This document shows positions 1-64,000 of a stretch of 64,000 bases of DNA, piece after piece. A program made the position numbers and the translations under genes. How positions within the stretch are numbered: the first letter of the stretch is position 1; every line of letters begins with the position of its first letter. Source of the DNA: Klebsormidium nitens (Eukaryota > Plantae > Klebsormidiophyceae); the NCBI GenBank assembly GCA_000708835.1, contig DF237062.1:62001-126000 (forward strand), read 5' to 3'. The notes under the pieces are model-generated. The model saw only the letters and a program-made list of their open reading frames with translations. It was not told where the DNA came from and ran no database searches.

Positions 1-430
1 GATCGCTTCTTGCAGTTGGATCCCTTTTGAAGGCCCGGGGCTATCGTAGAATGTCATGGCCACTGGAAGGGTAAACTTTCAGCTTTGGAAAGTGGGAGTC
101 AACCAAACTTTGTAGCGTTGGTGCTCCACCAGAAGGATGTCATTTCTGGTTGAATCAGAGACTCTGTTGAAATGGACGGGTAGAAGTTGCTCTTTGATCA
201 AACCAGTAATTACCAAGTGATGCAACCGGATGTCGGTGGGACAAAATCCACATTTCTCAGAGACGTCCTGCTCTAGGGCTCCGTGCGCATTGTGCCCGTT
301 AGCTTCAAAAATGGAGAGGCAATGTAGTGCCTGCTTTAGTTGTATACATTCAGGACACAGTAGTTGATACTGATGTTGATACGCAGCCTAGTCAAAGTAC
401 GAATTGCGTGGTGCATCCTTGTGAAATAAA

Positions 431-466
431 GCGAAGCAGTTTAGTTCCGCGAAGCAGTTTAGTTCC
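431..466. repeat. Perfect 18-bp tandem duplication (GCGAAGCAGTTTAGTTCC x2) in a PRS intron
   Basis: Read directly: copies at 431-448 and 449-466. Confidence 0.95.
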
Positions 467-570
467 GACATAGATGCAACTGCAAGTACGGCGCTGGCAT
501 TGTTTTAAGCAGAATTTCTTCTCATCCGATGATTTTGGGGTTTTCCTGGAGAGTGCTTAGAACCAAATCA

Positions 571-647
571 AACCAATCACTTAAAGCTGATGTGCTTTCT
601 CGTCCTGCGAACCAACTACTAAGCTGATGTGCTTTCTCGTCCTGCAG
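571..647 (+). repeat. Tandem duplication (~37-bp period) of the branch-point/pyrimidine tract at a PRS acceptor
   Basis: AAGCTGATGTGCTTTCTCGTCCTGC occurs at 584-608 and 621-645. Only the second copy is followed by AG. Confidence 0.9.
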
Positions 648-3600
648 GAGATTGCATGCTACATGGGGCTCGACCTGAGCCCCATCAAAATCAAGAAGTT
701 TGCGGATGGCGAGATCTACGTCCAGGTGCAGGAGTCCATCCGCGGGTGCGACGTGTTTCTGGTGCAGCCGACGTGCCCCCCCGCCAACGACCACCTCATG
801 GAACTGCTCATCATGATCGACGCCTGCCGCCGCGCCTCCGCTCGCAACATCACGGCCGTCATCCCCTACTTTGGCTATGCCCGCGCGGACCGCAAGGTGA
901 GCTTTTAAATTGCATGTAAGTGTGGTCATGTCAGATGCAATAAAGGACGCGCTCAATAAAAGCTGAGTAGATGCGGTCTGTCTTACCAAAACGGCAAGTT
1001 TTCTGGCGGTTAGGTATGTAGTATTCAAGCGGCTGGGATCGAGAAAGTTGGATAGAGCTGGTAACTGGTGCCTTTAGGGGCTGGATCCCCGTTCAACATT
1101 TAGAGAATGAATATATCTCATGATGGAAGCGATCCGCTTTCTATCACCTCACGGATCTGTTGAACACCTTGTGCCGTTTCCGCAGATGCAAGGGCGGGAA
1201 TCTATGCTGCCAAAGAGCTGGTAGATGGGAAATTCAGCGGTTGGATCACAGTTTCAAGATCTGGAAGAACTAACGTATGTCATGACGGAAGCGATCCGCT
1301 TCTCATCACGTCAAGTTTTTGTTGAACACCTTGTGGCAATCTGCAGACGCAAGGTCGTGAATCCATCGCCGCTAAATTGGTGGCGAATCTCATTACTGAG
1401 GCCGGGGCCAACCGCGTCCTGGCGTGCGATCTGCACTCCGGCCAGGCCATGGGCTACTTCGACATCCCCGTCGACCATGTGTATGGACAGGTGGGCACAG
1501 CGAGTAGTGGGCTTTTAGGCTTTTCCGTCACTGCATGAGACAGCTGTCACATTGCTCGGAATTGAGGTTGGATTGCTGGGTGGACCGTCAGTGCGTATGA
1601 TAAGCATCGGCTTGAAGCAAGAGCATGCTGATGAAGTGCTAGGGTAGACCTCATGTTGCTTCGGTCTTGCCGACACCACGGATTGATGCTGCTCAGGGTA
1701 CTGCAATTCATTATATAGATGGCCAGACAGGAGGAATCCTGTCCACTTTGAAGTAAGATCTGCTTGGCAGGCGTTTCGTTGTTACTTGATTTCGTCGGCA
1801 GGTCTGGTGCCAAGTTAGAATGTGTCGGCACGGATAATTATAGACCTGTGGGTTCCGGCTCTTCGTTCTCGTGCTCTCTTCCCTTTTCAGAAGTCCAAGG
1901 TTTTGAAAGCCTGAACCTGGGGACCTTAGCTCTTAAGATTCAGAAATGCATTGTTGAGATGCACTCTCTCCTTAAGGAGTTCAGCCCGTCATGTTGGGCG
2001 GCAGTCCTTGACATCATGCTCCATTTCTCGAACGACCTTATTAAACTTGGAGCCGCTTGCTCGCTGCAGCCCGTCATTCTGGACTATCTAGCCAGCAAGA
2101 TGATTTCCAGCAACGACCTGGTAGTTGTGTCGCCCGACGTCGGCGGCGTGGCGCGCGCACGCGCGTTCGCTAAGAAGCTCTCAGACGCGCCCCTTGCCAT
2201 CATTGACAAGCGGAGGCAAAGCCACAACGTCGCTGAGGTGAAGAACGATTGCTTTCGACTTAGGATGGAGATCTTGTTGTATGGTTGAGGGGAAGGGCGG
2301 TCCAGATGAGGTGATGAGGATGATCCCGGTTCAAAGCGCTGGGTCTTTTCGGTCCCATTGGACCTTTTACTTAAGGTCATTGGTAAGCATTAGAAGTCTC
2401 CGAGTTGGCAAAAATTTTGAGGCTGAAAATAAGGAGGAATCGAAGGTGGATTTGAGTACAGGCCTGTCAAGGATGGCCTTAGGTTGGTGAAACGTCATCA
2501 CTCCTTCTCCGGCAAAGCTGCTGCACTGAGTGTTGATTTGAACGGCAGAGCGACTGAAGTAGTGCGTTTTTTGCATAACTGTAGGACCAGCCGAGACGCA
2601 CGCATGATGATTCAGACGTGAGTTGCTGTTGCCACTCAACCCGTCAGAATAAGTCGTTGTGGAGGCTTTGTCATAGTACTTTCTGAAAGGGGCTTCCTAT
2701 AGGCCGGATTGATTGATAGAAGATCTGCCGGCTTGGCATTGTATATGGAGCTATGGAGCAGACAGTCAATACCTTACAGACGTTGGGCCCCTCGGCTCGT
2801 CTTGAGTTTTGACAGGCGTTAAACTTTCTTTCATAACTGAAGGGGTAACGCTTCGGACGGAAAGGAAAGGACGTAGTTGTTCTGGACGCTTCCTGTCGGT
2901 GGCGCAGTCCGAGACCATCTGCTATCTTGATACACGTGTTAGGAGGCGGTGTTGTCTCCTGTCCTCTGCGGGTGGCCTGTGCACTCTATCGTTCTTGCTA
3001 AAGCAGTCATCCATTGTAGACGGTGCTCTGCGCTTCTCCCTCTTATTGGCAGCCGTTCTTCTGCTATTTGAGCGGCGATTCTCCTTATTGAAGCAGCAAC
3101 CTCGGCAGTGGAGTTTCTTCGTGGGCCCAAGCAGCGTCCATCCAAGATATGGACAGCCATCCCTGAGTAATTCTTGCGGCAATCCTTACCTTGAACAAGC
3201 GGCAAATTCTTGTCATCTGAGTGAAGATTCTTGTCGCTCCAGGTGATGAATCTGATCGGAGACGTCAAGGGCAAGGTTGCAGTCATGGTTGATGACATGA
3301 TCGACACGGCTGGTGAGGGCTCGTCCTCATTCGCATCACCACCTTTCCCGTTTTCGCATCGTCAGGATCTCACATGTGGAACCTTACTGGCCTTGGCTTA
3401 GAAATGATGTTTTCTGGGGCGATGATTGCTAGGTTATCGCAATTTTGGCGATCCCTGCCGTTGGTTGACGGGCAGTCGCAGTCCACACAGAACATCAACC
3501 GAGACTGCTGTTTGGCGGTAGTACATTTTCAGTTGTGACGACTCGATTTCACTTCAGAGGGTTGCCTAAGCGCCTGCTTTGAAGAGATGCTTCAGTAGCA

Positions 3601-4262
3601 GCATTGGCATGGCTTCATTTGCCCGTCCACTCCATCCTTGCATCAATCTGTACAGCCTAGCTAGTCGAGAGAGTCCACCGAGAAAACCTTTTAGTCCCCG
3701 AGTCCCTCAGCTTGTTGGGTAACCGCCCTCTACTGCTTCACTGTGCGTCTTACCACATGCAACGTGCTGTACTCTTTTGCGCTCGCTCGGCCTGACGAGA
3801 TGACTGGAAAGCCAAGGTCCTTCTGATCTGGTTGTGTCAAGTTGGACCTGTCTGCCGCGTTCATTCATATACATCGTACTCCAATACTAACTGTTCGCTT
3901 AGTCGCCTGGTTTGTTATGGTTTATTATGGTTTATTATGGTTCATTATGGTTTATTACGGTTTATTATGGTTCATTATGGTTTCTTTCCATTTCTTCAGG
4001 CACCATCACCAAGGGCGCGGAACTGCTCCATGCCGAGGGCGCCCGGGAAGTGTACGCATGCTGCACGCACGGCGTCTTCAGCCCCCCTGCCGTGGAGCGT
4101 CTGTCCGGGGGGCTGTTCCAGGAGGTCATCATCACTAACACCATCCCCCTGGCCCCCGAGAATTATTTCCCGCAGCTCACTATCCTCTCGGTTGCAAACC
4201 TCCTTGGGGAGGCAGTGTGGAGGATACACGACGACAGCTCGATAAGCAGTATCTTCAGGTAA
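648..4262 (+). CDS. PRS: Ribose-phosphate pyrophosphokinase (class I PRPP synthetase, plastid PRS1/2-like); 5' exon(s) lie upstream of the window
   Basis: Exons 648-896, 1347-1490, 2070-2237, 3243-3312 and 4000-4262, all with GT-AG introns, join in frame. Translation includes [30 protein letters not shown]|[21 protein letters not shown]|[17 protein letters not shown]|[24 protein letters not shown]|TITKGA..SIFR*, with the PRPP-binding motif [10 protein letters not shown]. Confidence 0.97.
1186..1224 (+). pseudogene. Pseudo-exon: degenerate copy of the start of the PRS exon at 1347
   Basis: CAG|ATGCAAGGGCGGGAATCT gives [12 protein letters not shown], versus the real CAG|ACGCAAGGTCGTGAATCC ([11 protein letters not shown]). 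The offset is 161 bp and the upstream intron sequence is also duplicated (1120 vs 1282). Confidence 0.85.
3911..3980. repeat. 10-bp minisatellite (TTYATTATGG)x7 just before the last PRS acceptor
   Basis: Seven consecutive 10-mers at 3911-3980 (a few single-base variants); the acceptor AG is at 3998-3999. Confidence 0.95.
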
Positions 4263-5276
4263 CGAGCCTGATAAGGCATTCTTTAATGGGTTTATTTAGT
4301 AGGACAGGAAAGTGGTCCGATGTACTTTAGCTTATGATGTACCGGGACTTTAGGAATATAGAGCTTCAATGTGTATGCAGGAGCCCTACATTTATGAAGG
4401 CTTCTCTCTACAACCTTCTCACTTTGTCATTGTTGGGGTGCTAGGCGCTCAATCTGGCACAATCAGAGCATGCAGAAGTACACAGTGAAGATGTATTATT
4501 CAGTGCACGTGCAATGCAGTGTGTGACAGCATGATTGAGAATTTATCAACCTGTGAAAGCGCACCTTTGGATCACACTAATGCAAGCTCCTGAATGGACA
4601 CATTCCTGCTGCTCCGCAAGATGAAGCGCGTCCGCAAACGCACGAGTATGTCGAATTTCGAGGGGCGGGCCGTGAAAGGCAAGGATCGTCGCAAAGGACT
4701 CTCCAATTTTTACATATAGCTCGCCCCGAACATGTGGAATCGCATATATTGCACTCACATATAGTTGAGTCGCTGCGGGATCAGAAAGCTAGTGAGCTGG
4801 CCATTGCAGACACACATATGCGCACAACTTATATATAGCATGACTTATTAAATATCACACACTATAGGCTTTCAACGTTGATCTTCAATGAAAGCTTCAA
4901 ATGCGGCGTTCCAGCATGACATTCAAGGATCGTGTCCATATATGTGCAGGCGATCTCTGAGTTCGACGTTGATGGTGTGCATTCCGCAGGGAGGATCGCT
5001 TTGAATCAACATCAAGTTGATGCGAACTTCATTTCGGGCCTGCACATGGGCACAGGCTGCCTGTCTTCGTGAGATGCTGCACGTTCCGAGATTTGCACCG
5101 TTTATAACGCGTCTCCACCTTATCGAAGTTGCAAAATTGAAGTGCTCTTGCGTCAACGGTCTGGGCCACACTTACGAGTAGCTCCCCTGAAGCTCCGTGG
5201 CACACATGCTGACTCCGCACATTTTGTCAAATCTTTAAGCTATTAAATGTCTATGCTGTCCTAAATGTCCGTAAGC

Positions 5277-8200
5277 TTACATCATGGGCATGGCCGGCCC
5301 GGGCAAGTTCATCGCTGCTTTCGCTTGCTTCTTCTCTACAATGATAGCCTGCGTCGTGAGCACCATCCCCGCGACGGACGCGGCGTTTTGGAGCGCGCAC
5401 CGGGTGACCTTGGCGGGATCAATGACACCAGCATCGAACAGGTTCTCGTACTCGCCGCTCATGGCGTTGTAGCCCACCTCCCAGTCGCTGTCCCGCACCC
5501 GCTCCACGACGACAGCGCCCTCGGTCCCGGCGTTCTCGGCAATTTGTGCGCAAGGGGCCAAAAGCGCCTGCAGCGGTAAGGAGGTATCCGCTCATCAGGC
5601 ATGTGGAAAACGAGAAGGAAGGAGGTTTGGCTCTCAGGCCGCCCTGCGACTTGCTCGACTACGGCGATGAGCTTCGCAAGGCGTCATTCCGTACGACGAG
5701 AAAAGCAGTCTCACTCTCGTTGTCAATCACTGTATCCACTCTGGGTGCCCGAACTTCGAATAACGAGGAAATGACGCTGACGCTGACGCGAGGATGCCAC
5801 GAAAGCAAGTGACGGTCACGAGATAGCAGTCCTTGCTGACAGGGCCATAGCATAAAGCTTCATACTTGAAGCAACAGGTGGTCGAGATCAACGGCTCTGA
5901 CCCTCGAAGCGAGCTTGTTCGTGATAGTAGGTCAGAAATCTCGTGTGTGGAAGCAGTCATTGCCAACCCAAAAGGGCTGCTCTGCTGAGATTGTCTCATC
6001 ACGCCTACTACCAATCGAAGACGATATATAATGAATCGCTGTGGCAGCACTCCGTTAACAGCGTCACGCAATTTCATGGAGGGAAACGTCTAGTAGAGAA
6101 TATGTGCAATTACCGTCCAGGCGAATGAAATGGCGCACTTGTTACAGCTGACTGAACGTCGTCTCGCGATCCCAAGACCTCTGCGCCATTTCGAAACACG
6201 CCGAGAACGAGGCAGGACCATCACTTCAATAACCGGAAATCCAGACGGGCAATGCAGCGTTCAACCAATGACCAATCAGTAAAGGACGACGGCCCGTTGA
6301 ACACGGCATTAACCACTAGTACTAAAAAGAGGGAGACATCAAAGGAAACAGAATGTAACCCCTCACCGCCTGCACGATATCGGCCCCAATCTTCTCCTCG
6401 TGGTCAGTGATCTGCTCCTTCAGGAACGGAACAAACGTGCTGAGGTGGACCATGGCGGCGCCCCCGCCGGGCACAATGCCCTCCTCGACGGCCGCAAACG
6501 TGGCGTTCTTGGCGTCCTCAATGCGCAGCTTGCGGTCCTCCAGCTCCGTCTCGGTGGCGGCACCGACCTGCGCCGCCAATGCAAAGGTGTGATTGATCCA
6601 CGGAGAATGACTTGGGCTACTAAAGGTCATGTTACAAACGTTTTGGTGTTTATGATTTGCCATAAACACCAAAACTCTGTCCTCCGAGTTCATCTCAACA
6701 GCAGCACAAACCTGCGGGGACGAGGTGCAGACATTAAGACTGACAATTTAAACGTCCTACAATAGCAGAGCTTCACGTTGGTGGCAGCACCACCCTAAGA
6801 GGAACACCTCGAGGGAGGGGGGGCTGGAGTGTCACTGATGTAAGAAGCTCGAATTTCTGTCCTTTACAACAATGAGTGCAAAATTTGAAGGGTTGGGTCC
6901 AAAAGCAAGACTGTAACGAGTCAAGCTCTACACTGACGTCACAGCGCCGTCGCCAGACGGCCGCATTACCACGCAACTTCACATCGTCGCTAGGAACCGC
7001 ACTATCAATCCATGCTCCGCCACACAGCCAACATAGTCCCAACTACAACTACAGCTAGATTGCGAAGATTCGCCGTTCGAAACCGAGAGCTCGGAACAGC
7101 GACGAGGGGCTTCAACAGCTTTCGTATCCGCTTAGCCCTGGGTCCCAACCGAAACTCATAAAATTCGACTGTTAAATCAATACTCGAACAGAAATCCAAC
7201 CCTCGCAGCTCAGATCCTTGGTTATCGATCCCGTCCTCCTCACCTTGATGACGGCCACGCCGCCCGACAGCTTGGCTATCCGCTCGCTCAGCTTCTCCGT
7301 GTCGTACACGCTGTCCGTCTCCGCGAGCTCCTTCTTGATCTGCGCAATGCGCGCCGAGATCTCCTCCTTTGACGCGGCGTCGGCAATGATTGTCGTCGTC
7401 GATTTCTCGATGGTTACCCGGCGGGCGGTCCCGAGCATGTCCACGGTCGCGGCGTCGACTGAAAGGCCTAGGTCGCTGGCCACGAACTCAGAGCCGGTCA
7501 AAATGGCAATGTCCTGCAAGAATAGAACAGGATTACATTTAGGGTTTAAGGTTGGGTTTTAAACGTTGGCTCTAGAATCTGGTAGGGTGAGGGTTAGCTG
7601 CACGTGAGCATGGTGACATGTAACAGTCCGATGCCACGAACTCGCAGCCGGTCAGGATGGAAGTCCTGTGGTGAGCGTGAAACTTCAGAATCAGGGTCAA
7701 ACACGAGCGCATCAAACACGATTCTAGAAGGTCAAAGTCGAAGGCATCAAACACGACCGCATTACAAGGAGGAACGAAGCTGACACGTCGTTACATTGCC
7801 AACTCGCCGACCAACCTTACAAAACCGGAGACTTGATAGGACAGAATGTTTCGCGGGCAAAGCCGATTCGTCGAACTCATAAACCTTCATCAAAGCTCAC
7901 AACTCCAAGCTTCCTTCATACTGTTGACCGTATGTCCTCCGTCAACCCAAGTGCAGGAGCCCCGAAGCAGCGCCGAGATTTGAATAGGCCAGAACGTTGT
8001 TGGGAAACCCAATCTATCGAACACGCAACCCTTCATCAAGAAAATGAAACCTCCCAAATAGCCTCCGAATGTCGACCGTATGTCCTCCGTTCACCCACCT
8101 GCAGCAGCGCCTTCCGCCGGTCTCCAAACCCGGGCGCCTTGATCGCGGCCACGTTGAGCACGCCGCGCAGCTTGTTGACGACTAGGGTGGCGAGGGCCTC

Positions 8201-11200
8201 GCCCGAGACGTCCTCTGCGATGATGAGCAGAGGCGCCTTGAGCGAGGACGACTTTTCTAGGATGGGGATGATGTCCTTAATGGCGGTGATCTTCTGGTCG
8301 GTGACGAGCACGCGCGCGTTCTCGAAGACGACGATCTGCTTCTCGGTGTCTGTCACGAACTGGGGCGAGATGTAGCCGCGGTCGATCTGGGGGCAAACAG
8401 CGGAAAAGAAGGCTTTGGTTAGGAGATGTAAAGCGCGAAGTGGGGTTTTCCGACGGACTCTTCGTCTTTGCGCTTACACGCAACAATTCAACCCTTTGAC
8501 GTCTCGTCAAAACGACCCTAAGACAACCCAGAAACGGAGACCTGACCCGGACGGAAAGCTCCATGCAGCCGGGTGAGCCGTAAAGATTTGGGTTGAACAA
8601 CAAGCCGCCAAATGATCAGCTCAAACCTGACTTTCGGATGAGATGACGCTCCATGCCGACGGAAGAGCCTAAAAGGCCCTACCTCCGTGGCCTCCTCAAC
8701 TTCGATGCTCGTCTGGAACCAAATGGAAGTGCAAGCTGCCAAATTGAGAACACAACCTCAAAATTTATGATAACAACACGCTTCATGCTGATGGAAAAGA
8801 CAACGGACACAATCGACTGGCCTGGAGGACGTACCTCCATGCCCTCCTCAACTTCGACGGTTGTTTCGAAGCCGGACGAGGACTCGATGGAGAGCACACC
8901 GTCGGAGCCGACCTTGTCAAGAGCGTCGGCGATCATGGTACCGACGAAGTCGTCGTTGCCAGCAGAGATGGACGCGACAGCTGCAAAGTCCAAGGCAGAG
9001 CTCGTGGGTGGCGTCTCGAAATTTAAGACGTTTTAAAGTTACCTAAGAATGTTTCAAACTCGAAATAAAATCCCGAGGTTGAATGACGGACGAATGTTCA
9101 AAAACTCCTAAGCTCCCGACGCAAGAGCCGATCACGTGCCGGAGTGAAGATCGCTCAAAGGCATCTTCATACCGGTATGAATTGAGAGGCTGCCGTTTTC
9201 GTCGAAACCCCTTTCGGATTGCCGACTTTGCACTTGGATCCTCCAGGGTCCCCCTGCCTCTGATGCCACCAGAAAGTGTCAAAAAGAAAGTGACCGATCA
9301 GAAGCAAGGCAAAGAACAGCAACGAATAACAAAGGGCTGACACAAATGTGGGTCGCATGGTCTGCCCAAAGAGGTACTTGCGGCGACGCCGCTCCTCACG
9401 GTGATGGAATATGCGACCCCGCCGCCGCGGAGGCCCGAGGGCCTGCAACGCGGCGGCGTGATGATCTATGACGTTCGCGCGGGACTATGCAGCGTGGGAA
9501 ATAGCCGCTCCCAAAAAGCGCGGGGCGGTCAGCCAGGCTGACTGGCCACCCCCGTCAATAACGTGACATGCTTATCTGGTTACTGTTCTGATGTTGGCGT
9601 AGAAAACTGAGAACCGAACGGCCAACTTTGGTGAATTGACTGCGCTGATTCGACGTGTTGACAGCGGGATATCTCTTCGCTCGGAGCGGGTGACTGACAA
9701 CAGCCCAAAACCACTGCTCGCAGACACCAACTTATGCTGGTCAGAACAATATTCCCAGAATGTGAAGGGGCCAGAAGACAGAAGACTGGCAACGAGGGCC
9801 ACTGCCTGCGTGCTCCAGAAAGGAACGACAATCCCATCAACCAGGTCTCGGCAACTTGTTTCCCAATGCTCTCGACCAGCCCTGCCTCTACGCCGAGGCC
9901 CCTACAGACCAGAACACGGAATACACACAGCAGGACGAATGACCACAGCAGACAGAACAGCAGAGAGTAAAAGTCACAGCGAAGTGTAGCACAGCAGACC
10001 AGATCCAACGCTGACGCAAGCTCACCCTTGATGTCGGCGCGCCCCTTGACCGGCCGCGCCTTGTTCTCGAGCTCCTCCACAAGTCCCGCCACCGTCTTCT
10101 GAATACCCTTGTTGATGGCCACAGGGTTCCCACCCGACGTGACATTCCGCAGGCCCAACCGGATCATCTCACGCGCCAGCACGCTAGCAGTGGTTGTGCC
10201 ATCGCCCGCAGAATCGTTGGTTTTGCTGGCAACCTGGGTTGAAAGACGAAGGAAAGATGATGGTTCGGGACTGGGAATAGAGAACAAGCTGGCCGATACA
10301 AGGTGGCGTGAAACCACAAAAAGAGGATCAGCTTTAGAAGGAGCCAGAGTCCTTGAATCCAGATGGGACGGTTTCGAATTGTGCTGTTCTGATCAGCTGA
10401 GCATTGCAGAAGAAGCTAGACCTGCTTCATGGGATGATCGCCACACTGCTCCTGTGAACTTGGGCACCGTCCATTCAATTGAAGGGTGCAGGCGTCTACA
10501 TTGTGAACAGATCTCTGACTGGCGGGGCTGCTGTTTTGCTTCCTGATCGCTAGCACGTACACCATAAATTGAGTCTTAATCTGCCTCAGCTAGTCAACTG
10601 ACAGCACTCTCAACCCTTCGAAAGGCTTACCAAGGCTGCCGTGATTTAGCCAACCCCTTCTTCACTGGCAGGAGGACTGAGGAGCCCCAGCAACAGGAGT
10701 TTGATCCACTGCCCCTTTCTCTTCGATTTGATTGCCAGCACGACCGAATGACTCCTCTCAGGGCTGCACTTCTCTTAAGCTGCAATACCATGAAGCCATA
10801 AGCACTGCGCTTCTCACCTCCCTGATCAGCGCTGCTCCTGCGTTCTCCATCGCATCGGGGAGCTCAATGGCCCGCGCAATTGTCACACCGTCGTTGATGA
10901 CCTTCGGGGCCCCAAAATCCTCCAGCACAACGTTCCGTCCTGAGCGAAGGAAGCATAGCGCGTCAGACGCCGACTATCAAGACGAAGCCTGATTATCTGC
11001 CAAAGTCTGCCAGCCTGCTGTGAATCTGCCTGCTTATCTTTAAGTAGCGCAGAGCCGTCTGAGGGGAGAAGTTCCGTCCAGTGAGTTCGGTGGTCCAATC
11101 CGAGCGGAAGTCCTTTGAAAGCTGATAGATTGGTGGTACAAGAGGAACGGGAGTGAGAACTTGTAAGACAGACCAATCCACAATGGAGAGAGGAAAATTC

Positions 11201-12377
11201 CGTGCCTCGATTGCTCTCCAAAACCTCAAGTATTTGTGAAAGTATCATAGTAGACAACCAAGGAAAAGAGAAGCGTCTGATAATCACATTACAGGTGATG
11301 CAAGGGCAAGCGCCTGATTATCATACTACAGGCGATGCAGTTCCCAGGGGTCAGTCCCACTACTTTCCCCATTGCTTTCTATGTTCTCGAACAACTGCTG
11401 GAATAATTTGCAACAGTGTCCAATTGACCGCACGATGGAAGCAGTGGTAATGGTGTCTTCTTCTTCAGCATTGCATCATAAGGCGGCAATTTCAGCAATG
11501 AGATGTATGGCATTCTACCTGCCAACCGACATTTCTGCCTACTTCTTCCAAAGATCCGAAGCTGAACCAAGGGATGAGGCGGTACCACCCTACCATCAGA
11601 ATGCCAGAAGTAGACCGACATCAGCGCCAGGCATTTCTTCTCTGGCGCTTTATGTCAGCATACGATCCCGCCACCATTACCAACCTCTGACATTATGTCT
11701 CGCAAACCTCAAAAGTCGCTAACATGCTTCTCAAAAGCAGGCCTGCCCCTCGTTTCCACAGAGATCCCTGCAGCTAATGAGATATTGAAGGGCTGATATC
11801 ATGCTCACCTCGTGGGCCCAGGGTAACAGCAACTACATCTGTGAGCTTGTCAATGCCTGCTTGCATAGCAGCCCTTGACGCTGTGTCGAACAAAATGTCC
11901 CTGGCCTCAGCCCTTGCAACCCCCGCCTTCCTATTCTGCCGCGTAGATTTTGCTGTCTGCTTCAGGGCAAGCTGGTTCCGCCCCTGGAGGAAGCCTCTGA
12001 CCGGAGCGCCGCAGAACGGCTGCACAAAGCATAGAAAAAAGCGTTTAGCCGATGACGAGACCGTCAAAAGCATGACCTAAGTTGAAATAACAAGAAATGA
12101 GGCGCCAATGCAGGGAATTGCTCGTTTTCTCTGAACATACTTGTTGCATTGCCCCTGATTCTCAACACAATCAAGCGTCCAGTTGAAGAACAAAACCAGA
12201 CACCAAGGGGAGAAACCCCCCACAAGGCCAACACTTTGTACTCTCCTTGTACTCTCCTTACTCTCCGCTTACCTGTGTGGGCATCACTACGCTGCTTGCC
12301 CCCTTCGACGGCGCCACATTGCCTGCTGCCAGACCCGCCAAAGCCCCTGCCCGAGTCATCGCTGCGGAAGCAGCCAT
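5277..12377 (-). CDS. CPN60A: Chaperonin-60 alpha subunit (plastid RuBisCO-binding protein alpha, GroEL family)
   Basis: Nine exons join in frame: 12377-12273, 12019-11809, 10939-10818, 10233-10026, 8980-8835, 8386-8099, 7513-7244, 6567-6367, 5567-5277. The protein has a transit-peptide-like N-terminus and the motifs [72 protein letters not shown] and [25 protein letters not shown] is alpha-type. Confidence 0.97.
7594..7665 (-). pseudogene. Pseudo-exon: frameshifted copy of the CPN60A exon 7 start with intact acceptor
   Basis: CAG|GACTTCCATCCTGACCGGCTGCGAGTTCGTGGCATCGGAC versus the real CAG|GACATTGCCATTTTGACCGGCTCTGAGTTCGTGGCCAGCGAC. The offset is 152 bp; in-frame use stops after 23 codons. 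Confidence 0.85.
9420..9553. ncRNA. Candidate structured RNA (three adjacent GC-rich hairpins) in CPN60A intron 4
   Basis: Stems: 9420-9429/9449-9458 (10 bp perfect, with an inner 5-6 bp stem), 9477-9488/9501-9521 (interrupted) and 9528-9533/9537-9542. The family is not identified. Confidence 0.35.
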
Positions 12378-13480
12378 CGTGCCTTGTTCCTCGCCAAAGA
12401 TATTACAAAAGATGGAGCTGAACTGCAACTTACTGCAGGCCTCTCTGCAAAAATGCAACCTTGACACCTTGGATAGAATGATGGAGACAAGTGCTGCGCC
12501 ACTGAAAAGCTCCTCAAAACTTTTGATATCGAGACTGTCGAGTTGGTCGGAAGCTCTTGACGGTCGCCCTGCCGCCAACCTTAGTATAGGTAGCTCTCCA
12601 GAACATTCTAGATAAAACGTTCGGCCGTCGATCATCGCATTCGCATCCACGGACGGTGAAGAGCGCGCCTTAGATTCCTGGACTTTTATCGACGGTACAG
12701 ATGAACGAAAATACAGACATCCATATCCAACGGTTTCTGGGATCGCCGGGCGCTTTCTGGGCCACCGCGGCCGGGCTCCGCGGCCGGTCCGGGCGACCAC
12801 CTTTTCCGGAGTCCGGTGGCCGTTCGACTTCCAACCGTTGACCGGAAACGTTGAGACTGACGGAGCAGACCTATGACCACTTGTCCTTATACAAAGTACA
12901 GTAGATCCGGCATGCTTCACCGGATTCAGGGCGAATCCTAATAATGTTCCGAAGTATATGATGCAGCAGTCTTTTGAGACATGAGCGATAAGTGGCATCT
13001 CGATCAGTGGTCTCACCGCAAAGGTTCTCTCCTTAACCTAACCACGATCAAAAGCTCCACCACGGCAGGCTCTGACACTCTGAAAATCGTCTCAGTCAAC
13101 TCCTTCCTGAGACTCTCTCAGTCGTTGAGGCCCTATCCTTAGTCGTACTTTCGCGTGCGAGTTTTGCCCAAGTGTTGTCTTGTTGAATACAAGCGCAAGG
13201 TCGTCTGCGTATGAGCCTGCATTGTTCAGGGGTGCGTCGGATCGAAGTGCGTTTAAAGCGACAAAGGATTCCAGTTTCCGTTGAGCATTCCTTCTCGCCG
13301 TGTGCAATGCAAAGCGTTCAAACTGTTCGCTCCTTCAGTGCGCAATCAAGCGGTTTTGAATCACACCGTCTTCCACCGGCAGCTATTAGAAGACCATCAA
13401 CAATGCTTTTGTAAGATCCTCGGTAAAGCGGTTGAACGTCACTCCATGCTGACGGCAAAAGCATTGGGTCTGAATCCGAA

Positions 13481-15869
13481 ATGGCGCGCAGCCAAATAGC
13501 TCCAAGCAACATTCCGGAAACTCTGGAATGGTTGGATGCCATAAGCTCGTTCCCGTCAAGCCACGTGCCCACCTCCAGCCCGTTCGAAATCTTCTCGTCG
13601 AATCAACAGGGGCAGGATTATCACGATTGGAACTTTGTTTCGAAGCAGCTAGCACCCAGCAGAAAGCACCCGAGTTATGCTGAACATGTTGAGGGGGGTT
13701 TCAAACTGTGCATTGAAGGCGCCGATGCCTGGGGGGATTTCGGAGGTTTGAGGCAGGAAAAGGGACAAGAGCGGGATTGGGAAGAGCATGAGCTGAACGC
13801 AATGCTGGTGAGTGACTAAACGAGTCCAAGTGTCCCTTGTTTTTTACCGAATGAAACATTCACCGGTTCTGATTGGAGTCGGATGATGCAAGCTTTATGG
13901 GAAATTTATGTGTCCTTTGTCTCTCTGATTTCTGAGAGACTGCGAAGGTTCATCGACTATGAATTGGCTAGCTCGCACAACGGGCAAGCTGTGGAGCAAA
14001 ACTTTCATAAACAGGAATGGAGAAGCAACGCCCTTTGGCCTCGAAGCGGGACAGCGTCGAGAACAAGTCGGGCAGATTCAAATCGGTCTGAGTCATCCGT
14101 TCAACTAAATCATCGCAGCGAAGCTCGGCTCAAAATCAAAACAAGCGCCCATGTCACGAAGAGAGTTGGAAGCTCAGACAACCCGACGAAATTGCAGGCG
14201 AAGACGTGGCAGCACGTGCCCAAGAATCTTCAAGAGGACGTGAAAGCGTTCTCCCGGACCGTCAGGGAGCGTTTGGACGCTCTCACACTGGAGCTAGTCC
14301 TGAAAGTGAAAGAAGACAGCATCGAGCCGGACGAGAAGCAGGTCAGTGCCCCCCGCAGCCACCCAGTAAGCCGGAATTGTCTCTTTTTCTGTCGTGCTGT
14401 TGCGAACTCACAAAAGTCGACGCTCTATTTTGTCCGCCAGGTAGCAGCAGCGCGCAAAAAGACTTGCCTTTGATGCAGACGACGTTTGATAGATGTCATT
14501 CAGGTGGCACATGAATTTGGGTTCTCAAATATGACGTCTGCATATGCGCCAGAGCCACGCGCTTAGAACTTGGCTGCGTCAGACACCATCCGAAGAACGG
14601 TTTGCAAAAGCGGTGGATCAGTCTAGGACGTCTTCTCAATTGCGTCTTTTCTCGGAGTATATAGAGGACCAGGCACAGTTCAATTCCGCGAAACAACCAA
14701 CATCTCCTCAAGGAGTCGTAACGCTCTTTCAGCCGCTTGTCTTTAAGCGATTCCCAATCCCCTGCTCTTCTCACGTGACGTCACTCGCACTTGAACAGGT
14801 GCCGGGTGACGAAAGCCGCTGCTACGTTCTGTCCGCGGCCGAGAAGCGGACGCTCAAGGACAGCCTCAAGGCGAAATTCGGACACCAGATCGCAGCAGCA
14901 GACGCCGACTTGTACGAGAAGGATAGAAACGAGCCCCTGCCGCCGGCCGCGCGCGCAGAGATGAAGGCAGAGTACGCGCACGAAATGTACCCGTCGGTGA
15001 GGCTTCGTTCTAAAGAGTTTTTGCGTTTGATGAGGGTTCGTGGGAAACCGCAGGGTTTTGTGTGCTCCGGATCAGGGGTTTAAAAGCTTTTGGAGTTTTG
15101 AAGGGTAGACGAGTTCTAAAGGAGCGCAACGCTTGGATGCAAGGCGAGTTCGAAAAGAGCGCACCGGTCGGGACCTTGCAAGGAGTCTCGACTGCGTTTC
15201 GACATGCTTCTCGAAGAGACCTGTACGTTAAGCCCACGAGTTTTCTCCACAGATTCCGCGTGACTGCGTGGGCGACATGCCTCAGTTGGCAATTTTGGCA
15301 GGGTCTGGGTCCGTTTTTCAAAGCTGAATACTTGGATTTTAGGAATGGGGGGATATGGGAACTTGCGAAGGCTCTGCAAGGTTGGATCGTGGACCCGTTT
15401 CACTTCGTCTCTGCAAGTTCGGTTACACCGTCAACCAGGATGACGTCGAAGACTCTCTCAATACTGGACTTGAAATCCTTCAAAAAGGTCCAGATTGCTC
15501 CGTTTGGTTTTAAGAAGACGTTATCACGTTTAGCCCCCAGACGCGGCCTTCCCAAGTCTGCGCTTTTTTTATCTTGACCAACAACGAATGAAAAGCCTAC
15601 TCTAAAATGCCTACCATTTCGAGGATTTCATATCTGTTTACACTAAGCACGATATGTGGTCCTCTGTGCAGACCGCTTGGAAGCAAGCTTTGGCCACGAA
15701 GTACTCGCTAACAAACAGGCAAGTCAACGACTGGTTCAACAACGAGCGGAAGCGGCGACCGCACCCAGGCGGCGCAGGCGGCAAGGTCGCTGCTGCCGGG
15801 CCAAGACGGGCCCCGCGACGGGGTCCACGTGTTTCATTGGCGGAGTCCGAGGACGACGCTTCCGACTAG
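13481..15869 (+). CDS. Divergent KNOX-like homeobox protein (ELK-like segment plus a homeodomain without the TALE loop), ~288 aa
   Basis: Exons 13481-13807, 14198-14341, 14799-14996 and 15672-15869, all with phase-0 GT-AG introns. Homeodomain: LPPAARAEMKAEYAHEMYPS|TAWKQALATKYSLTNRQVNDWFNNERKRR. It is preceded by the ELK-like EKRTLKDSLKAKFGHQIAAADADLYEKDRNEPLP. Exon 1 is less certain. Confidence 0.8.
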
Positions 15870-17043
15870 AGAGGACGAGAATTGCTGTAAATGTTATCGG
15901 GTAGCGAAGCGAGTCCAAATGTGATGCAGTTTGCAGGTCCCCCTGTCTTTAAACGGTGTTCTGACCAAGTGTACTTATCATGCTGGACATATTGCTTCTT
16001 GAGAGATGGGGTGTTTCTCCGGCGTATTGGGGATCGGAGCTTTGAAGTATGAGAGATGTATGAAAGAATCTTAATAGCTCTTCTTGTGATAGTATAGTTG
16101 GTCTCTAATGGACCACAGAAAAGCACGAGACAGATCCTAGCGGACGGAAGCGGGATAAGGTCAGCTATACCGTGTGTGAGGTTGACTGAACGTGAGTCAA
16201 TCGGCGGCAGCTTTTGAACTTTAGTTGACGAGTCTTTAATACTTATGATATCATTTTGCCTATGGATCTTCTCAGTAACGTGGTGTCATGAGATCTTGAT
16301 GTTCAAGGGAATTTAAGTTGCATTCAACGTGCTCTTGGCAGCGATGAGTCCCTCAATTAGTCGCTGCTTGCCCTTAATAGACGTGCATAGCCGCACATGA
16401 CCATGCATCATGCACAATGAGATTTGCGGGTACGGACAACTCTTTGCCACCAATATTATCTTTCGATATAGCGGGGCAGCGTCTCAAATACAGCCTAGCA
16501 GTCTTTCCTAATTGTTCAAGTCCTTGGAGTCAAACCAACAATCTAAGCAGTCCCAGCTTGAGTCCCAGGCATTGATCTCGGGCGAATAGTGCATAATTGA
16601 GTATGCGTCGCCTCTTCTTTAAGTTTCCTAAATCTGCCCACCCAACCTTATGTTCCGCCCGTCCTACCTGTAATAGCTCAACCATACTAGTAAACTTACA
16701 GCAGCCATCGATCCCCATTAGCTCCACCCAGCGCCCATGATCAATCGGGGCACAAGTCTCGGTTTGCGTTCGAAGGGGCGAACCAAATCAAATCCTACAA
16801 ACACGTCTACATCTCATTCTCTCTCAAACCGGAGGGCTTCCTCAAGCAAGCTCGCACCCGATGCTGGCGTCCTTATAACTCAGAAGCTGCGCGTTAATAT
16901 AGATAAGAGCGCCGGCACAGCCGCGTAGCCATCATTGCGAGCCAAACTTGGAGGGTATCATTGCCGCGGCGTCCGTGGTTCCCGAGGGCTCATTCTCGAC
17001 CTCCTGCGCTCCCACGTACACCACCACTCGTGCGTTGCTGCTT

Positions 17044-20000
17044 CTAGAACAAACCCACAACGGCGCCAACGAGCGCGATCGCAACAGCAGCGCTAGCGAC
17101 GCTGGCCACGTCGACGCGGAGGCCGGCCGCGGCGCTCTTCTTGTCGGTCGTGGTGGGCGCGGGTGCGGGCGCGAGCGCGGGCGCAGGGACCGGGGCCGGA
17201 CCAGGAGCGGTAGTGATGTTAGAGCCCGTTCCGGGGGTCAGGCTCAGAATGGAGAATTGCGCGTTGGTGCCGATGGTGCCGCTGAGCCCCAGTGTCTGCA
17301 ACAGGTTGGAAACGTTCAATCAGCATCTGTTCGGAATTCAGTCCGTCCCTAGTTCTTTCCGCATCGTGTGACGCGCGCAGAGCCCGCCTGACTGCGACGG
17401 CCTCATGAAGAATCTGCGGAATTTTCAAGTGCTACTTCGGAAGTCTAAAGTTGATGGGGCATTGCCGAATGGGCTTTGTTGCTGTAGCCACTGGCCACAA
17501 CAGAGTTACTGGCCGCCATTGCTACCAGAGTCAACTTGCCCCGCGAAGATGCAACTCGAATGAAGGGGCGCGCGCGCGCCCCAACCGACATAATATATTG
17601 CCCAGCAAATCTGCCCGATGTAAGGTCCTTAGCGTCAAGCAAGAGACTGCCACTACCAGCATGAGACTTCAGCAGAAAGGGCCTGTTAACTCACCTTTAG
17701 CTCACTGTCCAAGGCTCCAGAGGCGGCCAGCTGCGTGAGGGTGGCCACCAGAGCTTTGGCTTCGTCGGTGCTCTTGACGGGAAGGGTCACAGTCGCCATG
17801 ACGTTGGCTGCACAGCGGGAGCGCATTGTGTATCAGAAACATGTGTTTTGAGTAACGCGTATTACAACTTAAGAGGACCGCGTTGAATCCTGAAGAGACC
17901 TGTCAGGGTCACCACAAGTTTCTCGCGAATCAAAGCACTTTTGTTAGAACGCATGATCCAAGAGCGATTGAATCTAGCTGAACGTGCTTTCCCTTCAAAG
18001 CCTGCTTGTAGAACCCAATTACGAGCGTACTGCAATCAACTGAGATGAGTGTCGAGGAGCCGGGCTCTTTCCGTAAAATGTCGCTCTTGTGTGAGCCCAG
18101 ACAGATCCCGAGTCGTCAGATGAGGATCACTTCAGCTCGCTTCTAAGCAAAGCTGACCGCGGCAAGCTCTAATCCCTTTGCTTTACGAAACATGCGGCCT
18201 GAGAAATTCAAATACTGGGGACTCGTTGTAAAGGGGTTTTCTCGCTTACCTCCGGTGACGTTGGGAGCCACGGTTACGTTCGTGATGCTGATGCCGCCGG
18301 CGGCCAGTGCGTTGACGAAGACACCGCCGGGCGACAGGGCGCCCTGGAGTTGCATGGCCAGGGGCCCGGCCTGCGAGCATGACGTCACCGTCAGTTTCAT
18401 GTTTTCGACTAACGGCATGAGGTCGATCAATCTCTGGTCTGAGAATCAGAGAATCTTGAGGCCCATCAACCGCTGTTATTTCTTACCAAGAGCCTTCGCT
18501 TGTCGAAGCTCGGATCAGTTGTGCTGATTGCAAGGCCACGCAGAAAGCCCGGTCGAATCACAAGCTCATAAGCTTGAACGGTCAAGCAGGCAGGCGTTGG
18601 TCCAAGCGAGTTCAAGACTTTACATCTTCAAAGGTTGAAAGCTTGAAAACTAAGGACGCAGATTCCAACAAATTCACCTCCGTCTGGCTGCTGCTCCAGA
18701 TGCTGAACTGGATGCTCAGGCTTCGTTTTAGGAGGAAAGATTTCAAATGGCAGGGCCGTAATAGTACAATGTTAAGAGTGTAACGCTCACTGCAAACCCA
18801 AAATCTTGATAGAAAGGATTCCTGAGAGCCTCACCTCCGTCTGGTTGCTGCTCTGGATGCTGAACTGGATGGTCAGGCTGGACCCGGTGCTATTGGTCAC
18901 GGCCTGGAGGAGCGCGCGGCGGCGGGCCGGGGAACCGGCCGGCGCGAGCGCGGCGAGACCGATCGGGTCGATGCTGAAGTCCGCCCCGACGCTGTCCGCG
19001 ATTGCCTTGAGTTCCGCCCGCAGGAGCGCCAGGCAGCGGTCCTCCCAGACGGACAGCGGAACGCCCACCTTGGCGATGTCCATGGTGCCGCCGATCTCGA
19101 GCGTCAGGAGCGCGACGGAGACCGCGGTCTTGTCGCCCGCGCCCGCATGGTTGGAGAGCGCGGTCACGATGGCCTGCGGGAAAGAATTCCGAAATTCTGT
19201 TTAGGGCTGGCCGAATTTGATCATCTTGTGACGTTCTTTTACCTTTTTATCTTCTTTGCTTTGAATGTGGATGAGTTCCTCAAATTCGGAGGACCGGAGC
19301 GTCGGATCTCAATCGATCTTCAGCTACTTGGAATGTTATCTGCGGCTCTTACGTGAACTGATACCTAGACTTGCATGGATTAGAATCTGACCAAGGCGTT
19401 GATATTCTTTGCCGCGCGGTCTCCTCGACCGCTTTTCAGGGGCCACAACTCCTCAAAGTTGCACGCTCTTACCTGGTGGTCTGCAGCCGAGAAGGAGTCT
19501 CCGCCTTGCTTCCTGATTGTGATCTTCAGCTGGGTGGTCGCAGAAAGGCACGGCACCACTTCGGTTCCGTCGCTGGTTGTGTCGCCCATGCCGGAAAGTA
19601 CGCCTGAGCAGAGGATGGAGTTTTACCGCCTGAGCCTGATATTTTCTTATTCCGTCTTCATTTTGACAGAAAGTCGGGTCGAGAGTCGTCGGATGGAAGG
19701 AAGCAATAAACACTCGCTTTCTCAGCGTCTTCCCCGTGTATATATGGAGTTGAGTATGCAGGAATCGAACTAAGCAACAAGAAAAACTCTAGGAATAAGC
19801 CTGGTCCCATCTATCACGAAAGCCCTTCTCATTTTCCATACAAGTCTCAACATGGTTTGGAAGAGGGCGACGCTTTGAGCACCCTTCAAAGCAACGCTCC
19901 TTCCCGGGCGCATGCAGCCGGATCTGAATTTAGAGCCCAGGAGTCATGGATTTAGAGGCGAACAGTGCAATCTCTACTATCCGCACCCAGAATCCTTGAC

Positions 20001-23000
20001 AAGATGGACGGGGATGAATGTTAAATGAAAGCAGATCCTCACCCTTCTTGCAGCCATACTTGGTAGGGTCGTAGCAGGAAGTTCCGCAAAGGTAGAGACC
20101 ACGGGGGCAGATCTGGAAAGAAAGGACAAGAATACATTATGTCGCAGATCCTGAAAGCTGAAAGATGGAGTCGACGTGCCTTCTTTGCGCGGAATGTACA
20201 CTAACAGTAGACTGATCAAGGAATCCTTGATGGAGCTTCATCATTCCTTTGTTCCATCCACGAATCCTTAAATAGCGAAGATATTATACCATTAATGGCA
20301 AGCCATCTGAATGTGAGTCTGCTTCCAACAAACCAAACAGCCTACGTACTTGACACATCAAGCTCACTTCAGAAATGCATGCTTCTGCGCCCTTCCAGAT
20401 CAGGCCAACCATATTGAAGTCGAAGGCATCATTGATTCCAGGCACCAAGCGAGGTTTCGAGCTAGCAGCTCCCAGTAGCAAACTGGCAACTTTGACGAAG
20501 AGCCGTTCTTCCGGATGTTTGAGGTCAGAAAGCTAACCTGGCCGTTGAGGCACCAATAGGTCTTCGCATCGTACTGCTGCACGCAGTTGGTCCAAAGGGT
20601 ATCCGTGCACGTTACGTCCACGGACGGAGGCTTCTCCAGGAGCTTCAGCAGCAAAATCTCCTTCTGATCTCCGCACGGGATGGTCTGGGAGCCGTCCGAA
20701 ACGATGCTGCCGAACTCGTCCGGCTGTACCAGCTCTCCGTTCTGGCAGCCGTACGCGTTGGGGTCGTAGCAGGCCGTGCCGCACCGGTTGAAACCGGCCA
20801 GGCAGTTCTGCAAGGGGTTTTCAGCTGTTAGCGGAAGGGCGGCTGACAGGGTCTTGACCCTTCACCTGCCACAGATGTATTGGAGCTGGGTAATGTCAAG
20901 GTACATGAGTATCAATTGTGGTCGTCTCAATGGTGTAACTTGACCAAACAATTCTGCTTGGGGAGTCCTAGACCGACATTTGCAGTCTTTTCAGGCGGAT
21001 CAACTTCGTGCGTTGAAGGTGTCAAGGACGTGAATTCAGCGGCTTGAATTAGAAGCTAAGATAAGGTATTCGACTGTTCAATTACGGAGGCCCTTTTGGC
21101 TATTGCACCAGTCTCCCGGTGCGTTGTACCGCGCCTCGATAAGCAAATCGCAAACTGTCGGCATCTATCACATCCTCTACGGTGTGAATGCGCACTAGAT
21201 TACGAGTCGCGGTCATCCGTTCGCACACGCCAGCAACGCAAGCGGGTAGGAAAGCAAAACAATGAACATCGCGCCCTCACCTGTCCGTTGATACACCAGT
21301 AATTCCCGCTCGCAGGCGCGCAGTTGGTCCACGGCGTCGTTCCTGGCGCGCAGACCGGCGATGTTGGGGCTTGCACGATGATCTGTCCCCTCTGGCAGGG
21401 CCCGACGCTGCTGAGCGGGTTGTTCTTGCTGAGGTCAGGAGTGAGGCCCGTCGGCGAGCAACCGAACTGAGTCGGGCTGGGAAGAAGCAAATTTTAGCGT
21501 CAGTAAGCACGAATGTCCGCTGGAGAAAATCAGAGACGTCTGCTCGGCGGTAAGGGAAAAAGCTTGCCGACAAAGCGCTTTCTCAGCAAAGTCCGCGAAA
21601 TAAGTCGTCCAACAAGTAGTTGTAAAGGTGAAAGTCCCCTTCGTTGACTGGACGTGCGGCCAAATGCGCAGAATGCTCTGATTAAAGCGACACCAGGCAA
21701 CTCCAGGCCTCCAACGAGTACACTAGCAAGCTGGTGGACTCTGAAAGCCTAGCCCGCAAACTGAGGCTCAAAGCTCTCAAATGGCACGCGTTCTCCCTGC
21801 GTGCAAACGAAAGTAGGTGCTTCTGTCTGGTGTTTCTATGCGACCAAGACTTGTTTGAGCCACTCACTTGTAGCAGTCCTTCTGGCATTTGAGCTGTCCG
21901 ATCTGGCAGGCGAGCCCGTCCATGCAAGCGTACGCCTTTGCGTCGAAAGGCTCGCAGTTGGTCCACGGAACGCACTGCTGGCTTGCCTCTGCAGTGGGTC
22001 GGGAGAAGGCACCGGTCAGCGTTTTCCAGATTCGAGAACTGGCGAAGACCGGAACATTTTGCGATGCTTGATCAACAACGGCCATCCTATGGCCTCCATC
22101 CCATCCATGTTTGCAACTAAGTTTAATGACAAGAGAAAAAGCCTAGAGCAGGTTTGTCAGGGCATCCTTGAGACTTGCCTGGCCGCTTTGATCAAGACCC
22201 TGACGTTGATATTCGAAAAGGGACTTGTATGTAAAAAGAATTGCAAGAGCATTCTGCACGGGGCACCAGCGGTTGCGGTAGCTCCCGAAAGCAGGGATCC
22301 CCCAAACTCTGACATGCGACAACGAAGAAGTCGTATGGACTTAGCGACGGAGCCTTACGCGATCTGCAGAAGTCGACGGGCGTGGCGTCGCTGCTGGCGA
22401 CAGCCGTCATCATCAGCGTGTTCTGCCTGCAGGAGAAGGCCTTGACCGCGCCTCCGCTCATGCTGAAGGAGCTGGGCAAAAAGCAGTGGTAGCTGTTGGA
22501 ACCGAAGCTGGCCCCGCCGCACTTCTCGTAGCCTGCTGGGCACATCTGTAGGAGAAAGGAGAAAGGACCGTTAACCAAGCCTGACTAGGCTGCGGTTAGA
22601 CATCTCTTCACCTGATTAACCTACCTAAGTTTTTTGGAGGAGAATGTTCAATCGCAGGATGACAACGAACTCTTACCCTCGAAGGTCAAAGAACCTGCGA
22701 TGCTCCAAGGTTAAGCATATTGATCTCGAAAGCGTACTTCAAACAACGCTATTGCGTTTCTATTATGCTTATAACCTTCTGACAAAATGTCCTGATTTTA
22801 CAAACGCCTCACCTGACCGTCCAAGCACGCGGCGGACGCTGGGAACATCTCAGACGGGCAGTTGGTCCAGGGAGTGCACCTCTGAGCTACGGGCAGGTTG
22901 GCGATGTTGGCGGGCGGCACGACCGCGCCTGTAAACATCTCATGCCTTGTAAGAACGCCACGTGGCATTTCATCCGTACTTCGAGGGAAGTAACGGCGCT

Positions 23001-26000
23001 GAAATACTCTCAGGATTGAGGTCGAGCTTTATGAAAAGCAAAGATTTTGCAAGGAATGTAAAAAGTTGCTCCTCTCCTGATGTTTCAAGATTTTCCGCCC
23101 CGTTAGTTAAAAGCCAGATTTTCATTATGCTTGCGGAATTCCTGCGTGCATTGCTGACTTTCGTCCTCGCAGCCGTAGCCAAAGTGCATCCTACTGGGGA
23201 TGGAGACATCAATGTATGCCTGACGTTTCACGCACCTCTGAACAGCCTGTAGAAGTCCACGTCGTTATTTGTAGCTGCCTCTCCCGTTGCGGCGCTCTTC
23301 AGCCAGCAGCAACCGGCGCGGACGCCGTTGTTGCCGAAAGAGAAGCCGACGCAGCTCTTGGTCGCGAGGCAGGCCTCCTCGCATTGAAGCTTGTTGGTGA
23401 GAACCTTCCCGGCCGAGAAGCACGTCGCTTCGTTGAAAGGCGCGGCGGTGATGTCGTTGAAGGCGAAGTCCTTCTTGAGATAGGCTGCGGGCAAAACACG
23501 CAGATTGGATTCAGAGCGATGCATCTTATGCCCGAGTCGGCATCGGGACAAGGAGACCGCTTCCAGAACACTAAGCGAAGGCTGCCGGTGGTAGATGAGT
23601 GCCCGGGTGTTCAAATTTGTGAAAGCTGCAAGCAGGCTTATGGGGACAGGGGGAAAACACAAGCAGGCTTATGGGGGCAGGGGGAAAACACATTTCGAAG
23701 CTGAGGAAACACGTCAACAGAGAAACAAAGACGAACCTGCCCTCTTACGCTTGAGCATATCCTTCACAATAAGCAACACTCAAGAATTCAATTCTCATCA
23801 TCTCCAAGTTTCTGAAACTTTTCACTAAACAGCCGTGGACTCACGTAAGACGGGCATGAAGTACGTGTCGACGCCGGCGGTGAAGCTGTATCCCGTCGCT
23901 GCCGACCTCAGATAGCAGCAGTCGTCAGAAGTTGCTGAAGTCGCCTGGCCGGTCAGCTGGAACATGATGCACCCAGTGGTGGAAGCGCAGAGCGCCGCGC
24001 ACTGGTCCGCCGTCCTCCCGGCCACGCCCTTGTTTCCGCACGTTTGTGAGGCGCCCGCGGCGGTGAGGGCTACGCTGTCGTAGTCGGCGTTCCGCTGGTA
24101 GGAGAAGCCGGCCGGAATGTCGGCTGCAAAATACGAGGGGGCGACGTTTCTAAGTGAAAGTGACGGCTGTATAAGCTCACAGATAGAAGATTCGTTTTTC
24201 TTTTCATGATAGGGTACTTGAAGAAGCAGATGGAACAGACAAACGCTCCAGGTAAAGCTGCGCGCAGCGAGCTGCAACTCAGCCATGCTAGGGGGCTTTT
24301 TCAAAGCCTTCTGTAAGATATCCTCCTGATAAGGTGGAGAAAATCAGCAAGTGATCGGTCCCAAAAGCTAGTTATTTGAAAAGCGGGAACCGAATCGTCT
24401 GTCGTTGTTGACCAACTCACGGATGTTCTGGCAGATGGTGATCTCAGACCCGTCGGAGATATCGTTCTGGAAAGGAATGAGGGATCCCTGGATGCAGACC
24501 AGCGCCGGCTTAGCGTTCGGGTCGTAGCAAGCAAACTCGTAGCCACTGCCGCACGCGATCTGGCCCGCCGGGCACAGCCTGCAGGGTTTGAGGGGTTTTA
24601 AAGTGATTGCATCAGCATTGTGCAAGTTTCGCTTGCAAGAATTCGAGCTTTTGACTGGTAGTTCTTGATGGATGGGGAGAAGCAGTATTCTATCCGATAT
24701 TGTCCGAAAGTGTCTCCAAGGGCTTCTAAAGTCATCCAAAGTCTCTTATTTTATGGCTGAAAGGATCTAGCATCTAAGAAGGGAGCGAACGACAGGCAAC
24801 AATTCTGGCTTCTTTTGGCCTCACCTTCCATTCAAGCAGACGTAGGCCTTGGTGTCGTAGTCGACGTCAGGAAGCCCGCAGTTGGACCACGGAACGCAGG
24901 GGGTAGCTGCACCAAAAACATGTCAGGAATGGCAAAACGGACAGGAATGTCAGACCGGATTACAGTAATTTCGATACTTGACCAGCTCTGATGTCAAAAG
25001 CATTCTGGCCGGATGAAAAGCTTTTCTATGAGCGTCAGCCAACAGCTTGGACTTGCGAGCAAGAAGAATAAGGAAGTCACGAAGAGCATCGAAGTTGCCG
25101 GTCGTTCCTCCGAATCGACTAGACCGTTTTTGTAGGTTAGATGATGATGCTTCTTCGATCATTCCACACAGGGGCTTCTTTTCTCCTGACTCACCTGGCG
25201 CGCAGTAACCAACGGCAGTCTGGTCGTCGAAGCCTGGCGTGTTGACAAGAACGTTGGCAGCACATGACTGCGTTTTAGGGTTGTAGCACGAGTACGAGCC
25301 CAAGAGGCCGCACGAATGCATGCCAGCGGGGCACAAGTTTCCGTTGAGGCACCTGCACAAAGGTGGTTCAAGTTCCTATGCTTATTCCGCATACCGACAA
25401 GATTGTTGCTGGCCGTTTCTGCTCTGCCGTTCAGGAGATTTTGACTTGGAAGCGACAAGGTTGTGCACCAAACCCAAAGTGCTTTAGAGGGCTCACAACG
25501 TGCTCAAGCTTCACTGACTATCTCGAATCTTGTTTACCCGTTGGCTTACAAAAAGGGGTGACAATTTAAGGCGTAATAATTGTTGAGAAAGGTAGATTGA
25601 AAGAAAGCAATCCAAGGACGAGCTTACCAGTAGGCGGTGGTGTCCCAGACACCGGGGCAGTTGTCCCACGCCAACTCATTGTTCGTGCAGGTCGGGGTGG
25701 TGACGGTTGGTCTCGCAGGGATGCCTTTGACTTTGCCTGCAAAAAAGCAGCACACTCATCAGCTTGATAACAAGGGGAGTCAGTGTCAGAAAACTACAAG
25801 CGAGGAGGTGAAGCGGACAGCACCTCGTCAGGAGCAACATACGGAAACCTTTCAAGACGCTAACTTAAGGAGACCTGGAGTTAGCGCACCTCATGGACTG
25901 GATCCAAAGCCATCTGAATCTGCAATACTGTCAAGACACTGTGTTCTCAGCGGCACTTCCTGGTGAATCAGCCGTCTCCAGAAACATTCCTCAAAACACC

Positions 26001-29000
26001 CTCAATATTGGCTCACTCTGGTCGCTGACCACCACTGAAACAAGGTCCAGTGCGCAGCCCGTGAACCCGCCATCGTTGGCGTCCTGCTCTGAGAAAGTGA
26101 GCGTCGACTGCTCAGCGGTTGCCAGGAACGTAACGGTCTGCTTCTCGAAAAGCATGTTGTCCTTTGTGCGGGTGATGCCATCCTTGGTCTTCAGCGTGCA
26201 TGTGAACGGGACGTCCTTGCCGGGCGCCAGGACGTGGATAAATTTGTCCTCGGGGCCCAGATCTGGGTTCTTGGCGAGGTAGAAGGTGACGTCATAGTAC
26301 GCGCCGGGGGTTGTGGCGAAAGTCTGCGGCACGGCGGGCCCAGTTAAAACGGATCACGGAGAGAGGAGTCAGCTCGAAAGGAGGAACGAGGAAACCAGCG
26401 AAATAGGAATATAACAGGACTAGAAGCACTACCAAAAATGAAACATTAAGCAGTTGCACCAAAGTACAGAAAAGTACCCCAGAAACCTTTTCTCGCCATC
26501 GACGATCCAGTAGATTTGGTTGTAACAAATGTCTCATTGAGGACATCCTTCTGGCGAGATTGACACCGACGTTTGTTGTGCAGAGCAGTCTGCTTAAGAA
26601 GCGTAAATCGCTGAGCTGGACGGATTAATCTATACCTTCACTCAAAACAGATGGTTTTTAAGTCTCCCAGGGGCCGTGTGACGAAGCTCTTCTTTGGACT
26701 CTGAAGGACTCATATCTTCAAGTAGCAAACAGTGCTGTTGTGATGCTTAGAAATTTGTGAGCACAGCCCTACCTGTTTGATCTCGCCGTTCGAATTACCC
26801 GCCATGTCCAAGGACCGAGTGCCAGAGTGGGAAACTGCACAGTTGAACGCACATCCAAATTAAGAAGGAAGCGGCGATGGTCTAGGCCGTAGTATTTCCA
26901 CGCCTGTCTTCAGATGCGGAAACAGTATAATTCTTGATTCAATCTCATCACGATGCTTGTAGCAGGGTCCTCAACACTCGAAAAGCAACATCTTCCAGGT
27001 CCTTCTCGTGTAGCTCCTTTTTTAGCTCGCATGTGGGCGAGACTCACCCCAGTACCCGTTGATAAGGTCGACTGAACCGGGGTTCGTGCTGACACCGTTG
27101 GGTGTTACCACCCAGCCTGCAAACAGATTGATGGAGTGCGCATTAGAAAGCATAGGGACCACGTGATAATGTCAACTTTTTGGCTGAGCAAAACAAGACC
27201 CCCGCCGGCTTGCTCAAATTTCCCCTCTGCACTATGTAAAAGTCTTTGAAATTGGACAAGCTGCAAGAACGCTTGTCCAAATCAGGAAGGACGAGTGGCC
27301 CGCATAGTCGTCTCCGGTGCGACCTACCTTCAGAGAAGCATCTGATTATGAACGAACAATGGCCGGATTGAAAATCAGGGTCTTTGGGTAAGGTGTTCAC
27401 GCTTACATGGGAGTGTTGTGGAGTCAGTGGCAAATATGGTGCTGAACGCCGAGCCCACGATGTTCCTTTGGACCGTTTCGAAGTCTCCGTTGCACAGCAA
27501 GTTTTCGGCCATCGTGTCTTGCGCTGCACCGAGGACCATGCTTACGTTAGCAACCGAAAGAACAAGGTCATTGAGTTGCAAGGGCAGGTTCGACCGAGGC
27601 ATGGAAGCCTTATCTGCTGGTCTAAAAGGGTCTCGACCTAGTACAGAACGTCACAGAACCGAACTTTTGCTGCTATGCAATGTACTGGAGGTTGAAGGGC
27701 CAAGACAAGCTCTCGGCCTAACGCTCGTCGAGACATTGGAAAGGAGCATTGGCGAGCAAGGAAGACGAGCAGCGACAGCCGCCATCTCTTCAAGAACGAT
27801 GAGACCATTGTTGACTTTGACTGGTAGCTGCTTCTCAGGGTGAGGAACAAAACAGAATCCATCTCTTTGCCCCCAGCAACAGAAAAGGGCGGGAGCAGGG
27901 GGAAGTTCCTCACCATTGGAGCATGCGGTGATGGGGGGACCATAGGCGCACGAGAAGTCGGCAGTGGGGTTGTAACAAACATAGCCTTCGTCGAAGTTGG
28001 TTGGGCACCTGCAAGAGTCGCAAGACACGAGCTTTTTCGCAATGAACACAGCGGGCTCGAGTCCGATCTCATTTTAACCAACTTGATTCAGCAACGTTTA
28101 AGAGTATAGAGCTTATTCAACATTGCAAAACAATACAAATGTCTTCAAAAACGGAAGACGCACAAACTCTCTTCGAATCTCGTCGTTTCTTGACGTCAAA
28201 AGGACAAAATTCAGATGTTCAAAGGGCGTTCTTTGCGCCCTGCTTCAATCTTGTCGGTTTTGTGCTTAGCGATCTGACGAGAGCTTCTTGACCAGGTCTT
28301 ACCTTGAATCGCCAATTGGGCAAAGCTTCCCATCGAGGCACGTGAATTGGGTGTTGTCATAATCGCCGCAGTTCGTCCAAGGGGCACAATACTCGATGGC
28401 GGCTGCGGAAAGAAGCAGAAAGACATGCGTCAGCGGCGTTAGAAGCATCATTAGCGGGTGTTGAAGAAGTTACTGAAGGAAGGCTCCTTCTTCTTGCTAA
28501 AGAAGATCTGCTAAACGCGAACTCCATACGGGGGCCGGAATATGAAGGTCGATCTTCCGGTTTTCCAGCTTGGAGATGATTACCGCCCTGCAAGTATAGG
28601 AAGTCCGACTAATGAAGGCGTCTTAAATATCGATTCTTCAGGGTCTTTTGCCACGAATCCGCCGTGGCGCCATCCTTCAGCCGTTTAATAGAATCCCTTA
28701 TGCAGTAACATCAAAACTAATGTATCTGAGGCTTTTTCGGCTTTGGGCTCCGTAGCCTGTTCTGCCTGTTGTGCCCTGGTAACCACCAAACATCAAAGAG
28801 CCGCACAGACTTTCGTACTCCCTACGCCCCTTGTCGCGCACCTGTCTGGCACGGCCCGACTGCGGTCGCGTCGTCGTGGTTGGGGCCGAGCTGCAGCGCG
28901 TTGTTGACGCAGGAGTACGTGGTCCCGGGCACGTAGCAGCTGAAGGAGCTCGGGGGGCCGCACCGCCAGGCTCCCGCCGGACACAGCTGCCAGATCAGGG

Positions 29001-32000
29001 CAAGGTCTCCATCAGTAAATGCTTTCAGGCATTTCGGGTTCGGTCTTTCTTGCAGACACAATGTAAATCAGCCACATTCAATCAGGTGGTGCAGCTCCAG
29101 AGATAATGCCCTGTGAAACTGAGACGTTCCGCCCACCCCATATAGATTCAGGTCAACTCAACTGTGCTCAGCCACACTGAATAGAAACGAAAGGGAACTT
29201 AGCGATCTTACCTGGCCGTTGAGGCACCAGTAATCATCGGTGCTGTACTCTCCGGCGCAGTTGGTCCAGGGCTCAGCGTTGCCGCAGAACGAGGAGGTTA
29301 TCTTGAAGATGATATCCTCCCGAATTATCAGCTTGAGGAGCTCTGCATGAGAGATTGAAGAAGACGGAACGTTATATTGGGAGTTGTGCTCATTCCACAT
29401 ACTTCATCTAGGGTCTGTACGGAGGCAATTTCTGCTTTTCATGACGGCTTTATTATCGAGAATCATGCAGAAGCAGAAGCTGCGGGACGTGAGCATCACA
29501 GCTGATTGTTGCATGTAAGCGAGAGCTTTTACGCTTTCCTTCAATCATCTTTCGCGGTCGACTTGCTCGTACACTGGGAATGCACCACGTTTCAGTAGGT
29601 CGATTTTCCAAAACACCTGACCGACAATCAGAGGAAGGCCCGGAGGCTTACGCAGCTCGTTGTTGGCGCAATACTTGATCTCGGTGGAGTCAGACTGCTG
29701 TTCGTCCTTCAGCTGCACCACGTTTCCGTTCTTGCAGCCATAGGCGGGGTCGGCGTTAGGGTCGAAGCAGGCGTACACTCCGTTGTCGGGGTTGGTGCAC
29801 CGGGAGAAGCCGTGCGGGCAAAGGACTCCGTCCAGGCAGCTGTGCACGTCGGGGTCGAAGTCACTGGCGCAATTGGTCCAGGGGTGGCATAGGTCGTTCT
29901 CTGGGGCTGTAGGGGCCAGGTGGAACTAGGTTCAGCTAATGACTCTTTCTAAAGCATAATGAGCTTCGGTTCAGCCGTCCCGACATCCAATTATTAGGTG
30001 TTCTCTGCGTCTTGAGAATTGGTTCGGTTAACGACTATTCATAAAGCATGATTAGCTTCAGTTCAGCGTTCTGTAGAACCATTTGTTTAATGGCCAAGTG
30101 CAGTCAAACGTGGTTGCTGAATAACGGGTTTCGTTGAACTCATTGCTTCGACCTCGACGCTTTCGGTCTCTTAGCGTGCACTAGAATGCCCAGTACGTAC
30201 CTAGTGAGTTCTGGCTCACTAGGTACGTACTGGGCATCACCAATTGTACTTTTACGATATGTGGTTTGCAGTTTTCATTATGGTCAGTCTAACGGCGGGG
30301 AGACATTGCCCGTGGGGTTCGGCTTCTGAGATTCGACGATGCATGACCTCACGACTGAAACACGAAGACCGGGAAAAGCGGCGGAGGGGCTCACGCTCGC
30401 ACGCGGTGACCTGGGTCCCGTCGTCCTTGTTTGCGCCCGACTTCAGCTTGTGGTTCTTGCAGCTGTGCGTGCCTCCGACGGTGTAGCAAGCGTAGTTGGT
30501 GTGGCTGTTGCCGCAGCGCGCCATGCCGATGGGGCACGCGAAGCCGTCCAGGCAGCTGTGAGTGGAGAGGTCGATGGTCCCGTCTTCGCAATTGGTGTAC
30601 AGAACGGACCCCGGGCACGAGGGCTGGCTTTTTGTAACGGCGGGCTGGATGGTGGTGCCTGCACGCGTCGGATGTTCATTTCAAACAGTTGCTTTTGGGC
30701 GATCGTCCATTTTGCTTGCGTTTCTCATGTCCCCCTGTCTTAATGTTCATAATAGCTTGCTCGCTATTGTCTGTTCCAGGAGGGCTTGAAGACAGAGGAC
30801 CTTGGCTGCTTTTCTCTGAAGCACTTGAGGTGCTCGAAGTTGCACGAGCATAACAAACGCCGAGCCTGGTAGAACAACAACCATATTGCGGTAAAGATCG
30901 AAGATACACTGCAGCGCTCGTCTATCTATTTCGAAAGCCAAAACGCTTCAGTTTGAACGTCTCAGTTCAAGAAAATCGTAGGAGGCCTTTGCATCAGAGA
31001 AGACCCAAGAAGCGGCAGACTGAATGACTTCGCGCCTCACAAATGAATCGCACTGAACCCGACAGCAAGACGCAGGAGCCAGGCGAATCGAAGCTCTGCG
31101 CTTACCTGAAGGCGCGCACTTTTTAATCACAGTTTCGTCCGATTGACCTGCGAACATTGACGGTGGAAGAGAAGTCAGCCGCCGGCCTTTTACTTCAGGG
31201 CCCTAAGAAAGACCTTTCCAACCCCTGAATTTCGCCTATCCCAAACTTGTCTCTCCAATGTCTTCACCGGTCAAGGGAATACCTTAGAAATGACATAGTC
31301 TTATTACGCAGTCATAAGATCTTTCCACGTGATAGCCTACGCTAATCGGGCAATCACTCTTGAATGCCTTTGATTGGATTGGAAATCCCCGGACTTGCAC
31401 TCTTTCTTGAGTGCTAAGATCTCAAAGGCGAGCTTTAAATCCTGACGGGCTCTCCTTACTTCCGTGATCGTTCTTCGCCACAGGATGTAAGTGCTTCTTG
31501 ATCCGCTTAACCACGGATCCGCGCTTGCCTTGCTAGAAATGGTAGATGCAGCTACTAATTACGTTTCCACAGGACCACGATTGTCGTGTCTAAGCTTGAA
31601 TAGACCTACAGTAACCTCTTTTCAGTAGAATTCGAGACGCACCTGACCTTACCAAGCCAGACCCGGCAAAAACCACACTTTGAAGAAGTAAGGCCGTGTT
31701 ACAAGCACTTGCTGGAGAATCAGGCAGTTGGCATCTGGAGAAGCAGGCTGGTATAAGGACGACTCACCCCTGCAACCGGAGGTTTCCAGCTTGCCGTCGA
31801 TGCACGAGGCGGGCGACTTGCCGCCCGGGTTGAAGCATACGTAAGCTTTGTCGTCGCCGCACTTCTGCCAGCCGCTGGGGCAAAGCGCGCCGTTGAGGCA
31901 TTCATACGCGTCCCTATCCCAGGAGCTTCCGCAGTTGTCCCATGGGGTTTTGCCATTGTTGCAGGTAGGGCCTGGAAGAAGGAGCGAGAATTTTTCCAGA

Positions 32001-35000
32001 GAAGCAATGGAGAGAGGATCAAAGGGGCTGCGAAACAATCAAACCGCCAAAAGCGCAGTCGACTCGGAAGCCTTTCTGGTCAAGTTCTGGAGAGAGGCAG
32101 CTTTGCCAGATACTGATGACTTGTATCTGGTTGACAGGCCCTTTTCAACAAGGGCTGTCAAGGGCATAGCTTTCTGCGTTTACTACTTGATGTTTCGACG
32201 AGCAGACTCTTCCAGTTGCTCGTCGGAATCCAACGGGATTGGTTTGCGAATTAAGCCGTGCTTCACTCACGAATAGCGCAGAACGATTGTGCCAATTGCT
32301 GAGCAGCAACCTACAAGCGAGATTGAAGAAGGCATAGCTCACGCACCGACGTAGCAGCGATCAATCTGGCTGTCGTCATCGTCATTGGCGGGTGTCACCA
32401 GCTTCCCTGCATGGCAAGAGTAAACCCCGCCCTTTTCGTAGCAGGAGGTGCCGCAGAGGGAGAAACCAGTCGGGCATATCTGCACGAAGCCAAAATCAGA
32501 GGGTTAAGGAGCAGAAATTAGATAATAAGAGAATTCAAGGAAGGGGGTTTGCTCAGAAGGTTACTTAAAGATGTTTTGGAGCTCGAAACACAGTCCCAAC
32601 ACGGGATTCGAATTCAAAGTGCTTCAATAAGGTAGATCTTTCATCCGAAGGGACTCGGAATCAACATGTGGAACTTAGAGCTGAACTAGCTTTAAACTAG
32701 CTCTAAATTTGGAAGGCGTGAAGTATCTTTTGGTTCGAAGGCCAAAATCGTAGCTGAATTGGATACCTGGCCATTCAGGCAGTCGTACGAATCCCGATCC
32801 CAGAGCCCGGGGCAGTTGGTCCAGAGCGGACATTTCTTGTCCACAGTGATCTTCTTTGCGAATTCGAGGTCGGTGCCTGCAGGGACGAGTGAGACAGGCT
32901 TCACTTTCGGTTTCGAGGGCATGCTGCATATCCCTTGCTGTGGAGATTCACCGAATCTTCCTTACTGAAAAGAGATGTACTAGGCTTTGGTGCGTGCTGA
33001 AATCGAATCGGAGTCTCTGCATTTAAGAGAAACAAGAGGAGACCCCAAGCAGGCTAGCTCTACTGGAACTCAAAGCGAGAGCAGTGCCGCAGCACTCACT
33101 CTTCTTGCAGAAGCAGACTTCTGAGCCGTCGTTCTCGGGGTTGGCCTGCGACACCGGCTGGACCATGCCCTGGATGCACACGTTGGTCTTCTGGACACCC
33201 CTTGGTTTCACATAGGACATGCCAACAGCGTCTTGTCCGCAGCGGCAGAAGCCCTTCATGCCAAGGACGTCGGCGTAGCACGAGAACTGGGACTCGTCAT
33301 GGTCGCCGCAGGTGTCGAACGGGTCGCAAGGAACGTAATCTGCAAAGATTTCAAACTATGATGACATCTCTGCAGGACAACCATTGTTTGGAATGGAAAG
33401 ATACCGGCCCAGGCAGCGCCTGCACTTGAGAGTCCAGCCGCACACTCTTCGTAATACTCAGGCTCCGCTTTTTTGGAACTTCAATCTCGTTCAAGCAGTA
33501 GGTGGACAGAGTTATTTGCACTGCCTCCAAAAGAGGGGTTTGGTTTTGAGCTTCTGTTCCTACGAGCAGCAAGGGAGGCTTAAAATTGGCAGTGGGGAAG
33601 CTTCGACGTGTTACAAAGTCTGGTCAATTCAATATATAGCCGCACAGCTGGCTTCTAAAGTAAAGGTACAGAGGATAAGCAAGAACAGGAGCCGCTTGTG
33701 CAGCAACACAGATATTTGAGCTACTCGAACCACAGATTTGTTGCTAGGAGAGAGCGCAAAGTTTGTGACATTCAGTTCGTGCGCAGCTTCCACAGACTTC
33801 AGTCCAGCTTGGCGATGCTAGGCTGTTTGAGGGCATCACTGACCTTCCTCGCACCGTGTGTAGGCAGTATCGTCGTCGATTCCGGGAACAGGAACAAGCT
33901 CGTTCTGGACGCAGCTTTGGGTGGCCTTGTTGGTGTTGCCTTCGTCCGCCTGCATCTGGAAGCACTTGAATGTCTTCGGGGAGACGCCGCACCTGCAGCC
34001 ATCGGCGTGTTGGTCAATCCCTTGGCTGATGCGTTCTTTACAGCTTGAAAACGCAGGCGATTGACTGTTGTCAGCCCCCTATGCTCTCGCGAATTGCTGT
34101 GAGGCCGTGCTGAACGACGGTCCGGTGACAAACTCCAAGCAATGACGGGTTTTGTTTCCCAGCTGTTGAGGACAAACTCTCAGAAGAGCAGGCCCAATCA
34201 AAGATCTTCAATACAGCTGTCTCAGCAATTGAAAACGGATGAGTGCACTGCCAGAAATTACTTGGGGACACAGCTCAGATTGATGGTTTAGCATCTTACC
34301 TGGAGTATGACTTGGGGCAGAGGACGCCGTTCAAGCTGCATCAAGAGACCGCAAAGGCACTTTTCTCAGAGAACGAGCAACGTGAACAGCCAGATCAGGA
34401 TGGTAAACCAAGCCAATAGTGCGTAATCAGCATTCCACTTTTTCGCAATGAGACGAGAGGCCACTGATGTTTCCACCATGAGGCTCCGCAGCGGACTCAC
34501 GAGTCTCTGCAAGTTACAACTCATGAAGCAAGCAAATAGATGGACAAGGGCCTAGCTCCAGTGGCACGTAAGGAACCACTATAAGATTAAAAGCTGATTC
34601 ACTCCGCAATTTCTACTCAACCAGATAATGTCAGTCGCCTCAAGAATTTGTGCTGACAGCAAGAAGAGACTCCTGCAAGAAACACTGACGTACTTTTCGA
34701 TTGATCTTTCTCCTCGCGACTTCGATTCAAAATAGGTACTCACCAGTCATAGGCTTCAGTGTCGTAGGCAAGTTTGGATCCACAGTTGGACCACGGTGTG
34801 CAATTTTTTGTTCTTAACGCCCTTACAATCTGCTTCAGCCGATCCTTGTCCCACTTGCCCGCATCCAGAACCGCCTTGCTGTAATCTGTAGCAAATCAGC
34901 GCCAAGTTATGTTCTGGCAAGTAGAGAAAGTTCACAAGGTTGACGGCTGATTCATGCCTATTCCGGGTTTGAGGACATTCAGGCCGAAAACAATAGAGCA

Positions 35001-36483
35001 AATCCGTTTCTTAGGCTCACGTTTGCCTTCGAGAGCACTACAATGCTGAAGGGTGCGTTTGCATTCCAGGCAAACTGATGACAGTTGCGGCAAGCAATCG
35101 GCACAAAAGCAGCGGCCTTCGCTTACCAACGCAGTTCGTTACTTGGGAGCCATCAGAGGGTCCTGGAAAGAGAGAATAGGAGATGAGACAGCCCCGAGTG
35201 TATATAAAAGTTTCAAGAAAGGAATAAGGGAAACCCCAACAGGTCTATTGCACCAGCCAGAATTGCAGGGATAAGCAGCCAGATGCATCCTTGATAATCG
35301 GATCTGAAGAATGATTGATCTCCTACCCCTTTATCTGACCAGAATTCTCTTTGAATTATCTCTTGATCAACTCCATAGGGAATGCTAACTGATCAAATTT
35401 ATGTCCATCAGCAAAGCTCCAGGGCTGAGTTGGATCCAGTACAACAGAGGGTGCCTACACCAAGGTTCCCTGGAAGATAGGATAAGTGTCTCACCATCGA
35501 ACAGCGTTTGCACAATTTCGTTATTGTGGCAACTGTATGCTGGGGTGACCCCAGGCGCATCTGCAGCGTCCAAGTAGCACGCGTAGTCGTCCCCACTCCC
35601 GCAGCGGCTATAGCCCAAGGGGCAGAGCCTGAACATGAGAAAGCGTATGCTTAGCACATTCGCTCACATCCAGCCCTTCCTTTGCTGGCCAGTTTGGGAG
35701 GGCAAGGGAGCAAAGGACGCTGAGATTGTAGGGGTGGGACTCGATCTGTAACTAAGAAATGCTGTACCGAGAACTCTATGAGCAAAACCAATTTGAGATG
35801 GTATTGTACATACTCAGTAATGAGCTTTGCTTTTTAGTGACTTCTGTTCTGCTTTGGCTCCCTGACTCCAAGCGTTGAGCGATCAGCCATCAATCTTCAT
35901 AGCAATCACCCTCTCACCTGCCTGTCAGAGATATCTGTGAAGGGATGTGTGGAGAAGGAGTGAAAATGCATGCTCAGATCATAGAGTTTAACCATAGGCG
36001 CGGATATGCATCAGCCTTTGAAGGTTTGCAAATCACAAGGATTTTCACCCGAGTATCTTATGAAAGAGCCTTAGGGTTTTTTGGAGTACCTGTTGATTCT
36101 CAAGAAACCAAGCACAGCGCTTTGAAGGGTCTGCCCTCACCACATCACAAGTAAGGACGTTTAGATCCTACGAAATACATTCACAACCCCAGATTGTGTC
36201 TCAAGGCCGCCACTCAGAAAGGAGAAGACAGAAGGTAAGGCTCTGGATTTGGACAAACTTACACCCCATCCAAGCAGGTGTACTGGTTGCTGTCGTACAC
36301 TCCACAGTTGGCCCATGGTGAACAGTATTTTTTGTCAATTGGAAGGAAATTGAAGCCTGTCATGTCGAAGGTAGCCATGGCCTCAGAAACTGGCACCGCA
36401 GCCAGAACCATCAAGGCCAGCAGTATAGTTGCGGGCGGCACAAGCACCAGCGAGCCATGCCCTGGGTTCCTGGCGTGCTTCAT
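17044..36483 (-). CDS. Giant modular secreted, putatively GPI-anchored surface protein (~2,011 aa, 36 exons): 15 Cys-rich CBM52-like repeats, a DUF642-like galactose-binding-fold domain, 2 PAN/Apple modules and a Pro/Ala-rich stalk
   Basis: Exons: 36483-36263, 35628-35495, 34885-34744, 34335-34300, 34043-33844, 33339-33100, 32933-32767, 32479-32347, 31971-31768, 30658-30395, 29906-29652, 29342-29212, 28986-28842, 28402-28303, 28008-27914, 27523-27407, 27116-27048, 26834-26773, 26323-26017, 25736-25628, 25352-25195, 24906-24825, 24578-24421, 24123-23845, 23484-23236, 22928-22813, 22545-22359, 21988-21868, 21476-21281, 20807-20538, 20112-20043, 19603-19473, 19173-18835, 18433-18250, 17807-17695, 17295-17044. 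They total 6036 nt with compatible phases; the acceptors at 32933 and 18433 are the weakest. The N-terminus has a hydrophobic signal (ATILLALMVLAAVPVSEA) and the C-terminus is hydrophobic (VASAAVAIALVGAVVGLF*). Domain names come from remembered family consensus, not a search. Confidence 0.85.
18678..18722 (-). pseudogene. Near-intact in-frame copy of the 3' end of surface-protein exon 33, with GT donor
   Basis: Copy SLSIQFSIWSSSQTE|gtgaa versus the real SLTIQFSIQSSNQTE|gtgag; offset 157 bp. Confidence 0.85.
23236..24123 (-). other. Two tandem PAN/Apple-like modules, each a single phase 1-1 exon
   Basis: TADQCAALCASTTGCIMFQL..DDCCYLRS and NKLQCEEACLATKSCVGFSF..GCCWLKS match the C-x3-C-x5-C..C-x-LKS core. 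Confidence 0.8.
23629..23690. repeat. 31-bp intronic tandem duplication (1 mismatch)
   Basis: CAAGCAGGCTTATGGGG(A/G)CAGGGGGAAAACA x2. Confidence 0.95.
26017..27523 (-). other. DUF642-like (galactose-binding-like fold) domain, exons 16-19 of the surface protein
   Basis: NLLCNGDFE..LPCWVV..GSVDLI..SLDMAG..GEIKQTFATTPGAYYDVTFYLA..TLTFS..GCALDLVSV follows the NGxFE..W.V...VD...LDL..G.I.QT pattern of this fold. Confidence 0.7.
30186..30237. repeat. Perfect 23-bp inverted repeat with a 6-nt loop (intronic)
   Basis: ATGCCCAGTACGTACCTAGTGAG-ttctgg-CTCACTAGGTACGTACTGGGCAT. Confidence 0.95.
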
Positions 36484-37129
36484 CTTGGGCTGTAGCCACC
36501 AGAATGGAGTGACTGCTTGAACCTGAGCTCTGTATGTAGGGAAATCACACGTCAGGTGCATATCGGCAACTTTGAATTTCCAGACCCTTTCATATGTGAA
36601 GGATCAGCTAATCAAGACAGTGCGGTTCCTCGATGAGACTTTTTGGTCAGTATACCCCGCTAGCCTTGGTGCAATTGGTGCTTTCAGACGATGCACCTCG
36701 TTTCTTCTTGCACAACAAAGATTTTGTGATCTGAGTTAGAACTTCTTCTGGATCTAAAATATTGACAGCTTATCAATCTGACTCTGCGCTGCAAACGGTC
36801 CTGCATGAGAATGCTGAGCAGCCTGCATCAGCCCGAGCGCTCTACCGAGACTCTCAGATCACTTCAGACTTACCTCCTCTCCTGAACTCCTGGTGGTGCA
36901 GCAGAAACTCTTGAGCTGGGACAGGAAAGTACAGTCAACTCCCAAAGCCCCTTCTCATTCCATGACGAAAGGCGCCTCGATGGCGGTGTCTGAAGCAATG
37001 AATCAGAATGCACCCTTCTTCTTTTATGGAGCCAGCTAACCAATGGCAAAGACTTTCAGGCAAATCTTGAGTGCACCTTAGAAGGCTGCGCCTGCCAGCC
37101 TGCCTTCCACCTGACACAAGCCCTAGGTA

Positions 37130-38590
37130 TAACCAGGTACGAGCTCCCGAGTACCGGGTGGGCGTGCGTGTACGCAATGAGACTACCGGTAGTTTCCATA
37201 GGATTTGGATGAACAGTTTGTCAGGATATAGGTACACCAGAAGGAATCTATACTATAGGGCCTGTGAAGGTAGCGTACCTATGTTGAGCCTGGCTGAGAG
37301 CAAATTGCAAGGCATAAATCTCGTTTCTACCTACATTTATTGTACCATTACTGTACCGTACACCATGTACGGCATCCAGCCACAGCCATATCTGTATGCC
37401 GTACTACCTAGCTACCTATGTACAAAATATCGAGGTGTTGTTTACCTCGCAAAACAAGGGAAAGGATCAAAGGATGCGGAGAGGCACTGTACCCGAAAAT
37501 GGTAGAGATCGACGGTTATAACCAGCTGAGAACCAGCTAAAGTACTCGCGGGGATTTTATCGACGGTGCTTCTGCTCTCCAAAGCTTTCAGGAGCCGACG
37601 AGTATGACGTTGCAAACCGGGCACATCCGTCGTGCGTCTTTGAAGCTTGTGGGTTGCCCGGAAAGCCCCAACCCGACAGGAAGACGGTTAGGCGCGCGTG
37701 CGGTTAGTGAACGTACGTGTCCGCACGTACAGACAGCCCCCTGAAGCAGGTGCGCACTGCAGGAGGTGAAAGACTATATCACAGTTCACCGGCCAATGGT
37801 TATGCTGACATCACGGCTGACGGTTCATAAGTAGTCACATAAATATGGTTGACAATTGGAACCAGGTTGGAACCGGAATAGATACCGTGCTGGACAGAAC
37901 CCAACCGAGGCATTGGCAAGGACTTTCAGGATTTTCCAGTACTCACCCCACGTAGGTACCTATTCTGAGGCTATTGAGGTACCTATGTACCCAAATTCAT
38001 TGCGGCCTGAGCCTAAGGGGACGGTATACTCAAGTCGTCGTGTCCTTCGTGCAAAGTCGACATTCTATTGGTGGCTCCTAAAGAGCTGTTGCAAGAGGAT
38101 AATGTTGACAGTGACGGCATGTGACATCATGGCACCAGGATGGAGATCCCAGCACAACCAAACCAGCTGCTGAGCCCCCTCTCAGTCTGCGAAAGCCCCA
38201 GCTACATAAGATACGTAGGGCTACTGGAGTACCTGACATGATTTACCTGTACGGTGACATCCACCCAGATACCTCTAGGCTCTGACTGCCTACGTATCAA
38301 GGATACGCCCGTACTCAGTTCAACTTTGTAGCAATGGGCTGCTCAGTGCTGCAAGATCTACTATGGGTACCTATATGTAAATACTAATAGGTACCCATGG
38401 AAAAATCTTCGCTTGATTTTCTGTTGCACTGACCGTACTCAGAGCTTTTGCCGATTCCATGCACACAGACCAGGGTCGATCTGCTCAACTGCTCCAGCAA
38501 ACGCGTTCACATCTTTTTTCATCAGAAGCCATCACTTGACAGCTCAAATTGGCAATCCTTGTGATTCGAACAGACTAGGTACGATACAAA
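37130..38590. repeat. GTAC-rich intergenic tract with a 12-bp inverted repeat (38363-38398); possible non-autonomous element relic
   Basis: About 25 GTAC sites in ~1.45 kb by manual count, against ~5-6 expected by chance. Includes ATGGGTACCTAT..ATAGGTACCCAT. Confidence 0.5.
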
Positions 38591-41500
38591 TTCTGGTCAC
38601 CGGAACATCATGCAGACTGGCAGTGTAGATCTACACTGAACTTTTCACTTTTAGCGATAGTCTGGACAGCTTCGCCTGTGGTTCCATCAAGTTAGTCACG
38701 GTGACGTCTTTACGTATGCGTCTGAAAGTGAGAGGAATTGATCATCACTTCTTCGTTCATCATGGGTTGCTATAATTCCTTCTTTGAGCTGCAGTTCTGT
38801 CCTTGCGGGCGTCTCCGTAGTCCGGCTCTTCATTTATGTACAGCCAAATCGTAGAATACAAGTGGAATATTGCTTGCTTCTCATGCTTCATTGCAAGTCA
38901 AACAGAAAGCGGCGTGCTGAGTGGCATGTCAAACCCGGTTGCTTGCCGAAAAAGGTTGTGCGAAGTGTTTCTCATGCCGCTGCGACCAGCTTGCTTTCTG
39001 AACTGTACTTTGTGGATAGCTTTGAACAAGGACCTGGCGGACTGTGTTTCGGAGTTTTTCCGTATCAGTCGCTAAGCCGATGATCCGTTCCCTCGTACGC
39101 GAATCAACTTCTTCTCTTCTCGTCGCCAACCACAAAACAAGAAACCCACTTGATGACCATATTACCATCGAGGAACTGGCACTCATATGCTTTACGATGG
39201 AGCAGGACGGCTTTTCTTGTATGCTCTTACCGAACCAAGCAGCGCTCGTCTGTCCCATATGTGCCTCAACAAAGACAATCTTGAGAGGCATGATAGCGCC
39301 ACACACTTCTCATATACTCCAAGCTCCTTCATGATATCCAAACGAAGATTGATGAATCCGTATAACAGGCGACCAACCACCACGAAGGAAGTGGAAGATG
39401 ACCTACTACTGTGTATCTGATTGAACTCGACACCTCGACTTTCAAGTGGAATCGGTTCAATGATTTGCTCGGTCTTACAGCATTCGCTATGCGGTATGAA
39501 GCTCCTAATGTAAATACGTCGCTGGGACGAAGTAATTACTCTACACATCGACATGTGGAGTCGGCCCCAGCTTTGATTGGAATGTCTCCGAGACCTGTTC
39601 CGCCCAGGTCTCCGTTTCTTCCAATAGAGACTCTTGAAGTGGTACGACTTTCACAGTTGCACGGGCAGGGTGAAGCTATGAAGCTACGGTTGTATGACCT
39701 TCCATTACTCCATACGTCAGTCGATTCGCGCTCATGGGTCAGAATAGAACGCTTTCCCGGATGCGGTTTGGTTCCAGGCTGCTCGTCCGTTCCATGCGGA
39801 TTTGCAATTCACGTTACTATAAGGGTTTGGGAGTAATTCGGGTTTTGCCATCCCAACCGTCCTCGGTATCCGCCTGGTCGAGTGATCAGCTACTTGAACC
39901 TGTCACAGAGAGCGTCATCGGGTCTCGTAAAATGTGCTCTATCCGCCGCCGTTAGTACGCGCTTTGTTGGGCCACCAGCCATCTGAACACGTCGAAGAAT
40001 GGACTCGTTCAAAAGAAAAATTCGCTTTTTTTCTCAAGAAGCGTGTAAACGACGGTGCACTGAGGACGCTGCGCTAGCGCTGAGATCGCCCGTTCACAAG
40101 GATCAACTTTAGTACACTAATCTGACAATCTCTCAAAAGATCGATGTCAGTGAAGCTTCTGTGTCTGCTGGCACTCGATGTAGTTACAACGCAGGCGGTT
40201 GGGACGCCTCCTGCACGTCCGGACAGCACAAATCTTCAGCGTTCCGAAGTGGCGCTCCCCTTCGCCTGCCTTCGCGCTCCTCGGAAGGGCGGGCGCCGCA
40301 TGAGACGGCTCGCAGGGTCGGTGGTTCAGGTGGTTCTACGGTACGTTTCTGCCGGGCACTGAATACGCAAGCGGCCGCGTGCGCGGCAGGCCGGGCGCGG
40401 TCAGGTTATGACTCGGACGTCTCACATGACGTCAGCCGACAGCGCTGACGTGGCACGACGAAGGCGAGGCCTATGGACTGTCGCCTTCAATGCGGATTTC
40501 CTAATCTTGAGGAACCACTGATGCCGTTTTGTCGGGGGTGACGCCTTCCAACTTCCATCCACTCTCGACTTATTCATTCTAAGTTTAGCAGGACCACCAG
40601 ACATTCTGTTTTGCCGGATTCCAAGGCGGGTTTCCTTGCTTTCCGCAGAAAAGAGGTTTGAGACGAGACGACCAGATCAGGCAAGATGAGCTTGCGAATG
40701 CAAGAACCATGTTCTCAAAGTAAGATGGCTGCTTAGATATTGGGTCATGTGTCGACCGTTTGCCCTGCCTTGATCTTCAACTGGTACGTCTTCGTACTCG
40801 CTTGAACTGCAATCGAACAGATTGCCCACGTTCGGGTGCAGATCATGCTAAGCCCGTGTTTTCTTTAGAACAAGTCTTTCCGTTGCCGCTTCGAGTGCGC
40901 GTAATCGTTTTGGTTTCATGACTCCGTTTCTTGGATGTGACAGGAACGAAATAAACGGGCAGAAGCGTTATACCAGAGATTTCCGCTTTCCTTGATTTGA
41001 CGCCTCGCCAGCATATCAGGGACAAACGAATCTTGACCAGAACGTGCCAAGTTTCATGCTTCTGACGTATGCATCTGACGGTGTCCAACGAATCATTGCA
41101 AGCCAAAGATGCGAATCTGCTTTTCTCCCTTCCACGGTGGACAAAGCGAAGTCCACGCAATCCAGGCGAGCAAGATGTGACGTTTTGCATGAGTGATCAT
41201 GTCAGTTTAATTCGCGTCCGTACGGGTTTCCCCTAAAGGTTCAGGTGCCTTGCCTGATTGACGTGACCGCTGAAGGGTGGCCAGCGGTCCTTCGAGAGAC
41301 TTCTGAGTTCCAAGAATCAGTTTCTAGGCATCGCACTCCGGTTCTGATAAGACCAACAGAAGATAATCTAGGAGGATCCGCCCGTTAAGTCAAAAGTGGT
41401 TTCGTGCCAGCCCTTTGAAAGCGTCTCACCGGCACAGAGAGAGAAGGTGGCAAGCATGCAGTTGCAGCGCCCTTGGGCGGAGGAATCCTCCGGTAATGGA

Positions 41501-41900
41501 CGGCATTCCGTCCTGAGAGGCGAAGATCCTGAGGTAAGAAGCAAAAAACTCTTCTTGAAATCTTTTCTCTCCACACTGCCATTTGCAGGTTTGGTAAAAG
41601 CTGCTCCTGCATGAAGCTCTAATGTCAGAGAGGTCAACAGACAGTTGTTCAACCACAATAAGCTTCTTCTGTTTCCGCTTGATCGTTTCTTCAAGCTTGT
41701 CTCCGGAAGAACAAAGAACCACCTCCAAACCTCCGAATAGGCTTGAGAATCTTGACTTTGATAAGGATAATTCGCGGGCGAGTCCCAGAATTCTTGAGAA
41801 GGCAGATTGAGGTTCGGCCAAAAAGGCACTTTTTGCATGTAAGGTACCGTCAAGAAAAATGAGGTCCCTGTCCGGACATCTGATACTGAAGCAGGTCATC

Positions 41901-41949
41901 GCTACATGTAACGTTTCCTTACATGTAGCAGCGTAAGCGGAAACGTTAC
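41901..41949. repeat. Two overlapping, mutually exclusive 11-bp inverted repeats ~600 bp upstream of KNOX
   Basis: GCTACATGTAA (41901) pairs with TTACATGTAGC (41919); GTAACGTTTCC (41908) pairs with GGAAACGTTAC (41939). Confidence 0.85.
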
Positions 41950-42545
41950 TCCATGGCCAGAATTTTTGTGCAAGCGTCTTTTACTGCTTTCCGGTCTTCC
42001 ACTCCTCTTATCTTTCAGGGCCTTTGGTCTTGCCCACAGAACTCATCATACGCCTAATGAAACTTCTCTTCTGCTGATATCACTTTGTTGTGCTTAAGCT
42101 TGTGACCATGGTTTCAGAGTCTCTTCAAGGAGGATTTACTCATGATAGATCTGCCTGGTTTGATAGAGTATGGTAGACTTCTACCATAGCGAACGAAAAA
42201 GTTAATTAGCTTCACCGAAGGGTAATAGATCTAGAGTGTGAGCCTGAAGGTCCACGACACAGCCGTATGGAAATGATCTCGACCACAAATGCGGTTAAGG
42301 ATGGATCTTATCCCGTACATCTTAGGGTGATCAATCTTCTGATAGTCCTGAGAGTACGCAAGCTTAGTAGCGTAACCCAGGAAGACACCACCTCGGAACT
42401 AGAATATCCGAGATTCCAACAGAAAGCGAGCCTTCTTCTCATGTAGGGACACAAGGGAGTCTTCCTAATCATAAATGCGGAGGGGGCCCTAATTGGAGAC
42501 GTCTCAACCCAAGCCGAATACAAGTGAGCCCAAAGCTTCTGACAA

Positions 42546-45500
42546 ATGGCGACGCACTCAGCTGAAGCGCACCGTCCTGGGTCGCCCACCAGCCCCCTCG
42601 AAGCGCTGCCCCGATCGGCCTCCGCCCCTCAACTCCCGAGCTACAGCACGCTGTATGCCGGGCTGCCTTTGTCAATCCAGGAAGACTCCCCGCTTGGTTT
42701 TAGCGTCTTCGACAACCTTCCCTCGGGCAGTAACTTCAACTTTCCCCCCCGTGCGCCAGGCGGTAACTTATCCCCCCGGGCGCTGGGCGGTGATTTATCG
42801 CCCCGGGCACTGGCCGGTAGCTTTTCCCCTGGGGCACTGGGCGGAAATCTCTCCACCCGGGCGCTCCCACCCTTTCCTCCGGGCGGAAATTTATCCCCCC
42901 AGGCGCTCTCACCGTTTTCCCCGGGCAGAAATCTGTCCCCCCAGGCGCTCTTACCATTTCCCCCGGGCGCCAACTTGAACTTTTCCCCCGGGGCGCTGGG
43001 CGGTAGTTTGTCCCCCCCGGCGCTCTCACCTCTGTCCCTGGAAGCCCTGACCCGCTCCCCGGGGCAATACCCCGAGGCAGACGCGATTCGACGCCACGAT
43101 AGGTATCCGGAGCTGGTCGGCCGGTTGATGGACTGTTTGAAAGTCGGCGCGTCGGAAAACGAGATCCGACGGCTAGACGCGCATCGGCGGTGCCTGGTGG
43201 AGGAGTCCCGGGGGCGGGCGGCGGGGCAGGGCGCGAGCGCGCGCGAGCCCGGGTTAGATAAGGTTATGGTGGGTTAGCAAAACTGGAGACGTAATTGCAG
43301 CGTATGCACAACTGGATTCCTTTAAGACCAGTGCTGGCGATCGGGAAGACTCCTAAACGTCTTGGTTCGTAAAGAAATCTTCCTTTCTAGTTGATCGAGA
43401 AGCAGAGCTCTGGCCGTCTGCTGGTAAGGTTGGCGTGAGACATGGGACAAGACGGTGCACTTGATTCCGAAGCTGAAACGGTTAGTCTTGTATTGGAGTG
43501 AAAGCTTCTTGAAAAGCTTCGAGCAGACCTGAGCCTGGGACGTGAGAGGTACTCACAAGCACGAACTCGGTCAGAGCAAGCTGGCGAGTGCAAGCAGTTG
43601 ACGTCATTCCGGCCTGATGACGTCAGCTCATCAGCTGAGGGCGCTCAAGCGGCCGCTTCCGCACTCCATTGAAGGCCGGAAACGCATCCATTCTTGGCGT
43701 CACCTCTGCTTATGCAGGAACCGTCTATTCGTTTGCTGCCGCATCGGAGCCCCTACAGGAGGTCACGTGGCAGCAGCTCACGTGACCTCATCTTTGACGC
43801 GCACTCATCTTCTGACAGCCCCAGATGACGTCACCTCTGATCTTACAAATATAATCCTCTACTTCGTTGACGTCATGCTCACCACGCACGAGATCACGTG
43901 CCAGCAAAAGCAGACGCTGCAGCAGCCGTCCGATGACGCAAACGAGTTCCTCAGCCTGACGTCGTCAGTGTTTGCTCGGTGCGATTTCGGCTGACGTCAC
44001 CCTTTCTCCCGCAAGGACTTCGCGTGCCAGTCGCTCGTGGTGCGTGCTTGAGCAGCAGCTGCGGCAGCCGTTTGACACGCCATCAAGTTTCCTGGCAGCC
44101 CTCCTGCCGTCAACTAAGACAAAGAAGACTTTCTTGCTCTGCTGACCGTCCTGCAGGAGGTCACGTGCCAGCAGCTCGTGGCGCTCAAGCAGCAGCTGCA
44201 GCAGCCGTTCGACGACGCGAACGCGTTCTGCAGTGACGTCGAGCGGCGCCTCGCGGAGATCGGGCTCTCCCGGGCGACCAAGAAGCCGGGCAAGCGGAGG
44301 GAGAAGTCGCCCTCGCTGACGCCATGGAAGGGCCTCGATCTGGAGGAAGAGGAGGTTAGATAACGTCATGATGACCCAAAGGTTGCATGCGTCACTTGTT
44401 GTGGAAGGGATTCAGCATGTTCTCATTCAGCTTTTCCAAGAGAGTGCAGAAAGGGTACGATTGGGCGACGAGGAAGCGCCGTGTTTCGACAGGCAAAGCT
44501 TCGAGCTGCGGAACAGAAGTCGATGGGGAAACCGAGTGGATCTAAGTTTCCGTTTCTCTTTCTCTAGCCCCCAATGTTCTGAAGTCGAACTTTTCCCGCA
44601 GTCGCCCGAGCATCCAGCCGAAATCCCGATTGTTGCACGAGCCCAACCACCTCGACAATGAAACGTTGGTCGATTCCAGATTACCTCCGACGGTCCCGAG
44701 CAGACGCCCGCGGATCCAGCCGACGCAGCTGCCGCGACTCCTAAAGGAAGGCAACCCAATCTCAAACGACGTTTTCGGNNNNNNNNNNNNNNNNNNNNAC
44801 GACGTTTTCGGATGATTGTAATATCGCAAAACCTCTGAAGAATTCCCAGCCGTTGAAACCCCTGTTCTTCGCAGCCGGCCGCGGGTCCAGCCGACGCGGG
44901 CGCCGCGGGAGTCCTGGCCCTGGTGGGCGCGGCCGGCCCGGCCGACATGGGCGCGCTCAAAGCGCGCATGATCGCGCTGCACGGGCCCGCGATCGCGCGC
45001 ATGGACATCGACACGTGGAAGAAGGAGCCGAAGGCGCGCCTGCCGGCCGCCGCGATCAAGGTCATGCGCGGCTGGTGGGCCAAGCACCAGGACTCGCCGT
45101 ATCCTGCGGTGGGCAGACCCTCTCGCGCCTCTAGTTCTTTCCCTTCCTCTTTGGATCATTCCTGTCCGAACTGCAGGGGGCTTTCCACACCGTTCGCCGT
45201 CACTATTTGTTGGAGACCACGTCCCTCAGACAGATCCGCGAGAAGATTGGATCAATTGCTACTGAAATGCTCCTAATTTGACGCACTTCTGCCAGCTGCC
45301 AAGCATTCAGTTCCCTGTTCCCTCCGCTACTTTGCGGCTGCTCTCCTCTCACATAAAGGTCGCTCGCCGCACGCAAAACGCTCTCAAGCAGTTTGCCCTA
45401 GACCTGGTTCCTTGGCCTGAAAAATCCATCACAGCGCTAATCTCAAGAAAATGATTAAGAAGCAGAGGCGGACCAAGCGCGCGGGGCTCGAAGTAGAAGA

Positions 45501-46055
45501 GCTGCCCGGGAGCTAAACGAGTCTCATTTTCTTGAGGATCCTTCACAATATACCCCTTACTTATGTAGCCCTCCCTCCGCGACCCCGATCTTTGCCGCAA
45601 ACCCCAGCAGATCAAGGCGCAGCGGCTGGCGAAGCGCTCGCAAGATAGACAGGAGCTAAAGAATCGAGGTGTTTGACGGTTTTTCCTGCACCTTTCGTTC
45701 TTCACTCTGCTAACTCGTAATCTGCTGCCAACATTCCCAGGAGAACGAGAAGCAGCGGCTGGCGAAGCGCGCGGGCCTCGAGCTGCAGCAGGTCAACAAC
45801 TGGTTCATCAACGAGCGGAAGCGCCACTGGACCAAGGCCGAGCGGCGCGCGGAGCCGCGCCCGGCCGCGTCGCCGAAAGTGCGCGCCAAACCCCGGGGGT
45901 TTGCGAAGGCGAGGAAGCGGGGCGCGGTGGCGCAGGCGCCCCGGATCGTCCTCGGGGGACACGTGGCGCACGATGACGGGCAGATGGTGAACAGTACAGC
46001 GTATATGCAGGGCAGGGGGCTACAGATGGAGGGGCAGGTGTACAATCATTTGTGA
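42546..46055 (+). CDS. KNOX: KNOX TALE homeobox transcription factor (KNOX1 + KNOX2 + ELK + TALE homeodomain)
   Basis: Exons 42546-43268, 44157-44354, 44875-45108 and 45741-46055, all phase 0. KNOX1-like: [27 protein letters not shown]2-like: EPGLDKVM|[35 protein letters not shown]-like: [31 protein letters not shown]. Homeodomain: [23 protein letters not shown]|[30 protein letters not shown]. The start codon is provisional. Confidence 0.93.
42738..43040 (+). repeat. Coding tandem repeat (27- and 42-bp units; GGNLSPRAL / [14 protein letters not shown]) in KNOX exon 1
   Basis: About 8 imperfect xxSPxAL units, visible in both DNA (CCCCCGGGCGCTGGGCGG) and protein. Confidence 0.9.
43599..43999. 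promoter_or_regulatory. Cluster of five TGACGTCA palindromes plus CACGTG and TGACAG in KNOX intron 1
   Basis: TGACGTCA at 43599, 43618, 43826, 43868 and 43992; TGACAG at 43813; several CACGTG. A regulatory role is inferred only. Confidence 0.45.
43617..44075 (+). repeat. Ladder of four degenerate copies of the KNOX exon-2 start
   Basis: Copies start near 43617, 43759, 43890 and 44016 versus the real exon at 44157 (steps of 142, 131, 126 and 141 bp). Example: CAG|GAGGTCACGTGGCAGCAGCTC versus CAG|GAGGTCACGTGCCAGCAGCTC. Confidence 0.85.
44779..44798. other. Assembly gap (20 N) with the same 13-mer ACGACGTTTTCGG on both flanks
   Basis: Read directly; suggests an overlapping join or a collapsed tandem copy. 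Confidence 0.95.
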
Positions 46056-47639
46056 TAAGAGCAGGGAGTGGTGCGCAAGCATGTGCGCGGAGGTTGCTTA
46101 TAATTATTGGTGGATATCAGACGAAAGTGCGCGAGCTTGCGCGCGGAGATGGCTCGTAGTACTTGCTGGGTAGCAAAGTGAGTTTGCGCGAGCTTGCGCG
46201 GGGTACTTCTAATTAAGGGATAACCGTGGCCAGATAAAGCGAGCTCGCACAAATGGACTGCAGAAAGATGAAAAAGGAACGAAACTGGATTAACGGGAGA
46301 GGGAAACAGGAAACGGTCGGGTACACGGACCGAAGCAGATGGTGTCGCGCCGACGATCCTGACGGACAGGGGAGAAATGGCAAGGGTAAGGGTGAAAACA
46401 CAAGTAACAAGAGGAGATGACACGAAAGGATCGAAGCCAGAAACATTGACTATTTAAGCGTGGAAGGAGCGTATTTTGAGTGACAGTTGTGGTAGGTTTG
46501 GTGGGCACTTTTACGATGAAAGCTTGTGACAAGAAGTCGGGCGGACTGGGTATAGGTCAACTCTTGATACTCTTTGGTGAAAGTGAACGTGGTTTTGGGG
46601 GTTGCGATGACTTTGTTAGAAGTAGGCCCAGCAACTTCAAGTGTCGGTCGCTAGATTTGAGCTCAGGTCTTCTAGAAGGCGACATTTGAGGCCGTTCTAG
46701 TCCTGCAAGTAGCTCTTTAAGTGTTATTGTTTTCTTTTTGAAAGTTCTCATTTCTTAAGTCCCATAAGTCGGCCTCTCCACTTTCACCTTTCAGGCTAGT
46801 GAGGACGTTTGCCTTGGTTGTTGCGTTTCTTTACTTCATGCAGTGGACGTGCCAGATAAAGAGTCGCGTCTGGCCCAGAGGCGTGCAAATGTTAACAGCT
46901 GCCAACGGGAATAGACGTGCTGCAAACATGACGTCAGTGTACGTCATCTTACATGGGGCTTCACATGAATCTGTCCAATTATAGTCGATCGATGCCCGAA
47001 GAAGTCCAGTGTACAACTGAAGTTGCAATTCAACGCAAGGTTGTACGGAATCTGCATATTTCGATCTAGAACTATACATCGCAGCGATCGGACTCTTACG
47101 ACGCGGCGCCATGCAGGGTTGCAAACAATTGCGCGCGTTATCCTGGTCCGGAATCTCGGCATATGAAGGCCAACCATTGCATGAGCATAGAGACATGTAG
47201 ACTAAATGCGTACTCTTTCAACTCAATTGTATAGCGACCTATTGTACGTTACCCACGTGGTTCTGTTGCTTCTGTGACGCACTATTGCTAAGTTGCTGAC
47301 CGACCTCGCAAAATCATCATGCCAGCTTGGTTCGAAGTAAGACTGGACTCGGTGGTTGCAAGTGGTTGCCACGAGCCTGGACATGATCGATCATACCATA
47401 GGACATCGCGCGTCACATGGGACACAGGATTCAAACGTCGCATCAAGTGGCGAGCCGTGGTGCACCTCTGGATATGTCAAGCCAGCGACTGCGCACCTGA
47501 GAATGTTCCATTAAGGACCTACCTCTCTGTTGCCTGAAGTACGATCACCGATGCCGTTACCGTTCCCTGTTCCAGTTGCATAATGTCTGCTGATTATATA
47601 GATGCTATGTTGATTTGGAACTTGTGCTTGGTCCGCGTG

Positions 47640-50600
47640 TCACCTGAAACTTCTTCTCTCGATCTCGAAGTCGAACCCGATAGGCAAATGGTCGCTAGGG
47701 TACAGCTGATTGGGTATACCCACTCCTAACTCCTTTTCGGTATCGTCCGGTGTGCTCTTCCTACCTACCAAGCGCGGCACCATATTAGCGGTCAGGAAAC
47801 AATAATCAAGGGTGCCTGTGAACTTTGGCGTGAAATTCGTGAACGGGGGCTCCCCCCCACTCCTCTCATGGGCACTGAACAACCGCACGGGTGCGGGCGC
47901 TACGAACAGCTTGTTGGCGGCTGACTCAATGTCGACCTTCCGTGCTTTCCCCTCGACTGTCGATGTGTCTTCCGGAAGCTTAGCCGAAGTAATATACCGG
48001 TACACCTGCGAGGAAAGGAGACAGAGCCGTCAGTGGTTTCCATGCAATACCGAAGTGGCACGGTCAGTGTCCACTCAGGTGTATCCCAAATATCACGCTC
48101 TCACATTCCGAGCGAATACGTACGTTCAGAGCGCAGCTCACTCGAAACATTTGCGAAATCTTTCACCCCCGGATGGAGGCCTGTGGAAAGAGCGCGGAAG
48201 GGAGCCGACGGCAGGCGTCGCAAACGAAGCTCCATTTCTGAAGGAGGTGGCGACAGTATGCAAATTAGCTCGTGTACTGGCCTGAATCGGCACACGAGAA
48301 AGAACCTGAAGTGAAAAGTCTTTCGAGAGACAGCCCCTTCCACCGTTTCCGGAAAGGTCTTTTGGGTGAATGCTCCAACGACACTGATCGAAGAGGTGCT
48401 AGACATTTTCAGCGAATCCCTTAATGAGTGGTGCGAGTCGAGTGGGCGGAACCCACGCGCGTCGCCACGTGGCAAAGGAACTTGCCAAAGCAACATAAAT
48501 TGGCAAGATCTGAACCCTACTTGTACCTGGTTTCCGGACTTCCATACAAAGACCGGGGTGCACAATGACAAAGTCTGGAAAGTCGGTTGACTGCAACATG
48601 TCCTTAGAGCCCAGGCACATAAAAAATGCAAATGCGCAAAGAAGTCCAAACCGAGGTCCTAGCCGTTAACCGGGGTTAAAATGGGTCCTAATCATCGACT
48701 GGCAAAACTCCGCCAGGCGCGCTCACCCGGTCCCCCGGCTGGCTGTTGAAGTCCCCGCACAGCATGGCCGGGACGCTGCCCCGGGCGCCTTCGGAGAGGG
48801 AGTCCAAGAAGTTGGACAGGCTGTAGAGCAGGTACTCGGCCTGCGCAAGCTTGACGTCGATCCACTGGGGGTCCCTGCACGGCCCGGGAGAGTTGCGGGT
48901 CAGGAGAACGGAGACCTTCCGAGGAGCAATGACAGCTGGTAAATGTCAGTAAATGCTGGTGAACGGTAAAGAAAACGAGAAGCGTTTGAAGGCATTTAAA
49001 AGCTTCAGAGCCTTCAAAGCTTTAAAAGTGATAAGAACCACAGTGGACGAAAGATCCGGTCGCGCCCAAACGCAGGAGCCCACAATCAAGAGAGACAGCG
49101 GAGTGTCAAACACAACTGCCGACTGTTGTAAACAACGACGGTGTTGCAGACATGGTGAGTGTGGAAGAGAGAGCGAGATCAAAAGACCCAAAAGAAGCAA
49201 CGAAACAAGGAAGGGCCGGAGCAGAAAAACGCAAGGCTGCATTGTTGGCTTGAAGGCCGGCTGACTGGAGTCAAATGGCCGCATACTGCTAGCCTGTCGC
49301 GCACAACGACAGATACGATTGGCCATTGATCGCCAGTCCTGAACATTCATTCGATAACCAGTTGCCAGGACGAACCATAGAACGTTGGCAAACTCGCACA
49401 ATCCCTGGACCAACAGCCACTGTTTCCAAAGTGGAGAACAGAAACTACTGAAAAACCAACGCGTCTGACCACCCACCAGTAAATGTGCGTATTTGCGACC
49501 ACGAACGTCCCTTTGGTCCCGCCAACCGGCCGGAACGCCCCCATCACCGCCACGCAGTCCCTCTGCAATCGGTGCTCTTTCGAGAACCGCGCTGCCGTCG
49601 CGAAATCCTTGGCGGGCGGCCCGCTCGCTTTCGCCTCAGGCTTGACGAGCCTCTCGGCTAACCCGGTTAGCCTTACCGCCTTTACCCCGGACTTGGTCGC
49701 GTCCCCACCCTCTGCGGACCCGCTGCCCCGGCTCGTATCAGCCCTGGGCGCCGCAGAGTGCGTTGCGGACGCCGCAGGTTGGCTTCCAGAGGTCCCCGCG
49801 GCCTCATTCCCGGTGCGTATCAACCGGTCGGCCAACCCCCCAAGGGTCTGTGCCACTCCGACAGGCTCCACCGCAGCCCCGTTCTGCGACGCGCTGTCGT
49901 TCTCGATGATCTGGCTGGCGACGGACGTCCCGACGGACGCTTCGAAGGACGCGCGCCCGGCGTCCGACACGGCGCCGTCGCTCGTCCGCGGCATCTTTGA
50001 CGGGGGCTCCTGTGGAGACTCCTCCTCCGGCACCAGGTCGTTGAAGTCGACGTCGCGCCGCTGGAGGAGCGTAAACCTGCAATGCACAAGAACAAGACAC
50101 AATCGAAATCCAGGTCACTGGCTGGCTAGCGCGGACACCTAATGCTTGATGTCAGGTTAACGGGTTTGGACCGTAGGGATAAACAGCCGCAATTCATCTT
50201 TGTTGCATATTGCGGACCTCAGTGAACAACCTTGGCACGCCAAAATATGCTGGGCTTTTCAAGCAACGGAGAGTCTAAAGGAGATGTTCGAGGCTCGTCT
50301 ATTGGATCAACTCGGGATCATAAGCTGGATGGCCTTATCCCTTTGTCTGCTTCGGATGCACCACTGGCAGATTGGGTCCTCCTTTTCTCGTTCAGAATCC
50401 AACACGGGGGTCCCAAAAGCAGAGGGACGATAAGAAACAACAGCAGGCTGACTGACTGCAAGTACCGCGTCAAAGCACCGCCTTGCTTCAACGCCAAATA
50501 CTTATAGTTCTCTTCGTCAAGTTCCTTCAGATTTCCGAATGTAATCACAACTCGGGCGCACAGTCGCGTGAGCGGGGTGAACACTGCCGGGATTCTCGAG

Positions 50601-52621
50601 CTCGACCGCTGCTGGAGAATCCAATTGCTTTGTCGACGACCGCTTTCAAGGCTTTGAAAGTGGGAAATCTCAAGAGGTCGAGGATCTCAAAAAACAAACT
50701 TCATACAAAGAAGCAGTGCATGCTCACCGGTCGCTTCGGTAGAAGATGCCGCAGCCGTCGTTCTTTCGATTGGGCCGCTGCTTGTAGAGACATGCGTAAC
50801 CATGTTGTTCCATTAGCGGCCGGAAGAACTCGGCGAACATGTCCAGCTCCTAGACAGAAGTGAAAGCCGCTAGCGTTAGAATGAAGCCATATGTATATAT
50901 AAGCCCATTTTTGGGAACATAGAGATTCCTGTTCGTCACCAGGTGCCTTTTTGTCGCACGATTTTGCTGCAGAGGACAAATCGACCAGATTTAATTGTTC
51001 TCACCATGCACAAGAACTAAGGCGAAGTCGAGCAGGGAAGATCCTTTGGCTAAGGAGGCCAAACGTCGGGATGCACAAAAGCTACTAGTCAAGACAAGAA
51101 GTCATGCGTTTGTTTGAGAAGCCGGTTGCATGTGCCAATCAAAAAGGCTGGAAACAAGCCGTGTTAAACTGTCACCACACGATAAGCTCATTCTTGGCGT
51201 TAGCACTTTTTGTTAGGTCGGCAGACATCGTTTGACAGTATGGACTCATCTTAACGTCTCATGACAAGAAGAACTTCGCTCTTTCTCTCACCTGCAGGCA
51301 GATGAAGTCGGCGTCGAATGACAGCAACTCTTGCCCCAGGACTTGTGACCGGTTCTTCCACCTGAAAGAAATCCTCGCACTTAGGTCCATCATGATGTCA
51401 ACAACCACTTTGTCACAATGCTTCTACATGTCTGGAAGAAGTGACTGATCTTGAAAGCTCATCAGCAACAGCGACACTGACGTTGGTTACTTAGTTAGAT
51501 AGACCTTATCCAGGTTGAACAACCTTTCTGGAAGCGTTTGTAGGCGGTGTGCACTCACTTCAAGGAGTTCTTTGGAGCGTATGGAAAGAGCTCGCCCTTG
51601 ATGTAGCACTGCAAAAGCGACGGTCAAAGAAGATGAGCTGCGGCGCAATTAGTAGTAGTCAACAACATCGTCATGAGAAGCGCGCTTGACTGTAGCCACA
51701 TTCAAGTTTGCAGAAGCGCACCTGAATCGATATACCCTGTGTGGCTCATGTTGTGCACCAATATTGCGGGACAAAGTCAAGCCCAAGCGACTTCCAAAAA
51801 GGTAAGGACTTATGCAGCTCAACATGCGATTGTCAGACTGACCCTCCTGCATCAATCTTCAGCAGGCACCGAACTACCCTAATGAGAATCATGTTAGCAA
51901 CAAAGCCTGAAAAGAGGGCCTACCTGAGCAAGTATGTTGTATGAGATGATGCGCAGCTTGAAGACTTCACCTGCAGAGCAGCGGCAAACCAATCTGCCCC
52001 AGCCAATCCACCGCTCTTAACGACGTAGCTTGCACAAAGAACATCATCCATTGTTTGATAGGCAGCAACTTTGAGGTTCAATGAACAGAGGGGTGGTGGT
52101 GTTCAAGCAAGGAAGTGCGCCCCACCTAACTCTGTGAATCCCAGACGGTTTCATGAAGTGGAGAGTGCAACGCACTTGATCAGATGAGATGCTCAAAGAT
52201 ATGTCAGAGCACTTTAGACAATCAAATAAGAATTGCTTGGCTGGACTTACTTGTCCCATCCTGATCCTCCCCTTTTCGGACTGATTCAAAACCGTGCTTC
52301 ATGGCCCCCGAACTTTGAAGTTGTATGCCCTGCAGTAACATGGTCAATTGTCACCAAAACATCAAAAACTTTTGACTTTTGCTCTTCAAAAGCAGCATGG
52401 ATTTCAAGCTTCAATGTGATGATACAGAACTTCAGCATCGCTCCAAGCTGGTATGTTTCTAATTTTTGAATGGACCTTTGGACACGTACCTCACTGCTGC
52501 TGAACGAACGTGGCCTTGCAGCCAGCAACCTTCTGCTCAACAGCACCGTTCTTGGAACGTTATAAGGTCTGGATATGCGAGAGATCCTCAGCGCCGCCCT
52601 GGCGCTTACAGCAGCTTGCAT
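47640..52621 (-). CDS. CCR4/nocturnin/angel-family EEP phosphoesterase (plant CCR4-4-like), ~537 aa, with a transit-peptide-like N-terminus
   Basis: Exons 52621-52490, 52329-52251, 51970-51924, 51608-51559, 51361-51292, 50849-50728, 50076-49477, 48874-48727 and 48005-47640 total 1614 nt in frame. Motifs: RIISYNILAQ, DFICLQ|E, DGCGIFY, VANTHIYW|DP..DVKLAQ, CGDFNS, GTLDY, PSDHLP. Confidence 0.93.
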
Positions 52622-54414
52622 CGCTGCATATCGACGATGTTGCTTTACACCACCAAAACTTCAGTGTTTGCTACAAGTAGAGACTTTCAAAAGTTTTGCT
52701 CATGATCTTTAACGGGGCATGGCATCCAGCCAGCAAGAGACCTCAAAATCCGCAGCCATTTTCCAACCCCAGTTCTGTGTGCATGCATGTGCCATGATGT
52801 GGCCCCCCTGATCCAGGCAATCTCTCAATCTGCTGGGTTTACGCCTTGCTAACGCGGATCCGGCGACAGGTTGGAAGGGTTGAAGCGGCAGTCAACCTTG
52901 TTATCGCTTCGTCATATTTGTGAAAAGGCATTACATGTTAACCGGTACCCAAACCCCGGTTTCTGAATTCCAAGGTCGCTACACTGAAGTTAACCTACAG
53001 TAGGTACAGTAGTTGCATGAGCGGCAAAAGCGCGCGCGGCCCGCCCGCACAACGCTATAAACGAGGCGGCCGCGGGCCGGCCGTTGGTTGACTTCAGCAA
53101 TGAAGATCCTGACAGACTGACACGCATGTCATTCTTGACCATTCGGGCGGCAGCCTGCAAGTCACATGCATTCCTCATACGGCTGAAAGGCCACAGAATC
53201 AAACACGGGATCTGCAGATTTATGTCATCAAGCTCTTATGTCATCTGCAAGGATTGAGACTCAGATCTAAAAGCTGTTCCGGGCCATCTTTTTGCGAAGG
53301 GTACACTGCAACATGCGCCAACAAAGCCTTCGGAGTGGATCCTTGATTGGCAGGTAGTCGTACACCCAAAAAAACAGCAACGAGAATCGGAAACGACCGG
53401 ATAGGTTCAATAGATCATTCGGGGACTTGGTTGCTGATATTCAGGTAGATCAAGACATATTCCGTACGTTTGACAGCCACTTCAAGGTCACGAGGCGGAG
53501 TGGCAGCGCCTTTCGAGATAAGCATCATGCAGCTTTGATTGGCCAACTGCTTCCTAGAACGAAAGCAAACCCGCGCTCGACTGTCTCCTGGGTGACCGGT
53601 CCTGCGCCCGACAACTTCCAAAGGTTTTATATGACAAGACGGCAGAAGTATTGCACATCAAGAATTTTTAGTCATGCAAAAAATCCTGTCGAAGTGACTG
53701 GCGGAACCAGCTCCGTCTGCTGATGGTTTCCGTTAATTTGCATCGTATCTGCTTTCTTAACCCTTGGCTAGGTTTACTATGTCCCTACCAATCGTACAAT
53801 GTCGCTCCGCATATGACGCAATGACGGTGCGTGCACAAGAAGAGAGCGATGACTCCAAACGGAAAGAAGAGGATGCAGAAGAGCTGCAAAACAAGTGGCA
53901 AAGCGTGAGCATGCGAATAACTGCATATAAAAAAGACCTTGTCAGGCTCTTCGATCCAATTGATTGATAGGATACACGACTTAGACGATTGCTCGAGGAA
54001 GAGGGACCGTTGCTAGGCTTTGAAGTGGCAAGATCAAAATTGGGCCGCCGAGACTCGTTTCTTTGGCCTGAGAGAAAGAGTCGATCCTTACTGCCAACGA
54101 CGTAGTAGCCGTAGTGTGATTCTCCAGACAGCCTAACATTGGACAGGGCAGCGCGCACATTGGGCCTTCTAGATTTGGGTCTCAGAACGTGCTGAATACT
54201 TCTTTTCGAGTTAGAGCGTTCGACATCCACGCAGTGTCCATATCAACACCCACCCACCCACCCACGTCTGGCATCCAATAAAGCTCTCCCTTGGCATATT
54301 TGAAGCCAATAATCACCCGTTCCTTCATCTGCTTCTAGATTTGTGAACGAATCGTTTCAAAGATCAGAATGCGTCTTTAAGAGAAGGGCCGGCAGTGACT
54401 GGAAACTGACCCAC

Positions 54415-54961
54415 GCAATTGGGTCCGGCACGGGAGGGCCCCAGACGTGCTCGTGATCTGGCACGGCTTCGATGACGACCACGCCCGCTGGAAGAGGAAA
54501 GCAAGCCAAAAACTTCGACTCAAAGTTTCTTCATTCTGTCTGCTTTGCTGAGCGAAGCGTACCCTCTTTCTTCTCGAAGCTGATCGACCCGGGATCCGAC
54601 GTTCCGACCATTCACAGCGGCTTGAGCAATCCTAAAGTGCGAACTACTCGCACGAATGTTGCGCTGAGTTCACCACCTTTCGTAAACCTTTTCGATCACG
54701 ATGTTGCGTTTGACCCCGAACACAGAAAACATCGCACAGAATTGCAGATCGCAAAGAGTCTCCAAGCGCATGTTTGACGACGAGGGGCGGGCACTCACGG
54801 ATCGGTCTGATGGGAGTGGGCGCCACGTAAACGCCCGCCACTGGCACGGCCCTCGGCGTCGGCGCTGGCGCGGCCGCGGGCTTCGCCTCCTCGGCGGCGC
54901 TCGGCGCGGCGCCTTTCTCCTTGTCGCCTTCGTGGGCCTTTCGGGTCGCTTCGTCTTCTTC
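54415..54961 (-). CDS. Two probable internal exons (54961-54799, 54487-54415) of an unresolved gene
   Basis: GC-rich, phase-compatible, with good AG/GT sites: EEDEATRKAHEGDKEKGAAPSAAEEAKPAAAPAPTP..RPI|PGVVVIEAVPDHEHVWGPPVPDPI. I could not find the flanking exons. Confidence 0.45.
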
Positions 54962-57900
54962 CTGGAATCATGGCGGAAAGAAAGGAGGAAAAGCACCCAT
55001 TAACTCTCTGCTTCGCAATGATTGTGAGATGCCCTGAGCCCGGATAACCATCAAAATTATGATGTACGGTCACAAGGAAGGCATTGGCCGGGAAGGCTCC
55101 AAAGAGTCCAAATGCTCGAAGAGAACCCAAAGATATCGAGTCTGATGGAAGAGGATCTGCGATACGCCAAGATAGCAAGCTCTGATCCATTCGAGGTCCT
55201 TCGAAGCGTCTAAATCAACATCGACAGATCGAAGGCCGTGAGAAGGCAGTCGATTGCAGGTTCTAAACCAGAACAACTGAACTTCACTTTGCAGCTGTTC
55301 GCCATAGAAGTTCGTCAGACGTCGTCCTTCCAGAGGCACTCTCAGAAGCAAAGACGACGTTTGACGCGTCATCAAAAGGGATTCACCGAATTTTGAGCGC
55401 AACTTTGAAATGGACAGAGGACCAGAGTGGACCTAAGAATTGTTACAAGGAGATGTCTGCCTCTGTAAGCTTACCTTCTTCCATCCGAACAATTGTGAGC
55501 AGCCCCTTTTCTCTCAAGGGACTTATGGTTTTTTCATTCAACTCTGCTACCCACAGAGAGCTTGAGCCTACCTTCGTTTTCTTCGTCATTTTGGCGCCCA
55601 TAAGCTCTGTTTATAGACAGTCAGGTCTCATCCGCGCCCAGAACTTTCAATGTCGAGGATCTTGAAGGCAAACTTCATTGCAGCTATTCTGCTGGGCGCC
55701 TGCCAAGGTCTTCACAAGCATGCAAACTGGAGGTCCAACTTCAACAATGCAAGCCCTTCATTGAAAATTCGATTAAGGGCTCAACCCAAGCGATATGCTG
55801 ACGCTTTTCAGAAATCTCGTCTTTGATTCCGATTCTGGTTTGAAGAGAGTAGGAGGTCACGCAACGCTGGGCTCCAATTGTTATGGTTGAAAAACGCCCG
55901 TTGAGTCGTGGGCAGTTCTGACTTGCAGGCATGAAAGTGCGCTGCTTTCCTGTGACCAGATATCGCCTCTTTTCTCAACCTCCTATGAGGCTGTCTTCGC
56001 CTTGGTCGCGAGTCGTATTCCTTTTGCGCTAGGTGTGCTGACGCAGATTTCCAGACGCATTCCTCTAGCTAGACAAACCTGAGTGTCAAGGGTGCAATGG
56101 AGGAGGGGAGCGGGAGCTGGGCACTTTTCGTCCGCTTTGTGCCTGCGTCCTGATCTTGGTATCAATCGCAAGCGGTTCAGTCCGTTCCTCAGTGGCGAAC
56201 ACCTTTTGGCCGGGTCCCAGAAAGCATGAAGCTGCATGAAGCTGCATATGCATGAAGCTGCCTCGAAGCGCCGAAAAATCCAAAACACTTTGTCATGTTT
56301 GACAATCTTAGAGCATGTACGGTCGATTTGCGAACTCAATCTCGACGACTTTGACGTGCAAGACGAGAGCTTCGCCGAATGTTCCGCGGGCGCTCGCTTG
56401 TCCAACCCTAAAAGTTGGACAAGCCCAAAGGCTACTCGGGAATAATTGGTCTGGTTCAACCGGGTGCGTGATGGGCGCTGTGCAGGCTTCTGATATCGGA
56501 TACTAGATTCTCAACCGACCCTCACTGCGCCCCTGCTGCCGAAGCTACAGCACCCGTGCGCTTGCGCGTTCATACAAATTGGAAGTCAAAATGTTTTGCG
56601 TGAAAGCTTGTAGATGGCACTCAAATGCATGTGCTTGGCAAGCTCGCGGGGATGCAAGCTCGCGATGGTCCGGAAAAGATCATAGGTGGGGGCGTTGGAT
56701 TCAATTTCAGATTCCGCTTTGCCACGTTGACTCTAAAACGGGATCAACGTTGAAGACTTAGTTCGTTTCTCGTCATAATGTGCATCACTGGAAACATGGC
56801 TACTCACATAACGCAGCCTTTCCGAGATGCTATTAAAATCAGCCATGATTGGCGCACTGCCATTCAGATCTACATGTTGTGGGTCAAATAGCAGGACGCC
56901 CCGGTTCATATAAGGTATTCAGTTAGCAAACCGTCTTGTTGAAACGGCAGCGCCCACGAACTGAAATGTCGCATGTCGAGCGATGAGTGTGAGGTTCTTG
57001 CGTGCTTATTGTTTGCTGGAACCGACGTACAGAATACATGGTCGGATTCATGTGCTTCGAAGTAAGATCTATTCACATCTGCAGTCGGTACAAAGTCTTC
57101 AAGCAAGTGGTACTGCTTCATTTCAACGGCTGAAATTGATCAAGACAGTTCAAAAAGATGTCCTGATGTGGACGAATGGCTACAAACGTTCGATGCTCTG
57201 ATTGATTTTGACGGTCTGAGCAGTAGTACGAGAAATGCAGAAGGCCGGACGGCTAAGCGGGATACGGACGACGCGCCCCGCACTCGATGCAGACCTGGTG
57301 ACGGCATATGCACAGCGCGAGGAGGCCAAACGGGAAGAAGAAGATGCAACAGAGCTGCGCGCATAAAAGCGACTCTGTTGGTTTTCGTTGGTGGTTGGCT
57401 CCCTTGAATAGACCGAGAGCTTGGCAGACAGTACTTTCAGGTGAAAGACGGGATGATGCCGCGAGGATCTGGGCTGAAACGAAAGATCTGGGCACTTCTT
57501 GTAATGAGGAGGTAACGGCGTGCTGATCCCTTCGCTTCTCTCAACGTCAACGAGCACGAATCGGAGGCAATCAAAGGCTTGAGCGACTTTGCAACGATCT
57601 GACTCAGCGAAGAACCAAGATTCCGTGGGCTCGGGGTCTGGCCGTTCACAAGATCCGGAGACTGCTTCGTGCCAAGTGCGTCTTCGCTTGAAAGCTTTGC
57701 ATCTCTTGGTTTGACCACCTTTGAAAGAGATTCTTCTGTTCAAAGCTCACCCAAGCAAGGAAGTCGGGTATCGGGTCGCTCCACACGTGCTGATGGTAAG
57801 TCACTGCCGCTGCCGGAATCTCCACCCGGAACGTTTCTGCAAAGTCACAGCCAGAACCTCTCCCGTTGATTTTATCATCTTCCAGAAAAGTAGAATTGGG

Positions 57901-58272
57901 TCGGGTCACATATCAGCGGTCTGATTTGCAGAGGATCGAAATAGAAGAGCTCTGCTGCCAGTGCACGTATTTCAAAAGCGCTTTCTGACGCCTGAGGCTG
58001 CAAGTGTCCGAGGCTCTCCTGTACTTTCCCAATCTTCAGACGGGACTGGGTGGACGCTTGTGCTACTTCAGTGATTGCCCAACCGAAGTGGTTGACTGCC
58101 CAAATGCTAATCTCAGGAGGGGCCGTGAGATATCTGCCGCAACAGATCTGCTCGTACGAGGACCTCGCCCGTACGAGGACGCAAAGAATCGTAGTCGGGA
58201 CGCTGCTGGGCCTCAGACTAGACACATTTCAATCCAGACCGGACCGGAATCTCCAAGCAATATCTTTAAATC

Positions 58273-58563
58273 TTAAATCCTTACGTGGCTGGGGGGCTTG
58301 GCCCGGGTAGTCAACTGCCGCGGTTGTGTACACGTAGGTCGTTCCCCCGGTTGCATAACCGGTGGGCCGGCTCGTCGTCGTATGCGGAGGGGGCTGGGTA
58401 GGCGGAATCGCTGCCTGGGGGGGGTAACCGGGGGATAGGCTGGCGTTGCTCTGTAAGCGGTCACCGGGGGAGCGGTGGCCGACTGGGACGAACCGGGCTC
58501 TTGTTCTTGGGCGGTTCGCGCGCCCGTTGGAGTTTGCTCGGCCTGAGTTTTTGGTTCCTGCAT
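58273..58563 (-). CDS. Possible Pro/Thr-rich coding segment, unresolved
   Basis: GC-rich, with Pro/Tyr-rich text in two overlapping frames (MQEPKTQAEQ..TPAYPP and PGYPPQAAIPPTQPPP). No family recognised. Confidence 0.25.
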   Translation of the reverse strand: MQEPKTQAEQTPTGARTAQEQEPGSSQSATAPPVTAYRATPAYPPVTPPRQRFRLPSPLRIRRRAGPPVMQPGERPTCTQPRQLTTRAKPPSHVRI

Positions 58564-58989
58564 AGGTGGAAGCTTCTTCTGGATGCTCGGGTTGGTTCAA
58601 TAGAGGTGCCGCAAGCTTTGGAAGCAGTATAAGGGGCTTGACATCTTTGTCCTGGAAGCCCTGAGCGCACACAGGGGCATATCCCAACAGATCATAGAAG
58701 AAGATAGGGTCCGAGATACTTTGAAGGACCTTCGTTTCATGACGCATTGAAGAACGGCCGCATAGAACCGAACAAATCCAGCATTCACCAAAGCAACCTT
58801 TGAAAATGAAGTGAGAGATGCCCCTTCATTGATGCGTTGGACTGGGCCTTGAGACTTGCGGCCCTGTGCGGCGGCTTCGTTCGAGGGGTCTGGGGCCACC
58901 CGAAACTTGTCTCCTGTCAAGCTGATGTTCGCAGTGTTAGTAAAGTCCTCCTGAACTCCACTCAGTCGGCTTCTTCAACTGGGGTTGAA

Positions 58990-59665
58990 ATGGTGACTCA
59001 CCATTCAGGCTGATTCCAATCACTTGATCACAATTTGGCGTTGAGAAGGAACAACCTATTCTTTGATTTGTACCAATCATCCCGAAAAGCACGTCCAATC
59101 TTATGCTACTCCACTAGTCTCTGCACCCTGTGGACCTCAATCAATAGCTCTTCCACAGAGAAGACACGTCTGGAAGGAAAGCATTGCAAGTATTGGATGC
59201 ACAGCCCACAGAATAGCAGCCCAACTCTGTCGTAGACATATTTCAAGCCTCTCTTTCTCCTTGGCGAATCTATGTTAGCTTCTGCCAGCGCATTTGCAAC
59301 TCTCGCTCGAGCGGACCCAATCGAACCCTCAGCAACCCGCCCCCTGATGCAGCAACTCAACGAAGTTCGGCTAAGCTGCTCCAACAAGTCAAAGCGAGCA
59401 GGAAAGAGCCATGCCCATGCTCAAGAGCTTTGCGTGTCTGTGAGGAGTCTGGGACTCAGAGCTGTGCATGCAGTCGTCCACATTTGAAAAGGAAGGCACA
59501 AGGATTCTCCGAATCTCGTGAAAGTCGTGTCTCTGAAGCGCCCAAAAAGCCCTCAGGCCCTCACGCAACTGGAACACAATCTACTGCGCTTTGCCGAGTA
59601 TTGTTACTCTACTTCATCTCAACAATGTCAGATGAGGACCCTCGCTATCTTTGAGCTTGCGATTG
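58990..59665 (-). pseudogene. Decayed coding relic of unknown origin
   Basis: Protein-like frames are interrupted by isolated stops: NRKLKDSEGPHLTLLR*SRVTILGKAQ*IVFQLREGLRAFWALQRHDF and VFSVEELLIEVHRVQRLVE*HKIGRAFRDDWYKSKNRLFLL. No introns apparent. Confidence 0.35.
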
Positions 59666-60382
59666 ACAGTCTGAGTTGGCTAGACCGGCCCGTTGACGAA
59701 CGAGCATAGACACAAAGAAGTCCGATCAAGCATCGTGAGTCGATGTACTGTAGTGTAGAAAGTTAATGTTCGACCGAAACTTGGACGGCGAACTTCAACA
59801 TCCTTGGACGATCGAAGTGCCTGTAAGAGGATGACGGATGTACGGTAAGATTATGAGGCCAACCATTGAGATCAAGCATGGCTCGACTGCCGGGATTCCT
59901 AAGAAAGATCAAGGGACTCGCTTTCAGCTGCGTTGCTCAGCTGCTGGCCACTCGGACGAAGCTTCGCCGCCGAGTACTCTTTGGCAATACGAGACAGAAT
60001 GATGCTTTGCAAGAGCCTATTCTGCACAAAAACTTGGCTCAGCTTCTTTGGCGGAGGCGTTGCACGGAGTCAGTTGGATGAGTCGCAGCTCAGCCGGAAT
60101 CAGCTGATGCCTGGTGACGGTGGTTCCGGGCAGTGGCCACGGCGGAATCATATGTCCGCCCAGCACATTGTGACGAAGTACCTTACCTAGTCCGCCCGCG
60201 GAACCATGACCGGAATTGTCACCCGGCCAGGCCTTGAAATTTGAAGCGGCACCGGAACCGGAAGCGGAGCTTCACAACGGAAGAGAGCACATTCTCCTCA
60301 GCTAGCCCCGGTAGCCCAGTCAGTCTTCCAGCGTAATAATAGCTAGAGGGCGCTTTCTGTTGCTGTCAAGGTGGTGCCTTCA

Positions 60383-63262
60383 ATGGCTGCCACGGCTCCA
60401 CCGTCCGCCATGCTTCGGGAGAGTCTGCAGCTGCTGGGCCGGGCCGCGCGCACCGTGAGGGTGCCCGGGGGCGAGCTGGAACGCACGCTGCTCAGGATGG
60501 CGTCCCGCGCAGCGCCGGCATTGCAGAGACTGCCAACGATTCCCGTGACAGATACAAAAGCAGGAGCGGGGATCCTCGACCCACTCCGCAATCTGAGTCC
60601 CGTCTCTTTCCAGCACAAAACGATGCTCCAAAATGCTGGCATTCCTCATTCAAAGACCCAGCCGACGGCAAGGTTCCAATCAGGCGCCGCCAGCTGTCCA
60701 TCTTGCAGATCTCTCCAAACATTCTCAGCCCATCACCGCGCATTCCACTCCAGCCCATCATATGGAGCCAGGCACAAAGCGGGCGCCGGATCTCAGCCTG
60801 CCCCGCTGGACTTCAACAGAACCGCTAAGCGGCTCAGCAGGGGGGGACAGGTGACGACCAGTGCAGTGGCCGGGAGTGCCTCAGCTTTGGACGTCAACAT
60901 CCAGGCGACGGTGCTGGTGGAAGAGACGGTTGACATCGACGATGAGCTGGACGTAAGGAACTTGTGCATGATTGGCATCTGCTTTTAAAGGGGTACCTAT
61001 GCACCTGCTCATACATTCTTGGGACCAGGTTGATTGCTCTTGGCTCCTGAATGCGAAATTCTTAAGGATCCCCGGTGTTTGAGCGATGAAGGAGTGGTGT
61101 AGAGTTGTGGGTCAGCAGCCCATGCATTCTCCACTCTGAAAGTTGAAATGGATAGCTGGCGCCAATTTGTGGGCAGGAAGTCTGCAGCCCTGTGCTTTGA
61201 GGCTCCACAGATCAGTCTGACCTCCTGTGCTGATTTTGACACCGTGAAACTGAGATTCCTTTTCGGCCCAGCAAATATAAAGTCTCTTCTGTCAATAACC
61301 ACGCATTGATCGGGCGTGTTAATCTTGCGCCATGAGCAACGCCCCGGCTCTCACCGTGCAGGCGATTATGGAGGACCTTGAGACCAGTACCCCACTCCTC
61401 GTCCAGGAAGCGCTGAGCAACATTGATGCCACGGAGTTCGAGGGCGTCGAGAACTTGTGGCTGTCTGTCCTGCTATGTACTGACAAGTAAGCGAGCTGCA
61501 TTCTACTTGCAACATGACTTGGAGAGGCAAGCAGCAAGTAATGAGATCCTGGCTGTTATGACAATCAGGTTCCTTTGTCTCTCATCCTGAGGCTGATAAC
61601 AAACTGTTGCTCCCCTGCGGTTTGATCGCCGAAGTCTGAGTTCTTCACCATGAATGGGGCTCCAGCAGTGTTTTACAAGCTTTGAATCCTGTTGTCAATC
61701 TTCTGCAGCACAGGCAATTGCATTATAAGCGCCCCTTCCTTTGCCAGCCCACACCCGTCTGATGTCAAGAAGCCCACTCTTGCCCAGTCTTGAGGAATTT
61801 GAGAACCATCATTTGAAAGAACCATCCTAGTTGCCTAGTTCCAAGGTACCAGATTTTTAAATGGCTACTTGCTTTTGCGGTGCAGCCACATCCAGTCGTC
61901 CAACAAGAAGTGGCGCGGCGAGGACAAGCCGACGGATGTGCTGTCGTTCCCCCAAGAGTGGATCGAGGGGATCCCCGAGGTACTGCTCGGGGATGTCGTC
62001 ATCTCGCTGGACACGGCGCGCAGGCAGGCCGCGGAGCGGGGGCACTCGCTGCTGGACGAGCTGCGGATACTGCTGGTGGGTTAAGCTAACCGGGTTTATT
62101 CCGGTCAATGTTGGAGGTTTGGCAGAGTTGGGGTTTCTCCTGGTGGGTTAGGTTGACCATGAATGCGAACCCGGGGTTAGAGTCTTGTCCCAAAGAAATC
62201 TTGGGGTCTGGGTCTATCACTGGCGGAGGAAAAGTCGTCGTTCCCATCAAATGATGCATGCATCCAAGTTGTAGACGGCTTGCCGCTTGTTCTGGCACAT
62301 GCAACTTCTTTTTCTCAGCTCTTTTACGTCTGCCTTTCTGACGCCCCAGCTTCTGAGGCCCCACAAACTTGCACCCGAGGCGTACCGTCTGCCGCCCTCG
62401 TTGTATTGTACTCTAAAGCTTTCTATCTTGGAAAACGAGTCCCCAATCCAGATCCAGTTGCCTTCCTCGTCAAGCTTCCCCGTTCCTGACGTCCACAATC
62501 TGCAGATCAGTGGGGTTTGAAGTTTGATGCATCGTTCTGGTCTACGACCACGAGGCGAGCGCTGGGACTCTAATTTGAGCATCCTCGACCCCAAAAGTTT
62601 TTGAAGTTTGACTTAGTTCAATACTCGAACGCGAAAGTCTTGCATGGCAAGTTTTTGGCGGGTAGCTGGGGATAAGGACGACAAAGCCGTCGAAAACCTT
62701 GAACCCATCAAACCAAATGACCAAACAAACAATGAGCATCTCTGAATCGCCCAATACCTGCACCCCAGGTTCACGGCCTGCCTCACCGACCCCGAGGCCG
62801 TTGAACCACAACACCCAAAAAAGTCAAAAGAATTTGAACTCCAAATCCGTGAAACCGTACAGTTTCGTTCCCTAATCCGCCCACCATTTCGCACCCTAGG
62901 TTCATGGTTTGCTGCACTTGTTGGATTACGACCATGAGGCGAGCGCAGAGGAGGAGGTCGCGATGGCGGCGGAGGAGCAGCGCATCCTGGAGGCCATGGG
63001 ATGGACGGGAAAGGGCCTCATTGAGGCGATGAGCGGTGAGCGAGCGAAACTGGCGAAACTCAAAGCGCAGGAAACGAATGGTGGAAGAACGGAAGAGATA
63101 GAAACGCAGGAGATGAGAGAAGAGAAAGAGGAGGAGGAGGGGGATTCTGAGAGGTGGGAGACGAACGGTGGGAAAGAAGAGACGAGAGTGTTTGAAAAGC
63201 AGGAGGCTGACGGTGAGAAAGAGGAGACGGAAGAGCCCCGAAAAGCGGGAGACGAACGGTAG
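60383..63262 (+). CDS. YBEY: Endoribonuclease YbeY (UPF0054), organelle-targeted
   Basis: Exons 60383-60952, 61362-61486, 61886-62075 and 62900-63262. Motifs: LSVLLCTD|NHIQSSNKKWRGEDKPTDVLSFP, LLGDVVISLDTARRQA, DELRILL|VHGLLHLLDYDH. The 3' end is uncertain because of a possible donor near 63036. Confidence 0.9.
62769..62804 (+). pseudogene. Pseudo-exon copy of the last YbeY exon start with intact acceptor
   Basis: CAG|GTTCACGGCCTGCCTCAC gives VHGLPHRPRGR*, versus the real TAG|GTTCATGGTTTGCTGCAC (VHGLLH); offset 131 bp. Confidence 0.8.
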
Positions 63263-64000
63263 ATAAGCGGAGGAGCCCAATTTCTGAAGTCGGGGACGGG
63301 GTTTCTCTTGTCAGGATCGAATGTGCTGTGCTACATTCTCTTTCGGTGACACCTTAAGAGGGTGTCATGGAAAGAAGCATGCAAGTGGCGTGGGGCTTGT
63401 GTCAATTCTGTTTCAAGGATGATCTAGCCGGGGGGGGACAAAAGCATTGGGTAGGAGGCCCGTATCTCTGGATTTGGCAGTGCGAGTGGGATTACTCCTG
63501 AGCAAAGATTGGACCAGGCATCCCAGAGGCCAAAACAAGGAGGGTACTTGTGCACTTGTACAAACTTCAAGAGGGCTTAGAATGACCTGTACTTTTCTCG
63601 ACGAGTGGTTTTTCAGACGCATCCAACCGTATTACTTACCTAAGCGCCTCGCTTGAGGGCGTGTACTATATCCTCCGCCGTCGAGTTGGCAAAGGCGTCG
63701 ATTAAATGTTCAAGACTGACGCAACTGACGCCGCGTTGGTCGAAACGGCGTCGGCTGATAGTAGGTCTTGATCAATGTCGAACCAGACGCGGGTAGCCTC
63801 CAAACGGCCTTGGTCGATGAAAACTTCAGATTCACCTCATTGGAGCACGCCACATATACGCTATCAGGATATGTGAGGAATTATTTCCTGCTTTGAGGTT
63901 GTGCAGATCGTGTTTGAAACGAGTCTTGTCAGCTGGATTCAAGAGCTCGCCGTAGCAGACTCCATCATAAGCGCATCGCAGATACACAAACCAAGAGGCT

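Follow-up and report, generated by a model that had tools for sequence, protein, structure and literature searches.

The homeobox gene KFL_001130160 of the streptophyte alga Klebsormidium nitens is, with a probability that we put at roughly 85% from comparisons at the sequence level, a lineage-specific KNOX1-class paralog that originated from a tandem duplication within the lineage of Klebsormidium and has lost the loop characteristic of TALE homeodomains. This loop of three residues is accepted as the fixed signature that separates TALE from non-TALE proteins among all eukaryotic homeodomains, and surveys of these genes sort them by it; the split itself is placed at the last eukaryotic common ancestor. 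A non-exhaustive search of the literature found no description of TALE-loop loss among the papers listed. On this reading a 9-nt deletion removed the three residues between helix 1 and helix 2, and the helix-1 pair WW was replaced by (A/E)-Y, I50 by N and H56-W57 by R-P, in a gene that keeps an eroded KNOX layout consisting of a KNOX1 remnant, the C-terminal half of KNOX2, an ELK-like helix, the homeodomain and three introns. The deletion would be older than the split of at least three of the sampled lineages. The first-pass annotation of this DNA had proposed a KNOX-derived local paralog without the loop, and that proposal is upheld here by exon-wise homology, the three introns, the shared residues E52 and M16, the phylogenetic trees and tandem synteny in a metagenomic relative (L008).

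The gene, its exon model and its KNOX neighbour

KFL_001130160 (kfl00113_0160) occupies positions 13481-15869 on the forward strand of the window, by which we mean the whole stretch of 64,000 nucleotides that was analysed, and these positions match the coordinates of the annotated CDS exactly. The product of 288 amino acids is specified by four exons with GT/AG borders throughout and introns that are all in phase 0:

13481-13807, + strand: exon 1 of the annotated model, 109 aa; donor gtgagt
14198-14341, + strand: exon 2, 48 aa; remnant of the C-terminal half of KNOX2 (..QEDVKAFSRTVRERLDAL..), then an acidic linker
14799-14996, + strand: exon 3, 66 aa; ELK-like helix and homeodomain residues 1-27; ends in ..MYPS, followed by the donor gtgagg
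15672-15869, + strand: exon 4, 65 aa and stop; homeodomain residues 28-60 (helices 2 and 3; WFNNERKRRP)

The C-terminal half of exon 1 contains an eroded KNOX1-like stretch (RKHPSYAEHV.., at about 13655-13735), and the exon ends (ELNAML, then gt) at the position where KNOX2 starts. The acceptor of exon 2 (ttgcag) is also present in L002, and alignment with the L008 orthologue reveals a deletion of 8 residues in this exon. A longer exon 2 (13937-14341, 135 aa) was considered and rejected, as the exon begins at 14198 in the public model, and the match of the L002 orthologue starts there too, which leaves a start at 13937 unsupported. Beyond the homeodomain, exon 4 encodes a Gly/Ala/Pro/Arg-rich tail with an acidic end. 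In contig searches, KFL_001130160 was carried only by genomic contigs and no K. nitens transcripts were found; a contig word search with exon 3 alone gave no match, and a paper on K. nitens RNA-seq does not list the gene in its supplements. A survey published in 2018 lists it only as an unclassified homeobox, among the non-TALE genes (Joo 2018).

Two further genes of the window bear on the interpretation:

17044-36483, - strand: large surface-protein gene, between the paralogs and outside the homeobox pair
42546-46056, + strand: kfl00113_0180, parent-type KNOX1-class gene; exons 42546-43268, 44157-44354, 44875-45108 and 45741-46056

The KNOX gene starts 26.7 kb downstream of KFL_001130160 on the same strand. 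It encodes a TALE homeodomain and is matched by the Pfam profiles KNOX1 (27 bits), KNOX2 (26.8 bits) and Homeobox_KN (38.7 bits). It has been named as a KNOX gene (PMC5637896) and classed as KNOX1 with an intron at homeodomain position 27/28, which the same table gives for both K. nitens KNOX genes (PMC6219170, Table S2). In L008, the loop-less gene and the KNOX gene are adjacent direct tandem neighbours about 3.4 kb apart, in the colinear order Cpn60A, gene of the KFL_001130160 type, KNOX, next gene. The spacer of about 3.4 kb in L008 contains no counterpart of the surface-protein gene; a called gene with Carb_bind/DUF642 matches comes after the loop-less gene in L001 and L002.

A homeodomain of non-TALE length with KNOX characters

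The homeodomain of KFL_001130160 has the typical length of 60 residues and is thus 3 residues shorter than a TALE domain. From L8 to Y25 there are 17 residues, versus 20 in the neighbouring KNOX gene; the 3 extra residues that define TALE domains between homeodomain positions 23 and 24 are missing, and a gap falls at the loop in every alignment. Positions 19-20 are E-Y, versus W-W in KNOX. The recognition helix reads W48 F49 N50 N51 E52 R53 K54 R55, with N50 in place of I50, and is followed by R56-P57 where KNOX proteins have H56-W57. A phase-0 intron interrupts the domain directly after Y25-P26-S27 (27/28), and the neighbour has an intron of the same phase at the identical place, after PYPA. 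Residue E52, in the motif NERKR, is common to KFL_001130160 and kfl00113_0180 and is replaced by Q52 in 18/18 other KNOX proteins retrieved; M16 is likewise common only to these two. These observations agree with what had first been read from the letters alone, namely a domain 3 residues short and lacking the helix-1 WW, N rather than I at residue 50, a phase-0 intron right after YPS and an NERKR motif in common with a KNOX gene some 27 kb away. V45 was also considered as a shared derived state and was dropped, since it occurs in the second K. nitens KNOX gene too.

The Pfam profile Homeobox_KN (PF05920) matches the protein with 33.0 bits, a match that by itself does not discriminate because the general Homeodomain profile (PF00046) scores 33.8 bits; exon 4 alone reaches 26.1 bits with Homeobox_KN, the cut-off being 24. 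A sequence search of the PDB likewise fails to separate TALE from non-TALE domains (SIX1 21.6, CDX1 19.3 and Meis 19.1 bits).

Exon-by-exon homology to KNOX

Each exon of KFL_001130160 matches the counterpart exon of the KNOX1-class gene kfl00113_0180. The neighbouring KNOX gene and all orthologues were compared exon by exon, the spliced K. nitens protein being that of the public record only, and the scores of local (Smith-Waterman) alignments were calibrated against 5000 shuffles. The two genes have three intron positions that are identical and in phase 0, at the start of KNOX2, before ELK and at homeodomain 27/28.

Exon 4 (helices 2-3) scores 73 against its counterpart (shuffles 21 +/- 4.3, 0/5000 as high), and BLASTP finds 15/25 residues identical with E=3e-8. 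Exon 3, which covers ELK and the N-terminal half of the homeodomain, scores 54 (shuffles 22 +/- 4.3, 0/5000 as high, z about 7), with one 3-residue gap in the local alignment. With BLASTP, exons 2 and 3 of K. nitens gave nothing significant against those of the neighbour; exon 3 of the slower-evolving orthologue P0010 reaches E=1e-11 against KNOX exon 3, the 55 aligned residues being 39-40% identical and interrupted by one 3-residue gap that coincides with the TALE loop. An ELK-like segment, as claimed in the first-pass annotation, has some support from this alignment and from the shuffles of exon 3. In Pfam, the ELK, KNOX1 (PF03790) and KNOX2 (PF03791) profiles have no match at E<=10 in the K. 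nitens protein or its exons; of the profiles suggested for checking, Homeobox_KN alone exceeds its cut-off. The ELK profile is also silent on the neighbouring genuine KNOX, and the ungapped alignment from ELK to homeodomain with KNOX proteins is significant.

Upstream of ELK, the traces of KNOX become faint in K. nitens and are better seen in its relatives. The KNOX2-like remnant in exon 2, which had also been claimed, is marginal in K. nitens (score 31; shuffles 22 +/- 4.2; 222/5000 as high, p about 0.04) and becomes clear through the orthologues (p about 0.01 in L002; 0/5000 in L008). The Pfam KNOX2 profile gives 13.9 bits for exon 2 of the L008 orthologue (E=0.039, under the cut-off), and hhalign sets exon 2 on KNOX2 at the correct place (P=0.027) with a low probability. 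The KNOX1 likeness of the K. nitens exon 1 is at chance level (E=0.18; 1698/5000 shuffles as high); in the orthologues it reaches E=0.004 (L002) and E=1e-5 with 0/5000 shuffles as high (L008). Exon 1 is aligned by hhalign with the KNOX1 region in a set of nine KNOX proteins (P=0.028), again with a low probability.

Phylogenetic placement

Trees built from individual exons (55 and 33 columns, kept separate and rooted on the chlorophyte KNOX P0056 of Ostreobium) unite KFL_001130160 and the Klebsormidium KNOX1-type gene in one clade with support of 94/90 and 94/86. The exon 3 tree consists of three groups; unrooted, it says nothing on sisterhood, and its reading hangs on the Ostreobium KNOX root. 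In a homeodomain tree calculated without the loop columns, KFL_001130160 lies inside a set with support 98/98 whose 27 rows are all TALE and that includes 0/47 of the non-TALE rows, in a reference set that comprised neither the plant non-TALE classes (WOX, HD-ZIP, PINTOX and others) nor the neighbouring KNOX. Within this reference set there was no sign of a non-TALE placement, which the first-pass annotation had named as part of a refuting outcome. The branch of KFL_001130160 is very long, and its placement could be distorted for that reason. A phmmer search of 1.84 billion proteins returned KNOX matches that are colinear from KNOX2 via ELK to the homeodomain, and no non-KNOX plant homeodomain class appeared among the matches that were traced to a source or are evidently KNOX by their sequence.

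Conservation and selection

The short loop and the motif WFNNERKRRP are invariant across the copies found in K. nitens and three other assembly sources (L002, L008 and L004-6). Both K. nitens and L002 have an open frame in each of the four exons and canonical splice sites throughout. L008 and L004-6 yielded exons that are open too, with intact splice sites, the divergence running from dS 0.43 to saturation. Exon 3 has the same length in L002, L008 and L004, each time with a gtgag donor following YPS and with cag as the acceptor. At dS 0.43 the pooled dN/dS is 0.45; the ratio is 0.25-0.41 for the homeodomain exons, with 0.25 for the recognition-helix exon 4, and 0.60 for exon 1. The loop-less gene evolves faster than its KNOX parent, as seen in exon 3, where identity to L008 is 28/52 for the former versus 41/55 for the latter. 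These ratios and open frames indicate that the loop-less gene is retained intact under moderate purifying selection since the deletion of the loop.

Predicted structure and interactions

In an AlphaFold model of the KFL_001130160 protein, residues 201-250 have a pLDDT above 90 and the helices span 206-218, 224-233 and 238-251. The model superposes on typical homeodomains at about 1.1-1.3 A, with a range of 1.1-1.9 A over AbdB, MATa1, Nanog and engrailed. As modelled, the domain is an ordinary 60-residue three-helix homeodomain fold in which a standard loop joins helices 1 and 2. The C-terminal half of KNOX2 and ELK are modelled as long helices (pLDDT 82-93), a result that is not independent because the alignment behind the model includes KNOX proteins. 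With W48, F49, N51, R53, K54, R55 and the three-helix fold retained, the protein probably still binds DNA. N50 should move the binding off the KNOX target site and weaken it; in K. nitens, D47 and an N-terminal arm that is non-basic should add to this effect.

KNOX proteins bind BELL partners through their MEINOX surface. As MEINOX is strongly eroded in K. nitens, a BELL partnership has probably been weakened or changed. Our tentative preference, which we hold at somewhat less than even odds, is that KFL_001130160 could be a transcription factor or modulator of KNOX descent that has undergone neo-functionalisation or sub-functionalisation.

Alternative explanations

It is very improbable that KFL_001130160 belongs to an old non-TALE class, for example one like PINTOX, and merely lies near a KNOX gene that it resembles by convergence. 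The 60-residue length, a Pfam Homeodomain score as high as that of Homeobox_KN, the occurrence of YPS at positions 25-27 in PRD-like and SIX domains as well, the KNOX intron position of PINTOX (Mukherjee 2009) and the unclassified status among non-TALE genes (Joo 2018) would all be accommodated by such an origin. The KNOX likeness, however, extends beyond the homeodomain to ELK (E=1e-11), KNOX1 (E=1e-5) and KNOX2, and is accompanied by three matching introns and tandem synteny; N51 is kept, against the N51D that defines PINTOX, no WOX, HD-ZIP or PINTOX-type protein is found among the phmmer matches checked by source or sequence, and the loop-free homeodomain tree offers TALE company only. The prospect that errors in the gene model or the assembly produced the short loop is so slight that it can nearly be disregarded. 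The gene is a predicted model only, and an alternative exon 2 had differed from the annotation, but the gap lies 3-4 codons ahead of the donor within a single continuous exon, and this exon is equally long in four independent assemblies. The 9 nt that might restore the loop in a cDNA, a possibility that the first-pass annotation had allowed for, are not available at the DNA level: no in-frame alternative donor or acceptor adds them, and additions at the splice sites would land after position 27, outside the loop.

The function of a gene derived from KNOX can be seen differently as well. KFL_001130160 might be a decaying KNOX duplicate without a function of its own, in which the loop deletion is one of many disabling changes, and several features of the K. 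nitens copy fit this picture, such as a KNOX1 remnant at chance level, a marginal KNOX2 with 8 residues deleted, the non-basic N-terminal arm and D47, as do the dN/dS of 0.60 in exon 1, the faster evolution relative to the KNOX parent and the empty transcript search. We nevertheless think decay distinctly unlikely in view of exons that are open and splice sites that are canonical at dS 0.43 to saturation, the dN/dS of 0.25-0.41 in the homeodomain exons, the invariance of the short loop and of WFNNERKRRP, and the retention of the DNA-contact residues W48, F49, N51 and R53. Alternatively, the protein might act mainly as a titrating partner or competitor in the manner of KNATM/PTS, binding BELL/GLX proteins or the KNOX parent via its KNOX2/ELK helices instead of working through a DNA site of its own. 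Such competition has been described for PTS, a KNOX protein devoid of a homeodomain (Mukherjee 2009); it would suit the weakened basic arm of the K. nitens protein and the fact that the modelled helices of KNOX2 (C-terminal half) and ELK are the best kept parts outside the homeodomain. Against it stand the strongest constraint on the recognition-helix exon (dN/dS 0.25), for which a pure titrator would have no need, and the KNOX1 half of MEINOX, which is the most eroded part, so that titration seems to us rather unlikely.

Relation to known homeodomain systems

With KNOX class I, as represented by kfl00113_0180 and by KN1/STM of land plants, KFL_001130160 has in common the order KNOX1, KNOX2, ELK (here an ELK-like helix) and homeodomain, the three introns and the helix 3 core WF-N-RKR, and with kfl00113_0180 also E52, M16 and the tandem linkage. 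It differs from the class in having neither the loop nor W19-W20, and in N50 for I50 and R56-P57 for H56-W57; compared with kfl00113_0180 and KN1/STM, it is about half as long, evolves faster and has a MEINOX region below Pfam detection. The mini-KNOX proteins (KNATM and tomato PTS/TKD1) are likewise truncated or degenerate KNOX derivatives, and like them KFL_001130160 may modulate the KNOX/BELL network, but they keep MEINOX and have no homeodomain, whereas KFL_001130160 keeps the homeodomain and an ELK-like helix with MEINOX degraded.

PINTOX (OCP3) resembles KFL_001130160 in combining a homeodomain of typical length with the KNOX-type intron position. This non-TALE class is defined by N51D and has the intron position in common with KNOX (Mukherjee 2009). 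Loss of the loop from a KNOX gene, which on our reading is now a documented mechanism, makes this published puzzle testable and could explain such a pattern. As judged from its published description rather than from direct protein comparison, PINTOX is set apart by N51D and a basic PINTOX domain, whereas KFL_001130160 has N51, an ELK-like helix upstream and exon-wise homology to KNOX.

Significance for the classification of homeobox genes

A KNOX-derived gene that has no loop and is nevertheless retained would mean that a supposedly fixed hallmark can go without the death of the gene, and therefore that classification by length can misplace genes, of which the unclassified status of KFL_001130160 in the 2018 survey would be an example. 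The presence of parent and derivative in one genome also provides a natural experiment on the contributions of the loop, the WW pair and I50.

A more speculative idea, which by analogy with fungal mating-type loci can be entertained at long odds, is that the tandem pair might be a newly evolved TALE/non-TALE heterodimer module. The loop-less protein would then pair with its KNOX parent or with BELL/GLX and could provide Klebsormidium with a switch specific to its lineage, operating for instance in a cryptic sexual cycle or a stress cycle. If so, the pair would illustrate a route from KNOX genes to old non-TALE classes that have the KNOX intron, such as PINTOX. The fungal pairs (MATa1/alpha2 and bE/bW) are similarly composed of linked genes for a TALE homeodomain and one of non-TALE length; they represent ancient, unrelated classes that are usually transcribed divergently, whereas in Klebsormidium both genes are on the same strand and the non-TALE partner appears to be a recent derivative of a TALE gene.

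The candidate homeobox gene is a derivative of the KNOX family that fails the defining feature of the TALE proteins, namely the three extra residues between helices 1 and 2 of the homeodomain, and a literature search that was not exhaustive found no described loss of the TALE loop. In the survey by Joo et al. 2018 the gene, as Klefl00113_0160, is one of 26 homeobox genes given for K. nitens, with its TALE, class, domain and intron columns blank (PMC6219170); no other naming of it was found in the literature searched.

Gene model and homeodomain

The public protein KFL_001130160 (P0001, 288 aa) of Klebsormidium nitens, the source of the window, was returned by a word search and is encoded exactly at window 13481-15869 on the forward strand, with canonical GT/AG exon borders throughout and all three introns in phase 0. 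A start of exon 2 at 13937 was ruled out; both the public model and an orthologue, that on L002, have 14198.

Exons of the candidate gene
13481-13807, +, exon 1, annotated model
14198-14341, +, exon 2, annotated model and orthologue start
14799-14996, +, exon 3, annotated model
15672-15869, +, exon 4, annotated model

With homeodomain residues counted backwards from W48, the candidate has L8-P9 and Y25-P26-S27, which gives 17 residues from L8 to Y25 as against 20 in the downstream KNOX gene, kfl00113_0180, and E-Y as against W-W at positions 19-20. The first-pass annotation was right in describing a homeodomain three residues short of the TALE type and lacking the WW, in reading residue 50 as N rather than the I of TALE proteins (helix 3 is WFNNERKRRP), and in placing a phase-0 intron after YPS; this intron lies directly after S27, in the same position and phase as the one after PYPA in kfl00113_0180.

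Family scans and homologues

Pfam scans of P0001 gave Homeodomain at 33.8 bits and Homeobox_KN at 33.0 bits, and no match to ELK, KNOX1 or KNOX2 at E<=10 on the protein or its single exons, so that of the profiles proposed for it Homeobox_KN was matched, and ELK and KNOX2 were not. Solved TALE and non-TALE homeodomains score alike against the candidate, and BLASTP against the neighbour's exons within K. nitens is significant for the helix 2-3 exon only (15/25 identical, E=3e-8). Family scans alone are insufficient to settle the class of the candidate, which is decided by its relatives.

A HMMER search with P0001 of 1.84 billion representative proteins returned 58 hits at E<=0.001, including 18 KNOX proteins that range from the chlorophyte Ostreobium, Spirogloea and lycophytes up to angiosperms, and four orthologue fragments; where the source or the sequence of a hit was checked, no plant homeobox class other than KNOX turned up. 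The phmmer alignments of P0001 with KNOX proteins run colinearly from the C-terminal half of KNOX2 across ELK and the whole homeodomain, with a single three-residue gap, at the TALE loop. All orthologues retain WFNNERKRRP and the short form LPxAAxAxMxAEYAxxxYPS, after which comes a gtgag donor.

Orthologue fragments among the hits
P0012 and P0003, exons 1 and 3, Logan contig L002, syntenic with the window
P0010, exon 3, JGI metagenome contig L003/L008
P0017, exon 4, three further Logan contigs (L004-6)

P0007 and P0009, from ENA metagenome contigs, are eukaryotic multi-homeodomain proteins in which TALE-length domains occur in the same protein as similar domains of typical length, the latter with NPYPT and WFNNERKKRK-type helices; their sequences suggest that the three-residue loop has been gained or lost elsewhere too.

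Relationship to the neighbouring KNOX gene

On L008, the orthologue from the metagenome is less changed than the K. nitens candidate, and the relationship to KNOX is plain there. Its exon 3 (P0010) matches exon 3 of two KNOX genes, the one next to it on L008 and kfl00113_0180 of K. nitens, over 55-56 residues of ELK and the N-terminal half of the homeodomain (BLASTP E=1e-11, 39-40% identity), and the sole gap is of three residues immediately before YPS. Exon 1 matches KNOX exon 1 (E=1e-5) from the KNOX1 block to a common exon end (..DQLM| and ..DRLM|), and exon 2 begins EVTY.. as against EVTC.. in KNOX, with 0/5000 shuffles scoring as high. In K. nitens the likeness weakens with distance from the homeodomain.

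Local alignment of K. nitens candidate exons with the neighbour
Exon 3, score 54, shuffles 22 +/- 4.3, 0/5000 as high
Exon 2, score 31, shuffles 22 +/- 4.2, 222/5000 as high
Exon 1, score 25, shuffles 23.5 +/- 4.0, 1698/5000 as high

Of the remnants claimed for the candidate, the ELK-like segment aligns significantly with KNOX through P0010, and the KNOX2-like one is clear on L008 and marginal in K. nitens. Profiles of candidate exons 1 and 2 fall on the KNOX1 block and the C-terminal half of KNOX2 of nine full-length KNOX proteins, although at no better than P ~0.03 each. The three candidate introns thus match the three of kfl00113_0180, which lie behind the FM-type motif at the start of KNOX2, before ELK, and at homeodomain 27/28. 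An eight-residue deletion in the N-terminal half of KNOX2 is common to K. nitens (14198-14341) and L002 (4337-4480), and the residues are kept on L008 (4544-4732), so that MEINOX (KNOX1 plus KNOX2) eroded stepwise, after the loss of the loop.

Because the candidate branch is very long, tree placement needs care. For the neighbour and the orthologues, single exons were used, unjoined, in two short alignments of 55 columns (ELK and homeodomain 1-27) and 33 columns (homeodomain 28-60); both trees split the candidate clade and the Klebsormidium KNOX pair from 18 other KNOX proteins (support 94/90 and 94/86), and rooting on a chlorophyte KNOX protein, P0056 of Ostreobium, places this clade within streptophyte KNOX. 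Discrete residues agree: E52, part of the NERKR noted earlier as common to both genes, and M16 occur in the candidate clade and kfl00113_0180 only, and are absent from the 18 others and from the second K. nitens KNOX. A homeodomain phylogeny of the kind proposed as a check, built with loop columns removed from 88 homeodomains among the hits, none of them of a plant non-TALE class, puts P0001 in a 98/98 group of 27, all TALE, which 0 of 47 non-TALE domains join.

Gene order on the L008 contig follows that of the window, from Cpn60A through the candidate and KNOX to the gene after them, with ~3.4 kb between candidate and KNOX on the same strand. A very large surface-protein gene separates the two in K. 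nitens (window 17044-36483) and follows the candidate in L002; it has no counterpart at L008 6800-10000, and was either inserted into the tandem pair or lost from it. Tandem duplication is the simplest origin of the pair, and the proposal of a local KNOX paralog is borne out by exon-wise homology, shared introns and the tandem arrangement on L008.

Selection, structure and proposed function

Between K. nitens and L002 (dS 0.43), dN/dS of the candidate is 0.60, 0.36, 0.41 and 0.25 for exons 1-4 and 0.45 pooled; recovered exons are all open and splice sites all intact in each assembly carrying them. The candidate is evolving faster than its KNOX parent, with K. nitens/L008 identities of 28/52 as against 41/55 in exon 3 and 18/33 as against 26/33 in the C-terminal half of the homeodomain. 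No candidate transcripts were found, the contigs carrying the gene being all genomic.

An AlphaFold model of P0001, made from an alignment that included KNOX proteins, has a confident homeodomain (pLDDT >90, residues 201-250) with helices at 206-218, 224-233 and 238-251, the third ending ahead of P253, and superposes on the typical homeodomains of AbdB, MATa1, Nanog and engrailed at ~1.1-1.9 A. In the model the ELK region and the remnant of KNOX2 form long helices, a result that depends in part on the KNOX proteins aligned. DNA binding is likely, because the contact core W48, F49, N51, R53, K54 and R55 is kept; the site preference is probably changed, and weaker than that of the KNOX parent, given N50 for I50, R56-P57 for H56-W57, D47 in the K. 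nitens and L002 candidates, and the non-basic N-terminal arm in K. nitens. MEINOX, the surface by which KNOX proteins bind BELL partners, is the most eroded part. The loop is an established partner-binding surface in animal PBC proteins; it is not known to be established as such in plant KNOX, so that a loop-based partner rationale for the candidate is by analogy only.

The KNOX gene kfl00113_0180 and local exon duplications

The neighbour starts at 42546, 26.7 kb downstream of the candidate on the same strand, and its exons match KNOX1, KNOX2 and Homeobox_KN in Pfam. Frangedakis et al. (PMC5637896) worked with it as a KNOX gene, and it is listed as KNOX1 with a 27/28 homeodomain intron by Joo et al. 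(Table S2, PMC6219170), where the public model has 585 aa. Between ..GLDKVM and EVTCQQ.. this model holds intron-derived sequence that includes the first of two degenerate exon 2 copies found in intron 1 (window 43860-44110), which read ..[21 protein letters not shown].. and ..[14 protein letters not shown]... The model is probably over-long, because the L008 orthologue favours a direct junction ..DRLM|EVTC..; this may be the reason for the poor KN-B domain score of kfl00113_0180. An assembly gap of 20 N in intron 2 (window 44779-44798), with a short direct repeat on both sides, could possibly hide an exon, though none is seen in the L008 orthologue.

On L008, degenerate copies of KNOX exon 4 (..LELQQV..FINGR..) lie at 13394-13450 and 13847-13933, upstream of the real exon 4 (14008-14304). 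The intron immediately before exon 3 of the candidate orthologue (5871-6056) contains, at 5395-5809, a tandem array of three degenerate copies of the 5' end of that exon (AMTAG[DN]KKAL..). Both homeobox genes thus seem prone to local tandem duplication of exon-sized pieces.

Follow-up and report, generated by a model that had tools for sequence, protein, structure and literature searches.

A predicted surface protein with 15 CBM52-like repeats and DUF642 and PAN/Apple domains in a Klebsormidium-type streptophyte alga

In the window (the whole 64,000-nucleotide stretch of DNA analysed here), positions 17044..36483 belong to a single genuine and transcribed gene from a Klebsormidium-type streptophyte alga. 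It encodes a secreted, heavily disulfide-bonded modular protein with no enzymatic or signalling domain. The protein is composed, in order, of a signal peptide, nine cysteine repeats, a DUF642 domain, two repeats, two PAN/Apple domains, four repeats, ∼270 residues of no known family and a hydrophobic tail (Table 1). Profile comparisons indicate that the repeat core is homologous to the fungal glucan-binding module CBM52 (PF10645).

Gene structure, expression and conservation

The coding region occupies positions 17044..36483 of the minus strand, with the ATG at 36483 and the stop codon at 17044-17046. It comprises ∼38 exons without an internal stop and encodes 1,995 aa, of which 138 are cysteines. 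The model was generated by an exon-chaining DP combining codon bias, splice PWMs and a strict intron penalty, into which RNA introns were not forced. The DP output was a single open frame of 36 exons that recovered 8 of 8 tested RNA-supported introns; two short exons carrying the repeat-tail motif were added, giving the 38-exon model. Some exon boundaries are approximate, among them those of the stalk exons and the splice acceptors at exons 14 and 32. None of the exons scanned with Pfam shows a catalytic domain, in agreement with the first-pass annotation, and neither Rfam nor tRNA scans found anything in the window.

Nine GT..AG introns were confirmed by spliced RNA contigs, RNA having been compared over 6 kb of the 19.4-kb gene. 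These contigs chain repeat 9 (9b) to the DUF642 exons, repeats 10-11 and PAN1, and their joints span every domain-type change tested. Three junctions within the 6-kb stretch and all those outside it are without a spliced contig, and no single molecule runs across the whole gene.

On two related contigs the gene has orthologues that are intact and colinear. Their products measure 1,963 aa and 1,915 aa, sequence identity is 80% for one and 50% for the other, and each holds exactly 15 repeats in the same 9+2+4 layout. The dN/dS ratios against these orthologues are 0.30 and 0.31, and blastn to the closer one covers 100% of exonic but 21% of intronic bases. This conservation bears on a different reading of the locus, in which the model would come from at least two neighbouring genes, a pseudogene in decay or an exon-chaining artefact. 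The limited span of the RNA comparison, with its three inner and all outer junctions lacking a spliced contig, leans that way, as does the absence of any full-length protein model of the gene among 1.84 billion representative proteins. We nevertheless judge such explanations highly improbable: the single frame is stop-free across 38 exons, the same gene finder returns intact ORFs in two other genomes, the sequence is under purifying selection and RNA joints cross each tested change of domain type. In addition, the N-terminus alone carries a signal peptide and the C-terminus alone a membrane signal.

The first-pass annotation had proposed a ∼2,000-aa modular protein, and the analysis confirms its coordinates, length, domain order and repeat number, as well as the strand. 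That this is one gene is supported by the RNA-linked transcript pieces and the open DP frame, and the fragmentation that the first-pass annotation predicted in automated annotation fits the lack of a long model in the representative set.

The sole annotated relative among the 1.84 billion representatives is GAQ79556.1 (P0013), a 385-aa hypothetical protein of K. nitens (KFL_000330030). It shares the extended 8-Cys repeat with its DDGTE..NC tail, a signal peptide and a Pro/Thr-rich stalk. Unlike the giant protein, it has two repeats with GWxNC in place of PWxNC, a true transmembrane helix followed by a cytoplasmic tail, and no DUF642 or PAN domain. A protein homology search for relatives of similar length found only GAQ79556.1 itself. 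Two scans of metagenome contigs gave no matches, a result that means little because the method relies on near-exact peptide words.

Table 1. Features of the predicted protein and their positions in the window
Feature	Position	Strand	Description
Signal peptide, ∼aa 1-35	36379..36483	-	basic n-region, hydrophobic core, then VSEA|MA; read from sequence
Repeat 1	35131..36333	-	3 exons; A3-HMM 60.7 bits; 8 Cys
Repeat 2	33851..34811	-	3 exons; A3-HMM 51.9 bits; 8 Cys
Repeat 3	33107..33334	-	single exon; degenerate, PFDTC replaces PWxNC; in HMM training set; kept in both orthologues
Repeat 4	32354..32841	-	2 exons (unsplit in distant orthologue); A3-HMM 64.7 bits
Repeat 5	31116..31963	-	2 exons, tail in short exon 31147-31106; A3-HMM 73.5 bits
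Repeat 6	30399..30617	-	single exon; A3-HMM 87.1 bits; member of alignment A3
Repeat 7	29668..29898	-	single exon; A3-HMM 94.3 bits; used for AF2 model
Repeat 8	28849..29286	-	2 exons; A3-HMM 68.5 bits
Repeat 9	27914..28397	-	2 exons, truncated tail; A3-HMM 49.0 bits; RNA joint 27523/27914 to DUF642 exons
DUF642	26017..27523	-	exons 27523-27407, 27116-27048, 26834-26773, 26323-26017; all introns RNA-confirmed
Repeat 10	25202..25689	-	2 exons; A3-HMM 62.2 bits; RNA joints 25735/26016, 25350/25626
Repeat 11	24431..24906	-	2 exons; A3-HMM 61.9 bits; RNA joints 24906/25195, 24123/24421
PAN/Apple 1	23845..24123	-	A5 profile and AF2/Foldseek; PAN_4 15.1 bits (cut-off 27)
PAN/Apple 2	23236..23484	-	PAN_4 23.8 bits (cut-off 27); aligns with PAN1 in A5; absent from distant orthologue
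Repeat 12	22366..22890	-	2 exons; 57.9 bits; RNA contig loose end 22813 continues into exon starting 22545
Repeat 13	21395..21983	-	2 exons; variant; A3-HMM 31.7 bits
Repeat 14	20673..21352	-	2 exons; A3-HMM 24.8 bits; second half is the window's best PF10645 match (24.2 bits, E 4e-5)
Repeat 15	19548..20609	-	3 exons; A3-HMM 54.4 bits
Membrane-proximal region, ∼270 aa, no known family	17143..19547	-	no Pfam hit; alternating strand/helix-like segments
C-terminal signal, GPI-anchor-like	17047..17142	-	KKSAAAG, short spacer, 21-residue hydrophobic tail ending the protein

The repeat module and its kinship with CBM52

The repeat unit spans ∼72 aa and contains 8 Cys, a number kept exactly in 13 of the 15 copies. 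An HMM of the full repeat was built from alignment A3, which combines complete repeats encoded by single exons in the window, in the orthologues and in the paralogue GAQ79556.1. It finds exactly 15 copies in the gene, and the 11 copies outside its training set score 24.8-68.5 bits, whereas none of 200 shuffles exceeds 7.5 bits. Every repeat keeps the conserved aromatic positions (W, Y/F, Y).

To our knowledge, the CBM52-type module has been described so far only in fungi. The algal repeat shares with it the core Y-x-C-x-[DN]-G-x-L-C-P-x-G-x3-C-G-...-C-Y-x-P-...-Y-x-C-x-x-G-x-L, and in both cases the module occurs in tandem copies on secreted proteins. Six of the seven PF10645 core cysteines are kept, the first C-Y Cys being missing, and two new ones are present, one in a C-x-PWxNC cap and one in a DDG(S/T)xVxxC tail, both lineage-specific additions. 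The algal unit is longer than the ∼49-aa CBM52 module, and with one core Cys lost and a cap and tail gained its ligand specificity may have changed. The protein further differs from fungal CBM52 proteins in its 15 copies rather than 1-4, its lack of a GH81 catalytic domain and its streptophyte host.

Direct Pfam scoring was performed on exon pieces, b-halves and single repeats against the PF10645 gathering score of 25 bits. At E up to 1, 3 of 14 b-halves and 6 of 14 full repeats match, all below 25 bits; the orthologous fragment P0010, counterpart of repeat 14, scores 26.9 bits and passes the cut-off. Searching 1.84 billion sequences with a profile built solely from the b-halves of this gene (alignment A2) recovered bona fide PF10645 proteins, which score 32-73 bits on the Pfam model. 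When repeat profile A3 was compared by hhalign with these members (A4), which are the closest ones rather than a random sample because the gene's own profile retrieved them, the match reached 98.1% probability (E 6.8e-14, 36-38 columns). Controls gave at most 7.9% in 200 column shuffles and 0.1% for PAN. The combination of profile evidence and controls makes the predicted homology of the repeat core to CBM52/PF10645 statistically solid.

The first-pass annotation had derived a repeat consensus that agrees with alignment A3, had treated PWxNC as an added element, as the cap indeed is, and had suggested the CBM52 kinship now backed by the profile-profile match. The Pfam check that it proposed gave a divided outcome: DUF642 scores above its cut-off, but single repeats of the window remain just below 25 bits for PF10645 and the PAN domains below 27 bits for PAN_4.

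Two other lines of alignment were set aside. A mixed MAFFT alignment of whole and half repeats laid a-halves over b-halves and was unusable as a profile. The comparison of a- with b-halves by hhalign reached only 13% over 8 columns, and no internal duplication is therefore claimed.

Predicted structure of the repeat

The AF2 model of repeat 7 consists of three beta-hairpins (pLDDT 87.6, pTM 0.72). A sequence search of the PDB with the repeat profile gave only chance matches to antibody knob peptides, and Foldseek of the model against the PDB gave nothing with E below 4. An Atlas shape search reached TM 0.50 at most (granulin, TM 0.46), and an Atlas feature search yielded no usable match for a repeat. 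The only PDB chain with Z of at least 2 is granulin 6cku (Z 2.2, 45 residues), which, like the repeat model, is a stack of short disulfide-stapled beta-hairpins. This score is too weak for a shared fold, however; the 12-Cys granulin motif is absent from the repeat and the sequences show no similarity. The predicted fold thus appears to have no convincingly similar counterpart among solved structures. No solved CBM52 structure was found by PDB sequence, Foldseek or wider structural searches, so binding sites cannot be compared.

DUF642 and PAN/Apple domains

The DUF642 domain is a beta-sandwich. Its last exon, which contains profile positions ∼68-157, scores 27.5-32.7 bits for PF04862 (cut-off 27), and the orthologues reach 41.5 and 43.6 bits. 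The N-terminal half of the domain is distributed over three exons, of 38, 22 and 20 aa, each too short for scoring alone. Land-plant DUF642 wall proteins such as Arabidopsis BIIDXI (At4g32460) share the domain and an extracellular location, but they are small and made of DUF642 domains only, whereas here a single DUF642 lies inside a giant mosaic. The family has been called spermatophyte-specific (PMC4264326), which the domain in this alga contradicts. The host is itself a streptophyte alga, not a land plant.

Profile A5 of the PAN domains matches solved PAN/Apple structures, namely the apple domains of factor XI (E 1.1e-12) and kallikrein (E 1e-7). The top Foldseek matches of the PAN1 AF2 model are all PAN/Apple (FXI TM 0.66, rmsd 2.3). 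The fold matches extend to oomycete and apicomplexan PAN/Apple lectin-adhesins, including Sarcocystis SML-2 and Toxoplasma MIC4, which likewise carry it on secreted adhesive proteins; sequence identity to these is only 15-20%, and their partner domains differ. Both domain types named in the first-pass annotation are thereby supported, DUF642 by scores above the Pfam cut-off in the window and the orthologues, and the two PAN domains by the factor XI profile match and by a fold that matches PAN structures only.

Signal peptide, stalk and membrane attachment

The protein has only two hydrophobic segments, the N-terminal signal and the terminal tail. Both had been predicted and both are kept in the two orthologues. 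The membrane-proximal region holds 5 of the 6 N-glycosylation sequons, contains a PAPVPAPALAPAPAP linker and is 88-91% identical in the closer orthologue. An Atlas feature search with a stalk exon returned nothing at 0.9 or above; the best look-alike scored 0.86, and a SEA cluster at 0.77 is a lead only. At the C-terminus, the tail has no cytoplasmic residues, and small residues lie 8-12 positions upstream of it as a putative omega site. Together with the N-terminal signal this forms a GPI-type layout, from which we infer that the conserved C-terminal signal keeps the protein attached to the plasma membrane on its outer side.

Proposed function

CBM52, DUF642 and PAN/Apple are all families with carbohydrate- or wall-binding members. 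On the strength of these domain assignments, our leading interpretation, to which we give an even chance, is a membrane-tethered, multivalent tether or sensor of wall glycan at the algal surface that probably binds beta-1,3-glucan. It would act by avidity, many weak glycan-binding hairpin modules along a rod gripping a polymeric wall glucan, while the DUF642 and PAN domains would touch other wall polymers or proteins. Callose is the best ligand candidate for the repeat array; it is abundant in Klebsormidium cross walls, where it is desiccation-induced and increases within 30 min of desiccation (PMC4650865). In fungi, the Eng1 CBM consists of three repeats of ∼50 aa, and the enzyme needs it both to act on insoluble beta-1,3-glucan and to be targeted to the septum (PMC3627985). 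M. oryzae GBP, a signal peptide followed by a CBM52, has been termed a putative glucan-binding protein (10.1101/2025.07.03.663104). The algal protein could tie membrane to wall, or pass information on the condition of the wall to a partner equipped with a signalling domain.

The same domain evidence would serve a pattern-recognition co-receptor, in which the CBM52-like array binds fungal or oomycete wall glucan and signals through a partner receptor kinase. In land plants, GPI-anchored LysM proteins that present chitin offer an analogy, and a GPI-like tail without a signalling domain is the usual co-receptor layout. We consider this role unlikely. All 15 repeats are conserved one-to-one, with dN/dS ∼0.3 across a deep divergence, a pattern that gives no hint of the diversifying selection to which immune receptors are typically subject. 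The candidate ligand is also plentiful in the wall of the alga itself (PMC4650865), so that a co-receptor of foreign glucan would face a self-recognition problem.

Alternatively, the cysteine modules may be rigid, non-lectin spacers, as in granulin- or EGF-type repeats, within a structural or adhesive matrix protein that joins filament cells or attaches them to the substrate by protein-protein contacts, for example via PAN. The strictly conserved repeat number would suit a ruler or spacer, the module departs from canonical PF10645 in its cap, tail and lost Cys, and its sole faint structural likeness is to the granulin hairpin stacks. This option also seems doubtful to us, as the repeats have statistically solid homology to a family whose defining trait is glucan binding, their aromatic positions persist throughout, and two further domain types with carbohydrate- or wall-binding members accompany them.

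A more specific form of the wall-glycan interpretation, which we put forward as a long shot, is that the gene encodes the first CBM52-type glucan-binding array outside fungi, fixed at exactly 15 modules across deep divergence. Anchored in the membrane, such an array may serve as a 'ruler' or tether for callose and connect the plasma membrane with the cross walls of Klebsormidium, which are flexible and rich in callose, as the alga dries out and rehydrates. If true, it would represent an early streptophyte wall-integrity device without a kinase domain.

Significance for Klebsormidium

The gene is large, conserved and expressed, yet public protein sets apparently lack it, and it would therefore escape proteomic and comparative work on Klebsormidium. 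Its repeats carry into the streptophyte lineage a module that was known from fungal glucanases and glucan-binding proteins. Klebsormidium serves as a model of how green algae adapted to land, and its flexible, callose-rich walls are linked to desiccation tolerance. We know of no callose-binding surface protein from this alga, and the gene provides a concrete candidate for one, and for a link between membrane and wall.

A single transcribed gene spans the Cys-rich interval

The window has a GC content of ~52% and a eukaryotic sequence character, and tRNA and Rfam scans of it returned no hits. A long series of Cys-rich pieces runs across the minus-strand stop-free segments from 36.5 kb to 17.0 kb, with the recurring motifs C-x-PWxNC...C-L-[ND]-G and L-C-P-x-G-x3-C-G...C-Y-x-P...C-x-N-G-x-L. 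An exon-chaining dynamic programme, based on codon log-odds and splice PWMs, produced a single frame from an ATG at 36483 to a stop at 17044. Micro-exons from a laxer first run were judged spurious, and two short exons were put back because they contain the repeat tail motif. The final model has 38 exons and encodes 1,995 aa with no internal stops; its boundaries are approximate at the acceptors of exons 14 and 32 and in the stalk exons. Each exon or stop-free segment was searched separately against databases, families and folds, and the joined translation was used locally for repeat counts, tblastn against the orthologous loci and dN/dS.

Logan contigs from four runs of one organism were mapped onto 22800-28799 of the window (6,000 nt), which they match at an identity of at least 99%. 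The runs were taken as RNA by guess only, but their contigs are nonetheless spliced: the parts skipped at the contig joints are all CT..AC on the plus strand, that is, GT..AG on the minus strand. All eight spliced introns (see table) were recovered by the dynamic programme, on which they had not been imposed. The contigs join repeat 9b with four DUF642 exons, the last DUF642 exon with repeats 10a, 10b and 11a, and repeat 11b with PAN1 (a and b denote the exon-split N- and C-terminal parts of a repeat), while a loose contig end at 22813 continues directly into the exon starting at 22545. RNA therefore bridges all contig-covered changes of domain type in the mapped stretch. The first-pass annotation had proposed one gene for a ~2,000-aa protein over 17044-36483, and the open 38-exon frame and the RNA joints bear this out.

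Coordinates of features in the window and on orthologous contigs
Feature	Sequence	Position or length	Strand	Remark
Spliced intron 1	window	24124-24420	minus	contig joint
Spliced intron 2	window	24907-25194	minus	contig joint
Spliced intron 3	window	25353-25627	minus	contig joint
Spliced intron 4	window	25737-26016	minus	contig joint
Spliced intron 5	window	26324-26772	minus	contig joint
Spliced intron 6	window	26835-27047	minus	contig joint
Spliced intron 7	window	27117-27406	minus	contig joint
Spliced intron 8	window	27524-27913	minus	contig joint
Cpn60 (chaperonin-60) exon	window	9580-10317	minus	downstream of gene
Cpn60 Pfam match	Logan contig L004	19866-20126		downstream of orthologue
Repeat 4, single exon	Ga0590115_0003049, oriented	6070-6264		distant orthologue
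Repeat 8, single exon	Ga0590115_0003049, oriented	9530-9736		distant orthologue
Repeat 12, single exon	Ga0590115_0003049, oriented	16782-17021		distant orthologue
Sole PAN	Ga0590115_0003049, oriented	15980-16246		distant orthologue
Contig with ORF fragments	Logan assembly SRR23617307	27.9 kb
Contig with ORF fragments	JGI metagenome contig 3300060285	51.4 kb

Conservation of the locus

In tblastn the translation aligned colinearly with both orthologous contigs, in chains that begin at exon 1 and reach exon 38. On the Logan contig (the closer orthologue) they cover 1,798 of 1,995 aa at 80% identity, and on the JGI contig (the distant one) 1,535 of 1,995 aa at 50% identity. The gene finder used for the window, with settings unchanged, found an intact ORF in each: 1,963 aa in 37 exons with 15 repeats and two PAN domains in the closer orthologue, and 1,915 aa in 33 exons with 15 repeats and one PAN domain in the distant one, compared with two in the window. 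The dN/dS ratio is 0.30 (dS 0.41) for the closer orthologue and 0.31 (dS 1.4) for the distant one. In blastn against the closer orthologue, exonic bases are 100% covered and intronic bases 21%. The locus is thus a transcribed, conserved gene, and its being several genes, or a pseudogene, is very unlikely. Cpn60 lies downstream in both the window and the Logan contig, indicating that local synteny has been kept.

Repeats 4, 8 and 12 are unsplit in the distant orthologue, having no intron at the a|b boundary, which indicates that these introns have been gained or lost. Repeat 7 shares 57% identity with the distant orthologous repeat 7 versus 36% with the neighbouring repeat 6. Because orthologous repeats are closer than adjacent ones, the array is judged to be old and without ongoing homogenisation.

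Elsewhere in the window, a plus-strand ORF at 42546-43277, in a GC-rich stretch (56-59%), contains degenerate proline-rich tandem units (…GGNLSPRAL / LSPQAL…), and 20 N at 44779-44798 mark an assembly gap. A plus-strand ORF segment at 1764-2288 resembles ribose-phosphate pyrophosphokinase in a motif recognised by eye (…IIDKRR…).

Domain architecture of the product

An HMM of the full repeats (alignment A3) finds exactly 15 copies in the protein; the 11 repeats outside HMM training score 24.8-68.5 bits, versus at most 7.5 bits in 200 protein shuffles. Exactly eight Cys are present in 13 of the 15 repeats. At the N-terminus, a signal peptide leads into repeats 1-9, after which come DUF642, repeats 10-11, PAN1, PAN2 and repeats 12-15, in line with the layout and repeat number of the first-pass annotation. 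A stretch of ~270 aa that belongs to no known family separates repeat 15 from a PAPVPAP linker; K-K-S-A-A-A-G and 21 hydrophobic residues then complete the C-terminus, a layout consistent with a putative GPI anchor. The signal peptide and hydrophobic tail noted earlier are the only two hydrophobic segments (residues ~8-40 and ~1969-1995), and both orthologues retain them.

The domain described as DUF642-like scores 32.7 and 27.5 bits against a Pfam gathering score of 27, on the sole exon long enough to score, and the orthologues score higher (41.5 and 43.6 bits). DUF642 proteins have been described as spermatophyte-specific (PMC4264326), whereas this algal DUF642 (26017-27523, minus strand) lies above the Pfam threshold. 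The PAN calls fall below the Pfam cut-off of 27 (23.8 and 15.1 bits), but a five-sequence PAN profile matches the coagulation factor XI apple domains (E 1e-12) and kallikrein (1e-7). The AlphaFold2 model of PAN1 (pLDDT 76.6) has PAN-containing structural matches, the best being a factor XI apple domain (TM 0.66, rmsd 2.3), followed by kallikrein, HGF N-domain, plasminogen, Sarcocystis SML-2 and TgMIC4; the PAN assignment is thereby upheld. Pfam detected no signalling family in any exon and, in agreement with the initial reading, no catalytic one. The product combines a signal peptide with numerous disulfide-type modules; the three families that it contains have carbohydrate- or wall-binding members, and it lacks an enzyme or kinase domain.

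The repeat has a core homologous to PF10645 (CBM52)

The A3 consensus, from 14 full repeats, begins C-x2-W-T-N-C-x4-D-x4-S-C-L-D-G-x-L-C-P-x-G-x2-R-C-G- and continues x5-Y-x-C-Y-x-P-x-G-x3-S-C-x2-G-x-L-x6-D-D-G-T-x-V-x2-C. Bona fide PF10645 segments (alignment A4) read C-G-x2-C-Y-...-Y-x-C-x-D-G-x-L-C-P-x-G-x3-C-G-x2-C-Y-x-P-x2-Y-x-C-x2-G-x-L. The two profiles match in hhalign with a probability of 98.1% (E 6.8e-14, 38 columns; 97.8% in a local rerun), against at most 7.9% for 200 column-shuffled A4 profiles and 0.1% for a PAN profile, so composition does not explain the match. The earlier suggestion of a CBM52 resemblance with an added PWxNC element is thereby substantiated. PF10645 itself scores 24.2 bits on repeat 14b (cut-off 25) and 26.9 bits on an orthologous fragment (P0010), and at E ≤1 it reaches 3 of 14 b-halves and 6 of 14 full repeats.

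From this comparison, the algal module is a PF10645-type core in which the first C-Y cysteine has been lost and to which two parts have been added, a C-x-PWxNC cap at the N-terminus and, at the C-terminus, a tail that contributes one Cys. The two added Cys, in cap and tail, plausibly pair with each other in a putative disulfide.

In the AlphaFold2 model of repeat 7 (A3 input; pLDDT 87.6, pTM 0.72), six short strands pair into three hairpins, with a C-x-[DN]-G motif at every turn. Foldseek found no match to this model among solved structures, an exhaustive PDB structure search returned zebrafish granulin alone (Z 2.2), and shape comparison with the Atlas gave TM ≤0.50 (granulin cluster 0.46). 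A sequence search found no CBM52 structure in the PDB.

Relatives in protein databases

A profile of 14 b-halves with their tails (A2), run against 1.84 billion representative proteins, gave 18 matches at E ≤1e-3. Ten are short ORF fragments from the two orthologous contigs (see table). Another is GAQ79556.1 (hypothetical protein KFL_000330030, Klebsormidium nitens), a 385-aa protein in which a signal peptide precedes two full repeats and a Pro/Thr stalk, followed by a transmembrane helix and a cytoplasmic tail; a search for its homologues of comparable length found none. Six further matches have the short unit CPxGxxxCGxxCYxPxxYxCxxGxL alone, in tandem, and are bona fide PF10645 members (32-73 bits). 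The remaining match, a kinase/WD40 protein, is a false positive.

No long multi-repeat protein was found among these 50%-identity representatives. Since the K. nitens proteome is within the library, a full-length public model of the gene seems to be lacking at this level of representation, which fits the expectation that automated annotation would fragment it. GAQ79556.1 is the sole annotated relative, and numerous RNA studies sharing a single species label match the window at an identity of at least 99%; both observations are consistent with K. nitens as its source.

Tandem PF10645 units also occur in WP_299685284.1 (P0016), labelled 'uncultured Dokdonia sp.' and encoded on a 34-kb contig, and, in a protein from a metagenome (P0011), adjacent to a CBM96 domain. 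This may mean that the module is not confined strictly to fungi, or that the Dokdonia and metagenomic bins are contaminated. The searchable literature contains no mention of CBM52/PF10645 outside fungi.

All three domain families (CBM52/PF10645, DUF642 and PAN) were known already. New are the 8-Cys module variant and its occurrence in a streptophyte alga, as well as its fifteen-fold repetition and the joining of this array to DUF642, PAN and a GPI-type tail. The architecture had been noted as foreign to known land-plant families; the combination is indeed new, but the host is itself a streptophyte alga, not a land plant.

A candidate role at the cell wall

The CBM of Eng1 consists of three ~50-aa repeats and is required both for acting on insoluble substrate and for targeting to the septum (PMC3627985), and a Magnaporthe protein composed of a signal peptide and CBM52 has been identified as a putative glucan binder (10.1101/2025.07.03.663104). 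Klebsormidium has abundant callose in its terminal walls, and in its undulating cross walls callose increases within 30 minutes of desiccation (PMC4650865). Given this background, the domain content and the GPI-type layout, the best reading of the candidate role is multivalent binding of wall beta-1,3-glucan by a protein tethered to the membrane. Rival readings of the product are a co-receptor for foreign glucans, and a spacer or adhesin without lectin activity. In the wall-glucan reading, the many modules on one membrane-tethered protein would provide a multivalent grip, and the glucan-bound protein could serve as tether or scaffold, or as the sensor arm of a partner protein. The strict retention of fifteen distinct modules suggests that the length of the array, or where each module sits in it, is important.
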